A stretch of 64,000 nt of DNA, from the NCBI GenBank assembly GCA_009782555.1, contig WRIV01000012.1, forward strand, positions 1,470 through 65,469, in the 5' to 3' direction. A model generated the notes under the pieces. That model was given only the letters and a program-made list of their open reading frames with translations. It did no database searches and was not told the DNA's origin. This document shows positions 1-64,000 of this stretch, piece after piece (the first letter of the stretch is position 1; every line of letters starts with the position of its first letter). Both the position numbers and the translations under genes were made by a program. The DNA comes from Treponema sp. (GTDB lineage Bacteria > Spirochaetota > Spirochaetia > Treponematales > Breznakiellaceae).

Positions 1-85
1 GCAGAATATTGATAGGGTGTCTGCTAATAAGGGTATTTGAAACTCTTGCAAAACTGAAGTCCTATAAAAATCTCATATAACTGGA

Positions 86-117
86 TTTAGCGCCAGACAT
101 TACTGCCTGGCGCTAAA
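86..117 (-). terminator. Stem-loop just downstream of the trpB2 stop; possible terminator
   Basis: TTTAGCGCCAG (86-96) pairs with CTGGCGCTAAA (107-117) around a 10-nt loop, 11 nt past the stop at 128. There is no clean U-tract on the minus-strand RNA, so function is uncertain. Confidence 0.35.
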
Positions 118-127
118 AAACTCAGGC

Positions 128-1507
128 TTACTTGTTCTGGGGAATGTCCGGAATGGTAACAAAACCCCGTTCCAGCTCTTCATTGGTGGGAACCATGTCA
201 GAAAGGGTTTTTGCGTTGTAGGACATATACGCAGAAAGATCAAAATAGCCCGTACCGCTGAGACCGAAGAGAATTACTTTTTTTTCTCCGGTCTTTTTAC
301 ATTCCAAAGCTTCGTCAATGGCAGCCTTAATAGCATGTGACGATTCTGGTGCGGGGAGAATACCTTCGGTCTTCATAAAACGAATTGCCGCATCAAAAAC
401 TTCGGTTTGATTTTCCGCCCGGGCTTCCAGATGGCCGTCGTGGTAGAGCTTGCTTAGAATGGCGCTCATGCCGTGGTACCGCAGGCCCCCTGCATGGTTT
501 GCCGAGGGAATAAAACCGTTCCCCAGGGTCTGCATCCGTACCAGGGGCGTGGTTTTGGCGGTATCCCCGAAGTCATAGACATAGCGTCCCCGGGTAAAGG
601 TCGGGCAGGATGCGGGCTCCACGGCGATGAATCGGGCATTGGATTTGCCGGAGAGTTTTTCCCCCATAAAGGGAGCAATAAGTCCGCCAAGATTGGACCC
701 CCCCCCGGCACAGCCAATGATGATGTCCGGTTTTATTCCATACTTGTCCATGGCTGCCTTGGTTTCCAGGCCGATTATCGACTGGTGCAGCAACACATGA
801 TTCAGGACACTCCCCAGTACATACCGGCACTTGTCGGTTTTGACCGCCGTTTCCACCGCTTCGGAAATGGCGCAGCCCAGGGAACCCCCGGTATTGGGAT
901 CCTTTTCCAGGATCCTCCGGCCCGCTTCGGTGGTGTTTGAAGGGGAAGGAATTACCTTTGCCCCATAGGTTTCCATCACCGCTTTGCGGTAGGGTTTTTG
1001 TTCGGAACTTACTTTTACCATGTATACGGTCAGGTCAAGGCCGTAAAACCCGCAGGCCATGGCCAGTGCCGTACCCCATTGGCCGGCGCCGGTTTCGGTG
1101 GTTAAGCTCTGAAGACCCTGTTCTTTTGCAAAATAGGCTTGGGGTCCTGCCGAGTTGAGTTTGTGGCTCCCCGAGGTGTTGGTTCCTTCGAATTTGTAGT
1201 AAATTTCCGCCGGGGTCCCCAGCGCTTTTTCCAGGTAGTAAGCCCGGATCAGCGCCGAAGGCCGGTAGGCCCGGTAGAAGTCCTGAATCCTTTCTGGTAT
1301 GGGAACCAGTCTGGTATCGTCGTCCAGTTCCTGTTTTACCGCCTCTTTACAGAAAACGGGCTCCATATCTGATGGAACGACCGGCTGTAGTGTCCCCGGA
1401 TGCAGGATGGGGTCGGGTTTTTCCTTCATATCCGAGCGCAGGTTATACCAGAACTTGGGCATCTCCTCTTCGGCCAGATAGATCCGGGTTGGAATAGTGT
1501 TGTTCAT
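128..1507 (-). CDS. trpB: TrpB2-type tryptophan synthase beta-like PLP enzyme
   Basis: 459-aa ORF. It has the long N-terminal extension typical of TrpB2 (MPKFWYNLRSDM...), the PLP-lysine motif TSGSHKLNS, a GGGSN glycine loop and a GAGQWG motif. GAGGAGG RBS lies 5-11 nt upstream of the ATG. No trpA or other trp gene is nearby. Confidence 0.9.
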   Translation of the reverse strand: MNNTIPTRIYLAEEEMPKFWYNLRSDMKEKPDPILHPGTLQPVVPSDMEPVFCKEAVKQELDDDTRLVPIPERIQDFYRAYRPSALIRAYYLEKALGTPAEIYYKFEGTNTSGSHKLNSAGPQAYFAKEQGLQSLTTETGAGQWGTALAMACGFYGLDLTVYMVKVSSEQKPYRKAVMETYGAKVIPSPSNTTEAGRRILEKDPNTGGSLGCAISEAVETAVKTDKCRYVLGSVLNHVLLHQSIIGLETKAAMDKYGIKPDIIIGCAGGGSNLGGLIAPFMGEKLSGKSNARFIAVEPASCPTFTRGRYVYDFGDTAKTTPLVRMQTLGNGFIPSANHAGGLRYHGMSAILSKLYHDGHLEARAENQTEVFDAAIRFMKTEGILPAPESSHAIKAAIDEALECKKTGEKKVILFGLSGTGYFDLSAYMSYNAKTLSDMVPTNEELERGFVTIPDIPQNK

Positions 1508-1525
1508 AGTTGCCTCCTCATGTTG

Positions 1526-1565
1526 ACGTTTCTATATAAAGAAACGTTTCTTTATATAGAAACGT
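1526..1565. promoter_or_regulatory. Perfect 40-bp palindrome (candidate operator) over the predicted trpB2 promoter
   Basis: ACGTTTCTATATAAAGAAACGTTTCTTTATATAGAAACGT equals its own reverse complement. It lies 19-58 nt upstream of the trpB2 ATG. On the minus strand TTGACA (1589-1584), a 17-nt spacer and TACGTT (1566-1561) form a sigma70-like promoter whose -10 overlaps the palindrome edge. Confidence 0.6.
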
Positions 1566-1729
1566 ACTTGGATTTAATCTTTTTGTCAAGCGAATTTTCA
1601 AAAAAACCAGAAAAAATTACACTTTTTTACGAAATGTATAGAAAACGGCATTTAAATAATTAAGTTCTTCCAAAACCTCAGTTTTTCAATAATTCCCAAT
1701 AATAAACATGCTTTTGCGGTGCTTTAGCT

Positions 1730-2098
1730 TCATGCAAACGCTTTTTCGATAGTTGCAATCAAATGTTTCGCATCTACCGGTTTGGTTAGAACATCGAAGG
1801 CGCTTGAATTTTTGGCCTGCTTTAAGAAATCTTCTCCGGTCTTGCCGCTGACGATAATAATAGGCACTTCCATGTAGCTGGGGATTTTTCGTATATCTTC
1901 AAGAAATTCAAACCCGGAGATATTTGGCATTTCGATGTCCAGAAGAATAAGGTCCACCTTGTTTTTGTTTAGAAAGCTTAAAGCTTCCGATGTGGATTTT
2001 GCGGCCCGAAGAATGTATTGTGGGGACAACATTCCCTGAAACAGTACATGTTGTGACATATTGTCATCAATCGCAAGGATAAGTTTTTTATTTTCCAT
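1730..2098 (-). CDS. Single-domain CheY-like response regulator
   Basis: 122 aa. Receiver signatures: ILAIDDN, LILLDIEMPNISGFEF, IIIVSG, LTKPV. No output domain. Paralog of the ORF at 25440-25841. Confidence 0.9.
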   Translation of the reverse strand: MENKKLILAIDDNMSQHVLFQGMLSPQYILRAAKSTSEALSFLNKNKVDLILLDIEMPNISGFEFLEDIRKIPSYMEVPIIIVSGKTGEDFLKQAKNSSAFDVLTKPVDAKHLIATIEKAFA

Positions 2099-2259
2099 GT
2101 ATTTGTCTCCTTAGGGTTTTTATATTAAAGCATAATATCAGAAAGATAAAAAACGATCAAGTATATTTTGTGTAGTACAGGATAGCCTCAATACTATACA
2201 AAGCGGCAAAACATGGTAGAATAAACAAGGTCCTTTTCTGGTACTGCGGGGAGAAAAAA

Positions 2260-3309
2260 ATGGAAAATAATAATGCAAAAACAATATATGCGCCGGATGC
2301 AAAAATATTGATTGTGGATGACATAGAATCGAATTTATATGTTGTCAAAAAACTTCTGATGCCTTATGGATCAACGATTGACACCGTTACGAGCGGTGCT
2401 GGGGCAATTGAAAAAATTAAGGGCGGTGCCATATATGACATAATATTTATGGATCACATGATGCCCGAAATGGACGGAATAGAGACCGTCAAAATCATCC
2501 GGGAGATGGGCATAACCATGCCGGTTATTGCCCTTACTGCCAGTAATTCCGGAGATTCCAAGGAAATGTTCCTGGCTGCCGGCATGAACGATTTGCTGAC
2601 AAAGCCTATTGACAAGGCATTGCTGGAAAAACAACTGGTGGAATGGATTCCCTCCGGAAAGTTTACCGGTCCGCCGCCGAAACCGGCTGCCGCAAATGCT
2701 GCCGAAGTTAACATGGGTCTAAGAAAAAGTCTTGAGCAAATTAAGGAGATTTCCATACAAACAGGCCTGGACAGGGTTACCGGTCAATGGGACATTTACG
2801 AAAAGCTGCTGAAGCTGACAGTAAAAGAATTTGAAAAGCGCAACAAAAACCTGAATGAATTTTTGGCAGCCGGCGATATGCACAATTTTTGCGTAGAGAT
2901 ACATGGCCTTAAAAGCGCTCTGGCCAACATAGGCGCCTCAGAACTTTCCGACCAGGCGCGGGATATGGAAGACGCATCCGGCAGGGAAGACGCCGTTTTT
3001 TGCTCCTCAAATTTACCGCGTTTTTTAGAAGGCCTTGCCGGCTTGAATTCAAAGCTTATGGAAGCCTTTTCAAAAGAGAGCCAAAATCTCGGTCCAATAA
3101 CAATACCGGCGGAATTACCGTCAGTTTTTGAAAAACTGAAAACCGCTTTTGAAAAAAACGATTTTGAGGCCATGGATGAAGGAATGCAAAGCCTGAACGC
3201 GTTAATGGCAGACGGAGCGCTAAAAGAAGAAATAGACAAAATCAATGAAGCCGTACTAATGATAGACTACAAGGGCGCTATGAAAGTGATGGATAAACTT
3301 CTGGGTTAA
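2260..3309 (+). CDS. Receiver (REC) plus HPt phosphotransfer protein
   Basis: 349 aa. N-terminal REC (ILIVDDIESNLYV, IIFMDHMMPEMDG, ALTA, LTKPID) closely resembles the kinase receivers in this locus. C-terminal HPt motif: FCVEIHGLKSALANIGA. GGGGAG RBS. Confidence 0.9.
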   Translation: MENNNAKTIYAPDAKILIVDDIESNLYVVKKLLMPYGSTIDTVTSGAGAIEKIKGGAIYDIIFMDHMMPEMDGIETVKIIREMGITMPVIALTASNSGDSKEMFLAAGMNDLLTKPIDKALLEKQLVEWIPSGKFTGPPPKPAAANAAEVNMGLRKSLEQIKEISIQTGLDRVTGQWDIYEKLLKLTVKEFEKRNKNLNEFLAAGDMHNFCVEIHGLKSALANIGASELSDQARDMEDASGREDAVFCSSNLPRFLEGLAGLNSKLMEAFSKESQNLGPITIPAELPSVFEKLKTAFEKNDFEAMDEGMQSLNALMADGALKEEIDKINEAVLMIDYKGAMKVMDKLLG

Positions 3310-5714
3310 GCTTCCGGCTGATGCCTATCACGGATAAATTTCTTCAGAACGGCATTCAACTGGCGTACATCAATCGGCTTGGAAATGAAGCCGTCGAAGC
3401 CGTTTTCCAGGAATACTTCGGACTGTCCAACTACGGCATTCGCCGTTAATGCGACGACAGGCTGTGTGTACCCCAGTTCGCGTATTTTTTTTACTGCTTC
3501 TATGCCGTCCATTTCGGGCATCATGTGATCCATGAACACAATGTCATATACACCGCCGTCCCTGATTTTATCAATCGCCTCGAAGCCGTTCGAGGCAGTT
3601 TCAATCGACAGCCCGTAAGGCGACATAAGCCCTCTGGCGACATAGAGATTTGATTCTACGTCGTCTACTACCAAAACCTTGCCGTAGGACATCGGCTCAA
3701 ATATCATCTGCGCACCTTTCATCTGCTTTGTTTTGCTTATTTGGTGCTTTTCAAGGCTTTGCGCAAGTTCTCTGCCCAATACACTGGATCCAACGGCCAC
3801 CTGAGGCAGACGTATGGTGAACGCCGATCCCCAGTTTACCTCGCTTTTGACGGAAATCTCTCCGTTCATCATGCGTATCAGATTCTTTGTAATGCTCATA
3901 CCCAGTCCTGTTCCCTCGGTGGTGCGGTTTGCCTTCATGTTAAAGCGGGAGTATTCGTCGAATAGTTTGCCGATCTGTTCCTCAGTCATGCCCAGCCCTG
4001 TGTCGCTTACGGTAAACACAAGCGTTATACTGTCCTTGGAATCGATTTCCTTTTTGACAAAAACGGACAGCTTGACCAGGCCTTTTTTCGTGTATTTAAA
4101 AGAGTTGCTCAATAAATTGTTCAATATCTGCTTGATGCGCAGCTCGTCTCCAAAAAGGGTTGACGGTATGTTTGGATCCACTGATAGTTCAAAGGTAATA
4201 GGCTTGCTGCCAATCCGCATCATGTTAAGGGTAACGGTATCGTTGATCATGCTCGCCACCTGATATTCGGCAGGAACAAGTTCCAGTTTGCCGGCTTCGA
4301 TTTTGGACAGATCGAGTATGTCATTGATGATGTTAAGCAGCAGGTCACCCGAATTGTAAATTTTTCCCAGCGCTTCCCTTGTGTCCGGCACGAGTGCTTC
4401 ATTCTGCAGCTGAATTTCAGCAATGCCCAAAATCGCGTTCATCGGCGTGCGAATCTCGTGGCTCATGGTGGCAAGGAAAGAAGACTTCGCAACCGAAGCC
4501 ATTTCCGCCGTTTCAAGGGCTTCTTTAAGCAGTTCTTCCTGCTGTTTTTTCTGCGACACATCCTTTGAAGCCTGAAAAAGGACCATGGAACCGTCCACCC
4601 AGCGGATAATCGAAGCGGTTCCGCCGAGCCATACGTTCAAAATATCGTCCCACACATATTCAAAGTCTTTGTTCGGTAACTCGTCTTTTTGGGGCAGAAG
4701 ATCCATCAGTTGGCAGAAGGCGCATGGCGCATCTTTGCCCCTTGTAACATTGTAACATTTTTTGTTTACATAATCATTGTCCATATCGAATCTGCTCGTC
4801 AGTCGTTTGTTTGCGTACAGCAGGTTATAGTCAAGGTCACAGACGCATATCATGGCATCCAGGTTGTCCATAATGGTCATTGTTTTGGTATGCTCGGAAA
4901 TCTTGTCTACCATATCGCCTATGCTGTTTGAAAGTACCCCCAGCTCATCCTTGCGATCATTTCGGATGGGGTATGCAAGATTTCCATTGGCTATTTCGAC
5001 CGCTGCCTTTTCCAGCGCCGAAATTGGCTGATTAATACTGTCGGTAGTGAGCAATAACGCAATAGTCAGCATACAAACAAGGACAACGGCTATGATGTAG
5101 ATCACACGCAGTACACCGGCCGTATGTTCCGTTGCCTCCAGGGCTTTTTCCTTTGTTGTAGAAAAAACCTGATCCCGTATCGCCTGCAATTTAAGACTGA
5201 GTGTGGTACCCATGGGAATGACTTCGGCGTAAATCTGAATCAATTCCTGTACGTCAGCATTCTCCACGGCGGTGTCAATTCTTCCGGTGGCTTTCATGTA
5301 TTCAATGAATAAATCTATAATTTCTTTTACGGCATCCGCGCGCATCTGTTTTTCCGATTCGCTGAGTCTTTTGTCTGATTGCGTTATATGCTGGTAATTC
5401 ATCAGATTATCGGTGAATAATTCGACGGTTTCCCTGTAATTCTCCTGATACTCTGAAATTATGCCCTTAAAGGCATCTCCGTTCACCAGATACCCTTTGG
5501 CAAGATTTGCTACTCGTAGACTGTAAGACTCTACAATTGCTTCCGCTATGTAGATCTGCCGTACCTGGTAGGTATTTATCAGTTCGTTAAGATCGCCTCC
5601 TATGCCGGTTATTTGCATAACGGAAAATGCAACAAAGGAAATTATTGCAAACAAAATTACTGCAAATACAAAAAAATGCTTGCTTCGTATTTTTATGTCG
5701 TTGAACCATTTCAT
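3306..5714 (-). CDS. Hybrid sensor histidine kinase (4HB sensor-HAMP-Cys PAS-HisKA-HATPase-REC, no HPt)
   Basis: 802 aa. MCP-like N-terminus MKWFNDIKI, with two TM segments flanking a helical periplasmic region. HAMP (ELGVLSNSIGDMVDKI), H-box SHEIRTPMNAILG, G-boxes DTGLGM and GTGLGMSI, and a C-terminal receiver (VVDDVESNLYV, FMDHMMPEMDG, ISKPID). Confidence 0.92.
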   Translation of the reverse strand: MKWFNDIKIRSKHFFVFAVILFAIISFVAFSVMQITGIGGDLNELINTYQVRQIYIAEAIVESYSLRVANLAKGYLVNGDAFKGIISEYQENYRETVELFTDNLMNYQHITQSDKRLSESEKQMRADAVKEIIDLFIEYMKATGRIDTAVENADVQELIQIYAEVIPMGTTLSLKLQAIRDQVFSTTKEKALEATEHTAGVLRVIYIIAVVLVCMLTIALLLTTDSINQPISALEKAAVEIANGNLAYPIRNDRKDELGVLSNSIGDMVDKISEHTKTMTIMDNLDAMICVCDLDYNLLYANKRLTSRFDMDNDYVNKKCYNVTRGKDAPCAFCQLMDLLPQKDELPNKDFEYVWDDILNVWLGGTASIIRWVDGSMVLFQASKDVSQKKQQEELLKEALETAEMASVAKSSFLATMSHEIRTPMNAILGIAEIQLQNEALVPDTREALGKIYNSGDLLLNIINDILDLSKIEAGKLELVPAEYQVASMINDTVTLNMMRIGSKPITFELSVDPNIPSTLFGDELRIKQILNNLLSNSFKYTKKGLVKLSVFVKKEIDSKDSITLVFTVSDTGLGMTEEQIGKLFDEYSRFNMKANRTTEGTGLGMSITKNLIRMMNGEISVKSEVNWGSAFTIRLPQVAVGSSVLGRELAQSLEKHQISKTKQMKGAQMIFEPMSYGKVLVVDDVESNLYVARGLMSPYGLSIETASNGFEAIDKIRDGGVYDIVFMDHMMPEMDGIEAVKKIRELGYTQPVVALTANAVVGQSEVFLENGFDGFISKPIDVRQLNAVLKKFIRDRHQPEA

Positions 5715-5749
5715 GTCAAGCTCCTTTTTGGTCTGTTACGCCGCGAGCC

Positions 5750-6787
5750 TCATTGCAGAACGCCGGCTTCCCTGTAGTATCTGGCCGCGCCCCGGTGCAG
5801 GGGCACCTGAACCGATGAAGCAGCTGCGCCTTTGGGATCGAAGGCATTGTAATTTGCCCCGATTTGAACCAGGAAATCCTTGTTTTCGTTCAGCACCTTG
5901 GTAAATGTATACGCAACAGCTTCAGGCAGTCTCGGGCTGACAATAATTTCCGTTGAATGACATACTGCCGGTACATCGTTATCAATACCCGGATAGGTTC
6001 CGCCGGGTATCCGGGAGAGGCCGCTTGAGCGGGCAACGGTTCCCCATGTATAATGGCAATAATCAATTAACTCATTACTTGCGGCAAGAATAACAGAAGA
6101 CCTTCCCTCGATCATTTCCGTTACAACGGCCGCCGGCATTCCAAAGTTTACAATAGCGTAATCGACACGGCTGTCCATGAACATTTTGATCATGTCGCCG
6201 TAGACTGTCTGGTTGACGCTGCCGCCGTTCTGTTCGATCATGTCAAAAGATACGCTATAGTAATCCAGAATTATCGAAGCCATTACATAATCGGTTGTTC
6301 CGGATGCGGCAGCCGCAAGGTTAATTTTTTCGCCGCCCTTGATTTTCTGCGCCAGCTGTTCAATCGTTGTTATCCCCATTTCCTTGCCGGCAAGGAAATG
6401 GTAGTAATCCACCGAGAGCGTTCCCGCTATTGACGCTATATTTGTATATTTTTTCTGGAAAAGCGGTGCTACGCCGTTATAGGCTGCCCTATTAACGTAT
6501 CCCACCCCCCAGGCAATTTCACCCTCGCCCTGATCCAGCGAAACGGGATTTCCGATACCTCCGCCCGGTACTACATGTATGGTAATGCCAGGTTCTTTCT
6601 CGCTGAGAAACCTGGCAAATTCGCCGGCAACCGTGTACCAGCCGCCGCCTTCTCCTCCTGCCAGCCATGTATAGGTACCGGCAGGCAGTTTGCCCGAGCC
6701 GGAAGTTTTTTTTTCGCATCCTATCATGACAATTGCACCGGCGATAATCAAAAAACAAAATGCCAGGATATACCGTAACTTTTTCAT
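5750..6787 (-). CDS. TAXI-family (TRAP-type) periplasmic solute-binding lipoprotein, with no transporter partner nearby
   Basis: 345 aa. Signal peptide with a lipobox-like MIGC. TAXI-like core: GGEGGGWYTVAGEFARFL...VVPGGGIGNPVSL..GEGEIAW. No DctQ/DctM-like membrane ORF is present in the window. Confidence 0.8.
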   Translation of the reverse strand: MKKLRYILAFCFLIIAGAIVMIGCEKKTSGSGKLPAGTYTWLAGGEGGGWYTVAGEFARFLSEKEPGITIHVVPGGGIGNPVSLDQGEGEIAWGVGYVNRAAYNGVAPLFQKKYTNIASIAGTLSVDYYHFLAGKEMGITTIEQLAQKIKGGEKINLAAAASGTTDYVMASIILDYYSVSFDMIEQNGGSVNQTVYGDMIKMFMDSRVDYAIVNFGMPAAVVTEMIEGRSSVILAASNELIDYCHYTWGTVARSSGLSRIPGGTYPGIDNDVPAVCHSTEIIVSPRLPEAVAYTFTKVLNENKDFLVQIGANYNAFDPKGAAASSVQVPLHRGAARYYREAGVLQ

Positions 6788-6802
6788 GCTATTCCTCCAA
6801 TT

Positions 6803-9800
6803 CTATATCGTTTCAATCATCTTCGCTGCGGAGCGTAAAGCTTCTTCAAAATCGCCGTTTAACAGGTGTTCAGACATTGTCTCCAGCATCTTTTTGGTTG
6901 CCTTGGGCCATGACTTTTCCCTTAGATCGCCTATCGCGGCTTTCGCTGCTTTTTTGTTGTATACTTCGCACGCTTCTTTAATCACAGCCATTTTTTCGCG
7001 CAGATAAGCTCTATCTTCTTCCGTATCCGCTGCTGCTTTGCCGTCTCCGTCCTCTTCTGGCGGGGCAAGCTTTTCAATTAACGCATTCAGCCTGCCAAGG
7101 AATGCAGGGGTTTGTGCCGCCATGACGGCGGTGTCCTTTGCCCGTCCGGCCTGTTCCAGTTTGAGCGCGGCGGCGGAAAGCTCCGTTTCATCAATGTTTG
7201 ACAGCGCGCTTTTTATTCCATGGGTGTTGATGGTATACAGCCGTATGTCTTCATCGTCCCAGGTGCCGCGTTTCGCACATAATGTTTCCAGTGCAGCGAG
7301 GGTTTTTTTCGCATCCCGTACAAATATCTCTGCCAGTTCCGGGTCGATCAATGACTGCGCCGCAGTTCCCGTTGTTTCGCCTGCAGCCTGTGATGTCTGA
7401 TAGCCGCCGGCAGCATCTGAAGGATGTCTATCTCGCACAAATTTTTTTAGAATGGCGTTTAACTGGCGTATGTCAATCGGCTTGGAAATAAATCCGTCAA
7501 AGCCATTCGCCATGAATACATCGGACTGTCCCACCACGGCATTTGCCGTTAAAGCAACGACGGGCTGTGCGTATCCGAGTTCGCGTATTTTCAATGTTGT
7601 CTGAATGCCGTCCATTTTCGGCATCATGTGATCCATAAATAATATGTCATAGGTGCCGCCGTCCTTAATTTTGGCAATAGCGTCAAAACCGCTTGTAACG
7701 GTCTCTATTGTCAGTCCGTAAGGCAGCAGAAGCCCTCTGGCGACATAGAGATTCGATTCCACATCGTCCACCACCAAAATTTTGCCGTAGGGCATCTGCT
7801 CGAATACAACCTGCGCCCTTTTTAACTGCTTCTCTCCGTTTATCTGGAACTTCTCCAGGCTTTTCGCCAGTTCCCTGCCCAGAACTTCAGTGCCGGCAGC
7901 CCCCTGCGGTAAACGTATAATAAACGTTGATCCTTTGTCCAGTTCACTTTCGACATTGATCTCTCCATCCATCATGCGTATCAGGTTCTTCGTGATACTC
8001 ATGCCAAGCCCGGTTCCCTCTGTAGTACGATTGGTTTCCGTGTTAAAGCGGGAATACTCGTCGAACAATTCGGTGATCTGTTCTTCAGTCATGCCCTGTC
8101 CGGTATCATTTACGATAAAAACAATTGCTACGTTGTCTTTTGTTTTTTCGGAAGAAACGGACAATTTAACCGATCCCTCCTTTGTGTACTTGATGGCGTT
8201 AGAGAGTACATTGTTCAAAATTTGCTTGATGCGAAGTTCGTCTCCAGATAGGACAGAGGGAATATTTTCATCCACAGAGAGAGTAAAATCAATAGGTTTG
8301 CTGCCAATCCTCATCACATTTAGTGTCACGGTATCGTTGATAAGGCTTGCGGTTTTGTATTCGGCGGAGATCAGCTCCAGCTTACCGGCCTCTATTTTGG
8401 ACAAGTCGAGTATGTCGTTGATAATATTGAGCAGAAGATCACCTGAATTATAAATTTTTTCCAGGGCTTCCCTTGTTTTTAAAGCGAGCGCACCGTCCTG
8501 AAGCTGGATTTCGGCAATGCCCAAAATCGCGTTCATTGGCGTGCGCATTTCATGACTCATGGTGGCCAGGAAGTCGCTCTTTGCCTTGGAAGCGGATAGG
8601 GCTATGGCCTCCATCTCTTTTATTTTTGTTATGTCCTGCACAACTTCGATAAACCCTGCGGCCTCACCTTCCAGGTTTTTTAGTACCTCAGTATCCACCT
8701 GGTAAGCAGCTCCGTCGTGCGTAAAATATGTGCGCTTCAGGCCGCGTTTCGCGCAGGAGATACCGCAGTCGGGAGTATTGCAGATATTTACGTTCCAGTT
8801 ACTGCAAGGGTTACCCAGCATATCTTCAAGTTTTGTATTCAGAAAATCTTCTGCAGTTTTATTGACAAATGTCCAGCACATATTCATGTCTGTTACTGAA
8901 ATGGGAAGCGGCGTTGCATCAAGAATGGATTTATACCAATGTGATTGCAGAGCTGAGCGCTCGTGCGCCTCGCTAAGCTGATCCGACTGCAGGTTAAGGC
9001 GTACCCACATGTCCCATATCGTCCGCGCCAGTCCTCCAATTTCATCATCGCGGTCTCTGCCGAAGATATCGACCGCATCAGAATCGGCCTGTGATACGCT
9101 TTGTGTCAGACGGTTCAAGGGCGTATAAATATGCCGCCGCATCAGAATGTCCATGATCACTACATAAAGAAGCAGCGCTGACAGCAAGACGATCAAGAGC
9201 GGGAGAAAGTCCGCTATACCGGACAAGGAGCTGTGTTTGTAAAAGACGACAACCGACCAGTTCGTATCGGCGATCGGCTTAATAGCCGCATATCCAAAGG
9301 CTCCTCCTTTGGCCAGTTTGATTACTTCGGACTGCGAATGAGAATCAAAGAAACCGCTAATCCGGTTCTCATACGATGCAAGGGCCGCTGTAAAAGCAGG
9401 ATCGTTATTTTCATCGCTGATATGTCCGGGGGTTTCTTCCTGATCAATATCAAAAGAGGTGCTGGCCATCTGGATTATGCCATTCTTGTTGACAACATAT
9501 CCCTGAAGAGCGGCATCGCCGAATTCTTCAAATATTCCCCGAAACATATCGGAAATTTCCAGTCCGGAGGCAAACGCTCCTTCAGTTTTTCCGTTCGATA
9601 TTACTTTGTGATTGATCCATAAGTACCAAATGCCTGTTCTTTTTTCCGGGTCAATATTTAAGGTGTAGTCATTTTCGGAATTGATACATTCAAAATACCA
9701 CCGGTCGTCAGGACTTGCCGGGGTGAGTTTGTCAAAAGGAACAAATTCATCCAATGTTGCCTTGTTGTTGATTGAATACTCATTTAATGTTTCATGGATC

Positions 9801-10153
9801 CCAAAATACAGTTGGGCACCCTGAAAAAGGCTGGCATAATCCAATAACTCATCAAAGGCAGCGGCTTTTTTTAATGCATTTCCTTCTTCGGCAAACCAGC
9901 TTGTCATCGCCCTTGAAATGGCCGTCTTTTGTGTCAGAGCAAGATCCCTGTTGATATAATACGAAAATTTATCCGCCGCATCTATAGAAAAGGAACGGAC
10001 GATATTCATGGCGGCATTGTCATTAATACCGCTGACCAGCGTTAATATTATCGTTGTTATCATGGCAAGGATCAAGACAAGAAGGAGCATACTGATATTT
10101 CTGGCGCGTGCTTCAATTTTGCTTTTATGTTTCTTCAGGATGGCATGATTCAT
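6803..10153 (-). CDS. Hybrid sensor histidine kinase (Cache-like sensor-HAMP-4-Cys PAS-HisKA-HATPase-REC-HPt)
   Basis: 1116 aa. TM, then a roughly 270-aa extracytoplasmic Cache-like region, then a second TM. HAMP (DEIGGLARTIWDM), H-box SHEMRTPMNAILG, G-boxes DTGQGM and GTGLGMSI, receiver (VVDDVESNLYV, FMDHMMPKMDG, ISKPID). C-terminal HPt: INTHGIKSALSNI. Confidence 0.92.
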   Translation of the reverse strand: MNHAILKKHKSKIEARARNISMLLLVLILAMITTIILTLVSGINDNAAMNIVRSFSIDAADKFSYYINRDLALTQKTAISRAMTSWFAEEGNALKKAAAFDELLDYASLFQGAQLYFGIHETLNEYSINNKATLDEFVPFDKLTPASPDDRWYFECINSENDYTLNIDPEKRTGIWYLWINHKVISNGKTEGAFASGLEISDMFRGIFEEFGDAALQGYVVNKNGIIQMASTSFDIDQEETPGHISDENNDPAFTAALASYENRISGFFDSHSQSEVIKLAKGGAFGYAAIKPIADTNWSVVVFYKHSSLSGIADFLPLLIVLLSALLLYVVIMDILMRRHIYTPLNRLTQSVSQADSDAVDIFGRDRDDEIGGLARTIWDMWVRLNLQSDQLSEAHERSALQSHWYKSILDATPLPISVTDMNMCWTFVNKTAEDFLNTKLEDMLGNPCSNWNVNICNTPDCGISCAKRGLKRTYFTHDGAAYQVDTEVLKNLEGEAAGFIEVVQDITKIKEMEAIALSASKAKSDFLATMSHEMRTPMNAILGIAEIQLQDGALALKTREALEKIYNSGDLLLNIINDILDLSKIEAGKLELISAEYKTASLINDTVTLNVMRIGSKPIDFTLSVDENIPSVLSGDELRIKQILNNVLSNAIKYTKEGSVKLSVSSEKTKDNVAIVFIVNDTGQGMTEEQITELFDEYSRFNTETNRTTEGTGLGMSITKNLIRMMDGEINVESELDKGSTFIIRLPQGAAGTEVLGRELAKSLEKFQINGEKQLKRAQVVFEQMPYGKILVVDDVESNLYVARGLLLPYGLTIETVTSGFDAIAKIKDGGTYDILFMDHMMPKMDGIQTTLKIRELGYAQPVVALTANAVVGQSDVFMANGFDGFISKPIDIRQLNAILKKFVRDRHPSDAAGGYQTSQAAGETTGTAAQSLIDPELAEIFVRDAKKTLAALETLCAKRGTWDDEDIRLYTINTHGIKSALSNIDETELSAAALKLEQAGRAKDTAVMAAQTPAFLGRLNALIEKLAPPEEDGDGKAAADTEEDRAYLREKMAVIKEACEVYNKKAAKAAIGDLREKSWPKATKKMLETMSEHLLNGDFEEALRSAAKMIETI

Positions 10154-10197
10154 CCCCCTGTCTCCTTTTTATTTCGGCGAATTGTGCAAAAGTTTTT

Positions 10198-13224
<3,027 letters not shown>

Positions 13225-13228
13225 CTCT

Positions 13229-14308
13229 TTATTTTACATGACTGCTTTGCCGTGAAAGTTTAACCCTTGCCACTTCAAACTGGTTTTTTATTTCAAAAAA
13301 AACTTCCGTTATCCTGGGGTCAAAATGTTTACCCGATCCGTCCATGATTATGCTGACCGCTTCATCATTTGAGAAAGCTTTCTTGTAGGGGCGGTCGGAA
13401 GTAAGTGCGTCGTACACATCAACAATCGCCATGATGCGTCCGTGAAGCGGAATATCCGTTTCCTTCACTCCGTAAGGATAACCCTTGCCGTCCCATCGCT
13501 CATGGTGATACGCCGCCGACAGTTTGGCGCTGCTTAAAAAATCCACTTCGCCGGTCCGGCTGACCATTTGGTCGATTATCTGCTCGCCCAGTGCGGAATG
13601 ACTTTTCATCGTCTGAAATTCCTCGTTGGTCAGTTTATCCGGCTTGTTCAAAATAGCATCGGGAATTGAGATTTTTCCAATATCATGCAGGCGAGCCGAT
13701 GAAATCACCGATTCCAGATCCCAGCCTTCCATCTCGTCTCTGTATATGCCGCAGGCATTCATGGCGTCAATAAGCAGTTTCATAAATACCGTTGTCCTAT
13801 CGATGTGCCCCCCGGTATTTGTGTCGCGGTTTTCAACAAGATCCGCCATAGTGCACACAATGCCGTTCTGTAAACGTTCAAGCCGTTCCGTCCGTTCGCG
13901 GAGTTGTTCCGTCCGTTCACGGATTAACTCGTCGATGTCCAGGTGATTCTTGATACGATTCAGCAGAACCGGCACGGAAAAGGGCTTGGTGATAAAATCG
14001 ACAGCTCCCAGCTCTATCCCGTAAGCCTCGTTAACGGAGTCGCTCAGGCTGGTAAGAAATATGACCGGTATTTCAGAGTGGGAAGAACTGGCTTTCAGCT
14101 GTTTCATCGCCTGGAATCCGGTCATTTCCGGCATTTCAATGTCCAGCAAAATCAGGTTGGGCGTGATTTTTTCCATTATTGCGAACATTTTGGACGCAGA
14201 TGACAACGTTATCACCTGGTATAGATTTTCCAGCGCTTCTTCCGCTACTGAGAGGTTTGTGGAGTTATCATCGACCACAAAGATGGTTTTTTGCATATCT
14301 CCACCCAA
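13229..14308 (-). CDS. Response regulator with HD-GYP output (predicted c-di-GMP phosphodiesterase)
   Basis: 359 aa. REC (IFVVDDNSTNL, LILLDIEMPEMTGF, ITKPF), then HD-GYP signatures LHDIGKISIP, HHERWDGKGYPYG and DVYDALTSDRPYK. Its stop lies 4 nt from the next kinase's start. Confidence 0.9.
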   Translation of the reverse strand: MGGDMQKTIFVVDDNSTNLSVAEEALENLYQVITLSSASKMFAIMEKITPNLILLDIEMPEMTGFQAMKQLKASSSHSEIPVIFLTSLSDSVNEAYGIELGAVDFITKPFSVPVLLNRIKNHLDIDELIRERTEQLRERTERLERLQNGIVCTMADLVENRDTNTGGHIDRTTVFMKLLIDAMNACGIYRDEMEGWDLESVISSARLHDIGKISIPDAILNKPDKLTNEEFQTMKSHSALGEQIIDQMVSRTGEVDFLSSAKLSAAYHHERWDGKGYPYGVKETDIPLHGRIMAIVDVYDALTSDRPYKKAFSNDEAVSIIMDGSGKHFDPRITEVFFEIKNQFEVARVKLSRQSSHVK

Positions 14309-14449
14309 TAATTAGCTGATTTATTTACCAAACAAACGATACCGAACGGTAGTGGAATTAGCCGCAATAAGTATAGCAGAGACAGCTAAAATGTCAACCT
14401 TTTGAGGGTGCAGAGAAATCGCTTTTGGTATTGAATTTTCTGCCTTTTC

Positions 14450-15550
14450 GTGTATGCTTTTGTTATGGGAAACTCCAGCCAAATCATTACCAATACCTTT
14501 GGGATCCTTACCGCCGGGGGGGATTGCCCGGGGTTAAACGCCGCTATCCGGGGGGTGTGCAGGGCCGCCCATGACCGGTACCACATGAAAATCTTAGGAA
14601 TCGCCGGCGGTTACCGGGGGCTCATAAGCGGAGATTTACGGCCCCTTCAGCCGCAGGATTTTTCCGGTATCCTTACCCGGGGCGGAACGATCCTGGGGAC
14701 CAGCCGGGAAAAGCCTTTTAAGTCTACAGAGATTGGCGAAGACAAGGTCAAAGCGATAAAAGAAAACTATCACAAATACAAACTGGACGCCTTGGTGGTG
14801 TTGGGGGGAAACGGCACCAACACTACCGGTTATCTTTTAGCCCAGGAAGGGCTTAATGTTCTGGGACTTCCCAAAACCATCGACAACGATATAGAAGGAT
14901 GTGAGCGAAGTTTTGGCTTTCATTCCGCCATGGCGATTTGTACCGAAGCCATCGACCGGCTTCATTCTACCGCCGCAAGTCACAACCGGGTCATGGTGAT
15001 CGAAACCATGGGCCGCAAGGCCGGCTGGCTTGGCCTGTATTCAGGCATAGCCGGAGGCGGGGACGTGATCCTTATTCCGGAAATTCCCTATGATATAAAA
15101 GCCATAGGCAGGCACTTAAAAGAACGGGCCAAGACGGGAAAAACTTTTTCCATTGTGGTAGTTGCCGAAGGAGCCCTTTCAATAGAAGAAGCGAAGATGG
15201 ACAAAAAGGACCGGAAAAAGTTCCATACCGAAACGGCGGTTCCTTCCATCGGTTACCGGGTGGCCCGGGAAATCGAAACTGAAACGGGGATGGAAACTAG
15301 GGCTACCGTGCTGGGTTATGTCCAGCGGGGTGGCATACCAAGCGCTTCTGACCGGGTACTGGCTACCCGTTTCGGTACCACCGCAGCGGACATGCTGGCC
15401 CGGGGTGAATACGGCAAACTGGTCTCTCAAATAGGCAATGAAATTGGCCCGGTAGATTTGTCTGTCCCCGCGGGGAAAACAAAAAAAGTTCCCAGAGATG
15501 ATCCAATCCTGGATACGGCCATGGCTGTGGGAACCTGCCTGGGAATATGA
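14450..15550 (+). CDS. pfkA: 6-phosphofructokinase (PfkA family, phosphoryl donor unassigned)
   Basis: 366 aa. Motifs: GILTAGGDCPGLNAAIRGV, VLGGNGT, GLPKTIDNDI, MGRKAGW, LGYVQRGG. The start could instead be the Met at 14465. Confidence 0.88.
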   Translation: MYAFVMGNSSQIITNTFGILTAGGDCPGLNAAIRGVCRAAHDRYHMKILGIAGGYRGLISGDLRPLQPQDFSGILTRGGTILGTSREKPFKSTEIGEDKVKAIKENYHKYKLDALVVLGGNGTNTTGYLLAQEGLNVLGLPKTIDNDIEGCERSFGFHSAMAICTEAIDRLHSTAASHNRVMVIETMGRKAGWLGLYSGIAGGGDVILIPEIPYDIKAIGRHLKERAKTGKTFSIVVVAEGALSIEEAKMDKKDRKKFHTETAVPSIGYRVAREIETETGMETRATVLGYVQRGGIPSASDRVLATRFGTTAADMLARGEYGKLVSQIGNEIGPVDLSVPAGKTKKVPRDDPILDTAMAVGTCLGI

Positions 15551-15585
15551 TGCTCCCGCAGCAAGACAGGTATATCAAATTCCGG

Positions 15586-15637
15586 ATAAAAAAAGAACCT
15601 GACCACCGCAATCCAAAAAGGATTTTAGGTGGTCAGG
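15586..15637 (-). terminator. Rho-independent terminator for flaB
   Basis: On the minus strand, CCTGACCACC (15637-15628) pairs with GGTGGTCAGG (15607-15598), with an inner AATCC/GGATT stem. It is followed by TTCTTTTTTTAT. It lies 90 nt past the flaB stop. Confidence 0.7.
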
Positions 15638-15726
15638 CGCCTTCCCGAGTACGTCTTCTGTGGAAGTGAATTTACTTCCGTTGATGCCTGACTTAGGCCG
15701 CTAACCATCGGTTAGCGGCCCTGGTT

Positions 15727-16587
15727 TTACTGCAGAAGCTGGAGTACCGTTTGTGCCTTCTGATTGGCCTGAGCAAGCATCGCGGTACCGGCCTGATTGA
15801 GGATCTGGTGCGTAGTATACGACACAGTCTCATTGGCCATGTTGGTATCACGGATGCGGGATTCCGAAGCCTGCATATTTTCAGCTCCGATATCAAGGCC
15901 GCGCACAGCGTGTTCCAGGCGGTTCTGGTAGGCGCCAAGATCTGCTCTTTGCTTGTTGATCTTCTTAAGCGCTTCGTCGATGGTTCCAATGGCACGGTTG
16001 GCACTGTCCGGACTGGACATTGATAGTTTTGATTCATCACCAATATTCCTGACCCCGAGGGCCTTGGCAGTCATGGTGTTGATAAAGACCTGCATCCGCT
16101 GATCCATGTTTGCACCGATATGGAGCCACATAGAGGCGGTGACCACATTTTCGCCGATAAGCCGGCCAAATCGTCCGGTAAGCAGATTCATACCGTTGAA
16201 CTGAGCGTGAGATGCAACCCGGTCTACTTCGTCCACGAGCTGGGAAATTTCCACCTGGATGTACATCCGGTCTTCCGCAGTATAGATACCGTTAGAAGAC
16301 TGTACCGCAAGTTCACGCATGCGCTGCATAATATCCTGGGATTCCTGAAGGTAACCTTCCGTAACCTGAATGAACGAAATACCGTTCTGGGCGTTGGTAG
16401 ACGCCTGATTCAAGCCGCGGATTTGGCTTCTTAACTTCTCGGAAACAGCGAGTCCAGAAGCATCATCACCGGCGCGGTTGATTCGCATGCCGCTTGACAG
16501 TTTCTCCATGTTCTTGTCCAGAGATACCTGGGTGACCTTGAGGGACCTGTCGGCAAACATTGCACTGAGGTTGTGGTTAATTATCAT
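15727..16587 (-). CDS. flaB: Flagellar filament core flagellin FlaB
   Basis: I trimmed the ORF-track start to the Met at 16587 ([16 protein letters not shown]...), which has an AAGGAG RBS 8 nt upstream. 286 aa. Conserved flagellin N- and C-termini ([21 protein letters not shown] ... [17 protein letters not shown]). Confidence 0.93.
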
Positions 16588-16895
16588 ATTGAACACTCCT
16601 TTGGCAGTTTCCGGCGGTATTCTGTCCCTGTGACAGAACACCGCCGCGGCCTCCATGCCGTTTGTTTTTTAGTTCTTTAGCCATAAAGAACCGTGCCTTA
16701 ATTTTCCTTTCGGAAACTTGGAACCCTCGACCCACCCGTCCCCGGAAGGGTGAGGATATCCCGAACAATACAACCGCGGCGGCCCGACGGGCGCGCTGTT
16801 ATTTGTCCAGTTCATTTTTAGTGTCGGTTTAAAAAAAAAATGCTTTAGCGATTTTGAAGACTTAAAAACAAAACCCAAACCTGCCACAATGGGGC

Positions 16896-17252
16896 ATGGA
16901 ATTTTTCCGAATTTTTCTAAAAGCGCCCATCTATGAAAACCTATCTTGCTATATCGTGAATACTCATGAAGCTGCGAAGATTGATCCTCAGCCGGATCGC
17001 TATCTGGATTCAAGGCCAAAGACAACGGCGGAACTATATCCGGGAGAATATTTTTTTACCCAAATTCGAAGAGAACTAAAAGAAGACAGCGAACTGCTTG
17101 AAATAGCCATGGAACTACAAAAAGAAGGGCTTTGGAGGCGGTTTAAACTGGAAAACAAGTTTTATGTACGCAGCCTCTTCGAGGACGGCTCTCCGGTTTC
17201 TCAACTTTGGCGGCCCCTTATTGTTCCCCATTATAGTATCGGCTTTCCATAA
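16896..17252 (+). CDS. Hypothetical protein (start uncertain)
   Basis: 118-aa ORF, co-directional with and 27 nt upstream of the next membrane-protein gene. No recognisable motif. It competes with a less protein-like antisense ORF. Confidence 0.35.
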   Translation: MEFFRIFLKAPIYENLSCYIVNTHEAAKIDPQPDRYLDSRPKTTAELYPGEYFFTQIRRELKEDSELLEIAMELQKEGLWRRFKLENKFYVRSLFEDGSPVSQLWRPLIVPHYSIGFP

Positions 17253-17279
17253 AGGTTCTTTAGTAATATACTTTCATCC

Positions 17280-18113
17280 ATGACTCTGGCCCAGCGGAAT
17301 CTGTACTTTAAAACAGGTATTTTACTGTCCTCCATAAGCCTTGTGCTGCTCCTGGTATTAACCGGAAAACTGCTGCCCTTTCTGCCCCAATACAGCGAAG
17401 CGGCGATATACCGTCCCGAAGGGTTTTTTCAAAAACTGGCCGGGCGGTTTTTTTCCACCGTACCTCAGGTTCCTTTTGTTTCCCTGTTTATCTCGACACT
17501 ATATGCATTAGCTGCATCCATCGCCGTATTTTTTTATTTTGAAAAAACCCAAACTCCGGAGATTTTGTTTTTTGGCCTTTTTGTTCTGTCCTTTGTTTTT
17601 GAAACCCTCAGGATCATCGTACCTCTCCGGGGGATTTATGAATTTCCCCCGGTACTGCTGATCTTGGGAACCAGGCTGTTAATCTTTGGCCGTTTATTCG
17701 GAGTGCTTTCCCTTTTTGCTTCCAGTATATATGCCGCAGGATTGGACATACAGAAACAGGGCAGAGTGATCGCAGCCATCATCATAGCGATCCTTGTGAT
17801 TTCCTTTAAGCTGCCGGTTACCGGAGTATCCTGGGATACAAGTTTTACCATATTATTCGCTTACTCATCCATGTTCAGGTTTGCGGATGATGTTCTTATG
17901 GTAATAACGGTGATTAGCTTTCTGGTTGCCGCTTACATCAGAGGAACAGGAGATTACCGATTTGTCGCTCTGGGTGCTCTGTTGGTTTCTCTGGGCCGTT
18001 TACTGCTTATCAATACCGATATTTGGATAACCTCTTTTCTGGGGGTAATAATGCTCATCGCCGGGACCTGGTTCATCACAACCCGGCTCCACCAGGTGTA
18101 TCTGTGGCTGTAA
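17280..18113 (+). CDS. Polytopic membrane protein of unknown function
   Basis: 277 aa with about 8 hydrophobic segments. No catalytic motif recognised. Confidence 0.6.
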   Translation: MTLAQRNLYFKTGILLSSISLVLLLVLTGKLLPFLPQYSEAAIYRPEGFFQKLAGRFFSTVPQVPFVSLFISTLYALAASIAVFFYFEKTQTPEILFFGLFVLSFVFETLRIIVPLRGIYEFPPVLLILGTRLLIFGRLFGVLSLFASSIYAAGLDIQKQGRVIAAIIIAILVISFKLPVTGVSWDTSFTILFAYSSMFRFADDVLMVITVISFLVAAYIRGTGDYRFVALGALLVSLGRLLLINTDIWITSFLGVIMLIAGTWFITTRLHQVYLWL

Positions 18114-18196
18114 CTCTGCGTGCCAAATGCGCTCTCTTGACACCCCCCCTCATGTAGTGTACCGTTGTTCATACAACCCTATATATAAAGGAAAAA

Positions 18197-21100
18197 ATGA
18201 CTATACAGCGCTTTTTTACGGACCCGGAATCGGGGCCCTATAAGGATATTGTTTGGGAAAAACGGCGAAGCGAAATCCGCAATCCAGACGGGAAGACGAT
18301 TTTTTGCGAAGAAACGGTAATTGTCCCCGTTTTCTGGAGCCAGATTGCGGGCGATATTTTGGCCCAGAAATATTTTCGCAAGGCGGGGATCCCCGAAGAC
18401 AAGCGCTATGCCTGGCAGGAATGGGCTGGCACAGCCGGGCCCAATGATCCTGGCCTGGAACTTCCCAGCGATGGAGCGGAACACGATGCCCGCCAGGTCT
18501 TTCACCGCCTGGCCTTTACCTGGCTGTCCTGGGGACGAAACAGCGGTTTTTTCGGCAGCGAAGCGGACGAAAAAACTTTTTATGATGAAACCTGCCATAT
18601 GCTGGCTCATCAAATGGCGGCCCCCAATAGTCCTCAATGGTTTAATACGGGACTCTATTCGGTATACGGCATAGACGGCCCCGCTCAGGGCCACTACTAT
18701 GTGGACCCCGCCACGGGCAAGACGGAAAAATCGGACAGCGCATACAAGCGGCCTCAGCCGCATGCGTGCTTCATTCTTTCCATAGAAGACGATCTGGTAA
18801 ACGAGGGCGGCATCATGGACCTGGTAATCAGAGAGGCCCGGCTTTTTAAATACGGTTCCGGTACGGGATCCAACTTCTCCAAGATCCGGGCAGTCCACGA
18901 AAAGCTTTCCGGCGGCGGTGTTTCATCGGGACTGTTGTCGTTTCTTAGAATAGGTGACCGTTCCGCTTCGGCGGTAAAAAGCGGCGGCACCACCAGGCGG
19001 GCAGCAAAGATGATCACCCTTGATGCAGATCATCCTGATGTAGAAGGTTACATCGATTGGAAGGCTCAGGAAGAACACAAGGTCGCTTCCATGGTTGCCG
19101 GTTCCCTAGTGATCAAAAAACATCTGGATGCGGTAAAGAAAGCGGCGGCGGCTTTTCGGGGCCCGGCGGAAGACATCTTTAATATAGAAAAAAACCATGA
19201 ATTGGCCGGAGCCATCCGATCGGCTCTGGCAGAAAAGGTACCCCCTACTTACCTCTACCAGCTTCTCCGCCGGATTGAACAGGGGGACAATCCAGAGACG
19301 GCTGTGTTTTCTACCGCCTGGGATGACGAAGCTTATAACACCGTATCGGGCCAATCCTCCAACAACAGCCTTAGGGTGAGTGATGATTTTATGAAGGCTG
19401 TGGAACAGGACGGAACCTGGGATCTGCGGGAACGAGTTTCGGGAAAAGCTATTAAAACCGTGCAAGCAAGGGAACTATGGAATCGCATGGCCCGATCTGC
19501 CTGGCAGTGCGCCGATCCGGGACTCCAGTATCATTCGACGATTAACGAATGGCATACCTGTCCGGCGGGGGGAGAGATCCGGGCCAGCAATCCCTGCTCG
19601 GAATATATGTTTCTTGACGACACGGCCTGCAATCTGGCATCAATCAATCTGGGCTCCCTTTACAACCGGAAAAGAAAAAGTTTTAACATCGCCGGATACC
19701 TCCATGCAATAGATGTCTGGACCACGATCCTGGAAATTTCCGTAGTCATGGCTCAGTTCCCCGCCCCCCGGATTGCGGAACTTTCCTGCCAATACCGGAC
19801 CCTGGGACTGGGCTATGCCAATTTGGGGAGCCTTCTTATGGTGATGGGTCTGGCCTACGATTCGGAAGAGGGCCGGACAGTGGCGGCGGCCCTTTCGTCG
19901 ATCCTTACCGGCGAAGCCTACGCCCAGTCTGCCCGGATGGCCGCAGAGTTGGGACCCTTTATCCGTTACGAAGAAAACCAGGAGATGATGCTCCGGGTGA
20001 TCCGCAACCACCGCCGGGCAGCGTACAATGCGGCGGCGAGTGAATACGAAGGACTGTGTACAATTCCCCAGGGGATTGATCCTGCCCGGTGCCCGGCGGA
20101 ACTGCTTGCTGCGGCCCGGCAGGCCTGGGATCATGCGCTGGAGCTGGGAGAAGCCCGGGGTTTCCGCAATGCCCAGGTAAGCGCCATTGCTCCCACGGGA
20201 ACTATCGGCCTTTTAATGGACTGCGACACCACCGGAGTGGAGCCCGACTTTGCACTGGTAAAATTTAAAAAACTTGCGGGCGGTGGTTACTTTAAGATCA
20301 TCAATCAATCGGTGCCGCAGTCTCTGGAAATTCTGGGGTACAAAAAAACCGAGATCGAAACGATCACCGCCTATGCCACTGGACATAAGAGCTTTAAGGG
20401 TGCACCGGCGATCAACCCCGAAAGCCTTGCCGCCAAGGGATTTACCGCAGAAGCATTAGCGGCAGCGGAAGCAGCAGCGGCCAATGCGATTTCCCTGGAA
20501 AGCGTGTTTAATCCATGGATCCTGGGAAAGGAATTTGTGGAGAAAACACTGGCCGTTCCCGAATCAACCTGGTCCCTGCCGGGGTTCAACCTGCTTAAAC
20601 ATACCGGGTTCAATGATGAAGAGATCGCCGGAGCGGAACTGTATGTCTGCGGTACCATGGGACTGGAAGGAGCGCCGGGGCTAAAGGAAAAGGATCTTCC
20701 GGTGTTTGATACCGCCACTCCCTCCGGCAAAAATGGCCGCCGTTCCATACCCTGGCAAGCCCATGTGGGGATGATGGCGGCGGTGCAGCCCTTTATTACC
20801 GGAGCGATCAGCAAAACGATCAATATGCCCAATGCGGCGGATTTTGAAGATGTAAAAGGAGCATATATGCTCGCCTGGAAGAGCGGCCTGAAGGCGGTAG
20901 CTTTGTACCGGGACGGATCCAAGCTGTCCCAGCCCCTGTCCGCCTTTGCACCCGGCACCGATCCTCTGGCAGATACAATCCTCGTCCTCGAAAAGGACCT
21001 GTCCACTCCGGTCCGTTTTGACCGCCGATCCAGCGATACCCGGGGGCTTAGACGATCCCTGCCCAACCGCCGATCCGGTTATACCCAAAAGGCAAAGATC

Positions 21101-21673
21101 GGGGGTCATTCGATATTTATCCGGACCGGCGAATATGACAACGGTAAACTGGGAGAAATTTTTCTTGATATGCACAAAGAAGGAGCCGCTTTCCGGAGCC
21201 TCCTTAACAGTTTTGCCATCGCCGTTTCTCTGGGCCTCCAATATGGCGTACCTCTGGACGAATATGTGGATGCCTTTACTTTCAACCGCTTTGAGCCCAA
21301 CGGCATGGTTCAGGGCCATGACTACATTAAAATGTCTACCAGCGTGATCGATTATATCTTCCGGGATTTGGCGATCAGTTACCTAAAACGGACCGACCTG
21401 GGGCAGGTAAAGCCCGAGGATCTTCTCGCCACGGGAACCCAGGAAAGTACGGATCACAAAAACCGAAACAAGCCGGCAGGAAAGAGCCAGGAGGAGCCCC
21501 GTTTTGCTGAGGAACGGAAAAAAACTTCTGCCCAGCGGGAAACGGCTCAACGCATTGCCCGGATCAAAGGCTACGAAGGCGACTCCTGTCCAAACTGCGG
21601 TTCCTTAACCCTGATACGGAATGGTACCTGCATGAAGTGCGATACCTGCGGAGGAACTACGGGCTGTTCATGA
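18197..21673 (+). CDS. nrdJ: Class II (adenosylcobalamin-dependent) ribonucleotide reductase, long form with C-terminal zinc ribbon
   Basis: 1158 aa. RNR core motifs: [47 protein letters not shown]-terminus: [30 protein letters not shown]. Confidence 0.92.
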
Positions 21674-21707
21674 CATATGCAAGAATTATAGATTAAGATG
21701 CAATGGA

Positions 21708-21736
21708 TTGAATAAAGCTCCCTTTCGGTTTACACT
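21708..21736 (+). promoter_or_regulatory. Candidate sigma70 promoter for PFOR
   Basis: TTGAAT (21708-21713), a 17-nt spacer and TACACT (21731-21736), about 30 nt upstream of the ATG. Confidence 0.35.
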
Positions 21737-21765
21737 AAAAAAAACTCTAATATTCGAGGAAAAAA

Positions 21766-24700
21766 ATGGCAGACAAAAACATTGTTATGATTGATGGTAA
21801 TACTGCGGCAGCCTATGTGGCTCATGCGTTAAGCGAAGTAATCGCTATCTATCCGATTACCCCTTCCAGCCCAATGGGAGAAATTTCGGACGAGTTTTCC
21901 TCTCAAGGCAGAAAAAATCTCTGGGGAACCATTCCGGAAGTGGCGGAAATGCAGTCCGAAGCGGGAGCCGCCGGGACTGTCCACGGCGCTTTGACTACCG
22001 GAGCCCTTTCCACGACCTTTACCGCCTCCCAGGGTCTGCTCCTGATGATTCCAAATATGTACAAAATCGCCGGGGAGCTTACATCCACGGTGTTCCATAT
22101 TGCCGCCCGGGCGCTGGCTACTTCCAGCCTTTCCATTTTCGGCGACCACCAGGATGTGATGGCCTGCCGCCAGACCGGCTGGGCCATGCTGGCTTCCAAC
22201 AGCGTCCAGGAAGTAATGGATATGGGAATAATTGCCCATGCCGCAACCCTCCGTTCCAGGATTCCCTTCCTCCACTTCTTTGATGGTTTTAGGACCAGCC
22301 ACGAACTTCAAAAAATTGAAGAAACCTCCTATGAGGTGATGAGGCAGATGATCGAAGACAAACTAGTTCAGGAACACCGGGCCCGGGGTCTGACGCCGGA
22401 AAATCCCCGGATCCGGGGTACAGCCCAGAATCCCGATACTTATTTTCAGGGCAGGGAAGGGGTAAACAGATACTACGATGCAGTGCCAGCCATTGTTCAG
22501 GCAGAAATGGATAAATATGCAAAACTTACCGGACGGACCTATCACATCTTTGACTACTTTGGCGCCAAAGATGCGGAAAAAGTGATCATCATCATGGGGT
22601 CCGGCGCGGAAACCTGCGAAGAGACCGTTGAAAATATGAACAAAAAGGGAGAAAAGACCGGCGTTCTTAAAGTAAGGCTTTTCCGGCCCTTTGATGCAGC
22701 AGCCTTTGTAAAGGCTCTGCCCTCCACGGTCAAGGGTATCGCCGTTCTGGACCGGACCAAGGATCCAGGCGCTCTGGGTGAACCCCTCTACGAGGATGTA
22801 CGTACAGCCATTGGCGAAACTATGGCCGCCGGATCCGCTCCTTTCTCCAATTATCCCCTGGTGCTTGGAGGCCGCTATGGCCTGGGTTCCAAGGAATTTT
22901 CCCCCGCCATGGTCAAGGCGGTTTTCGAAAACCTTTCCGGAAAAAAGATGGCCCGCTTTATGGTGGGAGTCAAGGACGATATTCAAGGCAAGAGCCTGGA
23001 CTGGGACGAACATTTTGTTATTGCCGAAGACGGGATGAACGAGGCGCTGTTCTATGGCCTCGGTTCTGACGGAACAGTGGGAGCAAACAAAAACTCAATC
23101 AAGATTATCAGCGAGGCAAAGCCTGAACTCAACGCCCAGGCATACTTCTCCTACGATTCAAAAAAATCGGGCGGCTTTACTGTTTCCCACCTTCGCTTTG
23201 GCAAAGGAGAAATCCGGCGGCCTTATTTGATTACTAAAGCGGACTTTTTGGCCTGCCATAAATTCTCCTATATGGAAACCTACGATATGTTGGCCAAAAT
23301 CAAAGAAGGAGGCACCTTCCTCCTCAACAGTCCCTTCAAGGCGGCGGATGTGTGGAAGGAAATACCCGTGGAGGCTCAAAAACGCATCATCGACAAGAAG
23401 GTGAAATTCTATATAATTGATGCCGCTGAAATTGCCCGGAGTACCGGCATGGGGAACCGTATCAATACGGTCATGCAGGCTGCTTACTTTAAAATTTCCG
23501 GTGTTCTGCCTGAAGCTGAAGCGGTTAAATTGATGAAAGAACATATTGCGCATTCCTACGGTAAAAAGGGCGCCGATATTGTCGAAAAGAACTACAAAAC
23601 TGTGGATGCGGCCCTGAATGCGGTGGAAGAGATTAAGTATCCCTCTAACTGCGAAGGGAACATCCATATGAAGAAACCCTTTGCCACCGCCAAGGACAGC
23701 TGGATCAGGGAAACTCTGGGAACCATGTCGATTCAGGAAGGGGACACACTGCCGGTCAGTAAAATCCCCGAAGACGGCACCTTCCCCACCGCCACCACCC
23801 AGTACGAAAAAAGGACCGTTGCCGAACGGGTTCCCACCTGGAATCCAGATGTATGTATCCAGTGTGGTAACTGCGCCTTTGTATGTTCGCATGCCTGCAT
23901 CCGCATGAAAAATATAAGCGACGCCGATGCAGCCAAGGCTCCTAAGGGCTTTAAGGCTGCGGCGATTAAACCCAAAACCGTAGACGGCCAAAAGGCGGTG
24001 CTGGTTATTTCCACCGAGGACTGCATGGATTGCGGCCTTTGTATTAATGTCTGCCCCATGTCAAAAGATGAGAGCAAGCCCTGCGCTCTTTCCTGGAAGT
24101 CCTATACCGATGATCCCGAATTCCACGCCGAACAGGTTGCGGTTTGGGAATTTTTCCAGAACCTGCCTGAGACCCCAGCGGGCGAATTAACCACCCCCAA
24201 AGCCCTGGCCTACAAACGGCCCCTGTTTGAATTCTCCGGAGCCTGCGGCGGCTGCGGTGAAACCCCCTATGTAAAACTTATGTCCCAGCTTTTCGGCGAC
24301 AGGGCGATTATCGCCAATGCCACGGGCTGCTCTTCGATTTACGGCGGAAACCTCCCCACCACCCCCTACTGCAAAAACAGCATTGGCCGGGGACCGGCGT
24401 GGTCAAACAGCCTCTTTGAAGATGCGGCAGAATTCGGCATGGGTTTCCGGTTAACCAGCGACAAACTGGCCATCCATGTCCGGGAAATGGCGGCCCAGGC
24501 CAAGATCGAAGGCATTGCATCGGGAATCATCGATAAACTGCTGGCTAATACCCAGGTCGACGATGCGGCCATTGAGGAACAGCGCAAAAATGTGGATGAA
24601 CTTAAGGACGCCCTGAAAAACGACTCCAAGCCCACGGCGAAAATGCTCCTTTCCCTGGCCGACTACTTTATCAAGAGGTCGGTGTGGATCCTGGGCGGCG

Positions 24701-25323
24701 ACGGCTGGGGTTATGATATCGGTTATGGCGGCCTGGATCATGTAATTGCTTCGGGCAAGAACGTGAACCTCCTTTGCATGGACACCGAAGTCTACTCCAA
24801 TACCGGCGGCCAGATGTCCAAGGCTACCCCGGTGGGAGCTATCGCCAAGTTTGCTGCGGCGGGTAAGGAAATTACCAAAAAAGACCTGGGCGCCATGGCT
24901 ATAAGCTACGGTTATGTATATACCGCCAAGATCTCCTTGGGGGCAAATATTGCCCAGACCATCAAGGCGTTCCGCGAAGCGGAATCTTACGATGGTCCCT
25001 CCCTTATCGTTGCCTATTCCCACTGTATCAACCACGGCATTGACATGAGTAAAGGACTTGATCAAGGAAAGGCGGTGGTTACCTCCGGCCTGTGGCCCCT
25101 GTACCGTTACGATCCCCGGCTAAAGGATCAGGGCAAGAATCCTTTCCAGTTGGATTCCAAGGAACCCACCACAAGCCTGGAAGACTTTATGTATAAGGAA
25201 GTGCGGTTCAAGAGCCTAAAGGCGGCCAGTCCAGACCGGGCAGATGCACTGTTGGCCAAAGCAAAAGTCCAGGCGGAACGAGTGTACAAGGAATACAAGT
25301 ACTTGGCGGATCGGCCCTTCTAG
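21766..25323 (+). CDS. nifJ: Pyruvate:ferredoxin (flavodoxin) oxidoreductase, single-polypeptide type
   Basis: 1185 aa. Begins MDGNTAAAYVAHALSEVIAIYPITPSSPMGE. Two ferredoxin-type clusters (CIQCGNCAFVCSHAC and CMDCGLCINVCP). TPP-binding motif GGDGWGYDIGYGGLDH. Confidence 0.95.
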   Translation: MADKNIVMIDGNTAAAYVAHALSEVIAIYPITPSSPMGEISDEFSSQGRKNLWGTIPEVAEMQSEAGAAGTVHGALTTGALSTTFTASQGLLLMIPNMYKIAGELTSTVFHIAARALATSSLSIFGDHQDVMACRQTGWAMLASNSVQEVMDMGIIAHAATLRSRIPFLHFFDGFRTSHELQKIEETSYEVMRQMIEDKLVQEHRARGLTPENPRIRGTAQNPDTYFQGREGVNRYYDAVPAIVQAEMDKYAKLTGRTYHIFDYFGAKDAEKVIIIMGSGAETCEETVENMNKKGEKTGVLKVRLFRPFDAAAFVKALPSTVKGIAVLDRTKDPGALGEPLYEDVRTAIGETMAAGSAPFSNYPLVLGGRYGLGSKEFSPAMVKAVFENLSGKKMARFMVGVKDDIQGKSLDWDEHFVIAEDGMNEALFYGLGSDGTVGANKNSIKIISEAKPELNAQAYFSYDSKKSGGFTVSHLRFGKGEIRRPYLITKADFLACHKFSYMETYDMLAKIKEGGTFLLNSPFKAADVWKEIPVEAQKRIIDKKVKFYIIDAAEIARSTGMGNRINTVMQAAYFKISGVLPEAEAVKLMKEHIAHSYGKKGADIVEKNYKTVDAALNAVEEIKYPSNCEGNIHMKKPFATAKDSWIRETLGTMSIQEGDTLPVSKIPEDGTFPTATTQYEKRTVAERVPTWNPDVCIQCGNCAFVCSHACIRMKNISDADAAKAPKGFKAAAIKPKTVDGQKAVLVISTEDCMDCGLCINVCPMSKDESKPCALSWKSYTDDPEFHAEQVAVWEFFQNLPETPAGELTTPKALAYKRPLFEFSGACGGCGETPYVKLMSQLFGDRAIIANATGCSSIYGGNLPTTPYCKNSIGRGPAWSNSLFEDAAEFGMGFRLTSDKLAIHVREMAAQAKIEGIASGIIDKLLANTQVDDAAIEEQRKNVDELKDALKNDSKPTAKMLLSLADYFIKRSVWILGGDGWGYDIGYGGLDHVIASGKNVNLLCMDTEVYSNTGGQMSKATPVGAIAKFAAAGKEITKKDLGAMAISYGYVYTAKISLGANIAQTIKAFREAESYDGPSLIVAYSHCINHGIDMSKGLDQGKAVVTSGLWPLYRYDPRLKDQGKNPFQLDSKEPTTSLEDFMYKEVRFKSLKAASPDRADALLAKAKVQAERVYKEYKYLADRPF

Positions 25324-25331
25324 GGAAAAAT

Positions 25332-25363
25332 CTTAAAACCGGCATTATTATGCCGGTTTTAAG
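25332..25363 (+). terminator. Rho-independent terminator after PFOR
   Basis: CTTAAAACCGGCAT (25332-25345) pairs perfectly with ATGCCGGTTTTAAG (25350-25363) around a 4-nt loop. The 3' arm carries a T-run. Confidence 0.7.
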
Positions 25364-25439
25364 CATATACATCTTTGTTCGTGTTTCTTAAAGAGAAAAA
25401 AAAAAAAGCCGAAAATATAGTCGGGGTTTTTATTTATTT

Positions 25440-25841
25440 ATGGATCAAGAAACACGGAAAACCATCCTGGCAGTTGATGATAGTGTAACCCAGCTTAAAA
25501 TTTTTGAGACATTTTTAAGTCCTCATTACAATCTTTCTCTGGTCAAGTCAGCGGCGGAAGCCCTGGGATTGATAGAAAAAATGGATTTTGACTTGATCCT
25601 GCTGGATATAGAAATGCCCGATATGTCGGGCTTTGAATTCCTCCATGAAATTCGAAAGAATACCCGATACATGACTAAACCAGTAATCATCATCAGTAAT
25701 CATACCGAACCGGATTTCCTGGCCCACGCCAATAGTTCCAGCGCCATTGAAGTGTTAACTAAGCCGGTGGAATCCCGGGACCTGCTGGCGGCCATAGAAA
25801 TGGCCCTTACTATGCCTGAAAAAAAACCCTTTGACTTCTAG
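25440..25841 (+). CDS. Single-domain CheY-like response regulator
   Basis: 133 aa. Motifs: ILAVDDSVTQ, LILLDIEMPDMSGFEF, LTKPV. Paralog of the ORF at 1730-2098. Confidence 0.9.
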   Translation: MDQETRKTILAVDDSVTQLKIFETFLSPHYNLSLVKSAAEALGLIEKMDFDLILLDIEMPDMSGFEFLHEIRKNTRYMTKPVIIISNHTEPDFLAHANSSSAIEVLTKPVESRDLLAAIEMALTMPEKKPFDF

Positions 25842-25886
25842 CTGCTTTACTAGATTTTTCTCAAAATAAGGAATATCATTATTCAT

Positions 25887-27161
25887 ATGTATCTTACCGG
25901 AACTTCAGAAATCAGGCGTATTGGTTTTGTTTCTACCCGTTTCAAGGGAACTGACGGAGTTTCCCTTGAAACGACCAAGTGGCGGCAGGTTCTGGAAAAA
26001 ATGGGATACGGCTGTTTTTTCTTCTCCGGCCTTTCCGATTGGGAGCCTGCCAAATCCATGGTGATGGAGGAAGCATACTTTGGTCATCCGCTGATTACCG
26101 ATATTCAAGATCGCTGTTTCGGCATTACCGTCCGGGGCGAAGCGCTTTCCGGAGAAATCCAGGCAGTGCGCTTTCGCCTGAAACGGGCTCTTTATGAATT
26201 TATCGAGCAATTCGCCGTAGACCTCCTGATCGTTGAAAATGCCTTGACCATCCCCATGAACATACCTCTTGGTTTGGCCCTTACTGAATTTATCGCCGAA
26301 ACAGGAATGCCTGCCATTGCCCATCACCATGACTTTGCCTGGGAACGGCAGCGTTTTTCCGTTAACTGTGTGGAGGATTACCTTTCCATGGCCTTTCCCC
26401 CCAGGCTCCATCCGATCAATCATGTGGTAATCAATTCCGAAGCCCGCAGGCTCCTTTCGTACCGCTGCGGTCTTTCTTCGACAATCATTCCCAATGTATT
26501 TGATTTTGATACACCTCCTCCCGTGCTGGATGATTATGGGCGGTCCATGCGCAGCGACTTGGGGGTAGGAAATGATTTGCTCCTCCTCCAGCCAACAAGG
26601 GTTATTGCCCGTAAGGGCATAGAACACGCCATAGAGCTTGCCTCTAGGCTTAAGTCAAGAAAGGCTCATCTCCTAATCAGCCACCAGGAACGGGACGAGG
26701 GGTCTGAATATTATCAGCGGACCATGGATTATGCAAAACTTTTGGGAGTAGATGTGATCGTCCGGCCCGACATTATTGGGGCCGAACGCTGCCTGACCGA
26801 GGAAGGAAAGAAAAAATACAGCCTTTGGGATTGTTACCTGAATGCGGACTTTGTTACCTATCCTTCCACCTACGAAGGATTCGGTAATGCTTTCCTGGAA
26901 GCCCTGTGGTTTAAAAAACCAATTCTGGTAAACCGGTACTCCATATTTCAGCAGGATATAGAACCTCTGGATTTTGACGTTGTGGTCATGGATACCTACA
27001 TTACCCCGGAAACGGTGGACACGGTTAGCACCATACTGGATAATCCCGATGCAGTGGAGGTAATGACTGCAAGAAATTTTGAATTGGGAAAACGCTTCTT
27101 TTCCTTTTCCCTGCTTGAACAGCGGCTCCGTCAAGTGTTGATGAATTTCGGCAAACTTTAA
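25887..27161 (+). CDS. GT-B fold glycosyltransferase (GT4-like), acceptor unknown
   Basis: 424 aa. C-terminal E-x7-E region: YPSTYEGFGNAFLEALWFKKPILVNRY. N-terminal start typical of retaining GT4 enzymes: RIGFVSTRFKGTDGVSLET. Confidence 0.7.
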   Translation: MYLTGTSEIRRIGFVSTRFKGTDGVSLETTKWRQVLEKMGYGCFFFSGLSDWEPAKSMVMEEAYFGHPLITDIQDRCFGITVRGEALSGEIQAVRFRLKRALYEFIEQFAVDLLIVENALTIPMNIPLGLALTEFIAETGMPAIAHHHDFAWERQRFSVNCVEDYLSMAFPPRLHPINHVVINSEARRLLSYRCGLSSTIIPNVFDFDTPPPVLDDYGRSMRSDLGVGNDLLLLQPTRVIARKGIEHAIELASRLKSRKAHLLISHQERDEGSEYYQRTMDYAKLLGVDVIVRPDIIGAERCLTEEGKKKYSLWDCYLNADFVTYPSTYEGFGNAFLEALWFKKPILVNRYSIFQQDIEPLDFDVVVMDTYITPETVDTVSTILDNPDAVEVMTARNFELGKRFFSFSLLEQRLRQVLMNFGKL

Positions 27162-27164
27162 GGA

Positions 27165-28346
27165 GTGGATATGATTCAGGTTTTTTCCGCCCATACCAGT
27201 GAAATTGATGATGTGGAAGCGGCGGTATCCGAAATTCTGGAACAGCTGAATATAAACCGCCGGTTAAAATATTCGGCGGGGATCATGTATTACTATGGCG
27301 ATTTTGCCCATACCGGAGTGGTACAGCAAATCAGTAAAAACCTGCCCTTTCCCATTGTTGGAGGAACCACCTCAAATTCAGCCATTCGGGGATCAAAAGA
27401 AGATATAACCCTTACCATTACCGTTTTTACCAGCGATGATGTAGCTTTTTCCGCCGGGATAAGTGAATCTCTCCATAACCAGCCCTTTATGCCCCTGGAA
27501 AAACTCTATAAACAAATGCTGGAAGAAAAACCTCATGGTGCGGGAAAAAAACCGGCGATGTTTTATATCGTGGTTCCGCATTTTTACGAAATTACCGGGG
27601 ACGATTATCTGGCAGCCCTTGACGGCCTGAGTGGAGGCGTTCCGGTCTTCGGTTCCGTAGCCTTTACCCATACGGTAGATTTTAAAGACATCAAGACCTT
27701 TTATAACGGCGTTGAATATGACAACGCCATGGCGGTACTCGCCTTTTGGGGGGACTTGGAGCCGCAGTTTTTTGTTTCTAATATTCCAGAAGAGCAAATT
27801 ATTAATAAACAGGCAGTTATTACCGATTCCTACCGGAACAGAGTCAAGCGGGTTAATGGCATTCCTGTCCTGGAATACCTGGAATCCATAGGCCTTGCCA
27901 AGGACGGACAACTGAAAGGGATTGGCTCCTTTCCCCTGGTTTTACATCTGCCCGATGGATCCCGTCTGGTTCGTACTATTTACGGCGCCGAAGACGGGGA
28001 ACTCTTATGCAGCGGAGCAGTGCCTTCCGGTTATCCCATGGGAATTTCTTTTTGCGACAGGGACTTTGTTATGGAATCGGCCCGGAAAACCGCAGAAAAA
28101 TGCAAAAAATGGCTGGAATCCCGGAATTTTTCTGAACCCCGATCGGCCCTGGTTATTTCCTGCGCCGCCCGGAGGTGGACCCTGGGCTCCGATGTCTATG
28201 CGGAGGTTCGGGAAATCGATACAGGACTGAAAGATCTGCCCTACCACTTTATCTATACCCGGGGTGAGTTCTGTCCTGTTCATATCCAGGAAAATAGAAC
28301 GACCAATTATTTTTTTAATTTTACTCTGGGTATTTGCGTTTTGTAG
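27165..28346 (+). CDS. FIST (FIST_N plus FIST_C) sensory-domain protein
   Basis: 393 aa, no TM segment. Layout and motifs typical of FIST proteins (…VGGTTSNSAI…, C-terminal …YTRGEFCPV). It starts 4 nt after the glycosyltransferase stop and ends 7 nt before the kinase. Confidence 0.7.
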   Translation: MDMIQVFSAHTSEIDDVEAAVSEILEQLNINRRLKYSAGIMYYYGDFAHTGVVQQISKNLPFPIVGGTTSNSAIRGSKEDITLTITVFTSDDVAFSAGISESLHNQPFMPLEKLYKQMLEEKPHGAGKKPAMFYIVVPHFYEITGDDYLAALDGLSGGVPVFGSVAFTHTVDFKDIKTFYNGVEYDNAMAVLAFWGDLEPQFFVSNIPEEQIINKQAVITDSYRNRVKRVNGIPVLEYLESIGLAKDGQLKGIGSFPLVLHLPDGSRLVRTIYGAEDGELLCSGAVPSGYPMGISFCDRDFVMESARKTAEKCKKWLESRNFSEPRSALVISCAARRWTLGSDVYAEVREIDTGLKDLPYHFIYTRGEFCPVHIQENRTTNYFFNFTLGICVL

Positions 28347-28353
28347 GTAAAGC

Positions 28354-30777
28354 ATGGCTAAGGGTGAAAAAACCACTCCGGCAGGAGTGGAAGGAAAAAT
28401 AAAAAAACTGGAACGGGAACTCCAAAGCCTTTCCGAAACAATGAAACTTTCGGAACAGGCCCTGGAAGCCAAGATCCGCTTTATGTCCGTCTTACAGGAA
28501 GAAAAAACCCGGCAGGAATGGTTTCTTAATATGCTGCTGGAAAACAGCATTGATATTATATTTCTGTTGGACAAAGACCTTAGTATTGCCTATTGTACCA
28601 AGGCTTTTCTTGACATCTACCATGTTCCCCATTTTGACATGATCCGGGGGAGGAATTTTGTTGATATAATAAACCAATATATCAACAAAGACAATGCCAA
28701 AAGACTAACTTCTTTTTTGATAGAGCACCGGCAGATGCAGGAACCTGGGCAGTTTGAATTTGCCCACAGGTATCCCGGAGAAGACCAAAACAGGGTACAT
28801 CATGTTCACTTGACTCCCATGATTAAGGACGGAGAAATTGCCGGTTATATGATCCTGGGCCACGATATCACAGATATAGTCCAGGCCAGAGAAGAGGCGG
28901 AAAAAGCTAACGATACCAAAAGCATTTTTCTGGCCGCCATGAGCCATGAAATCCGTACCCCCATGAATGCCGTTATCGGAATGAGCGAACTGGCCATGCG
29001 TGATGTAAAAAACCCGGTGGTAGCTGAATACCTTTTGGACATCAAGCAGGCGGGAAATAACCTTTTGGCGATCATCAATGATATTCTTGATTTTTCCAAA
29101 ATAGAATCCAGCAGCCTTCAGATAACAGAAATGCCCTATGAATTCAGCTCTCTAATCAATGATGTACTAAACGTAATGAGGATTCATCTGAAGGATAAGC
29201 CCATACAGTTCCTGGCAGAAATTGATTCCCATATTCCCCGGCTGCTCTTGGGAGACGCAGGCAGGGTACGGCAGATTCTGTTTAACCTTTTGAGCAATGC
29301 CCTCAAGTATACCCGGCAGGGTTTTGTAAAGATCAGTATTGGCTGCAGTCCGGTGCCTTTGGAGGATGTAAAACCAAAGAGACTGCGCCTTTATTTCAAG
29401 ATCAGTGACAGCGGCATAGGGATAAAAAAAGAAGATATGGGCAAACTTTTTAAAAACTTTGTCCGCCTGGATACGGTGCGGAATGCGGGGATTGAAGGTA
29501 CCGGCCTTGGGCTTTCCATAACCCGCAGCCTCTGCAAAGCCATGGGGGGAGATATTACGATTGAAAGCGAATATCAGAAGGGTTCGATTTTTATGGCAGA
29601 GGTGCTCCAAGAGGCTGTTGATTCCCGGCCCATGGCGGAGGTGGAAGAGCCGGAACTAAAAAAGACCCTCTTTTACTGCGATAATTCCCTGCTTTCTTCC
29701 TCCTTGGGCTGGACCCTGGAAAACTTGGGCCTTCCCGCAGCACCGGCGGTAAATCAGGAAGAACTGCTGGAAAAACTCGGTACCGGCCTTTGGGATTATG
29801 TCTTTTTTCCCATTGACTGCGCCGAACCAGTAAAGAACTGCATTGATCAAAAAAAACTCAAAACAATTCCTGTACTGTTGGGAAATTTTTCGCCGGGGAA
29901 AAATAGTTTCTGGGACGGTCTGACTGCTGCTTTTCCCTACTATGCTGTTTCGGTGGTTAACGCTTTTCTGGGAAACAAAGGTATTTACCAGCGGGGTGAC
30001 AAATCGTCCTTTACCTGTCCTGATTTTAAGGCACTTATCGTGGATGATCTGGATATTAACCTGAAAATCGCCCAGGGCCTGCTTGCCCCCTACCAAATGC
30101 AGCTTACGCTTTGTAAAAGCGCTTTTCGGGCGATCGAACTGGTTCAGAAAAACGATTTTGATCTTGTCCTGCTGGATCAAATGATGCCGGACATGGATGG
30201 CATGGAGGCAGTCAAGTCTATCCGATCTCTCCAGGGGCAAAAATATAAGGATATTCCCATAGCTGCCATGACCGCAAATACCACGGCAGGCATACGGGAA
30301 GCCTTTCTAAAAAAGGGGTTTAACGATTATCTTTCCAAGCCAATAGAGAGTTTCCGCCTTAATGAATTCCTGGAACGCTGGGTCAGCGAAGACCGGCGCC
30401 GGCCTGCAGAACTGACGGACTATACCTCCCTGGGCGTCAAGGGGTTAGACGAAAGCAGGGGAATGGCGGGATGCTTTCATTCACAGAAAACATACCGGGA
30501 ACTGCTTCGGCTGTTTTGCGAAGATGTCGATTACCGGCTTACCTTTCTGCAAAAAACGGCGGCTGATAATGAACTTGCAAAAGGAAAAGGATCCCGCCTT
30601 TTATCCAGTCTGCATATTCTTAAAAGCGCCTGCGAAACTGTTGGGGCCCTGTCCCTGGCCAAAACTGCGGCGGAACTAAAAAATAATGCGGGAGGAGATG
30701 CGGCGCAGCTTTCCCGTTATGTGAAAGAACTGGGAGCATTCAGGAAAACCATCCTCCAGGCGCTGGAGTCTGCTTAA
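28354..30777 (+). CDS. Cytoplasmic hybrid histidine kinase (coiled coil-PAS-HisKA-HATPase-degenerate REC-REC-HPt)
   Basis: 807 aa, no TM segment. H-box SHEIRTPMNAVIG; G-boxes DSGIGI and GTGLGLSI; receiver (LIVDDLDINL, LLDQMMPDMDG, LSKPIE); HPt (LHILKSACETVGA). Confidence 0.9.
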   Translation: MAKGEKTTPAGVEGKIKKLERELQSLSETMKLSEQALEAKIRFMSVLQEEKTRQEWFLNMLLENSIDIIFLLDKDLSIAYCTKAFLDIYHVPHFDMIRGRNFVDIINQYINKDNAKRLTSFLIEHRQMQEPGQFEFAHRYPGEDQNRVHHVHLTPMIKDGEIAGYMILGHDITDIVQAREEAEKANDTKSIFLAAMSHEIRTPMNAVIGMSELAMRDVKNPVVAEYLLDIKQAGNNLLAIINDILDFSKIESSSLQITEMPYEFSSLINDVLNVMRIHLKDKPIQFLAEIDSHIPRLLLGDAGRVRQILFNLLSNALKYTRQGFVKISIGCSPVPLEDVKPKRLRLYFKISDSGIGIKKEDMGKLFKNFVRLDTVRNAGIEGTGLGLSITRSLCKAMGGDITIESEYQKGSIFMAEVLQEAVDSRPMAEVEEPELKKTLFYCDNSLLSSSLGWTLENLGLPAAPAVNQEELLEKLGTGLWDYVFFPIDCAEPVKNCIDQKKLKTIPVLLGNFSPGKNSFWDGLTAAFPYYAVSVVNAFLGNKGIYQRGDKSSFTCPDFKALIVDDLDINLKIAQGLLAPYQMQLTLCKSAFRAIELVQKNDFDLVLLDQMMPDMDGMEAVKSIRSLQGQKYKDIPIAAMTANTTAGIREAFLKKGFNDYLSKPIESFRLNEFLERWVSEDRRRPAELTDYTSLGVKGLDESRGMAGCFHSQKTYRELLRLFCEDVDYRLTFLQKTAADNELAKGKGSRLLSSLHILKSACETVGALSLAKTAAELKNNAGGDAAQLSRYVKELGAFRKTILQALESA

Positions 30778-31607
30778 CCATTTTTATTAGGGGGGGCAGA
30801 CATTTTTGCGTCGTTCCAAAAACGGTCCATAAATTCCAGGTTTGCTGTTTCCATAGCCGCTCCGCATTCTTTCATCTTTTTTTCTACATAGCTGAACCGG
30901 GAGGTAAATTTAGCATTGGTCCGCTGCAGGGCCAGCGAAGGCTCCACTTTAAAAAAGCGGCATAGATTTACAACAGAAAAAAGAAGGTCCCCCAGTTCCC
31001 CCTCCAGTTCAGATTTTTTTTCTGCACCTTCTGTTTTTGTGGCCGCCGCCGCTTCTACTTCTGCCAGCTCTTCCTTTAGTTTACCCAATGCTCCCGCTGT
31101 ACTGGGCCAGTCGAATCCTTGCTTTGCCGCTTTTTTCTGCAGCTTCCATGCCCTATCCAGGGGCGGCAAGGCTCGGGAAACTTCGTCCAAAACCGAATCT
31201 TTGGGGTTTCGTCCTTCCTGCTCAACCTTGATCCGGGCCCAATTATCCAGAACCTTTGCGGAACTGATGGATCCCGCTTCGTTTTCTGTCCGGAGTTCTC
31301 CGAAGACATGGGGATGCCGGCGGATTAATTTTTCGGAAACATCATTCAGAACATCGGAAACAGAAAAAAGCCCTTCCTGCTGATGCATATAGGAAATCAT
31401 CGTTACCAAAAGAAAAAGATCCCCCAGCTCTTCCCGGATATGGGCAGAGTTCTGTTGATCGATGGCTTCGATGCATTCGTAGGTTTCTTCGATCAGATCT
31501 CCCCTGAGGGTTTGCGGGGTTTGTTCCCGGTCCCAGGGACAACCGTTTTCACCCCGGAGTTTTTCCACAATGGTGTAGAACCGGCTAAAGGCTTCTCTGT
31601 GATCCAT
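30774..31607 (-). CDS. mazG: MazG nucleoside triphosphate pyrophosphohydrolase
   Basis: 277 aa. Tandem MazG domains: CPWDREQTPQTLRGDLIEETYECIEAI ... EELGDLFL and ELAEVEAA...GELGDLLF. Confidence 0.9.
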   Translation of the reverse strand: MDHREAFSRFYTIVEKLRGENGCPWDREQTPQTLRGDLIEETYECIEAIDQQNSAHIREELGDLFLLVTMISYMHQQEGLFSVSDVLNDVSEKLIRRHPHVFGELRTENEAGSISSAKVLDNWARIKVEQEGRNPKDSVLDEVSRALPPLDRAWKLQKKAAKQGFDWPSTAGALGKLKEELAEVEAAAATKTEGAEKKSELEGELGDLLFSVVNLCRFFKVEPSLALQRTNAKFTSRFSYVEKKMKECGAAMETANLEFMDRFWNDAKMSAPPNKNG

Positions 31608-31648
31608 ACAAGCTCTCCCTGCAAGGCTGTGTTTATTGTATTGTAAAT

Positions 31649-32434
31649 GTGCCGTTTTATGCTAGAATAAACCCGACTATGGAGCAAAGCTGCCAGGGAA
31701 AAAAAATATTTATCCTCTATCCGCACAGCGTTATCAAGGATGAATTGCTGGATATCCTAATTATGGCAGGTTTTGAATCCTATGTGTTGTTCGATCATAA
31801 GCGGGCTTTGAAATTGCTGCTTAAATATCCCGATTCAATCATGTTTATCAATATTGATGAGGGCATGAGCGAAAGAGAGTGGGAAACCTATGTCCGGGGC
31901 ATACAGGAAGATCCGGAAACTAAAAACTGCCGGCTGGGGATTCTTTCCTACAATACGGACCAGAACCTTATGCAAAAATACCTGATGGATCTGTCCGTAC
32001 CCTGCGGATACATTCAACTTAAGCTGGGGATCAAGGAGAGTACAAAAATTATGCTCAATGTTCTGGAGGCGAACGAAGCCAGGGGGAAGCGCAAATATAT
32101 CCGGGCTTTTTGCGAAAACGACATCAGCGCCACGGTGAACATAAAAAGCCCCTCCGGTATTTACTACGGCAAACTTCTTGACATCAGCGCCGCAGGTGTT
32201 GCCGCCCGGTTCGAAACAATCGAGAAACTTGCTCCCAGCAGTGTGGTTAAGGAGATGCAGTTTAAGCTTCGGGGCGGCCTTGTGCTTGCCGATGCGGTCT
32301 TTATGGGCAAACGGGATGATCAGGTATATATCTTTATGTTTGATATTCCCAGGATGAACCCTGATCATAAACTCATCATCCACCGGTACATCAAATATAC
32401 CCTTCAACACTACATAGATAACCTAAAACTCTAA
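31649..32434 (+). CDS. PilZ-domain c-di-GMP receptor with an N-terminal receiver-like domain
   Basis: 261 aa. PilZ motifs RxxxR (KRKYIR) and DxSxxG (DISAAGV). The N-terminal roughly 120 aa looks flavodoxin/receiver-like (KKIFILYP...IMFINIDEG). The start may instead be the Met at 31679. Confidence 0.75.
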   Translation: MPFYARINPTMEQSCQGKKIFILYPHSVIKDELLDILIMAGFESYVLFDHKRALKLLLKYPDSIMFINIDEGMSEREWETYVRGIQEDPETKNCRLGILSYNTDQNLMQKYLMDLSVPCGYIQLKLGIKESTKIMLNVLEANEARGKRKYIRAFCENDISATVNIKSPSGIYYGKLLDISAAGVAARFETIEKLAPSSVVKEMQFKLRGGLVLADAVFMGKRDDQVYIFMFDIPRMNPDHKLIIHRYIKYTLQHYIDNLKL

Positions 32435-33072
32435 TGCTTTCTCTGGCCGTCTTTCTGGGAAACCCCGGCACTGAATACGCCCGCCACCGCCACAATGCAG
32501 GGCGGCTTTTGGCGGAAAAACTCCCTTTTTACGGCGATCTTGCCTGGCACAAAAAATTCCGGAGCCGCCTTGCTCATACCGTGTCCGGCGGCGATCTGCA
32601 ATCACCCTGCCATTTTCTTGTCCCGGAAACATACATGAACCTTTCTGGCCTTTCGGTGCAGGCCGCTGCGGCATTCCATAGAATTCCTCCACAAAAAATC
32701 CTAGTGGTCCATGATGAACTGGAACTGCCTCTAGGATACCTTTCCTTAAAATTTGCGGGGGGGCTGGGGGGCCACAACGGCTTGCGGTCGATAAAAGATT
32801 CCCTTGGTACTGCGGAATTCTGGCGGCTGCGAATAGGCATTGGCCGCCCTCCCGGCGGCCGTGCGCCCGGTGAAGGCGGCGGGGAGGCCAAAGGCGTATA
32901 TGCGGGAGGCGATGGCAAGATTGCCCGCTGGGTACTGTCGAGTTTTAATTCTGACGAAGCTGCTATTTTGGAAACAGTTTTGAAGGCCGGAGCATCCCTT
33001 CTGATCCGCGCCATGACAGAAGATCCTGAAACCCTGCTTGCTGAATGGAAGAAAAAACGAGTATCCTGCTGA
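32434..33072 (+). CDS. pth: Peptidyl-tRNA hydrolase
   Basis: 212 aa. Motifs: LAVFLGNPGTEYARHRHNAG, YMNLSG, VVHDELELPLG, GGHNGLRSI. Contains a Gly-rich insertion. Confidence 0.9.
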   Translation: MLSLAVFLGNPGTEYARHRHNAGRLLAEKLPFYGDLAWHKKFRSRLAHTVSGGDLQSPCHFLVPETYMNLSGLSVQAAAAFHRIPPQKILVVHDELELPLGYLSLKFAGGLGGHNGLRSIKDSLGTAEFWRLRIGIGRPPGGRAPGEGGGEAKGVYAGGDGKIARWVLSSFNSDEAAILETVLKAGASLLIRAMTEDPETLLAEWKKKRVSC

Positions 33073-33073
33073 T

Positions 33074-34480
33074 ATGGCCGAATTAAATGCCGCAAGCCGT
33101 TTGGGAACAGAACCAGTTGGCCGCTTATTGTTAAAATTTTCCATTCCAGCAATTACGGGGATGGTTGTCAATGCCCTCTACAATGTGGTGGATCGTATAT
33201 GGGTAGGCCGGGGAGTTAACGAGATAGCCCTGGGAGGCCTTTCTCTGGTCCTGCCTCTGGTGACCATTACCATGGCCTTTTCCATGCTCTTTGGCGTAGG
33301 GTCGGCAAACCTGATTTCCATGCGGCTGGGCCAGGGCCGCAAGGAAGATGCGGAAAATGCCCTGAATCACTGCTTCTTTCTTCTGATTATTTCGGCGCTG
33401 GTTATCATGACCGTAGAAATGATCTTTCTGGATCAGATTCTTGATCGCATGGGATCCGAAAGAGGAAGCGAAGCTCTGGACTATGCCCGCCGTTACTACC
33501 GGATTATCCTTTACGGTCAGGTTTTTTTTATGGTGGGTTTTGGTTTGTCCCATTGTACCCGGGCCCAGGGTTTTCCCACCATTACCATGATAGGCATGAT
33601 TATGGGAGCGGGGATAAATATGCTCCTCGATCCGCTGTTTATCATTGTTCTTGGCTGGGGCGTAGAAGGTGCCGCCTGGGCTACGATCATCTCTCAGTTT
33701 ATTTCTGCCATTTGGATACTATCCTTTAACTTTGGAAAAAAAGCGGTGATCCGTCTGCGGTTTGCGCAGAAAAAACAGGGACGCAGTACATTTCGTCCTT
33801 CAGGAAGAATAATACGGGACATCATGAGTTTTGGTTCATCGCAGTTCCTTCTTCAATTTGCTATGTCTTCCGTACAGTTTCTCTTTAACAATAGTATGGG
33901 CTGGTACGGAGCCGCTGAACTTGGCGCAGGAGGAGGGGACATTGCCCGGGCGGGCCTTAATATAACCATGTCTGTATCCATGCTTTTCCTAATGCCGATT
34001 TTCGGGATTAACCAGGGGGCCCAGCCGATCCTGGGCTTTAACTATGGGGCCAAGCAGTTTGAACGGGTACGGAAGACATTCCTTCTGGCAATCAGCGGCG
34101 CCACTGTGATCTGTCTTTTTGGTTTTACTCTGGGAGAACTTTTCCCCCATGTCCTTGTGCGGCTCTTTGTACCCAATGGCAGTTCGGCCCTCCTGAACTT
34201 TGCTCCCTATACCCTAAGAGTAATGATGATGATCATGCCGCTAAATGGGTTTACCATTGTGGCCACTAACTTCTTTGTCGTTACCGGGCGGCCTAAAACG
34301 TCGATATTTCTTTCAATGCTCCGTCAGGTTATTGCACTTATTCCCTGTATTCTCCTCTTTGGAAAACTTTGGGGCCTCCGGGGTGTGATTGCCGCCGCTC
34401 CTGTGGCGGACAGTTTTGCCTTTATCTGTACCCTTACCATGATCCTTCTGGAAATGCAGAAGCTCAAGGCAGTATACTAA
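33074..34480 (+). CDS. MATE-family efflux transporter
   Basis: I moved the start to the ATG at 33074, directly after the pth stop. About 468 aa with 12 hydrophobic segments. MATE N-terminus: LLLKFSIPAITGMVVNALYNVVDRIWVG. Confidence 0.88.
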   Translation: MAELNAASRLGTEPVGRLLLKFSIPAITGMVVNALYNVVDRIWVGRGVNEIALGGLSLVLPLVTITMAFSMLFGVGSANLISMRLGQGRKEDAENALNHCFFLLIISALVIMTVEMIFLDQILDRMGSERGSEALDYARRYYRIILYGQVFFMVGFGLSHCTRAQGFPTITMIGMIMGAGINMLLDPLFIIVLGWGVEGAAWATIISQFISAIWILSFNFGKKAVIRLRFAQKKQGRSTFRPSGRIIRDIMSFGSSQFLLQFAMSSVQFLFNNSMGWYGAAELGAGGGDIARAGLNITMSVSMLFLMPIFGINQGAQPILGFNYGAKQFERVRKTFLLAISGATVICLFGFTLGELFPHVLVRLFVPNGSSALLNFAPYTLRVMMMIMPLNGFTIVATNFFVVTGRPKTSIFLSMLRQVIALIPCILLFGKLWGLRGVIAAAPVADSFAFICTLTMILLEMQKLKAVY

Positions 34481-34484
34481 TAGT

Positions 34485-36119
34485 GTGATGATTCGCCGCT
34501 GCCTGCCCGGCATACTTTTTTTCTGTGCTGTGTTTTTTCTTTACCCCGATACCTATAACGAAGTTTCTGGTTCAGGATTGTTTCTGGACAGTTTTCCCTC
34601 CGGTGCAAAGGTGTTTATCGATGGTGTTGAACGAGGGACCACGCCTTACAGCAGTTCTTCCATTCGGAGCGGCGAATACAGCATACGAATTTATAAAGAA
34701 GGCTATACAGAACGCCGCTTTTCGGTGGTGATCCGCCGGGACAGCCGTGTAGAAGTCATAGTGGATATGAAGGAGGCCAAGGGACAGGTTCTGCTTGAAC
34801 TAACCCGCGATCCTGCCGTTCCTTCTTCACTTCCATTTAACCCCCGAATCAGCGCCGATGGGTCCTACCTTTCTGCGGAAGATATTACCGTAACCGCTTC
34901 TGCGCACCAGCAAAATGTTACACTCCCCGCAGGGTGGCGTACTGTCACGGTGGATGCGTTTGGCTGGGAACGGGTAAGCAGAAGGATTTATGTGGAAGAC
35001 GACGGCATCCAAAAATTGGAACTGCTGCTTAAGCGTGCGGAATTTATCCTTACCAATGCCAGCCTGAAAAAAACCCGTTTTAATCCGAAAAATTCCGGCA
35101 TCCTGGGCACCGTGGAAATTAACTTTATGGTAAGCGCCCCCGGCCTGGGTCTTCTGGAAGTGCTGGATGCAAATGGGGCCGTGATCCATGAGCGGGATCT
35201 GGGACCTTTTACCGGCTGGCAGCAGCAGGCGGCATGGAATGGCCGGAACAGAGACGGGGAACCGGTTGGCGACGGAACGTATCTCCTCCGGCTCAGCGCG
35301 TGGGACGAAGAAACAAATGACAGGCAAAGTGCTGAATTTCCGGTATTGGCGGATTCATCTATAATAATGCGGCCCCTTACTATGGTTTCTTCTTCATCGG
35401 GGTTACTGCTGGTTCCTTCTCCGGAAGCGCTGCCGGCCTTTTCCTATCAGATAGAAGGGAACCTTCTGGCAGGGAGGCCCCTTTTGCGGGAAGCCTGGGA
35501 AAGCCTGCCCTTTGCCGTTGGCCTTCGGGTGTCTTTTCTGGACAATTTGGAAGCTGCCGCGGTATTCAATGCCGCCCCAGGATTTTCCGGCGGTACCGAA
35601 TGGGGAATTGGCGCTTCGATCAAGTGGATTTTTTTCCACCCCCGGAAGGGATTTTCCGGTTTTGCCGATGCCCTGGGCATGGCGGCGGTTTTGTCCTATG
35701 GCTGGGCCACGGCAGGGCCCTATACAGCTTTTGGAATGGGAACAGGAGCGGCCCTGCGGCTCCCCATGATGTACCGGCCCGTGTCGGGAGAAACGGCCAA
35801 ACGGGGCAATTATTCCTTTGATTTGCTGTTAAGCCCCTTTTTTCTTTGGGCCGGCGAAAAGGGTTATCCAGACAGTATCATTCCCCGGCTGGGAATGGAA
35901 GGGGGAGCGCTCTTTACCCATGGGAATATTGCCGCGGGTCTTTCTCTCCGCTGGGATTATGTGCCGGAAGAGGGAAGTTCCGGCCCTCTGGTATCGGCCC
36001 TGGAGTTTAAATTCTTTCCCTCCAGCTTTGTGGTTTCCCTTACCGGCGGTTTCTGGTATTTACCAGACGGAAAACAAGGGGGCGCTTTTTTCGGCGCCGG
36101 CCTGGGGATTATGTATTAG
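34485..36119 (+). CDS. Secreted PEGA-domain / FlgD-Ig-like protein with a beta-rich C-terminal half
   Basis: 544 aa with a signal peptide. PEGA motif: FLDSFPSGAKVFIDGVERGTTPY. FlgD-Ig-like segment: RFNPKNSG...DGTYLLRLSAWDE. The C-terminal part is rich in Gly and aromatic residues. Confidence 0.65.
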   Translation: MMIRRCLPGILFFCAVFFLYPDTYNEVSGSGLFLDSFPSGAKVFIDGVERGTTPYSSSSIRSGEYSIRIYKEGYTERRFSVVIRRDSRVEVIVDMKEAKGQVLLELTRDPAVPSSLPFNPRISADGSYLSAEDITVTASAHQQNVTLPAGWRTVTVDAFGWERVSRRIYVEDDGIQKLELLLKRAEFILTNASLKKTRFNPKNSGILGTVEINFMVSAPGLGLLEVLDANGAVIHERDLGPFTGWQQQAAWNGRNRDGEPVGDGTYLLRLSAWDEETNDRQSAEFPVLADSSIIMRPLTMVSSSSGLLLVPSPEALPAFSYQIEGNLLAGRPLLREAWESLPFAVGLRVSFLDNLEAAAVFNAAPGFSGGTEWGIGASIKWIFFHPRKGFSGFADALGMAAVLSYGWATAGPYTAFGMGTGAALRLPMMYRPVSGETAKRGNYSFDLLLSPFFLWAGEKGYPDSIIPRLGMEGGALFTHGNIAAGLSLRWDYVPEEGSSGPLVSALEFKFFPSSFVVSLTGGFWYLPDGKQGGAFFGAGLGIMY

Positions 36120-36780
36120 CGGCATTATGAATCAGCGTAACCGTGCAGGCTTTTCCCAAAGGATAAAAGGTTCCGCATAGCAGGGGCAGAGGATCATCTT
36201 TTGTACCGGCGGCATTTACCGGTTCTTTTGGCACAAAAAGTTTTGTTTCCATGCCGTCATTGTGGCGGATCACAAGGGCATCCAGCACTTCCGCCAATGC
36301 CCTGAGTTTATCTATGCCGGAAAGATCATCATCCCTAAGCAGGGGAGCAAATTCCAAGGAAGTGTGGATCGTCCGCATGATCGACAAAAGCAGGAGACTG
36401 CCTTTTTTACACACATAAAAAGGGCCTGCTTTTATGTATGCGCCGTTTATGGTCCGGTGTATTTCTTCCCGGCCCATGGCAAAGCTCTTTTGGTAGAAAG
36501 ACTCTTCGTAGTCGGCAAGGCCTTCGTCAAAGAGCAGGTTGAATTCTTCTGCATCAATTTTTTTGTATATCGAAAAATCAATACGGCTGAAAACAAAATC
36601 TTCAAAACTTCCGCCGGTCAGGGCGGTGCCGGAATTTGACACATCCAGGGATTGCTGCGCAGCGGTGTCAATTTTCGCCAATTCTGTGTGAACAAAAAGA
36701 ATGCGCCGGTACCGGCTTTCTATGCGCTGCCTGATAAGATTAACCAATGCTTCGGCAGATTCTTCAGGCAAATCGTTCAT
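36109..36780 (-). CDS. Hypothetical protein
   Basis: ORF trimmed to the Met at 36780 (MNDLPEES...), 223 aa. It overlaps the upstream SpoU gene by 17 nt. No motif recognised. Confidence 0.5.
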   Translation of the reverse strand: MNDLPEESAEALVNLIRQRIESRYRRILFVHTELAKIDTAAQQSLDVSNSGTALTGGSFEDFVFSRIDFSIYKKIDAEEFNLLFDEGLADYEESFYQKSFAMGREEIHRTINGAYIKAGPFYVCKKGSLLLLSIMRTIHTSLEFAPLLRDDDLSGIDKLRALAEVLDALVIRHNDGMETKLFVPKEPVNAAGTKDDPLPLLCGTFYPLGKACTVTLIHNAANT

Positions 36781-37615
36781 AGAGTTCCTGCAAAAAAAGA
36801 GCCGCCGCCTGGGCAGCGTTAAGACTTTCAATGGCGCCGGTTCCGGGAATCCTGGCCATAATGGAGCATTGTTCCCTTATTTCTCCGGGAAGACCCGTTT
36901 CTTCATTGCCTATCACCAAAATCATACCGGGATGCCCCGCCCCGGTTTTTTTTTGCTTTACCTCTTCTAGGTACGGAATATCCCGAATCCGAATCCGCGC
37001 CCGGGGATCGGTTCCGATGGTAATTAGTTTTTTTGAAACGCTCCGTAAAAAAGCGGCGGGACTGCGTATCGACCGGAATTCAACATATTCCATCCCCCCT
37101 TCCGCAACCCGATAGGCACTGGTGGTAAGACGCTTTGCTTCCTCCTCATTGCTTTCGGTCAGAATGATTAACGGAGCGTCAAAAAAAGCGGCGGCCCGGA
37201 CTATGGCTCCCAGATTATGATCGTTTCCCACATCGCAGAGTAAAAGCCCGGTCTTTCCTTCTGCCGCCCATGCGTCAATATCCTCCGGGGAGGCGGCCTT
37301 TATTTTAGGCTCAAAAATCATCGCCACAATCCCCTGGTGATGACTGGTTTTGCATATTTTTTCTAATTCTTCGTTTTCGCAGAGCTTGTAAGGGCGCTTC
37401 CGTTCCGCCAGATGTCTGCACAGCCCGGTAAAAAGGGGAAGCCTGTCTTCCCGCAGAAAGAGGCGGTTAACCTTTTCGGGGTGAACTTCGTTTAAAGAGC
37501 GGATTGCATTTAAACCGCAGACAGCAAGTTCATCGGTCAGCTTGTTGCGCATAAGCAACTGTATCATTTTTTCAAGTGATTTAATACCATGAACGCAGAT
37601 GAGCATTGTTACCAA
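36764..37615 (-). CDS. SpoU/TrmH-family RNA 2'-O-methyltransferase
   Basis: 283 aa. Motifs: DHNLGAIVRAAAFF, LVIGNEETGL, IPGTGAIESLNAAQAAAL. The start is uncertain; Met codons at 37615, 37606 and 37567 are all possible. Confidence 0.85.
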   Translation of the reverse strand: MVTMLICVHGIKSLEKMIQLLMRNKLTDELAVCGLNAIRSLNEVHPEKVNRLFLREDRLPLFTGLCRHLAERKRPYKLCENEELEKICKTSHHQGIVAMIFEPKIKAASPEDIDAWAAEGKTGLLLCDVGNDHNLGAIVRAAAFFDAPLIILTESNEEEAKRLTTSAYRVAEGGMEYVEFRSIRSPAAFLRSVSKKLITIGTDPRARIRIRDIPYLEEVKQKKTGAGHPGMILVIGNEETGLPGEIREQCSIMARIPGTGAIESLNAAQAAALFLQELYERFA

Positions 37616-38111
37616 AAAAGGGGACGGCGGTAATACATTTCTTCCCGGAAAAACTGAAGCTGTTCAAAAGGATCATCCCCGCATTGAATGCCTTGGAGCG
37701 CTGGATGAACTGGATGCATTCCTCGTCGTCAGCGAAATTTCTCTGATGGTAAACGGAAGTTCGCCGGCGGCAAAAGTAATTTCTGAAATACGAAAAGAAC
37801 TATCTACCGTGGTCATGCCTGCCGCGGCCGGATCTTTGGTTATTGATATACCGGGTTTAAACACCGATTGGCTTGAACGGCAAATTATTAAGATGGAAGA
37901 AAAAAATCCCCTCCGGGGCTTTGTCAGGACCTGGACCAGAGCGGCGGCGGCAAACCTAAACGCCGCCCGTTCAATTTGCCGCCGGGCTGAACGGCGTATG
38001 ACCAGCGCCGCAAAAAGCGGACAGGAAAATGCCGGCGCCGCATTGCTTCCCTGGCTCAACCGGCTGTCGGATTTGCTTTTTATGCTTGCCGTATCAGAGG
38101 AACTGCGTTAA
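37599..38111 (+). CDS. pduO: PduO-type ATP:cob(I)alamin adenosyltransferase
   Basis: 170 aa. N-terminus TKKGDGGNT...IECLGALDELDAFL and C-terminus LNRLSDLLF are typical of the PduO/MMAB family. Confidence 0.85.
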   Translation: MSIVTKKGDGGNTFLPGKTEAVQKDHPRIECLGALDELDAFLVVSEISLMVNGSSPAAKVISEIRKELSTVVMPAAAGSLVIDIPGLNTDWLERQIIKMEEKNPLRGFVRTWTRAAAANLNAARSICRRAERRMTSAAKSGQENAGAALLPWLNRLSDLLFMLAVSEELR

Positions 38112-38850
38112 TCCGGACAGGAAAGAGCAGATCCGTATCCATACCGTACAACCCCTTAAGAATGGAGCCGGACAAAACTTCCGCCGCCGGACCCTGGGCG
38201 GCGATAGTTCCATCTGCTATAAGGATAACTCTGTTACTGTACCGGAGGGCTAAATTCAAATCATGAAAGACTGAAATAACCGTTCGTTTTTCCGCCCTTA
38301 CCCAGGAAGCAAGATGATCCAGCAGAGAAAGCTGGTGTTTAATGTCCAGATGGCTGGTGGGCTCATCCAGCAGGATGATCCTCGGTTCCTGCGCCAAAGT
38401 CCGGGCAAGAAAAACAAGCTGAAGCTGGCCTCCGGACAATTCGTTGATTGGTTTTTCCCGCAGAGGATCAAGGCCCAGAGTAGTAAGAACATTTTCTATG
38501 GCTGCCGCATCTGCGCTGTCAAGACTGCCGAACCAGCCTTTCCGGCGGGCGTACCTTCCCATGGCAACCGTGTCATACACCGTATAGGGAAAGTACAGCG
38601 GGGAAACTTGACCCAACAGGGCGATGTGCCGGGCCAGTTCTTTTCGGGAAAAACCGGCGCTGTCCCGGCCTTCGATGGCAATATTTCCCCGGAATGGCAA
38701 GAGCCGGGCAATTGCTTTAAGGAGAGTGCTTTTTCCGCAGCCGTTGGGCCCGGCAACACAAAGGAATTCCCCCGCGTTCACCCTTAGGCTGATTCCCCGC
38801 AGGATATCCTCCGTTCCGTAGCCGCAGTTTAAATTGTTTAATTCAAGCAT
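38080..38850 (-). CDS. btuD: ABC transporter ATPase (BtuD/FecE-like)
   Basis: Start set to the Met at 38850, which overlaps the permease stop (ATGCTTGA). Walker A GPNGCGKST, signature LSGGQLQ, Walker B ILLDEPTSHLD. Confidence 0.85.
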   Translation of the reverse strand: MLELNNLNCGYGTEDILRGISLRVNAGEFLCVAGPNGCGKSTLLKAIARLLPFRGNIAIEGRDSAGFSRKELARHIALLGQVSPLYFPYTVYDTVAMGRYARRKGWFGSLDSADAAAIENVLTTLGLDPLREKPINELSGGQLQLVFLARTLAQEPRIILLDEPTSHLDIKHQLSLLDHLASWVRAEKRTVISVFHDLNLALRYSNRVILIADGTIAAQGPAAEVLSGSILKGLYGMDTDLLFPVRINAVPLIRQA

Positions 38851-39904
38851 GATACACCGCCTTTCGGCGGCCAAAATACACCCAGGCAAAGAAAGGAGCG
38901 CCAATCAGGGCCGTAACGGCGCCCACGGGAAGCTCCGAAGGGCTTATCGCCATCCTGGCGGCAAGATCGGCAGCAGCCATAAGAATTCCTCCGGCGCAAA
39001 ACGACAGGGGGATTACCTGGCGATGGCGGGAACCAACGATGCGCCGCACCGCATGGGGGGCGATAAGGTCCACAAAACCAATGGCACCGCAGAGGGCTAC
39101 CGCCGTACCGGTAAGGAGGGCTGCAAAAAGGAAGAGCCGCTTCCGCACCGTTTGAACATTTACCCCCATAGACAGCGCTGTTTCTTCTCCAAAGGAAAGG
39201 ATATCCATTTCTCCCATATACCGGATGATCCCCAGCAGCCCCGCCGCAAGAAAAGGGAGTATGAGGGCAATATGGCTCCAGCCCCGGAGGGCAAAACTAC
39301 CCATCTGCCAGTGCAGGAGGTTTTTTAATTCCTCCCTGAACAGCGAAAGCAGAGTGGTAAGGATTGCATTAACAAAGAGGGAAAAGACCATTCCAAAAAG
39401 AATGATCGTATTGTTGGAAAGTGTTTTATCCAGCCGGTAAGAAAGGGCGATCACCGCAAGGACTGTTCCCAGACCGAAAATAAAACCAGCCAGGGGCAAA
39501 AGAAAGGGCTGGAGGAACGATAATGAAAACACCCCCCAGGGACCCGATCCCAGGGAAAGGCCGCCGATCATCACCAGTGCTGCTCCCAGAGAAGCGCCGG
39601 AGGAAACTCCCAATATGTAGGGTGAGGCAAGCTGGTTTTTCAGTACCGATTGAAACACCGATCCGCTTACCGCCAGGGATCCCCCCACGATAAAGGCGAG
39701 AATTGTCCGGGGCAGCCGGAGTTCCCACACGATGGCGGTAATCTGCGGATCCACTCCTGTACCAAGGCCAAAGAGTTTCGCCGCCAAAACCCTAAGAGTT
39801 TCCACTGGTTTTATGCCGGCACTTCCCAGAGAAGTTCCGATGCAAAGGACAGCCAGGGAAATCACAGCGGCGGCAAGAAATGTTTTATGTGAGGAGTTCT
39901 TCAT
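38843..39904 (-). CDS. btuC: FecCD-family ABC permease (BtuC-like)
   Basis: 353 aa polytopic protein. Motifs: RLPRTILAFIVGGSLAVSG and GAIGFVDLIAPH. Confidence 0.85.
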   Translation of the reverse strand: MKNSSHKTFLAAAVISLAVLCIGTSLGSAGIKPVETLRVLAAKLFGLGTGVDPQITAIVWELRLPRTILAFIVGGSLAVSGSVFQSVLKNQLASPYILGVSSGASLGAALVMIGGLSLGSGPWGVFSLSFLQPFLLPLAGFIFGLGTVLAVIALSYRLDKTLSNNTIILFGMVFSLFVNAILTTLLSLFREELKNLLHWQMGSFALRGWSHIALILPFLAAGLLGIIRYMGEMDILSFGEETALSMGVNVQTVRKRLFLFAALLTGTAVALCGAIGFVDLIAPHAVRRIVGSRHRQVIPLSFCAGGILMAAADLAARMAISPSELPVGAVTALIGAPFFAWVYFGRRKAVYHA

Positions 39905-40824
39905 TCAGAATAAACCGCCCGGTATATTGCTTCCAATGCCAGTACAATGTTCTGCGAGGGACGGGAAACAAGGTTCGCGTCAATGGCGTATACCTTGTTT
40001 TGCCGTACCGCCGCCAGGGCGGAAAAACCCGGACGACTTTTTATTTCCGCCGCCGCTGATCCCGCTGTCAGGCCGGGATCGGCAATGGTTAGGATCACAT
40101 CGGGGTTGGAGTGAATAATCGCCTCTGCGCTGGGGGTAAACCACCGTACTTCGGCTGCAAAAATATTCTGGGCGCCGATTATTTCGATAAGCTCGTTAAG
40201 ATACGTTCCCCTGCCAAAACTAACTATGTGAGGAGCCGGGGCTACTTCAAAATAAATCCTTTTTCCAGCATATACCGCTGTATGTTCCGCCGCACGTCCC
40301 GCAATTACCTTAATCTGTTCCTCCATGCGGCGGACCAGCGCTTCCCCTCTTTCCGTAACGCCCAGCGCTTCTGCAATGTGGATAATGTCGCCGTAAATTT
40401 CTCCGACGCTGCTGCTGGTGGGTATTTGAAGCACCCTGATTCCCAGGCGCTGGAAAAAATCAAAGGGTGTTTCGGCGCTGCCGTTAGTGTTGATCTCGCC
40501 GGAGATAATAATGTCCGGTTTTAAGGCGGCAACGGCTTCGATGTCGGGATAGAAAAAATCTATTTCCGGCAGATCCTGCGTTACTCCTTCCACATCCCGG
40601 GAGTATTTATCCACGGCTATCAGCCTGTCCGCCAGGCCCAGCCCTGCGATTATTTCGGTGCTGGAGGGAGCGGTAGAAATGATCCTAAACGGCGGAAGGT
40701 GGTTCTCCGGTATGGGTGTCCTTTCGGCAAAGCTGGGCAGAAGAGCAAATATAATAAAAACAACTGAAAAAACGGCCATGACTACGAAAACAACTGCGGC
40801 AGCCGATAAACGTTTTTCGTTCAT
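39901..40824 (-). CDS. btuF: Periplasmic binding protein of the BtuF/FhuD class
   Basis: 307 aa with a signal anchor. Begins RIISTAPSSTEIIAGLGLADRLIAVD, typical of cluster-A binding proteins. Overlaps the permease start by 4 nt. Confidence 0.8.
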   Translation of the reverse strand: MNEKRLSAAAVVFVVMAVFSVVFIIFALLPSFAERTPIPENHLPPFRIISTAPSSTEIIAGLGLADRLIAVDKYSRDVEGVTQDLPEIDFFYPDIEAVAALKPDIIISGEINTNGSAETPFDFFQRLGIRVLQIPTSSSVGEIYGDIIHIAEALGVTERGEALVRRMEEQIKVIAGRAAEHTAVYAGKRIYFEVAPAPHIVSFGRGTYLNELIEIIGAQNIFAAEVRWFTPSAEAIIHSNPDVILTIADPGLTAGSAAAEIKSRPGFSALAAVRQNKVYAIDANLVSRPSQNIVLALEAIYRAVYSE

Positions 40825-40842
40825 TCATCCTCCGTTGAAGTG

Positions 40843-42879
40843 CTAAAACCGGTACTGCATGGAAACAGTAATGGAACGGCCGTCTCCGGGATAATAAGCG
40901 TCATAATAAACCTGAGGAGCATAAAGGGTATCCAGCAGATTTTTTGCGGTGATCTGAAAAGCAAACCGGCTTTCACCCTTGTCCGCAGCAAAACGCACCC
41001 GGGCTCCCAGTAAAAAATAAGCACCCAGGGGGTCATTCACATTAGAAGTATCCCCTCCCGCAAATTGGGTGCTTACATATTCAATATCCGGCCCAAAACT
41101 CAAGCCAAAGGGAAGATGAACCAGAAGATTTCCATATACCTTAAGCTGAGGAACCAGCGGCACCTGTTTATTTTTATTGGGGCCGTCAGTAAAAAAAGCA
41201 TATACCCAGGAATAGGATATATCAAGGGAAATCAAGTCTACTGGAGCAAGACTTAAGCCCATATTGGATCCAAAACGCCGTGTTTTATCCTGGTTTTCAT
41301 TAATATAGGAAGAATTGGGGACTATCTCGTCATCCAACTGCATAAAGAAAAAATTCGCCGAAAAGCTGAAGACATCCTCCAACTGCCAGGCAACCCCTGC
41401 TTCTGCATTAAACCCTTTTTCCGGTTTTAAGCCGGAATTAAATGTATCGCTGGAATACCCATAGGCCTGAACTAACTCATCCACAAAGGGATAGCGAAAA
41501 AGAGCGCCGTACCGGGCATAGAGTTTTAATGTTTTCAGCGGATTATACACAATTCCTGCATCATACACAAACGCATTATAAGTTTTGTTTCCGTCAGCAT
41601 ATCCACTCTGGGTCTCTGCTTTGATGATCGCCGTATCAAAACGGCTTCCTGCTGAAAAAGAAATATTAGGCAGGGGGAAAAACCGGGCCATCAGATAAGG
41701 GCCAACGGTCCATTCGGAAATAGTAAAGGCATTTGCTGGTAAATTCCTTGCCTTATCACCATAGATATCCGCTTTGAGCCGGGTATAAAAAATATCCACC
41801 CCGCCAAGCAGGCGGATCGGCATACCGGCAATGTCAAATGCTGCCGAACCCTGAGGCCGGGCTTCTGCAGAATGAATAGTTCTATCAGCATAACTAGGCC
41901 GGGAAGTCATATCGATCCCGATGGATTTTCCCCGGTATGAAAGGGGCATCATGAATTCAAGCTTGTCTGTTGGAAACCAGCGGAAAGAAGCTCCGCCTCC
42001 AAAATGATACTCGGTAATTTCATCGCTGCCGTTGTAAACGCCAAAAACCGGATTCATCCAGTCAGACCAATCATCATACAACGCCTGCTTTGGATCATTT
42101 TCAAATTGTGCCTTTGAAAGCCCGCCGGGGAGTTGATAGTGCAGATCAGAAAAAAATCCGTTAAACGAAAGCTGCATGGTATCGCCGGTAAAAACAGTGG
42201 CGCTTCCGGCAATATTGGCAGCCTGGGAGGCTTGCCGTTGTCTGTACCCCTTGGTACCGTAATGTTCGGCGAAGATTGAAAAATTCCCCCAGGAAAGGGG
42301 TTCGAAATGCGAAAACGATTCCTGGTTACTAAAAAAACTCCCCCCCGCAATTCCAATAAAGGTTCGTTTTTTGCCGTCCTTCTTGGTAATGATATTGATC
42401 ACCCCTCCCAGGGCATTGTTGCCATACTGGACACCGGCACTTCCGTCCAGCACCTCAATCCGCTCAACTGCGGAAAGGGGAATGGAGTTCCAGTTTGCGA
42501 CACCCATGTCGGGATCGTTTATTTTATTGCCGTCCACCAGGATTAGAACCCGGCCATGGGAGTTTTCTCCGAAACCCCGCATGGAAATTATTTCGGATCC
42601 GGCCCCCGCCATGGCGCCGGAAAAACGCACCCCCGGCACGGCTTCCAATACATCGACGATAGAAGACGATCCCGACTGGGCGATGTCGCCGGCAGTAATG
42701 ATCCGTATCTGGACGGGAACGGTCATGGCCTCTTCGGAAATTCTGCCTGCAGTAACCACCAGTTCATCGCCGGATTCTCCGAAATCCAGGAAATTCTCGG
42801 TATTTTGAGCGCCAATGGCAGCAATGCATACCAAAAACAGGGTAAAAACAAGGGAAAAAGGGAGTTTTTGGGGAAACAT
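40843..42879 (-). CDS. btuB: TonB-dependent outer-membrane receptor (BtuB-like by its riboswitch context)
   Basis: 678 aa with a signal peptide. Plug-domain motifs (ELVVTAGR, IVDVLEAVPGVRF, RVLILVDG, IERIEVLDG) and a C-terminal beta-barrel ending ...MQYRF. GAGGAG RBS. Confidence 0.88.
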   Translation of the reverse strand: MFPQKLPFSLVFTLFLVCIAAIGAQNTENFLDFGESGDELVVTAGRISEEAMTVPVQIRIITAGDIAQSGSSSIVDVLEAVPGVRFSGAMAGAGSEIISMRGFGENSHGRVLILVDGNKINDPDMGVANWNSIPLSAVERIEVLDGSAGVQYGNNALGGVINIITKKDGKKRTFIGIAGGSFFSNQESFSHFEPLSWGNFSIFAEHYGTKGYRQRQASQAANIAGSATVFTGDTMQLSFNGFFSDLHYQLPGGLSKAQFENDPKQALYDDWSDWMNPVFGVYNGSDEITEYHFGGGASFRWFPTDKLEFMMPLSYRGKSIGIDMTSRPSYADRTIHSAEARPQGSAAFDIAGMPIRLLGGVDIFYTRLKADIYGDKARNLPANAFTISEWTVGPYLMARFFPLPNISFSAGSRFDTAIIKAETQSGYADGNKTYNAFVYDAGIVYNPLKTLKLYARYGALFRYPFVDELVQAYGYSSDTFNSGLKPEKGFNAEAGVAWQLEDVFSFSANFFFMQLDDEIVPNSSYINENQDKTRRFGSNMGLSLAPVDLISLDISYSWVYAFFTDGPNKNKQVPLVPQLKVYGNLLVHLPFGLSFGPDIEYVSTQFAGGDTSNVNDPLGAYFLLGARVRFAADKGESRFAFQITAKNLLDTLYAPQVYYDAYYPGDGRSITVSMQYRF

Positions 42880-42899
42880 GGGAACTCCTCCAGGCTCTA

Positions 42900-43035
42900 T
42901 CCGCGAAACCTGATAAGAAATAGCGGTTTTTTCAGAAAAACCGGCCTGCTCAAAGTTCCTGGCTTATGAAACAAATTTTCAAATCACAGTTACGGGATAG
43001 CGGGGGATTTTCGCCCCTCTTCCTTTAAGACAGAC
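42900..43035 (-). promoter_or_regulatory. Cobalamin (B12) riboswitch controlling the btuB-like operon
   Basis: The minus strand reads ...AAAGGAAGAGGGGCGAAAATCCCCCGCTATCCCGTAACTGTGA...AAGCCAGGAAC...CAGGCC. This matches the conserved GGAA..GGUG.GAAAAUCC...GC..CCCG.AACUGU core and a B12-box-like AGCCAGGA. A stem CGGTTTTT/AAAAACCG (42923-42944) followed by a U-rich run serves as the expression platform. Confidence 0.8.
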
Positions 43036-43041
43036 AAATCC

Positions 43042-43071
43042 ATTGTAACAGGGCGGGGAAAAAAATGTCAA
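43042..43071 (-). promoter_or_regulatory. Sigma70-type promoter driving the riboswitch and btuB operon
   Basis: Minus strand: TTGACA (43071-43066), an 18-nt spacer, then TACAAT (43047-42). Confidence 0.6.
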
Positions 43072-43089
43072 TAATACGCAAAATAGGCC

Positions 43090-43118
43090 TTGCCAATTTT
43101 TGAAAGACATGCTATAGT
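43090..43118 (+). promoter_or_regulatory. Sigma70-type promoter predicting a leaderless hemerythrin transcript
   Basis: TTGCCA (43090-43095), a 17-nt spacer and TATAGT (43113-43118). The ATG at 43125 lies only 6 nt after the -10 element, and no Shine-Dalgarno sequence intervenes. Confidence 0.55.
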
Positions 43119-43124
43119 CATTCT

Positions 43125-43607
43125 ATGGCAAGCGATGAAATTGTTACCTGGCATAGATCCTATTCGGTTAGCATTCCTCTGATCGATTCCCAGCATATGG
43201 AGTTGATTAACTTGACCAACAAACTGTACCGGAGCTGCCTGAGAGGCAGAGACAGCTCCTTGGAAGTTTTTATGGTGGTACTCCGGGGGGCGGTGGACTA
43301 TGTAGGATACCATTTTTCCACTGAGGAAAAAATTATGGAACGGGTGGAGTATCCTAATTTTGGAGCCCACAAAAGGGAGCATAACGATTTTGTCCGAGAG
43401 GTGCTTAAATCGGTAGACGATCTTTCCAAGGGGGGTACCGTAAATCCCCTGGGGTTTGTTAAATACCTAAAAGACTGGGTGTTGACCCATATTGCTGTTA
43501 CTGACTCCGCTCTGGGACACCATCTGGTAGCCTTAAAACAAAAGGGTGTTCTGCAAAATATTACCCTTAAGGTAAAACAGGTTTCGAATCGTTATGTGTT
43601 TGATTGA
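43125..43607 (+). CDS. Hemerythrin-like (bacteriohemerythrin) metal-binding protein
   Basis: 160 aa. Motifs: W...YSVSIPLIDSQHMELI, HFSTEEKIME, AHKREHNDF, THIAVTDS. These supply the His/Glu/Asp ligands of the di-iron site. Confidence 0.88.
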   Translation: MASDEIVTWHRSYSVSIPLIDSQHMELINLTNKLYRSCLRGRDSSLEVFMVVLRGAVDYVGYHFSTEEKIMERVEYPNFGAHKREHNDFVREVLKSVDDLSKGGTVNPLGFVKYLKDWVLTHIAVTDSALGHHLVALKQKGVLQNITLKVKQVSNRYVFD

Positions 43608-43613
43608 GGCGGC

Positions 43614-44705
43614 ATGGGAGAGGAACAAGTACCGGGGTTTTTTAAGACCGCCCCGGAACCAGCTCGTTCAATAGCAGAAGAAAAAGAATCAAAATTCCGC
43701 AGAGTTGCCAAATTTCTCGTCCTTATTGGAAGCAGCCGGGGATCGGAAATCCTTTCCAGGCTTCCTCAGGATCAGGTGGAAGCAATTTCCAGAGAAATCG
43801 CTTCCGTCGAAACAATAGGGCCGGAGGAAAGACAGGAAATTCTGGAGGAATTCAGTTCCCTGCTGACTTCTCCCTATCAGGTCCTGGGGCCTTCCTCCGG
43901 CGGCATCGAAGCGGCCCGGCGGGCGCTGTATGCCGCTTTTGGCCCGGAAAAGGGGGAGCGGCTCCTTCTTAAAGCGGTGCCTACAGCAAAACCCAATCCC
44001 TTTGATTTTCTGGAAGACTTTTCCGGCGATCAGCTGGCCCTCCTTTTTAGGGAAGAATCTCCATTGGCGGCGGCCCTGGTTTTTTCCCGGCTGCCGCCCA
44101 AACTTTCCGCCGCAGCCCTTTCCCGCTTCCCGGGCGAAAAAAAACTAGAAATCCTAAAACGCATAGCCAAACAGGCGGCGGTTGCTCCGGAAGTGCTGGA
44201 ACAGGCCGCCGGAGCCCTTAGGGAAAAAGCCAAACGGATCAGCGCTCAGGCCGGTAATTCCGGCGATATAAATTTTAGCGGCATGGATGCCCTGGCGGCG
44301 ATCCTAAAATCCTCCGATATGGGTTTTGGTGATGAAATTCTGGGCCAACTGGAACAGGAGGACCCCGAACTGAGCAGAGCCCTAAAGGAAAAAATCTACA
44401 CCATGGAGGATATCTTAAACGCCGCCGACCTTCCCATCCAGAAAAAACTCGCTTCCATGGACGACCGGAATGTCGTACTCCTCCTTAAGGCCCGGACAGG
44501 AAACGAGGATACCGCCCTCTTCCGGGAAAAAATACTCCGTAACCTTTCCCAGGGAAGGCGGGAGGTAATTCTGGAAGAAGAGAACATTACCGGCGCCGTT
44601 CTCCGCCGTGATGTGGACGAGGCTGCGGCGGCTTTTCTTGCCTGGTTCAGGCAGGAAAGGGAAGAGGGCGGTATAATACTTCTGGATGATGATCTGGTAA
44701 TCTAA
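43614..44705 (+). CDS. fliG: Divergent FliG paralog (flagellar motor switch protein family)
   Basis: 363 aa. Collinear with FliG: VAKFLVLIGSSRGSEILSRLPQDQVEAISREIA; FDFLEDFSGDQLALLF; ILKRIA; IYTMEDIL; LSQGRREVILEEE. The EHPQ motif reads ESPL here. Confidence 0.8.
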   Translation: MGEEQVPGFFKTAPEPARSIAEEKESKFRRVAKFLVLIGSSRGSEILSRLPQDQVEAISREIASVETIGPEERQEILEEFSSLLTSPYQVLGPSSGGIEAARRALYAAFGPEKGERLLLKAVPTAKPNPFDFLEDFSGDQLALLFREESPLAAALVFSRLPPKLSAAALSRFPGEKKLEILKRIAKQAAVAPEVLEQAAGALREKAKRISAQAGNSGDINFSGMDALAAILKSSDMGFGDEILGQLEQEDPELSRALKEKIYTMEDILNAADLPIQKKLASMDDRNVVLLLKARTGNEDTALFREKILRNLSQGRREVILEEENITGAVLRRDVDEAAAAFLAWFRQEREEGGIILLDDDLVI

Positions 44706-44718
44706 GGCAGCGGCACAA

Positions 44719-47715
44719 ATGAAAAAAGGCGATCACATAAACGGATTTGAAATCCTTGATACGGTAAACCTAAAAGAACTCAATGCCATGGGAATTTGGG
44801 CCAGGCACAGGAGCGGCGCCGAAGTGTTCCATGTGCTTAATGATGATCCAGAAAACCTCTTCGGTTTTGCCTTTTCCACCGTTCCGGAGGACTCCACCGG
44901 GGCTGCCCACATTCTGGAACATTCGGTGCTTTGCGGATCCGAGCGGTATCCTCTAAAAGATGCCTTCGCTGTACTGGCCCAGGGGAGTCTTCAAACCTTT
45001 TTAAATGCCTGGACCTTCCCCGACAAAACGGTCTATCCCGCCAGTTCAGTAAACGAAAAGGATTACTTTAATCTGATGTCAGTCTACGGTGATGCGGTGT
45101 TTCATCCCCTGCTTTCGGAATGGACTTTTATGCAGGAAGGGTGGCGGCTTTGTTCCGCAAAGTCAGGGCTGGAATACACCGGTGTGGTGTACAACGAGAT
45201 GAAAGGCGCCTATTCCTCCATGGATACCTATGCGGGACTCTGGTCGATAAAGGCCGTAATGCCCGGCACTCCCTATGCCTTTGAATCCGGGGGCGATCCG
45301 GACTTTATCCCCAATTTAAGCTGGGAACAGCTTAAGGCCTTTCATCGTTCCCGCTATGCCCCGGCTAACTGCCGGATATTCCTGGCGGGAAATATCCCCA
45401 CAGAAAAACAGCTGGCCTTTCTGGACAGCCGCCTCCTGGCAGACCGGGAGCCGGGCCTGGCGGCGCCGGGGATCCCCAAAACAGAACGGTGGAACGAGCC
45501 GGCGGAACTGCGCATCCCTTGTCCCGGCAAGGAAAAACCCCAGGCCATGGTTTCCTGGCTTTGTACGGACAGCGCTGATCCCGCACAGACCATGGCCCTG
45601 GCCTGCTTGGCCGAAATTCTGCTGGGCCATGACGGTTCTCCCCTGGCCCGGGCTCTAGTTGAATCGGGCCTGGGTGAAGACATTTCCCCCTCCACGGGGC
45701 TGGAGGCGGAACTCCGGGAAACCGTATTCACCGTGGGACTGCGGGGAATTGCGGCGGAAAAAGGAAAGACCGAAGAAGCCTGCCGGTGTTTGGAAAACCT
45801 GATCCTAAAGGTATTGCAGGGGTTGGTAAAAGAAGGTATTCCCAAAGAAGAAATTGATGCGGCCCTGCTGTCCATGGAGTTTTCCCACCGGGAGATCAAG
45901 CGCTCTCACGGGCCCTATTCCCTTGTTTGGATGCGCCGGGCATTGCGGGGCTGGCTTTACGGAACGCTGCCCTGGGAATCTCTGCTCTTTGTGCCGGATT
46001 TTTCCGGGCTTAAACGGCTTATCACAGAAGGGGCGGCCCCCGGCGGATACAACCGGTACCTTGAATCGCTTATAGAAAAACATCTGCTGAACAATCCCCA
46101 CAGGGCTCTGATAGTCATCGAAGGAGAAGAAGACTATCTTGCCAAAAAGGAAAAGGAATGGGCGGATCGTCTTAAGGAAAAGGAAAAACAGTTAAGCAGG
46201 GCGGAAAAAAAACTGCTGGAGGAAAAAACCGCAACGCTGGAAAAAATTCAGGGCGAAACCGAAACCGCCGAAGCGCTGAGCAGCATTCCCCATCTTACCC
46301 TGCAGGATCTGGTTCCGGAAATTGAACGGGTTCCAGCGGAGTTCACCAATCTTGGTGAATCTCCCGGCCTGATCCATCCTCTCTTTACCAACGGAATCAG
46401 CTATGTTGATCTTGCTTTTCCCGTGGATGTGCTAAAACCGGAAGACTATCCCTGGCTTCCTTTCTTTGCCCGGGCGGTGGTTTCTATGGGACTTCCCGGC
46501 ATGGATTATGGCAAGGTGTCGGGCCTTCTCGCCCGGACCGCCGGGGGCTTTCATGCCCTGCTGGAAACCGGATCCGCCGCTCCGCAGTTTGCCAAAACCA
46601 TCTCGGAAGATTTATTGGCCCGGGACTGGATCATCTACCGGATCAAGGCCCTGGACGAAAAACTGCACGATGCCCTGGACCTGGCCCGGCGGCTTATAAC
46701 CGGGGCGGATTTTTCTGACCTTCGCCGCCTGCGGGATCTGGCGGTAGAAATGAAAAACGACGGTGATTCCAGCCTGGCTCCCATGGGGCATAACTATGCA
46801 TCGGGCCGGTCGGGAAAACTCTTTTCCCGATCTCGGGCGGTGGACGAATTGTGGAACGGCCTGGATCAAATTCCCTTTGCCCATGCCCTAGCGGCCATGG
46901 ACATGGGTGAACTTCGGGATCGTTTGATATATATCCGGGATGCCCTTGCTTCGGGGGGACTGTTTTTTAACCTTACCACATCAAAGGAAGGAATGGTAAA
47001 GTCTCTTGCCGCGGCGGCGCCGCTTGCTGCCTTTGGCAGGCCCCGGACGGCGAATCCTGAGTGCCGTAAAAAAGAAAACATGTTTTCCCTTTTGCATGCC
47101 AATCATGCGGGGGAAGTTTTTTCCTCCCCATCGCTCCAGGTTGGGTTTGCCGCCATGTCTCTTCCCGCTGCTTCCTACGGATCGCCGGAGCAGGCGGCGG
47201 AACTGGTTTTTTCCCATGAACTTTCCACCGGCGCCCTTTGGGAATCGATCAGGATGATGGGAGGAGCCTACGGCGCCTTTGCTCACCCCAACAGCCTGGA
47301 GGGAGTTTTTTCTTTTTCTACCTACCGGGATCCGGATCCGATCCGTTCGCTTGGATCATTCCCGGCGATTCTTGAAAAGCGGAGCTCCGAAGGAACCAAC
47401 GGGGATAATCTGGAAAAGGTTATCATCGGCGCCTTCGCCAGGGAAACCCGGCCCCACAGTCCGCAGGAAAAGGGCTTTTCCGAATTTTTGCGCCGCCTCT
47501 ACGGCATCAATGATGATCACCGCCTTTCCCGGCTTAAATGGATAGCGGCCCTTACGACAGAGGAAACCAACGCCGCGGCCCGCCGTCTGGCGGATGCTGC
47601 GCGGGCTGCCGCCGGTGAACCCCCGGGGACATGTCCGGTGATCATCGCAGGAAGCAAAACCGCAGAAAGGGCCGCAAAAAAACTAGGCCTGGAAATTACG
47701 GAATTGCCGGTCTAG
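44719..47715 (+). CDS. M16-family zinc metallopeptidase (PreP / M16C-like)
   Basis: 998 aa. Inverted zinc motif HILEHSVLCGS, followed downstream by ...VVYNEMKG. The length and four-domain layout are typical of PreP-like enzymes. Confidence 0.88.
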   Translation: MKKGDHINGFEILDTVNLKELNAMGIWARHRSGAEVFHVLNDDPENLFGFAFSTVPEDSTGAAHILEHSVLCGSERYPLKDAFAVLAQGSLQTFLNAWTFPDKTVYPASSVNEKDYFNLMSVYGDAVFHPLLSEWTFMQEGWRLCSAKSGLEYTGVVYNEMKGAYSSMDTYAGLWSIKAVMPGTPYAFESGGDPDFIPNLSWEQLKAFHRSRYAPANCRIFLAGNIPTEKQLAFLDSRLLADREPGLAAPGIPKTERWNEPAELRIPCPGKEKPQAMVSWLCTDSADPAQTMALACLAEILLGHDGSPLARALVESGLGEDISPSTGLEAELRETVFTVGLRGIAAEKGKTEEACRCLENLILKVLQGLVKEGIPKEEIDAALLSMEFSHREIKRSHGPYSLVWMRRALRGWLYGTLPWESLLFVPDFSGLKRLITEGAAPGGYNRYLESLIEKHLLNNPHRALIVIEGEEDYLAKKEKEWADRLKEKEKQLSRAEKKLLEEKTATLEKIQGETETAEALSSIPHLTLQDLVPEIERVPAEFTNLGESPGLIHPLFTNGISYVDLAFPVDVLKPEDYPWLPFFARAVVSMGLPGMDYGKVSGLLARTAGGFHALLETGSAAPQFAKTISEDLLARDWIIYRIKALDEKLHDALDLARRLITGADFSDLRRLRDLAVEMKNDGDSSLAPMGHNYASGRSGKLFSRSRAVDELWNGLDQIPFAHALAAMDMGELRDRLIYIRDALASGGLFFNLTTSKEGMVKSLAAAAPLAAFGRPRTANPECRKKENMFSLLHANHAGEVFSSPSLQVGFAAMSLPAASYGSPEQAAELVFSHELSTGALWESIRMMGGAYGAFAHPNSLEGVFSFSTYRDPDPIRSLGSFPAILEKRSSEGTNGDNLEKVIIGAFARETRPHSPQEKGFSEFLRRLYGINDDHRLSRLKWIAALTTEETNAAARRLADAARAAAGEPPGTCPVIIAGSKTAERAAKKLGLEITELPV

Positions 47716-47741
47716 CATCTTTGCCGCAGGAGGCGTCTTAC

Positions 47742-48272
47742 ATGGATTATCTTTTGACAGCAGTCCTTTCTCTGGTTCCAATCGTTGAATTACGGGGGGG
47801 CATACCCTTTGCCATACTTAGGGGCATACCCTGGTATATAGCCGGACCTTTTGCCGCAGCGGTGAACATTCTGGTGGCTCCCCTCTGCTGGCTTTTTCTT
47901 TCGACCATACACAGGCTCTTCTATGGAACCGCCGCAGACAGCGGTTCAGATCCGGCAGATAATTCAAGGACGGCAATAAAAGGTTTTGCCTGGTACCGCA
48001 GACTCTTTGATCGTTTTATAGAAAAGGCCCGGCAAAAGCTCCGGGGCGGAATAGACAAATGGGGTGTCCTGGGGGTGGCGGTTTTTGTGGCCATTCCCCT
48101 GCCTGGCACCGGCGCTTGGACCGGTACCCTAGGGGCCTGGGTGCTGGGCCTTTCCAAGCGGAAAACCCTTCCCGCGGTAATTCTGGGGGTCATCGCCGCC
48201 GGGATCATGGTTACCGCCGTCATGGTCCTGGGATTAAACGCCTTTAGGGTTTTTGTAAAAACGCCGGTTTAG
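47742..48272 (+). CDS. Small multidrug-export-like membrane protein (COG2426 type)
   Basis: Start set to the ATG at 47742, which has a GCAGGAGG RBS. 176 aa. Begins MDYLLTAVLSLVPIVELRGGIPFA. The ORF-track N-terminal extension overlaps the M16 gene. Confidence 0.7.
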   Translation: MDYLLTAVLSLVPIVELRGGIPFAILRGIPWYIAGPFAAAVNILVAPLCWLFLSTIHRLFYGTAADSGSDPADNSRTAIKGFAWYRRLFDRFIEKARQKLRGGIDKWGVLGVAVFVAIPLPGTGAWTGTLGAWVLGLSKRKTLPAVILGVIAAGIMVTAVMVLGLNAFRVFVKTPV

Positions 48273-48310
48273 CCGGGCCATGCAGCAGGTTTTTGCCGGC
48301 TGCCGGCGGG

Positions 48311-51058
48311 TTATTTTTCCGTCAGATTAAAGACCCCGTCCCAGCTGTCATCGGGGGTTTTTTTTAGGTATTGTTCACAGCGTTTTAAGTAGAGCGGGGC
48401 CGGGCCGTTTTCTTCTATGGAAAGAAGTTCCCTGAATCCGTCCGCCGCTTTTTCCCAGGATCGCTGTTCAAAATAGTCCAGAGCCTCGTGAAAAAGGGTA
48501 ACCTGTTTTTTTTGTTCTTCCGGGGCTTCTTCCAAAATGTTCAGTACATTGAAAAGCTGAACAGGTTCGCTCTTTCCCACCACCCGGACCTTGTCCAGGC
48601 GGCGGACCAGAAGGCGGCCTTCGGTCTGCCGGATCGTATCGCCCGAAGCAAGAATCCAGGTACCGTATTGTTTGTTTACCCCTTCCAGGCGGGCCGCCAG
48701 GTTTACCGCATCTCCCATGATGGTATAATTCATCTTTTTTTCCGTCCCCATGTTGCCCGCCACCATATCTCCGGTATTAATGCCGATCCGGGTATAAAGG
48801 GGTACGGGAGAAAGGTTCTGTTCCGCCACGGCCTTGTTTAATACTTCTTCGGCCTGTTTTATTTTTACCGCCGACAGGCAGGCCAAGAGAGCATGATCGG
48901 GCTGTTCCAGGGGAGCGCCGAAAAAGGCGATAATCGCATCTCCTTCGTATTTGTCGATGGTTCCCTGTTCATCCAGGATTATGTTGCTCATCGCCGTAAG
49001 GTAGCGGTTCAGAAGGTTTACAAGGTCTTCCGGGGCAAGCTGTTCGGAAATGGTAGAAAAGCCTCGGATATCGGTAAAGAGGGCGCTCATCCGGCGCTTG
49101 GTTCCCCCAAGCTGGAGCAGCGATGGGTTCCGGGCAATTTCGTCCGCCACCGCCTCGGAGGTGTAGGTAGCAAAGGCCTTGCGGTAAAACTTTTTTTCCC
49201 GTTCCGAACCGGCATAGGAAATTGTTTCCCGGATAACGGCGGCGGTAATTATGGCCAGGACAATTCCCAGGGGAGGAAAGAAAACCCCGGTAAACCGGAA
49301 GATAAGGATGGCACCGATAAAGATCAAAAGGGCGCCGGAAAAACCAAAGACCGCCCTGCGTACCGGTGCAAAAGAGGCGGTAACCAGAAATAACAGGGGC
49401 GTTAGAAGAAGGGTTAGCATGATCCGCCACCACATATTTAAAGGCGTAATAAAAGATTCGGACAGGATCGTATCCAACACCACCCCATGGGTGCCGACAT
49501 TGTTGTATTTTCCCCAGAAAGGATTTGCTCCATAGTCGGTGGTTCCCGTATCAACCCTGCCCAGGATGCAGAAGTTGTCCCGGACAGCCTCTTCTATAAG
49601 GGAGCTTATTTCGCTGTACCAGTCCAAATATCCTGCAAGATATCCGGAGATCATTTCGATATCTTCGGCGGCTTTTTTAATTGCACCGGAAGAAGAAACA
49701 TCCTGTTCAGCAAGGGAGGCGGCCACGGCCATTACTCTGGTTCCTGGATCAAGGTCCAGAAGCCTTTGGATTTGAGAGCGGCTTTGGGAGCGGCATTCAA
49801 GATACTCATCAAAGGCTTCGTCTGAACAGTCTTCCAGGGCCAGTGCTTTGGCGGCCCGGGCGGAATCGAACAGTTTATCCAGTTCCCAGACAATAATGGG
49901 AATAGCCGCCAGGTCAGGATCAAACTGGGCAAAAAAAGGAATATCTACATAAAGAAATTCCCGGCTGAACGCTTCTAGTTTTGCTTCAATTTCTTCCAGT
50001 TGGGAAAATTCATAAAAGGAAACATGGCGGTAACTGTCCACGTAATCCTCCGGGGGCCAGTCGAGCATCATCCGGCCTTCGCCGTCCAGGGGAATAACAA
50101 TGTCTTTCTCTCCCCCAGGGAGCCGGGCCCCTTTTATAGCCAGTTTCCGGCTGCTCAATTCAATTTGGGGGCTGCCCAGGTAATCCATCAGGGGAGCAAA
50201 GGCAAGCTGGAAATACCAGTGATCATAAACATTCTGGGCAAGATAAATTCTGCGCCTGACCCCGTCGACATCAATTTCGACATTGGTATAACCGGCTCCC
50301 TTTCCTGCCTGGGCAAAAGAAGGAAGGGGAGGGAGTATGTCGATAAAGGGTCCCTTCCGGGCAGAAGGCAGGGCATGGATGGACTGGGAAAAACGTTCCT
50401 CCGCCAGGGAACGGCGTTCGGCCTGTTCGCCGGAAAGTTCATCGCTGCGGAGGTTCAGGGTAACCCAGCTTTTTCCGAACAGGGCGGATGCCTGGGCCAG
50501 GTAGAGGTCGTTATCCCGGGCAATGCCTTGGGCCCTGGAAAAGAGGTCTGTGTATTCATCGTCGATAATGCCGGAAAAGTCCGTTTCCAAGGCGTCAATA
50601 TCGGCACGGCCCATTCTGCCCGATTTAAGGGCGGAAAAAATATCCGATGCGCTGGATTTAATTCCGGAAAAGGCCCGGTCAAAATCCATGGCCAGCCCCT
50701 GGTTAAGGTAAATACTGTCCACCCCCTGGGGCCCCTTGTCGATAAACTCAATATCAAAAATGGCCGCCCGGGCGCCGTATTCCTTGAGCCGGAGAAGGCC
50801 GTCGGCGGTAATCGACCGGGGCCAGGGAAAAACGCCGTTGTAGGCGACAGCGGGATCGTCCACATCCAGAAAAACTACATTGTTTATCCGTTCCCGCTTT
50901 GCCCTAAAGTGCAGAAAAAAATCGTAGACCCTTTCTACCATGGGAGCAAAGCTTTCCAGCGAAAAGAAAAAAGAAAAGACCGCCGCCGCGGCAAGCCCCA
51001 TAAGGGCGCTTTTAGCGGCGTTTTTTTCCGCGTTCCCAAGGTTTTTCCAGAAATTCAT
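48311..51058 (-). CDS. CHASE2-domain membrane sensor fused to a class III adenylate cyclase
   Basis: 915 aa. N-terminal TM, a large extracytoplasmic CHASE2-like region and three TM segments. Cyclase core: SALFTDIRGFSTISE...IDKYEGDAIIAFFGAP...GINTGDMVAGNMG...YTIMGDAVNLAARLE. Confidence 0.88.
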   Translation of the reverse strand: MNFWKNLGNAEKNAAKSALMGLAAAAVFSFFFSLESFAPMVERVYDFFLHFRAKRERINNVVFLDVDDPAVAYNGVFPWPRSITADGLLRLKEYGARAAIFDIEFIDKGPQGVDSIYLNQGLAMDFDRAFSGIKSSASDIFSALKSGRMGRADIDALETDFSGIIDDEYTDLFSRAQGIARDNDLYLAQASALFGKSWVTLNLRSDELSGEQAERRSLAEERFSQSIHALPSARKGPFIDILPPLPSFAQAGKGAGYTNVEIDVDGVRRRIYLAQNVYDHWYFQLAFAPLMDYLGSPQIELSSRKLAIKGARLPGGEKDIVIPLDGEGRMMLDWPPEDYVDSYRHVSFYEFSQLEEIEAKLEAFSREFLYVDIPFFAQFDPDLAAIPIIVWELDKLFDSARAAKALALEDCSDEAFDEYLECRSQSRSQIQRLLDLDPGTRVMAVAASLAEQDVSSSGAIKKAAEDIEMISGYLAGYLDWYSEISSLIEEAVRDNFCILGRVDTGTTDYGANPFWGKYNNVGTHGVVLDTILSESFITPLNMWWRIMLTLLLTPLLFLVTASFAPVRRAVFGFSGALLIFIGAILIFRFTGVFFPPLGIVLAIITAAVIRETISYAGSEREKKFYRKAFATYTSEAVADEIARNPSLLQLGGTKRRMSALFTDIRGFSTISEQLAPEDLVNLLNRYLTAMSNIILDEQGTIDKYEGDAIIAFFGAPLEQPDHALLACLSAVKIKQAEEVLNKAVAEQNLSPVPLYTRIGINTGDMVAGNMGTEKKMNYTIMGDAVNLAARLEGVNKQYGTWILASGDTIRQTEGRLLVRRLDKVRVVGKSEPVQLFNVLNILEEAPEEQKKQVTLFHEALDYFEQRSWEKAADGFRELLSIEENGPAPLYLKRCEQYLKKTPDDSWDGVFNLTEK

Positions 51059-51080
51059 ACCGGCCTGTGCAGTGCGTTTT

Positions 51081-51752
51081 CTAATTAAAATTCAGCGTAA
51101 AGGCAAATTCAACCTTGGGAATCAGCATATCATCGTGGTGCTTGCCGGAATCGGTTCCCGCGGGCGGTACCGGCATCAGCGCCGCGGCGCTGGTTACTAT
51201 CGGGTCCGCGGCATTATCGTTTTTCCTGACCTGGCTTGTGGATCCGGAACTGACCAGCATGGGCCTGCCTTTTTTGCCCTGAAAGACAACGATGCCCTTC
51301 TGCACCGCCAGGCGGCGGGTATCAAAGTCAAAACCGGTTCCCCGAACCGAGGCGGTGGCGCTGGGACTCCGGACGGTCATATTGGTCCTGGTTCCCGCCG
51401 GGGGGGTTACATCCACCCGGACCCTTCCTGCCTGTAAATTCAGGTTGATTGTTTCCGTCCCCGCAGAGGAACTGAGTTCCGCCAGAGACAGGCGGGTCAG
51501 GGGCCGGACGGTAATAACCGAACTTCCTATGGCAATAAGGGCGGTACTCTTAAATCCCGTGGATACAATGGTATCCCGGGCCACCGTGTCCCCGGCCCTG
51601 GCGGGAACAAAGGCCGCCTGGCCGGCCCGCTTAAGTTCCACCGTGCCGGAAAGTTCCTTGATCACCCCGGTTTGGGCAAAGGCCTGTCCCGCAGCAAAAA
51701 AACACAAAAGGCCCGCTAGGATCAATGCCTTATGTTTTTGTCCCTGTTTCAT
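51081..51752 (-). CDS. Secreted FecR-domain protein
   Basis: 223 aa with a signal peptide. FecR-like beta-sandwich motif: GTVELKRAGQAAFVPARAGDTVARDTIVSTGFKSTALIAIG. Confidence 0.75.
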   Translation of the reverse strand: MKQGQKHKALILAGLLCFFAAGQAFAQTGVIKELSGTVELKRAGQAAFVPARAGDTVARDTIVSTGFKSTALIAIGSSVITVRPLTRLSLAELSSSAGTETINLNLQAGRVRVDVTPPAGTRTNMTVRSPSATASVRGTGFDFDTRRLAVQKGIVVFQGKKGRPMLVSSGSTSQVRKNDNAADPIVTSAAALMPVPPAGTDSGKHHDDMLIPKVEFAFTLNFN

Positions 51753-51779
51753 ATCAACTCCTTTACATCTGTTCCGCTT

Positions 51780-52988
51780 CTAGAATAACGCCAATGACAC
51801 CCTTAGTTCCACCTGCCAGAGCAAGCCGCCCTGGGGATCGGCATTTCCCAGCATGGGCAGAAACACTCCGCCCCCCGCTCTGATTTGAAGGTCCGACACG
51901 GGACTCCATACAAGTTTGCCATAGAATTCATTTCCTAAAAAATAACCGTCCCTTCCGCCGGGAATCCCGTCGTAGGTCCGCATATCGCTTATAACAAAAT
52001 AGGAACTAGAAAGGCTGAACGAAAAACTCTCCTGGAGCCGGGCGGTATAATCCAGATTGAGCATGGAAAGGCCGGAAAGTTTTGCCTTTAAAATGTTTCC
52101 CTGGGGCTGGGTGGTAAGGGGAACAAAGGCCCGGACCGTGTCGTTTACCGTACCGCCGGAAAATCTACCGGTAAACATAAGCCGGTCGTCAAGAGAGGTC
52201 GGCAGGTACCAGGCAATTCCCAGTTCCCCCGCAAAGGAAATCTGGAAATTCCTGGAAACTTCCATTGTTTCGACACAGGCTCCCAGGTCAAGGACAAAAC
52301 TTTGAACCGGGATGGAGAGTTTGGCCGTAAGGTACTGGCTGTGGTAGAGCTCTTCGCCGCCGGTCAGATCGAACTGGCCGATAAGGGCCGCTTTAAGCCT
52401 GACCAGTTCTTTTAGTCCCGGATGCTCCCAGTCCAGGGCCGCCAAAAACCGGCGGGGGGCAAAATAGGTATTAGCAAAATCGCTGTAGTCCACCTTGGAG
52501 TCGTACAGTCCCAGTTCGTCGTAGGTCATGGTGATATTGGCGTTCTTTTTGTAGAGAAACCCCGTATACCAGGCGCCAAGGCTCCAGGTTCCCCGGGGCG
52601 TATCGTAGGTAACCCTGGCTCCGTCAAAAAGACCGCTGGCAATAAAGCCCAGGGGATCCGAATAGGGTATGCGGCCCGCCCTTAGTTCGATAACATCCCA
52701 GCGGCCTTCCAGCTCGGTCCGCAGGAGTTCCGGCACCATGGTCCATTCCTCCTGGCCGTACTCTACTGTGGCTCCGGCGGCAATATACAGATCCCCCCAA
52801 TCGTTCAAGGGGGTAGAAAACCAGGGGATCAAGACTCCGGTATAGCTTAGTTCGTTTGTATCCGCGGTGTTTTCGTATGACCCGTTCTGATCCAGCAGAA
52901 GTCCCAGATCGTAGGCAGAAAGAGGGGGCAGGGCCGGTACAAGGGCCAGTAATAGGACCAGGCTTTTTATAAGGAATGATCGCTGCAT
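51780..52988 (-). CDS. Predicted outer-membrane beta-barrel protein
   Basis: 402 aa with a signal peptide. Alternating hydrophobic/aromatic pattern, with the C-terminus ending ...VSLALF. Its start overlaps the upstream stop (TAATG). Confidence 0.6.
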   Translation of the reverse strand: MQRSFLIKSLVLLLALVPALPPLSAYDLGLLLDQNGSYENTADTNELSYTGVLIPWFSTPLNDWGDLYIAAGATVEYGQEEWTMVPELLRTELEGRWDVIELRAGRIPYSDPLGFIASGLFDGARVTYDTPRGTWSLGAWYTGFLYKKNANITMTYDELGLYDSKVDYSDFANTYFAPRRFLAALDWEHPGLKELVRLKAALIGQFDLTGGEELYHSQYLTAKLSIPVQSFVLDLGACVETMEVSRNFQISFAGELGIAWYLPTSLDDRLMFTGRFSGGTVNDTVRAFVPLTTQPQGNILKAKLSGLSMLNLDYTARLQESFSFSLSSSYFVISDMRTYDGIPGGRDGYFLGNEFYGKLVWSPVSDLQIRAGGGVFLPMLGNADPQGGLLWQVELRVSLALF

Positions 52989-53962
52989 TAGTGCCTTCTC
53001 CCCCTGTTTTCCGTATGAACGATGGTGATTTCGACCCGCCGGTTCTGGATCCTGCCCGCTTCGGTATCGTTGCTGACCATGGGCTGTTCTGCGCCGTAAC
53101 CCCGGATGGTTATTTCTTCCGCCGTTCTGGCTCCGATGGAAACAAGGTAAAATGCCACGGTCCGGGCCCGCTCCATGCTGGTCCGCTGCTGTTCCTCCCT
53201 GGTTCCCGCCAGGGCGGTATGGCCCGTAACCAGAATATTCCGTTCCGGCACATTTTCCAGGATCCGGGCGATTTCCCGGAGCTTGGCCTTTTCCGAATCC
53301 AAGAGTTCCGCCGAATTGGGCCTGAACTGGATGTTAGAAAGGCTTATGGTTACCCCTTCGCTGGTAACCCGGGCGCTGGTGTCGGCTACATGCTGGGCTT
53401 CTAACTGGGCGTTAATATCCCTGGCAAGCTGTTCTTCGGCCTTGCTTGCCGGGGCTGTTTCTGTCTTTTTGGTTTCCGGTTTCTTTATTTCTCTTTTTGC
53501 CGCCCTTTCTGCTGCCATTTCCCGCAGGGCAAAAAGGCGGTTAATATAATAGAGAAAATCCTCTCCGGAAACGGTCATGTCCGGATCGATCCTGCCTTCG
53601 ATTACCTCCCGGTATACCAGTTCCCGGTAGGCATAGTGGGGGTTTTTGGCCAGGGAATAAAAGATGCCGCCCTTTATGTCAAAGGAGCCCATTAAAAGCA
53701 GGGCTATGCCGTTAAGCCGGGCCGTGTCCTGGGGGGCGGCATCCTTTGGCAGCCATTTCCGTTCTGCCGCATAGGCAAAGGCATCGGCGGGATTGGAAAA
53801 GACCGCCCTGTCCGCCGCTTCCAGGGCAAAAACCGCCGCCCCGGCCCAGGTAATGGCGGGGGTGTCCAGGAGGGTTTCTATTTTTTGGGCCGTCTGGGCC
53901 CAGAGGAGGGGGGAAAACAAAACCCCCAGGACTGCCCAGAGGGGTATCTTGGGCTGGATCAT
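52988..53962 (-). CDS. OmpA-family (OmpA_C-like peptidoglycan-binding) protein
   Basis: 324 aa with a signal peptide. C-terminal OmpA-like motif: ILVTGHTALAGTREEQQRTSMERARTVAFYLVSIG...YGAEQPMVSNDTEAGRIQNRRVEITI. Confidence 0.8.
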   Translation of the reverse strand: MIQPKIPLWAVLGVLFSPLLWAQTAQKIETLLDTPAITWAGAAVFALEAADRAVFSNPADAFAYAAERKWLPKDAAPQDTARLNGIALLLMGSFDIKGGIFYSLAKNPHYAYRELVYREVIEGRIDPDMTVSGEDFLYYINRLFALREMAAERAAKREIKKPETKKTETAPASKAEEQLARDINAQLEAQHVADTSARVTSEGVTISLSNIQFRPNSAELLDSEKAKLREIARILENVPERNILVTGHTALAGTREEQQRTSMERARTVAFYLVSIGARTAEEITIRGYGAEQPMVSNDTEAGRIQNRRVEITIVHTENRGRRH

Positions 53963-54005
53963 GCAATCTCCTTGAATTGTTCTTTATTTTTTGTCATAAT
54001 TTTCT

Positions 54006-54212
54006 GTGGAGATAACCATGACGGAACGCGCTGATTTGTTAAAAGAAATAGAGGCTCTTCCGGCAGCTTGTTTGAGTGATGTAATTGATTTTGTTGCGTG
54101 GATAAAACAACGAAAACTGCCGCAAATACCTGAGACCATGCTGTTAAGCGAGGCTGCTTTGTCAAAGGATTGGGACACGTTGGAAGAGAATACAGCATGG
54201 GCCAATTTGTAA
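54006..54212 (+). CDS. Small antitoxin-like protein (DUF2281-like)
   Basis: 68 aa. Overlaps the start of the downstream PemK/MazF-like gene by 16 nt. The sequence LLKEIEALPAACLSDVIDFVAWIKQ resembles antitoxins paired with MazF toxins. Confidence 0.6.
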   Translation: MEITMTERADLLKEIEALPAACLSDVIDFVAWIKQRKLPQIPETMLLSEAALSKDWDTLEENTAWANL

Positions 54213-54529
54213 AAGGCGATGTTGTGATCGTTCCTTTTCCGTTTACAGATCTGTCAGGCAGTAAAAAACGTCCAGCTTTTGTTGTTGCCGATCTGCCAGG
54301 GGATGACATTATTCTGTGCCAAATAACCAGTAAATCCAAATCCGATCCTTTTGCACTTCCTGTAAAAGCCCATGATTTTATTTCAGGCGGTCTGCCGGTT
54401 GACAGTTTTATCCGCCCGAATAAAATATTCACCGCCGACAAAAACCTGATTCTTTCCGTGGCCGGCCGTCTTTGTGAAACAAAAATCTGTGCCGCCCTTG
54501 ATACGATCATAACAACTGTTTCGTCCTGA
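54197..54529 (+). CDS. mazF: PemK/MazF-family toxin (mRNA interferase)
   Basis: Start set to the Met at 54197 (MGQFVKGDVVIVPFPFTDLSGSKKRPAFVV...). 110 aa with the characteristic SH3-like N-terminus of MazF/PemK. Confidence 0.8.
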   Translation: MGQFVKGDVVIVPFPFTDLSGSKKRPAFVVADLPGDDIILCQITSKSKSDPFALPVKAHDFISGGLPVDSFIRPNKIFTADKNLILSVAGRLCETKICAALDTIITTVSS

Positions 54530-54560
54530 TACGCATCTTATTAAATCCCCCGCCAGGCTT

Positions 54561-55940
54561 TTACCAGTTGTCGTTGAGGGGGGACAGGGGTACGCCGTTA
54601 ACGCTTACCGTACCCCCATAATTAACAACATTGGAACTGAGCGCTATACGCATATTACCGCGGATACTGCCATTAGCCCCCGGCGTCGCGGGGCTCACAA
54701 TGTTTAAAGTACCCCCAGACACATATACCCCGCCGGCCGCCGACGGGCTATCGGTGGTGTTGCCGGTGATGCTCCCGCCGGATATGGTAAAGGCAGCTGT
54801 ACTACCAGCAGGAGCAAATATACTCACCCCGCCGGTACCTCCGCCGGAGACACTACAGTTGCTGATGGTGCTGCCGCCGGTCATAGTAAAGGCAGCTGTA
54901 CCACCAACAAGAGGATGTAGATACACCCCGCCGCCGGCACTGCCGCCGGAGACACTACAGTTGCTGATGGTGCTGCCGATCATGGTAAAGGCAGCTGTAC
55001 CACCACTAACACCAACAGGAGTAGATATATCCACCCCGCCGGCACCGCTGCCGAATAAACGACAGTTGCTGATGGTGCTGCCGGTCATGGTAAAGGCAGC
55101 TGTACCACCATCAGAAGCAGATATATTCACCCCGCCGGCAGCGCTGCTACCGCCTGCTCTATAGTTACTGATGGTGCTGCCGGTCATAGAGAAGGTTCCG
55201 TTGTTTATTTGCACCGCCGGACCCGTGTGTGTGTGGTTGGGGCCGCCGCCATCCAGGGTCAGGGGCCCCTTCAGGTTTAAGGTTGCGCCGGAGTTTACTC
55301 TAAAGAGGTTAGGCATAATGGACACTGCAGTAATCGTAACGGGCCTTTCCGCCCGTAAGGTGATGGAGCGCACTATGGAAATACCGTTATTGCTGGTGCC
55401 CGCGGTAGAAAAACTATTTTTTATAAAAATAATTTCTTCCCTTAGAGAATTCGCGTCTTGGCTGCACGCCACATCCAGCTGGTCCCAGTTTGTTACCTCC
55501 ATGGCGCTCGTCATGTCTATGGAGACCGGGACGGCGGCGCCCCCCCGGACGGTTACCTCCTGTTCCCCAAAGGCCCGGAGTATCATTGTGCCGGCGGGGA
55601 AGGGGTTGGGTATTGGTACTCCTACCGTTAAATTAAGACCATTGGGATCTCCCAGGGCCCGGACCGTAACCTGGTAGTTTCCGGGGACCACCTTAACCAC
55701 CGCGGAGGCGCCGCCAAAATCGAACCGCTGGGTTCCGCCGGGGCCCTTTAGGATTAATTCGTAGGTAAGGGGGATGGTCGGTTGATCATTACTGTCTAAA
55801 ACAACCAGCTGCCGGGAAAGGCCCTGGTTCCCCAGGGATATGCGGAGTTCCGTTTCGTCCCCCGCCCAGGGGCTAAAACATGCGGTCAGGGCCAGGGCAA
55901 AACAACCCGCCAGCAAAAATGGGCTGATCATTTTTTTCAT
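54561..55940 (-). CDS. Surface lipoprotein with an Ig-like N-terminal region and beta-helix-type tandem repeats
   Basis: 459 aa. Canonical lipobox: FLLAGC. Five repeats of about 33-35 aa of the form FTMTGSTISNC..GG.AGGV....GGTAA. Confidence 0.75.
   Translation of the reverse strand: MKKMISPFLLAGCFALALTACFSPWAGDETELRISLGNQGLSRQLVVLDSNDQPTIPLTYELILKGPGGTQRFDFGGASAVVKVVPGNYQVTVRALGDPNGLNLTVGVPIPNPFPAGTMILRAFGEQEVTVRGGAAVPVSIDMTSAMEVTNWDQLDVACSQDANSLREEIIFIKNSFSTAGTSNNGISIVRSITLRAERPVTITAVSIMPNLFRVNSGATLNLKGPLTLDGGGPNHTHTGPAVQINNGTFSMTGSTISNYRAGGSSAAGGVNISASDGGTAAFTMTGSTISNCRLFGSGAGGVDISTPVGVSGGTAAFTMIGSTISNCSVSGGSAGGGVYLHPLVGGTAAFTMTGGSTISNCSVSGGGTGGVSIFAPAGSTAAFTISGGSITGNTTDSPSAAGGVYVSGGTLNIVSPATPGANGSIRGNMRIALSSNVVNYGGTVSVNGVPLSPLNDNW
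54700..55205 (-). repeat. Five tandem, roughly 100-bp coding repeats inside the lipoprotein gene
   Basis: The string GTTGCTGATGGTGCTGCC recurs starting near 54858, 54960 and 55064, with a variant GTTACTGATGGTGCTGCC near 55164. This matches the 33-35 aa protein repeat. Confidence 0.85.
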
Positions 55941-56635
55941 GCCAGACTCCTTGTTTTTTTAAAACCGCAGTTTTAAAAAAATCTACTATGGTCTAAGCAT
56001 AGGGCACTATGGCGGGATTGTCTATCTTTTTTCCTAAAAGGGGCATTGAATTCAAAAAAATCTAAATATTTGATCTAAATATTTGATAAGTAAATTAATG
56101 CGAATTCTTGCTGGCAAAGCAAAAAATATAGATATTTAATAAACTTAAGGTATACTTCCCCTATAGTTGACCTCTATAAGTAATAGTCTACAGCTATTGG
56201 AGTGAATTATAGGGGCAAAAATGTCCATGCGTAAGAAAGCCGCGCTTATCCTCATATCTTACTGCCTGCACACTCCGGCCATACTGGAAAAGGCAGCGGG
56301 ACAAAAAGATATCGAGGCGGTAATAATTGGAATTTATCCATAGTCTGCCATAAAGACTCAAAAAGTAATCAAGCAGGAACAAATAGCGTTATAGAAGACT
56401 TACAAAAAAATATTTCCGAACCATCGGCAAAAAAAACGCCGTTTGAATTTTTGCCGGACGGGTATATAATCTTTGAACAATTTTATGGCGATTTGAACGG
56501 CGATGGAAATGTATAAATCATACAAACAGCCGCTTATTTAACCGTTTTTTTACCGTTATCTAATAACAATATAACAATTTATTTTTATGTTTATTACAAA
56601 AAGTTTTTTTAACCCTATACTTTTGGAGTGTTATT

Positions 56636-57475
56636 ATGGAACCTGTAATAAAAATCAGAGACAAAAAAAATTTAAAAATTTTACAAAAGATTTTGGAAGA
56701 AAAGAATATTATACCCGTATATCAGCCCATAGTATCGTTAATAGACGGTCAGATTTTCGGATATGAAGCCTTTACAAAAATATTTGATAAAACTCCCGGG
56801 TTAAATATTGGGCATATATTTAAATTTGCCGAAAAAATGAACAAACTGTGGGAACTTGAAGCATTGTGCAGAAAAAAATCATTAAAAAACGCAAAAAATA
56901 TTGACCCCGATAAGAAACTTTTTCTTAATGTAAACCCTAATACAATCCATGATCCGGAATTTAAGAACGGTTTTACAAAAGACTATCTGTTAAAATACGG
57001 ACTTGATTTTCTTGATATTGTATTTGAAATTACCGAACGAAATGTTATAATGGATAAAGAAGCGTTTTTAGAATCAATCGAATATTACAGAAAACAAAAA
57101 TTCAAAATCTCCATTGATGATGTCGGTTCAGGGTATTCGGGGCTAAATACCATCAATGATATTAGACCAGATATTATAAAGCTGGATATGAGTCTTATCA
57201 AAGATATTGATAAAGATGAAGTTAAAAAACATTTATGCAAAGCCATAATTAGTTTTGGAAAAAATACCGGTACTAAAGTAATTGCGGAAGGAATAGAAAA
57301 CAGGGAGGAACTGAAAACACTCATTAAAATAAACGCTGAATTTGGGCAGGGATACTTCCTGGGCATGCCTAAAGAAAAGTTTGAAGATATAGCACCGGAA
57401 AAAAAAGAACTTATTAAGAAATATCAAGAAAAAAAATTAAAAACAGCAAAAGTAAAACATACCGCAAAAAGCTAG
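56636..57475 (+). CDS. Stand-alone EAL-domain protein (predicted c-di-GMP phosphodiesterase)
   Basis: 279 aa. Motifs: YQPIVSL..G.IFGYEAF (the EAL triplet reads EAF), NVNP, FEITE, SIDDVGSGYSGL, KLDMSLI, AEGIE, GQGYFLG. The catalytic residue set appears complete. GGAG RBS. Confidence 0.85.
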   Translation: MEPVIKIRDKKNLKILQKILEEKNIIPVYQPIVSLIDGQIFGYEAFTKIFDKTPGLNIGHIFKFAEKMNKLWELEALCRKKSLKNAKNIDPDKKLFLNVNPNTIHDPEFKNGFTKDYLLKYGLDFLDIVFEITERNVIMDKEAFLESIEYYRKQKFKISIDDVGSGYSGLNTINDIRPDIIKLDMSLIKDIDKDEVKKHLCKAIISFGKNTGTKVIAEGIENREELKTLIKINAEFGQGYFLGMPKEKFEDIAPEKKELIKKYQEKKLKTAKVKHTAKS

Positions 57476-57498
57476 GACAATTTCCAGCAAAAAATTCA

Positions 57499-57527
57499 TT
57501 GACAAGGGTTTTAAAATATGATATAAA
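57499..57527 (+). promoter_or_regulatory. Sigma70-type promoter preceding a roughly 170-nt leader of the CPBP gene
   Basis: TTGACA (57499-57504), a 17-nt spacer and TATAAA (57522-57527). Confidence 0.55.
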
Positions 57528-57702
57528 AATAATAATAAAAAAGTCTTTTATAATTCCCGCCGCCCTGATATTTTCGGAGGTATTTACCGCCTAGAGCAAG
57601 CGGCATCGGATAACTGCCGGAAAGCATCATAGATGCTAATTCCGGTTTAATGGGCGTATTCTATAACAAAGACCAATAGGGCAGGCTTTATAAGGAATTA
57701 TT

Positions 57703-58542
57703 GTGAAACTGGAAAAATACCGCCATCCCTTTTTATTCTACGGAATTGCAGTTATTGTTCCCTGGGCGCTTTGGTTTACCCTGGGGGCAATTTCACATTC
57801 GGCTCTCTGGGATAATCGGAGCTGGTTTATCTTTGGCAGCATACTTGGGATTATCGGGCTATGCGCACCCTTAGCGGCGGCTATGATCCTTATACTGCCG
57901 GATAAAGAACTGCGGGACGAGCTAAAAGCCGCGTGCACCAGCAGTTTCAAGGGAATTCATTTTGGCTGGTATATGCTGGTTTTCCTTTTTCCGTTTGCGG
58001 TAATACTTTTGGCGCAGGCAATATCCCTGTTCTTTGGGCACAGTACGGAACAATTCAAATTTGTGGAAATTTTTTCTTTTAGCGCCGGTATTTTTCCGGC
58101 CTGGTTTCTAATGGCAATTGCTCCGGTTATCGAGGAATTCGGCTGGCACACTTATGGTATCCATTGTGTCCGCCGCCGCTTTAACCTTTTTACCACTTGT
58201 TTTATTTTCGGAATTATCTGGGGAATGTGGCATATGCCGCTTTCCACCGTAAAAGATTACTATCAAAGCGTTGTCATGGAAACAGGCATTATCTATTCAA
58301 TTAATTTTCTTGTCAGCCTTATTCCATACCTAATCATTGACAACTGGACTTACTACAAAACCAAAAGGAATATGTTTCTGCAGGTATTCCAGCATCTTGT
58401 ATTTGGGTTTTCCATGGAACTGTTTTGCACTCATCCTGACAGCAAAGTTATACATACTGTCATTCTTATAATTGTGGCAACAGTTATCGTAATTAAGGAT
58501 CGCAGATTCTTTTTTGATAAATCATACGAAGAACAAAATTAA
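57703..58542 (+). CDS. CPBP-family (CAAX/Abi) intramembrane glutamic endopeptidase
   Basis: 279 aa with a GTG start preceded by AAGGAA. Polytopic. Motifs EEFGWH (EExxxR-type, motif 1) and FGIIWGMWH (motif 2). Confidence 0.75.
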   Translation: MKLEKYRHPFLFYGIAVIVPWALWFTLGAISHSALWDNRSWFIFGSILGIIGLCAPLAAAMILILPDKELRDELKAACTSSFKGIHFGWYMLVFLFPFAVILLAQAISLFFGHSTEQFKFVEIFSFSAGIFPAWFLMAIAPVIEEFGWHTYGIHCVRRRFNLFTTCFIFGIIWGMWHMPLSTVKDYYQSVVMETGIIYSINFLVSLIPYLIIDNWTYYKTKRNMFLQVFQHLVFGFSMELFCTHPDSKVIHTVILIIVATVIVIKDRRFFFDKSYEEQN

Positions 58543-58560
58543 TACCAAAGGTGATCGGCA

Positions 58561-59424
58561 GTGAAAAAAAGAAATATTGTTTTGCTGATACTATTTTCCT
58601 GTTTTTTATGGGCGCCCGTTTTTGGACAAGATCAAAACAATGAAAATGAAATAGAAAGCGGAATAAAAAGTGAAATTGTACCATTATCAATGGTGTTTCA
58701 TAACATTGGCTGGAACGCTTTGCATTCTATAACATGCAATTATGGGTTGAATTTTATTGGAGCAGGATTTTGTACATTGGCCTTTATTGAAACCGGGCTT
58801 GATTGGAAATGGAACCGGCTTGCCTATAACAACGAATGGATGCCAAAGGTTGGAGGAAATGCTAATTATATTGGGTATGCGGTTCCCGTCCTTACCCCTG
58901 TTGTATTGTACCTAACAGGCATTTCGAAAAAAGACGAGAAGCTGCAAATTACCGGCTTGGCATTGGCCCAATCATTCATGCTGACGACGGTAATTCAAAC
59001 GCCGTTAAAAATAGCTACAGGACGAACCTGGCCCGGCCTAGCGGATGGATGGGATTCGCCTTTAAGCAAACGGAGCGGCAGAACAGAGGATTATAGCAGG
59101 GAATTTGACTGGTTTAATTTTGATGCCGTTGGAGGATGGCCAAGCGGTCATACTGCCAATGCTTTTTCAGCTGCGGCGACAATAGCACAAATTTATTATG
59201 ATAATCTTTCTTTAAAGATCGCATTATATTCCTATGCTTCATTGATTGGTTTAGGCATGTCTATTTACGATCATTGGGCTTCCGATGTAATTGCAGGCGC
59301 ATTAATTGGACTTGCAATCGGCACAACAGTAGGAAAAAGCTACCGTAATTTAATCGAAAGCAAAGAAAGCAAAATAACATTTTATGCGGCGCCCAATTCG
59401 GTGGGGATAATAATAAAAATATGA
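58561..59424 (+). CDS. PAP2-superfamily phosphatase (secreted or membrane-associated)
   Basis: 287 aa with a GTG start and a signal peptide. PAP2 motifs: KIATGRTWP, PSGHT, DHWASDV. Confidence 0.8.
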   Translation: MKKRNIVLLILFSCFLWAPVFGQDQNNENEIESGIKSEIVPLSMVFHNIGWNALHSITCNYGLNFIGAGFCTLAFIETGLDWKWNRLAYNNEWMPKVGGNANYIGYAVPVLTPVVLYLTGISKKDEKLQITGLALAQSFMLTTVIQTPLKIATGRTWPGLADGWDSPLSKRSGRTEDYSREFDWFNFDAVGGWPSGHTANAFSAAATIAQIYYDNLSLKIALYSYASLIGLGMSIYDHWASDVIAGALIGLAIGTTVGKSYRNLIESKESKITFYAAPNSVGIIIKI

Positions 59425-59492
59425 AAACGTAAGATAAGCCTGTCTGTGGAAGATAACTTGTACGAAACCGGGAACAATGATACACTCATAGA

Positions 59493-60386
59493 ATGGAAAC
59501 CCTCTCCGCTGCGTTTCGGGATGTCATAAAAGAAGCGGTGGCCCGTTCAAGGGCCGATGTAAAAATTACAGAGGATAATGTGTATCAGCCGGGGAACGGC
59601 GAAATACGGCCCCTGCTGGATAAAATAGTGGAAAGCCTGGCTCTTCCCGGATCGGGGATCAGCGGCATGGAAAACATCCGGGAATTGCACCGCCTCCTCA
59701 AAGAGGGCCATTCCTGCCTCTTCCTTCTGGAGCATTACAGCAATCTGGATCTTTCCCTCTTTGATAGTTTCCTCCGCAGCGAAGAAGGGGGCGTTCCCAT
59801 CGCCGATGCCCTGGTTGCCGTCGCAGGGATGAAATTGAACGAAGATAATCCCGTGGTGGCCGCCTTTGCCAGCGCCTATACGCGGATTGTGATTTGCCCC
59901 AGCCGTTCTCTTCAGGGGCTGGACCCGGAAAAAGACAAGGAAGAACTGATCCGCAGCGCCGTAATTAACCGCGCCGCCACCAGGGCCCTGATCCGGATCA
60001 AAAAAAAGGGCGGCCTGGTTTTGGTTTTTCCTTCCGGTACCCGCTACCGCCCCGGAGATCCTTCTACCAAGCGGGGTGTCCGGGAAATTGATTCCTACAT
60101 ACGGCTCTTTGATTATATGTGTCCCGTGGCGATCAACGGCGAAGTTTTGCATATCCGGCCCGGAGATATGATGGACGATTTTGTAAGCCAGGATTTGGTC
60201 CGCTTTACTGCGGGACCAGTCCTGGATTGTCCCGCCTTTCGGGAAGAGGTCCGCTTAAAGGCAGAAAAAGCCGGGGTAGAGGACAAAAAACAGGCCGTAG
60301 TAGACGCCATAATGGAACTGCTGGAAGGACTCCACGCCGAAGGCGAACGGCAAAAGCCGCAAGCTCCAACAACAGCCCCGCCCTAA
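59493..60386 (+). CDS. PlsC-family phospholipid/glycerol acyltransferase
   Basis: 297 aa. HX4D motif (EHYSNLD) and an FPSGTR block. G+C content returns to the flanking level here. Confidence 0.7.
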   Translation: METLSAAFRDVIKEAVARSRADVKITEDNVYQPGNGEIRPLLDKIVESLALPGSGISGMENIRELHRLLKEGHSCLFLLEHYSNLDLSLFDSFLRSEEGGVPIADALVAVAGMKLNEDNPVVAAFASAYTRIVICPSRSLQGLDPEKDKEELIRSAVINRAATRALIRIKKKGGLVLVFPSGTRYRPGDPSTKRGVREIDSYIRLFDYMCPVAINGEVLHIRPGDMMDDFVSQDLVRFTAGPVLDCPAFREEVRLKAEKAGVEDKKQAVVDAIMELLEGLHAEGERQKPQAPTTAPP

Positions 60387-60422
60387 AGGGGCCGGGTATT
60401 AAGTATCTAATACAAATAAAAC

Positions 60423-60956
60423 TTATACTGCAGTATACCCCGCCCGGATCGCCTCTGCATTTTTTGCAATTAAGCCATGCTTGCCGGGGGGAAAAAAGTT
60501 TTCCAGGATTGTATCCATTTCTGTCAAAGCAAGCGCTCCGGTCAGACGGGCCATAGCTCCCAATGCAACCATGTTGGCAAAACGTACATGACCTATCTGT
60601 TCTGCCAGGGCGGATGCTTCCAAATATATGGCTCTTATATTATTCTGCCGGGGTTTTTCTTTTACCAGGGTGGAATTGATAACCATTAATCCATCGTCTT
60701 TTAGAATTTTTTCGCAGACAGGAAGGGAGTCGCTGTTCATTACCAGCACCGAATCGGCGGTGGTTACCAGGGGGCTGGCGATTTCATTGTCGGAAACGAT
60801 AACGCTGGCCCGGGCAATGCCTCCCCGTTTTTCCGCTCCATAAAATGGGAAGAAGGTAACGTTCTTGCCTTCTTTCATGGCGAAATATACCCAGATTTGT
60901 CCCAGAGAAACGATACCCTGGCCGCCAAATCCGGCAAAGAACGATTTTTCCATCAT
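60423..60956 (-). CDS. korG: 2-oxoacid:ferredoxin oxidoreductase, gamma subunit
   Basis: Start set to the Met at 60956, overlapping the beta-subunit stop. About 178 aa. Begins MMEKSFFAGFGGQGIVSLG. Confidence 0.85.
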   Translation of the reverse strand: MMEKSFFAGFGGQGIVSLGQIWVYFAMKEGKNVTFFPFYGAEKRGGIARASVIVSDNEIASPLVTTADSVLVMNSDSLPVCEKILKDDGLMVINSTLVKEKPRQNNIRAIYLEASALAEQIGHVRFANMVALGAMARLTGALALTEMDTILENFFPPGKHGLIAKNAEAIRAGYTAV

Positions 60957-61726
60957 TATGCTGCAAGCTCCTTTGCCTTTGTGCTGAAGGTGTTTTTTAT
61001 TTCGCCCAGGGAAAATACGGGGATCATATTGTCTTCCAGCCACTGGATTGCCTCGACCGGTTCCATGCTCCAGTTGGTGGGACAAGGAGAAAGAACTTCC
61101 ACCATGGTAAATCCTATTCCCGACATCTGGGCTTCGAATGCTTTTTTAATATAACCCTTGGTTTTGCGCACATTGGCGGCATTGTTAACCGCTCCCCGGG
61201 CGGCATAACGGGTTCCATCCAACTGAGCAAGAAGTTCGCTTACCCGTATGGGATACCCCATGCCCGCCTCATCCGCGTCCCGCCCATTGGGTGCGGTAGA
61301 GGCTTTTTGTCCGATAAGGGTAGTGGGAGCCATCTGCCCGCCGGTCATGCCGTAGATGGCATTGTTCACAAAAATCGTGGTGAATTTTTCTCCCCTGTTG
61401 GCGGCGTGGATCATTTCTGCCGTGCCGATGGCGGCCATGTCACCGTCTCCCTGATAGCAGATCACCAGATGATCCGGCAGTACCCGTTTAACCCCGGTGG
61501 CAGCCGCGGGAGTTCTGCCGTGGGGGGGCTGTACGGAATCAAAATCAAAGTATAGGTCCGCCCAGATCGAACACCCCACGGGGTTGGTAATGATCGCCCT
61601 TTCCCTCAATCCCATTTCATCAATCACCTGGGTAATGATCCGGTGGATTACCCCATGACCGCAGCCGCCGCAGTATTTTGTTTGTACCCTACAGAGGCTT
61701 TCCGGGTGTCCGTACAGTTTTTTCAT
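60956..61726 (-). CDS. korB: 2-oxoacid:ferredoxin oxidoreductase, beta (TPP-binding) subunit
   Basis: 256 aa. Motifs: YCGGCGHG and GDGDMAAIG. Confidence 0.9.
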   Translation of the reverse strand: MKKLYGHPESLCRVQTKYCGGCGHGVIHRIITQVIDEMGLRERAIITNPVGCSIWADLYFDFDSVQPPHGRTPAAATGVKRVLPDHLVICYQGDGDMAAIGTAEMIHAANRGEKFTTIFVNNAIYGMTGGQMAPTTLIGQKASTAPNGRDADEAGMGYPIRVSELLAQLDGTRYAARGAVNNAANVRKTKGYIKKAFEAQMSGIGFTMVEVLSPCPTNWSMEPVEAIQWLEDNMIPVFSLGEIKNTFSTKAKELAA

Positions 61727-61742
61727 TTTACTTCCTAATTAT

Positions 61743-62828
61743 TTATTTTTCGATCTGCAGAATCCGTTTAATTTCCGCAAAGACTTCGCCTTCTGTGGGA
61801 ATTACTCCGCCGGTATGCCCCAATAAATAAATACCGGGCCGTTTTGTTCCATTGGGTATTTCCAGAGTGGCAAGTTTAACATCTTCCACCATTTGGCCCA
61901 GGCTCATCTCCACCGTAAGAATTGGCTTTCCGGCGGCGGCGATTTTTCCAAGTGCTTTGTAAGGGAAAGGCCACAGAGTAATGGGCCTAAAAAGCCCCGC
62001 CCGGATGCCTGCCTTTTCTGCAAGCTGTTTGGCGCCCAGGCACACCCGGGCGCAGGTTCCATAGGCCGCCAAAATTATATCCGCATCTTCGGCGCCCAAA
62101 AATTCATGGCGGGTTTCTGCCGCTTTAATTTCTTCGTATCGTTTAAACCGGGCCATGGTGAGCTCTTCCAGTTCTTCGGGAACAAGATGAATAGAAGTGA
62201 CGTGCCGGGGGGCCCGGCATTTCATTTTGCCTACCACCCAGTCAGGGCGGGGCAGATCTTCGGGAGATTTATCCGGGGGCAGTACAACGCCTTCCATCAT
62301 CTGGCCGATCATGCCATCGGCCTGGACAATTACCGGCATGCGGTATTTATCTGCCAGGTCAAAAGCTTCGTAGGTAAAATCTGCAGCTTCCTGCACGCTT
62401 TTGGGGGCCAGCACGATACAGTAATAGTCGCCGTGGCCGCCCCCCCGGGTAGATTGAAAATAATCCGCCTGGGACGGGGCAATATTACCAAGTCCCGGCC
62501 CGCCCCGGACCACATTAATCAGAACCAGGGGAACATCCGCTCCGGCGGCATAACTCATTGCTTCCTGTTTAAGGCTTATGCCGGGACTGGAAGAGCTGGT
62601 CATGGCTCTAGCCCCGGCACAGGAAGCTCCATAGACCATGTTGATTGCTGCGATCTCGCTTTCGGCCTGAATAAAAATGCGGTCCTTTTCGAGCATATGC
62701 TTTGCCATGTAGGCCGTAATCTCATTTTGAGGGGTAATCGGATAGCCAAAGTAAGCGCCGCAGCCCGCTCGGATTGCCGCCTCGCTCATGGCTTCGTTTC
62801 CCTTCAATAAAACTGTATTGTTCACCAA
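61743..62828 (-). CDS. korA: 2-oxoacid:ferredoxin oxidoreductase, alpha subunit
   Basis: 361 aa. Begins LKGNEAMSEAAIRAGCGAYFGYPITPQNEI. Confidence 0.9.
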   Translation of the reverse strand: MVNNTVLLKGNEAMSEAAIRAGCGAYFGYPITPQNEITAYMAKHMLEKDRIFIQAESEIAAINMVYGASCAGARAMTSSSSPGISLKQEAMSYAAGADVPLVLINVVRGGPGLGNIAPSQADYFQSTRGGGHGDYYCIVLAPKSVQEAADFTYEAFDLADKYRMPVIVQADGMIGQMMEGVVLPPDKSPEDLPRPDWVVGKMKCRAPRHVTSIHLVPEELEELTMARFKRYEEIKAAETRHEFLGAEDADIILAAYGTCARVCLGAKQLAEKAGIRAGLFRPITLWPFPYKALGKIAAAGKPILTVEMSLGQMVEDVKLATLEIPNGTKRPGIYLLGHTGGVIPTEGEVFAEIKRILQIEK

Positions 62829-62835
62829 TACTCCT

Positions 62836-63054
62836 TTATGCGATTTCGTAAATTTCTATGCAGACATCGGGGCAAACTTCGTAACAGTTGCCGCAGGCGA
62901 TGCATTTTTCTTCATTTGTTATTTTGACCGGGTAGCTTCCCGACGCATTAATTTCCGTATCCGGTTCCAATATTTTTTGCGGGCAGGAACGGGTGCAGAG
63001 GTAGCAACCCTTACATTGTTCCCCGTCGATGACAATTTTTCCCTTCCTGGCCAT
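62836..63054 (-). CDS. korD: 2-oxoacid:ferredoxin oxidoreductase, delta subunit (2x[4Fe-4S] ferredoxin)
   Basis: Start set to the Met at 63054. 72 aa. Cluster motifs: CKGCYLCTRSCP and CIACGNCYEVCP. Confidence 0.85.
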   Translation of the reverse strand: MARKGKIVIDGEQCKGCYLCTRSCPQKILEPDTEINASGSYPVKITNEEKCIACGNCYEVCPDVCIEIYEIA

Positions 63055-63168
63055 GTAAACTCCTGTGTTAATTCTAACTGATAACCACAGGGTATTCAAG
63101 TTCCTTGCCTTGACAACAAAGACCGCCATGGTATTCTATAATGATTAAGATAATTATGGGAGATTTTT

Positions 63169-64000
63169 ATGAGCATAGAAGTTTTGGGAACCCAGGATAA
63201 GCCGCCCCTTGGGAAGTGGATTCCTTTAAGTTTACAGCATGTATTTGCCATGTTTGGAGCCACCATATTGGTCCCCCTGCTTACTGGACTGGACCCCTCC
63301 ACCGCCCTTTTTACTGCCGGTACGGGGACTCTGATCTTTATTCTTCTTACCGGCGCCAAGGTTCCCGCCTTTTTGGGTTCTTCCTTTGCATTTATTCCGG
63401 TGCTTCAAGCCGTCGGCGCTGCCTATGGCATACCCTATGCTATGGGGGGAGCAGTGGCGGCGGGTATTTTTTACTGCATAGTGGGGTTCATTATCCGTTT
63501 TACCGGGAAAAACTGGATCGACAAAGCGCTGCCTCCGGTAGTAATTGGATCAGTGATTGTGGTAATCGGCCTTAGTCTTGCCCCCACGGCGATGAACATG
63601 GCCATGAAGGTTGGCGGAGGTGCGGATGGGGAATACAGTATTGCGCTGCTTTCCATTGCAGCGGTAACTCTTGGTGTAACAGTGGCTGTCAGCATTCTCT
63701 TAAAGGGATTTTTTTCTATTATTCCCATCTTAGTGGGCATGATTTCCGGATATCTTTTTACCCTGGTTATGGGGTTTTTCTTTCCCGCCTATTGCTTGAT
63801 TGACTTTCAGGTTGTCAAGGATGCTCCCTGGTTCGGGATTCCAGCTTTTTCAGTGCCCAAATTTTCCCTGGTTCCTATCCTTACCTTTATGGTTTTTTCT
63901 TTGGCAACCATCTGCGAACACCTGGGGGATATTCTTGTCACCAGCAAAGTAGTGGGAGAGAATTTTTATAAAAAACCCGGACTTCACCGGACCCTGGCGG
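63169..64000 (+). CDS. uraA: Uracil/xanthine permease (NCS2 family), 5' partial that runs off the window
   Basis: My own translation from the ATG at 63169 (GGGAG RBS): MSIEVLGTQDKPPLGKWIPLSLQHVFAMFGATILVPLLTGL...FLGSSFAFI. The frame stays open to position 64000. It is absent from the ORF track because it has no stop codon in the window. Confidence 0.85.
   Translation, partial: MSIEVLGTQDKPPLGKWIPLSLQHVFAMFGATILVPLLTGLDPSTALFTAGTGTLIFILLTGAKVPAFLGSSFAFIPVLQAVGAAYGIPYAMGGAVAAGIFYCIVGFIIRFTGKNWIDKALPPVVIGSVIVVIGLSLAPTAMNMAMKVGGGADGEYSIALLSIAAVTLGVTVAVSILLKGFFSIIPILVGMISGYLFTLVMGFFFPAYCLIDFQVVKDAPWFGIPAFSVPKFSLVPILTFMVFSLATICEHLGDILVTSKVVGENFYKKPGLHRTLA

What the first reader, a model, noticed from the sequence alone, without database searches (positions are those of the whole stretch)
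3306..14308. 11-kb operon: REC-HD-GYP plus three paralogous hybrid kinases around a TAXI binding protein that has no transporter
Five co-directional minus-strand genes are separated by only 4, 44, 15 and 35 nt. In order they are REC-HD-GYP (13229-14308), a hybrid kinase (10198-13224), a hybrid kinase (6803-10153), a TAXI-family periplasmic lipoprotein (5750-6787) and a hybrid kinase (3306-5714). TAXI proteins are normally the solute receptor of a TRAP transporter and are encoded beside a fused DctQM permease. No such membrane gene exists anywhere in this window. Instead the binding protein sits between kinases whose sensor domains are periplasmic, of four-helix-bundle type in two and Cache-like in one. 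No protein in the locus has a DNA-binding domain, and the only enzymatic output is HD-GYP. My inference is that the TAXI protein has been recruited as a ligand-presenting co-sensor for a multi-kinase phosphorelay that ends in c-di-GMP hydrolysis. I do not know of a characterised system with this architecture.
Basis: partly seen in the sequence, partly recalled or inferred. Interest (0 to 1): 0.8.

Follow-up and report, generated by a model that had tools for sequence, protein, structure and literature searches.

The report
Transporter binding protein turned kinase co-sensor
In a small group of uncultured Treponema, a periplasmic binding protein that normally feeds a TRAP transporter has lost its transporter, gained a lipid anchor and become fixed between membrane sensor kinases that probably control c-di-GMP breakdown, which would make it the first candidate signalling co-receptor from the TAXI family.

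Summary
The five minus-strand genes, their domains and their short gaps are as described, and a six-frame search finds no TRAP permease in the window.

Comparative data largely support the idea that the TAXI protein was recruited for signalling. In a reference sample, 76 of 80 TAXI genes sit beside a fused DctQM permease, as do the window protein's relatives at 48-71% identity. The copies closest to the window's (69-89% identity, at least five diverged loci) form one clade that always sits directly upstream of a four-helix-bundle hybrid kinase. One locus repeats all seven genes.

That clade alone gained a lipobox cysteine and lost two residues (R206, H207) that are invariant in the other relatives. 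It keeps nearly all pocket positions and is under purifying selection (dN/dS 0.13-0.20).

Physical co-sensing, phosphotransfer and the ligand are untested.

The modules have characterised analogues: RpfC/RpfG, TorT/TorS, LuxP/LuxQ and NspS/MbaA. I therefore rate this a new variant of a known kind, not a new category. I found no paper linking TAXI proteins to kinases. Interest 0.55.

The parts
14370..14397 (-). Best sigma-70-like promoter match in the region (TTGACA-16-TATACT, with TG extension, 11 of 12), about 60-75 nt upstream of the REC-HD-GYP start
   Evidence: the sequence context is shown. This is a consensus match only, and the total count of such sites in the region is no higher than in shuffles.
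13229..14308 (-). RpfG-type response regulator: REC (res 9-120) plus HD-GYP (res 154-333). The probable true start is the ATG at 14296.
   Evidence: The L093 orthologue is 86% identical. dN/dS is 0.077.
10198..13224 (-). HK_A: hybrid kinase with TM, periplasmic four-helix bundle (res ~35-205), TM, HAMP, Cys-containing PAS, HisKA (H422), HATPase, REC (D729) and Hpt (H873). The probable start is the ATG at 13218.
   Evidence: 75% identical in L093.
6803..10153 (-). HK_B: hybrid kinase with a ~275-aa dCache-like periplasmic domain (res 41-315), PAS, HisKA (H534), HATPase, REC (D841) and Hpt (H978)
   Evidence: McpH dCache LBD, E 1.4e-6. 62% identical in L093 and 78% over the part present in L094.
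5750..6787 (-). TAXI-fold periplasmic binding protein. It has a signal peptide with a lipobox (VMIGC, Cys24), no adjacent permease, and is 35 nt upstream of HK_C.
   Evidence: (TM-score 0.87 to the Thermus TAXI GluBP)
3306..5714 (-). HK_C: hybrid kinase with TM, periplasmic four-helix bundle (res ~33-203), TM, HAMP, Cys-containing PAS, HisKA (H419), HATPase and REC (D729). It has no Hpt here, although the L093 orthologue has one.
   Evidence: A kinase of this sensor type follows the TAXI gene in every related locus.
2260..3309 (+). REC-Hpt protein (Hpt His215). It is convergent with HK_C and overlaps its stop by 4 nt. It is a candidate phosphotransfer partner for the Hpt-less HK_C.
   Evidence: Syntenic in L093 (62%) and L094 (66%).
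1730..2098 (-). Stand-alone CheY-like REC, a possible second endpoint or phosphate sink
   Evidence: Syntenic in L093 (77%) and L094 (82%).
1525..1565 (.). 18-bp-stem palindromic hairpin just past the end of the REC gene, a terminator-like boundary of the cluster

Best explanation
The TAXI gene descends from the binding subunit of a TAXI-TRAP transporter. After duplication it lost its permease and became a lipid-anchored periplasmic co-receptor.

Inferred mechanism:
1. The protein binds a small polar ligand, probably the same as or close to the ligand of its transporter-linked sisters, because the pocket is almost unchanged.
2. In the liganded or the free state it docks on the periplasmic domain of a neighbouring hybrid kinase. 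The most likely partner is the four-helix-bundle kinase encoded immediately downstream (HK_C, and perhaps its paralogue HK_A). This shifts that kinase's kinase/phosphatase balance.
3. HK_A, HK_B (whose dCache-like domain probably reads a second signal directly) and HK_C pass phosphate through their own REC domains to Hpt domains. HK_A and HK_B have their own Hpt; HK_C would use the separate REC-Hpt protein.
4. Phosphate then reaches the RpfG-type REC-HD-GYP regulator, changing c-di-GMP hydrolysis, and possibly also the single REC protein.

Shown here: domain content, intact phospho-acceptor residues, absence of a permease in the window, conserved synteny, a single origin of the kinase-linked clade, the lipobox gain, the loss of R206/H207, purifying selection and the TAXI fold.

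Inferred only: ligand binding, docking, the identity of the partner kinase, the phosphotransfer route and the sign of the response.
For: 1. TAXI genes almost always lie beside a fused DctQM permease: 76 of 80 reference loci. The window has none.
2. The window's TAXI sits in a spirochaete clade whose members at 71, 64, 56 and 48% identity are directly followed by a ~635-aa fused permease. That permease scores 566 bits on TIGR02123.
3. The closest copies are all kinase-embedded. L094 (89%) and L093 (77%) match the window's layout. L090, L091 and L092 (77, 72, 71%) have an HK_B-like Hpt tail upstream and an HK_C-like sensor downstream. L095 (69%) has an HK_A-like 4HB kinase overlapping the TAXI stop by 4 nt. 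L093 repeats all seven genes in order.
4. These copies form one clade in an NJ tree. The orphan P0009 is its sister, and the next clade out contains DctM-linked copies.
5. Changes specific to the clade: a lipobox Cys in 8 of 8, against 0 of 9 in the sister clade and 1 of 71 other clade members. R206 and H207, 99-100% invariant in 77 other relatives, are replaced in this clade and in the orphan. G56E is fixed. Identity to the outgroup is 53% against 60% for the sister clade.
6. 11 of 13 pocket-homologous positions are unchanged from the sister clade.
7. dN/dS is 0.13-0.20 within the clade across dS 0.27-1.3.
8. There is a strong promoter-like site upstream of the first gene, gaps are short, and no terminator-like site falls in any intergenic gap.
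9. Both sensor types have precedent as SBP docking sites: 4HB/TarH-like/HBM-like in Tar, LytS, TorS and GlnX, and dCache-like in LuxQ, VirA, ChiS and MbaA. Genes for SBPs that stimulate kinases characteristically lie with signalling genes.
10. The gene order REC-HD-GYP followed by a hybrid HK with REC and Hpt matches rpfG...rpfC.
Against: - There is no direct evidence of TAXI-kinase contact. The tools gave no complex model.
- The genome is an incomplete MAG and is absent from the genome collection, so a DctQM permease encoded elsewhere cannot be excluded.
- The nearly unchanged pocket also fits continued transport.
- R206/H207 are only presumed docking residues. The published TAXI-permease model gives no residue list.
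- A homologue of the 4HB sensor at 41% identity occurs with no TAXI gene nearby, so the sensor type does not require a TAXI partner.
- 4HB and dCache domains commonly bind ligands directly.
- The related loci all come from a few metagenomes. Some could be paralogues in one genome rather than orthologues.
- The tree is neighbour-joining without support values.
Confidence: 0.55

Rival explanations
1. Dual-role binding protein. The TAXI protein still delivers substrate to a DctQM permease encoded elsewhere in the genome, and also (or only) reports substrate availability to the kinases. BctC, GltB and CBP are listed as serving both transport and signalling in this way.
For: The pocket is almost identical to that of the transporter-linked sister clade. 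Closely related TAXI-DctQM operons occur in related metagenome assemblies (ERZ272572xx/ERZ272573xx accessions). The review lists several SBPs that serve both a transporter and a kinase. The genome is incomplete.
Against: R206/H207, invariant in the other relatives, are lost in this clade. The lipobox gain is specific to the clade. Divergence is faster than in the sister clade. In 76 of 80 reference loci the permease is adjacent, so an in-trans partnership would be atypical.
Confidence: 0.2
2. Same co-sensor principle, different partner. The TAXI protein docks on the dCache-like domain of HK_B, encoded 15 nt upstream, and not on the 4HB kinases.
For: Most structurally characterised SBP-binding kinase sensors are dCache-like: LuxQ, VirA, ChiS, MbaA. 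HK_B lies directly upstream of TAXI in the window, L090-L092, L093 and L094.
Against: In L095 the upstream gene is not HK_B, while a 4HB kinase still follows the TAXI gene with a 4-nt overlap. The HK_B sensor matches chemoreceptor dCache domains that bind small ligands directly.
Confidence: 0.12
3. The protein has no signalling role. The TAXI gene is a permease-less remnant that landed in a kinase operon and is kept for an unrelated periplasmic function such as ligand buffering or scavenging, or it is simply a regulated target of the system.
For: A permease-less, kinase-less relative exists (P0009, 65% identity), so orphan TAXI genes persist without kinases. Orphan TRAP SBPs are acknowledged in the literature.
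Against: The position immediately upstream of a 4HB kinase, with gaps from -4 to about 38 nt, is kept across dS up to about 1.3. The gene is under purifying selection. The clade-specific lipid anchor puts it at the membrane where the kinases sit.
Confidence: 0.1

Closest known systems
TorT/TorS (E. coli, Vibrio parahaemolyticus)
   Same: A periplasmic binding protein with no transporter of its own is encoded next to a hybrid kinase (helical-bundle periplasmic sensor, HAMP, HisKA, HATPase, REC, Hpt) and acts as its ligand-binding co-receptor. TMAO_torS is the top NCBIfam hit for HK_C and the second for HK_A and HK_B.
   Different: TorT belongs to Peripla_BP_1, not TAXI. The window's kinases score 308-317 bits against a TorS cutoff of 676.5, so they are not TorS orthologues. 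The TorS output is the DNA-binding regulator TorR, not HD-GYP. TorS is a single kinase, not three.
RpfC/RpfG (Xanthomonas campestris)
   Same: A hybrid kinase with REC and Hpt phosphorylates a REC-HD-GYP regulator whose c-di-GMP phosphodiesterase activity is switched on by phosphorylation. The regulator gene comes first in the operon. REC-HD-GYP is the commonest HD-GYP architecture.
   Different: RpfC senses DSF through a membrane-embedded input domain without a binding protein, and the system has one kinase.
LuxP/LuxQ with LuxN and CqsS converging on LuxU (Vibrio)
   Same: Several paralogous hybrid kinases with different sensors feed a shared Hpt step, and one of them uses a transporter-less binding protein (LuxP) as co-receptor. 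The convergence on LuxU is from my own knowledge. The LuxP/LuxQ pairing is in the review.
   Different: LuxP belongs to Peripla_BP_4. The output is the transcription factor LuxO. The Vibrio kinases lack their own Hpt, whereas two of the three here have one.
NspS/MbaA (Vibrio cholerae) and Hk1-Rrp1 (Borrelia burgdorferi)
   Same: Binding-protein-type periplasmic sensing is coupled to c-di-GMP turnover. NspS is a free SBP that acts on a GGDEF-EAL protein. Hk1 is a spirochaete hybrid kinase with SBP_3-like periplasmic domains that feeds the cyclase Rrp1.
   Different: NspS acts directly on the c-di-GMP enzyme with no phosphorelay. In Hk1 the SBP-like domains are fused to the kinase, and the output is synthesis rather than hydrolysis. 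Neither uses a TAXI protein.
YdbE (DctB)/DctS of Bacillus subtilis, and lsrB next to two-component genes in Treponema primitia and T. azotonutricium
   Same: A binding protein of a transporter family is encoded with a kinase/regulator pair and proposed to act in sensing rather than uptake. The Treponema case is from the same genus.
   Different: DctB is described as TRAP-type and I take it to be DctP-family, unrelated in sequence to TAXI. LsrB is an ABC-type SBP. Both feed DNA-binding regulators.
Canonical TAXI-TRAP transporters (TtGluBP, VcGluP/VcGluQM) and TAXI-GltS of Bordetella pertussis
   Same: Same fold and family: TM-score 0.85-0.87 and TIGR02122 above cutoff. BP0403 shows that a TAXI protein can work without a TRAP permease.
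   Different: No permease of any kind is adjacent here. The critical glutamate determinants Y45 and Q93 of VcGluP are W50 and V95 in the window protein, so the ligand probably differs. BP0403 still serves a transporter.

Membership tests
TAXI family TRAP solute-binding subunit (TIGR02122 / PF16868) | Sequence match above the curated cutoff | tested here: met
   TIGR02122 at 134.1 bits (cutoff 84.35) over the full length. PF16868 at 134.4 bits (cutoff 27).
TAXI family TRAP solute-binding subunit (TIGR02122 / PF16868) | Two-lobed TAXI fold | tested here: met
   AF2 model with pLDDT 87.8. Foldseek top hits are 8u79/1us4 (TMt 0.87), 8s4j, 9ibo and 4ddd (TMt 0.85), and 9ibp (TMt 0.77-0.79).
TAXI family TRAP solute-binding subunit (TIGR02122 / PF16868) | Works with, and is encoded beside, a fused DctQM permease | tested here: not met
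   No DctQM in the window in six frames at E<=10. The kinase-linked relatives also lack it. The rest of the genome could not be examined. The protein is a member by descent and fold, but probably not by function.
TAXI family TRAP solute-binding subunit (TIGR02122 / PF16868) | Binds a small solute in the inter-lobe cleft | not testable with these tools
   11 of 13 pocket-homologous positions are the same as in the transporter-linked sister clade. This is suggestive only.
RpfG family response regulator (REC-HD-GYP) | N-terminal REC with phospho-acceptor Asp, plus an HD-GYP domain with HD and HHExxDGxGYP motifs | tested here: met
   REC at 80.6 bits and HD_5 at 115.5 bits. HDIGK and HHERWDGKGYP are visible in the sequence.
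RpfG family response regulator (REC-HD-GYP) | Phosphorylation-dependent c-di-GMP phosphodiesterase activity | not testable with these tools
   Needs an enzyme assay. The family includes both active and inactive members.
Hybrid (phosphorelay) histidine kinases of BarA/TorS/ArcB type | HisKA H-box His, HATPase, REC Asp and C-terminal Hpt His in one protein | tested here: met
   HK_A (H422, D729, H873) and HK_B (H534, D841, H978) have all four elements. HK_C has the H-box and REC (H419, D729) but no Hpt, and a separate REC-Hpt gene (H215) lies next to it.
TorS orthologues (TIGR02956) | Score above the equivalog cutoff | tested here: not met
   308-317 bits against a cutoff of 676.5, and the match is confined to the kinase core.
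Binding-protein-dependent sensor kinases (TorT/TorS, LuxP/LuxQ, HptA/HptS, XylFII/LytS class) | SBP gene encoded with the kinase gene and not with a transporter | tested here: met
   The criterion is as stated in the review.
Binding-protein-dependent sensor kinases (TorT/TorS, LuxP/LuxQ, HptA/HptS, XylFII/LytS class) | SBP-kinase adjacency conserved in relatives | tested here: met
   At least five diverged loci, all with a 4HB kinase directly downstream, forming one clade.
Binding-protein-dependent sensor kinases (TorT/TorS, LuxP/LuxQ, HptA/HptS, XylFII/LytS class) | Kinase has a periplasmic domain of a type known to dock SBPs | tested here: inconclusive
   4HB in HK_A and HK_C and dCache-like in HK_B are both precedented docking modules. 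Both also commonly bind ligands directly.
Binding-protein-dependent sensor kinases (TorT/TorS, LuxP/LuxQ, HptA/HptS, XylFII/LytS class) | Physical SBP-sensor complex that modulates autokinase activity | not testable with these tools
   No complex prediction with interface scores was available. This needs biochemistry.

The most novel reading that the evidence does not exclude
A single lipid-anchored TAXI co-receptor serves two or more of the paralogous kinases. It sits next to an HK_C-type 4HB sensor in most loci and an HK_A-type sensor in L095. One ligand-binding event would then be read by several kinases whose sensors have diverged (40% identity) and integrated with the dCache input of HK_B into one c-di-GMP output. 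That would be a shared-co-receptor sensor array built from a former transporter subunit.
Probability: 0.15. Interest if true: 0.75.

Novelty: new variant of a known kind. Interest (0 to 1): 0.55.

Why it matters
TAXI proteins are the less-studied half of the TRAP family. Few ligands are known, and I found no signalling role reported for them. If the TAXI protein is a kinase co-receptor, this locus would extend binding-protein-dependent sensing to a new SBP family.

It would also give a clear example of a transporter subunit being converted into a receptor. The transporter-linked sister genes are still available for comparison, and there is a short list of candidate changes: lipobox gain, R206/H207 loss, G56E and C214N. 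These are directly testable by mutagenesis, and they could help define the still-unmapped TAXI-permease docking surface.

It would also link nutrient or metabolite sensing to c-di-GMP, and so probably to motility, in uncultured Treponema.

If the protein is not a co-receptor, the locus is an ordinary multi-kinase RpfG-type phosphorelay with an orphan binding-protein gene inside it.

Tried and rejected
- **Genome scan with the single TAXI protein.** No confirmed hit. This only shows that the MAG is not among the representative genomes, so I could not search it for an orphan DctQM.
- **Second genome scan with an alignment.** I used it as a background sample, not as an orthologue set.
- **Homology search with the HK_C sensor, residues 1-275.** It returned one protein and not even the query's own cluster. 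I treat this as low tool sensitivity, not as evidence that the sensor is unique. The one hit has no TAXI neighbour.
- **Sequence search of the HK_C sensor against the PDB.** Nothing meaningful. The Foldseek matches of its model have non-significant E-values, so '4HB' rests on the helix pattern, the TM-scores and a sub-threshold Pfam hit.
- **TAXI plus sensor-domain complex model.** Not attempted. The structure tool returns no coordinates or interface scores, admits only window or database sequences, and only about four paired sequences exist.
- **Published TAXI-permease contact residues.** I looked for these to test the R206/H207 idea. The paper gives buried areas only.
- **Glutamate as the ligand.** Rejected. 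The two critical VcGluP determinants, Y45 and Q93, are W50 and V95 here.
- **Ligand inference from genes next to the transporter-linked orthologues.** They include a racemase-like protein, a DAO/ThiO-like flavoenzyme, a 2Fe-2S protein, a DapA-family enzyme and an FCD regulator. This hints at an amino-, imino-acid- or opine-like substrate, but every specific hit is below its cutoff or ambiguous, so I do not name a ligand.
- **TAXI gene as a decaying remnant.** Rejected on dN/dS of 0.13-0.20.
Full report

Yes.

Pfam and NCBIfam give the following:
- 13229-14308: REC + HD_5. The HDIGK and HHERWDGKGYP motifs are visible in the translation.
- 10198-13224 (HK_A): a sub-threshold 4HB_MCP_1 hit, then HAMP, PAS, HisKA, HATPase, REC and Hpt.
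- 6803-10153 (HK_B): a sub-threshold dCache_1 hit, then PAS, HisKA, HATPase, REC and a weak Hpt.
- 5750-6787: TAXI, TIGR02122 at 134 bits against a cutoff of 84.
- 3306-5714 (HK_C): HAMP, HisKA, HATPase and REC, with no Hpt.

The intergenic gaps are 4, 44, 15 and 35 nt, each with a purine-rich ribosome-binding-like stretch. Independent gene calls start REC-HD-GYP at the ATG at 14296 and HK_A at the ATG at 13218, which makes the first gap 10 nt.

Each kinase has two TM helices around a periplasmic domain of about 170 aa (HK_A, HK_C) or about 275 aa (HK_B). All H-box His, REC Asp and Hpt His residues are present. HK_A and HK_C are 66% identical overall but only 40% in the sensor. HK_B is 55-56% identical to the others from TM2 onward.

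The 38 larger ORFs of the window that I scanned with Pfam give no DctQ or DctM hit. An HMM of fused TAXI-type permeases finds nothing in the six-frame translation, even at E<=10.

One is a REC-Hpt gene at 2260-3309(+), convergent with HK_C and overlapping its stop by 4 nt. The other is a stand-alone REC at 1730-2098(-).

The best promoter-like site in the region (11 of 12, with TG) lies just upstream of the first gene. No terminator-like site falls in any of the four gaps. A long hairpin follows the REC gene. These are consensus matches only.

**2. Is the missing permease unusual?**

Yes. In a background sample of 80 TAXI loci from reference genomes, 76 have a fused DctQM gene within about 2 kb, nearly always immediately downstream. 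In none is the TAXI gene flanked by kinases in place of a permease. The literature agrees that the great majority of TRAP SBP genes are operonic with their membrane components, with a few 'orphans'.

**3. Where does this TAXI gene come from?**

The window is from an uncultured Treponema sp.. Its TAXI protein belongs to a tight spirochaete clade at 44-89% identity. Below that, identity drops to 33% or less.

Members of the clade at 71% (P0007), 64% (P0011), 56% (P0025) and 48% (P0074) identity are each followed directly by a ~635-aa fused permease. That permease scores 566 bits on TIGR02123. The window's gene therefore descends from a genuine transporter subunit. One relative at 65% (P0009) has neither permease nor kinases.

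**4. Is the kinase adjacency conserved?**

Yes, within a sub-clade.
- Three short contigs carry TAXI genes 77, 72 and 71% identical to the window's. Upstream of each is the Hpt tail of an HK_B-like kinase (57-63% identity). Downstream, after 13-27 nt, is the N-terminus of an HK_C-like four-helix-bundle kinase (53-70% identity).
- L094 (TAXI 89%) carries HK_B, TAXI, HK_C (91%), a convergent REC-Hpt and REC.
- L093 (TAXI 77%) repeats the whole set in order: REC-HD-GYP (86%), HK_A (75%), HK_B (62%), TAXI, HK_C (76%, there with its own Hpt), convergent REC-Hpt (62%) and REC (77%).
- L095 (TAXI 69%) has a different upstream gene, but its TAXI stop is overlapped by 4 nt by a 4HB kinase whose N-terminus is 60% identical to HK_A.

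The one neighbour present in every case is a 4HB-HAMP hybrid kinase immediately downstream. In a neighbour-joining tree all kinase-linked copies form one clade. Its sister is the orphan P0009, and the next clade out contains DctM-linked copies. That fits a single recruitment event. The tree has no support values. Several loci come from the same few metagenomes, so some could be paralogues within one genome rather than orthologues.

**5. Did the protein change when it moved?**

Four lines of evidence say it did, while remaining functional.
- **Lipid anchor.** All eight kinase-linked sequences have a cysteine at the end of the signal-peptide hydrophobic core, followed by charged residues (for example VMIGC-EKK). 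At that position all nine sister-clade proteins and the orphan have ...MAGG.... Only 1 of 71 other clade members has a well-placed lipobox. Recruitment therefore coincided with a change from a soluble to a lipid-anchored protein.
- **Loss of invariant residues.** R206 and H207 are 99-100% invariant in the 77 other relatives. DctM linkage is shown for a sample of these, not for all. Both residues are replaced throughout the kinase-linked clade and in the orphan. G56E is fixed. In total 14 positions discriminate the clade. I read R206/H207 as candidate permease-docking residues released from constraint. This is an inference, because the published docking model lists no residues.
- **Pocket retained.** Using VcGluP numbering and profile alignments, the 13 pocket-homologous positions are W50, G77, V95, D127 and nine others. 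Eleven are identical between the kinase-linked and sister clades. C214N is fixed in the kinase-linked clade, A213V is seen in 4 of 7, and pocket-adjacent M46E and S165T also differ. The critical glutamate determinants Y45 and Q93 are W50 and V95 across the whole spirochaete clade, so glutamate is unlikely to be the ligand.
- **Selection and rate.** dN/dS within the kinase-linked clade is 0.13-0.20 over dS 0.27-1.3, similar to a transporter-linked pair at 0.18. The gene is maintained, not decaying. The clade is more diverged from the outgroup than its sister (53% against 60% identity).

The fold is unambiguous. The AF2 model has pLDDT 87.8, and its top matches are the solved TAXI proteins, with a TM-score of 0.87 to Thermus GluBP.

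**6. The kinase sensors**

An AF2 model of HK_C residues 1-230 (pLDDT 78.5, from only three sequences) shows TM1, four long helices and TM2. The best TM-scores are to chemoreceptor 4HB ligand-binding domains: MCP2201 at 0.82-0.84 and PcaY at about 0.68. No match has a significant E-value.

The HK_B periplasmic domain matches the dCache domain of McpH at E 1.4e-6.

Both types are documented SBP docking platforms. 4HB/TarH-like/HBM-like sensors dock SBPs in Tar, LytS, TorS and GlnX. dCache-like sensors do so in LuxQ, VirA, ChiS and MbaA. Both types also often bind ligands directly, so the fold cannot decide the question. A 41%-identical homologue of the HK_C sensor occurs with no TAXI gene nearby.

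**7. Most likely mechanism**

Confidence is about 0.55. A lipid-anchored TAXI-derived co-receptor binds a small polar ligand and docks on the periplasmic bundle of the downstream kinase (HK_C, possibly also HK_A), changing its activity.

HK_A, HK_B and HK_C relay phosphate from His to Asp to Hpt. HK_A and HK_B use their own Hpt. HK_C would probably use the adjacent REC-Hpt protein. Phosphate then reaches the RpfG-type REC-HD-GYP regulator and perhaps the single REC. The result is a change in c-di-GMP hydrolysis and no direct transcriptional output, since none of the seven proteins has a DNA-binding domain.

The steps from ligand binding onward are inferred by analogy.

Rivals:
- A dual transport and signalling role, with a permease encoded elsewhere (0.2).
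- HK_B rather than a 4HB kinase as the partner (0.12).
- No signalling role at all (0.1).

**8. Comparison with what is known**

The output half matches RpfC/RpfG: a hybrid kinase with REC and Hpt feeding a REC-HD-GYP regulator, with the regulator gene first in the operon. REC-HD-GYP is the commonest HD-GYP architecture, and HD-GYP domains are prevalent in spirochaetes.

The input half works like TorT/TorS, LuxP/LuxQ, HptA/HptS and XylFII/LytS, which are transporter-less SBPs encoded with their kinases.

SBP control of c-di-GMP is known from NspS/MbaA. In spirochaetes, the SBP-domain hybrid kinase Hk1 feeds Rrp1.

A TRAP-type SBP (YdbE/DctB) is proposed as a co-sensor in B. subtilis. Termite-gut Treponema species already have lsrB genes next to two-component genes. 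A TAXI protein working without a TRAP permease is known, but it still serves a transporter (TAXI-GltS).

In three full-text searches, the SBP-signalling review and the TAXI papers I read, I found no report of a TAXI-family protein associated with kinases.

The kinases are not TorS orthologues: they score 308-317 bits against a cutoff of 676.5.

**9. Verdict**

Comparative genomics gives good circumstantial support for recruitment of the TAXI protein into signalling, and it identifies specific molecular changes. The mechanism itself is unproven, and the architecture is a recombination of known modules. Novelty: new variant of a known kind. Interest 0.55.

Noticed in passing
window 12214-12351 (HK_A) and 4713-4847 (HK_C), minus strand: The cytoplasmic PAS-like segment of HK_A and HK_C carries four cysteines: C292/C323/C334/C337 in HK_A and C290/C320/C331/C334 in HK_C, spaced C-x29-30-C-x10-C-x2-C. 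They are conserved in the L093 and L094 orthologues. This could be a metal-, Fe-S- or redox-sensing input in addition to the periplasmic one. The window's HK_B has a different cluster (C450, C458, C463, C467) that its L093 orthologue lacks.
   Followed up: partly
window 3306-3309 and L093:8887-11646: The window's HK_C (802 aa) ends right after its REC domain and overlaps the stop of the convergent REC-Hpt gene. The L093 orthologue is about 919 aa and keeps an Hpt tail. The window/L094 lineage therefore appears to have lost the HK_C Hpt domain.
   Followed up: partly
L094:6796-12672: In L094 the syntenic cluster is followed, on the other strand, by a second REC-HD-GYP gene (47% identical to the window's) and two more hybrid kinases. 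These treponemes appear to carry several paralogous RpfG-type modules.
   Followed up: no
L003:9103-11047: The permease-less, kinase-less TAXI relative P0009 (65% identity) overlaps by 8 nt the end of an FGE-sulfatase-family gene, which suggests another non-transport context for this TAXI lineage.
   Followed up: no
window 56001-58000, ORF 56636-57475 (+): The G+C content drops sharply to 35%, against about 50% elsewhere. The stretch contains a stand-alone EAL-domain protein (182 bits), a second c-di-GMP phosphodiesterase type in the window. It is followed by Rce1-like, PAP2 and acyltransferase genes. The composition suggests foreign origin.
   Followed up: partly
window 27165-30777 (+): A FIST_N/FIST_C sensor protein is followed 7 nt later by another PAS hybrid kinase with REC and Hpt. 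This is a further accessory-sensor-plus-hybrid-kinase pair in the same window.
   Followed up: no
window 48311-51752 (-): A CHASE2-domain adenylate/guanylate cyclase (915 aa) lies directly downstream of, and co-directional with, a FecR-domain protein, and near an OmpA-family gene. This looks like a separate cyclic-nucleotide signalling module.
   Followed up: no
window 43125-44705 (+) and 15727-16656 (-): A hemerythrin-domain protein lies immediately upstream of a FliG-family gene. A FlaB-type flagellin gene lies about 1.4 kb beyond the start of the signalling operon. Motility genes near c-di-GMP modules may hint at the system's target.
   Followed up: no
window 1525-1565: A near-perfect 18-bp-stem palindrome (ACGTTTCTATATAAAGAAACGTTTCTTTATATAGAAACGT) lies between the REC gene and the PLP-enzyme gene. 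It is longer than a typical intrinsic terminator stem.
   Followed up: no
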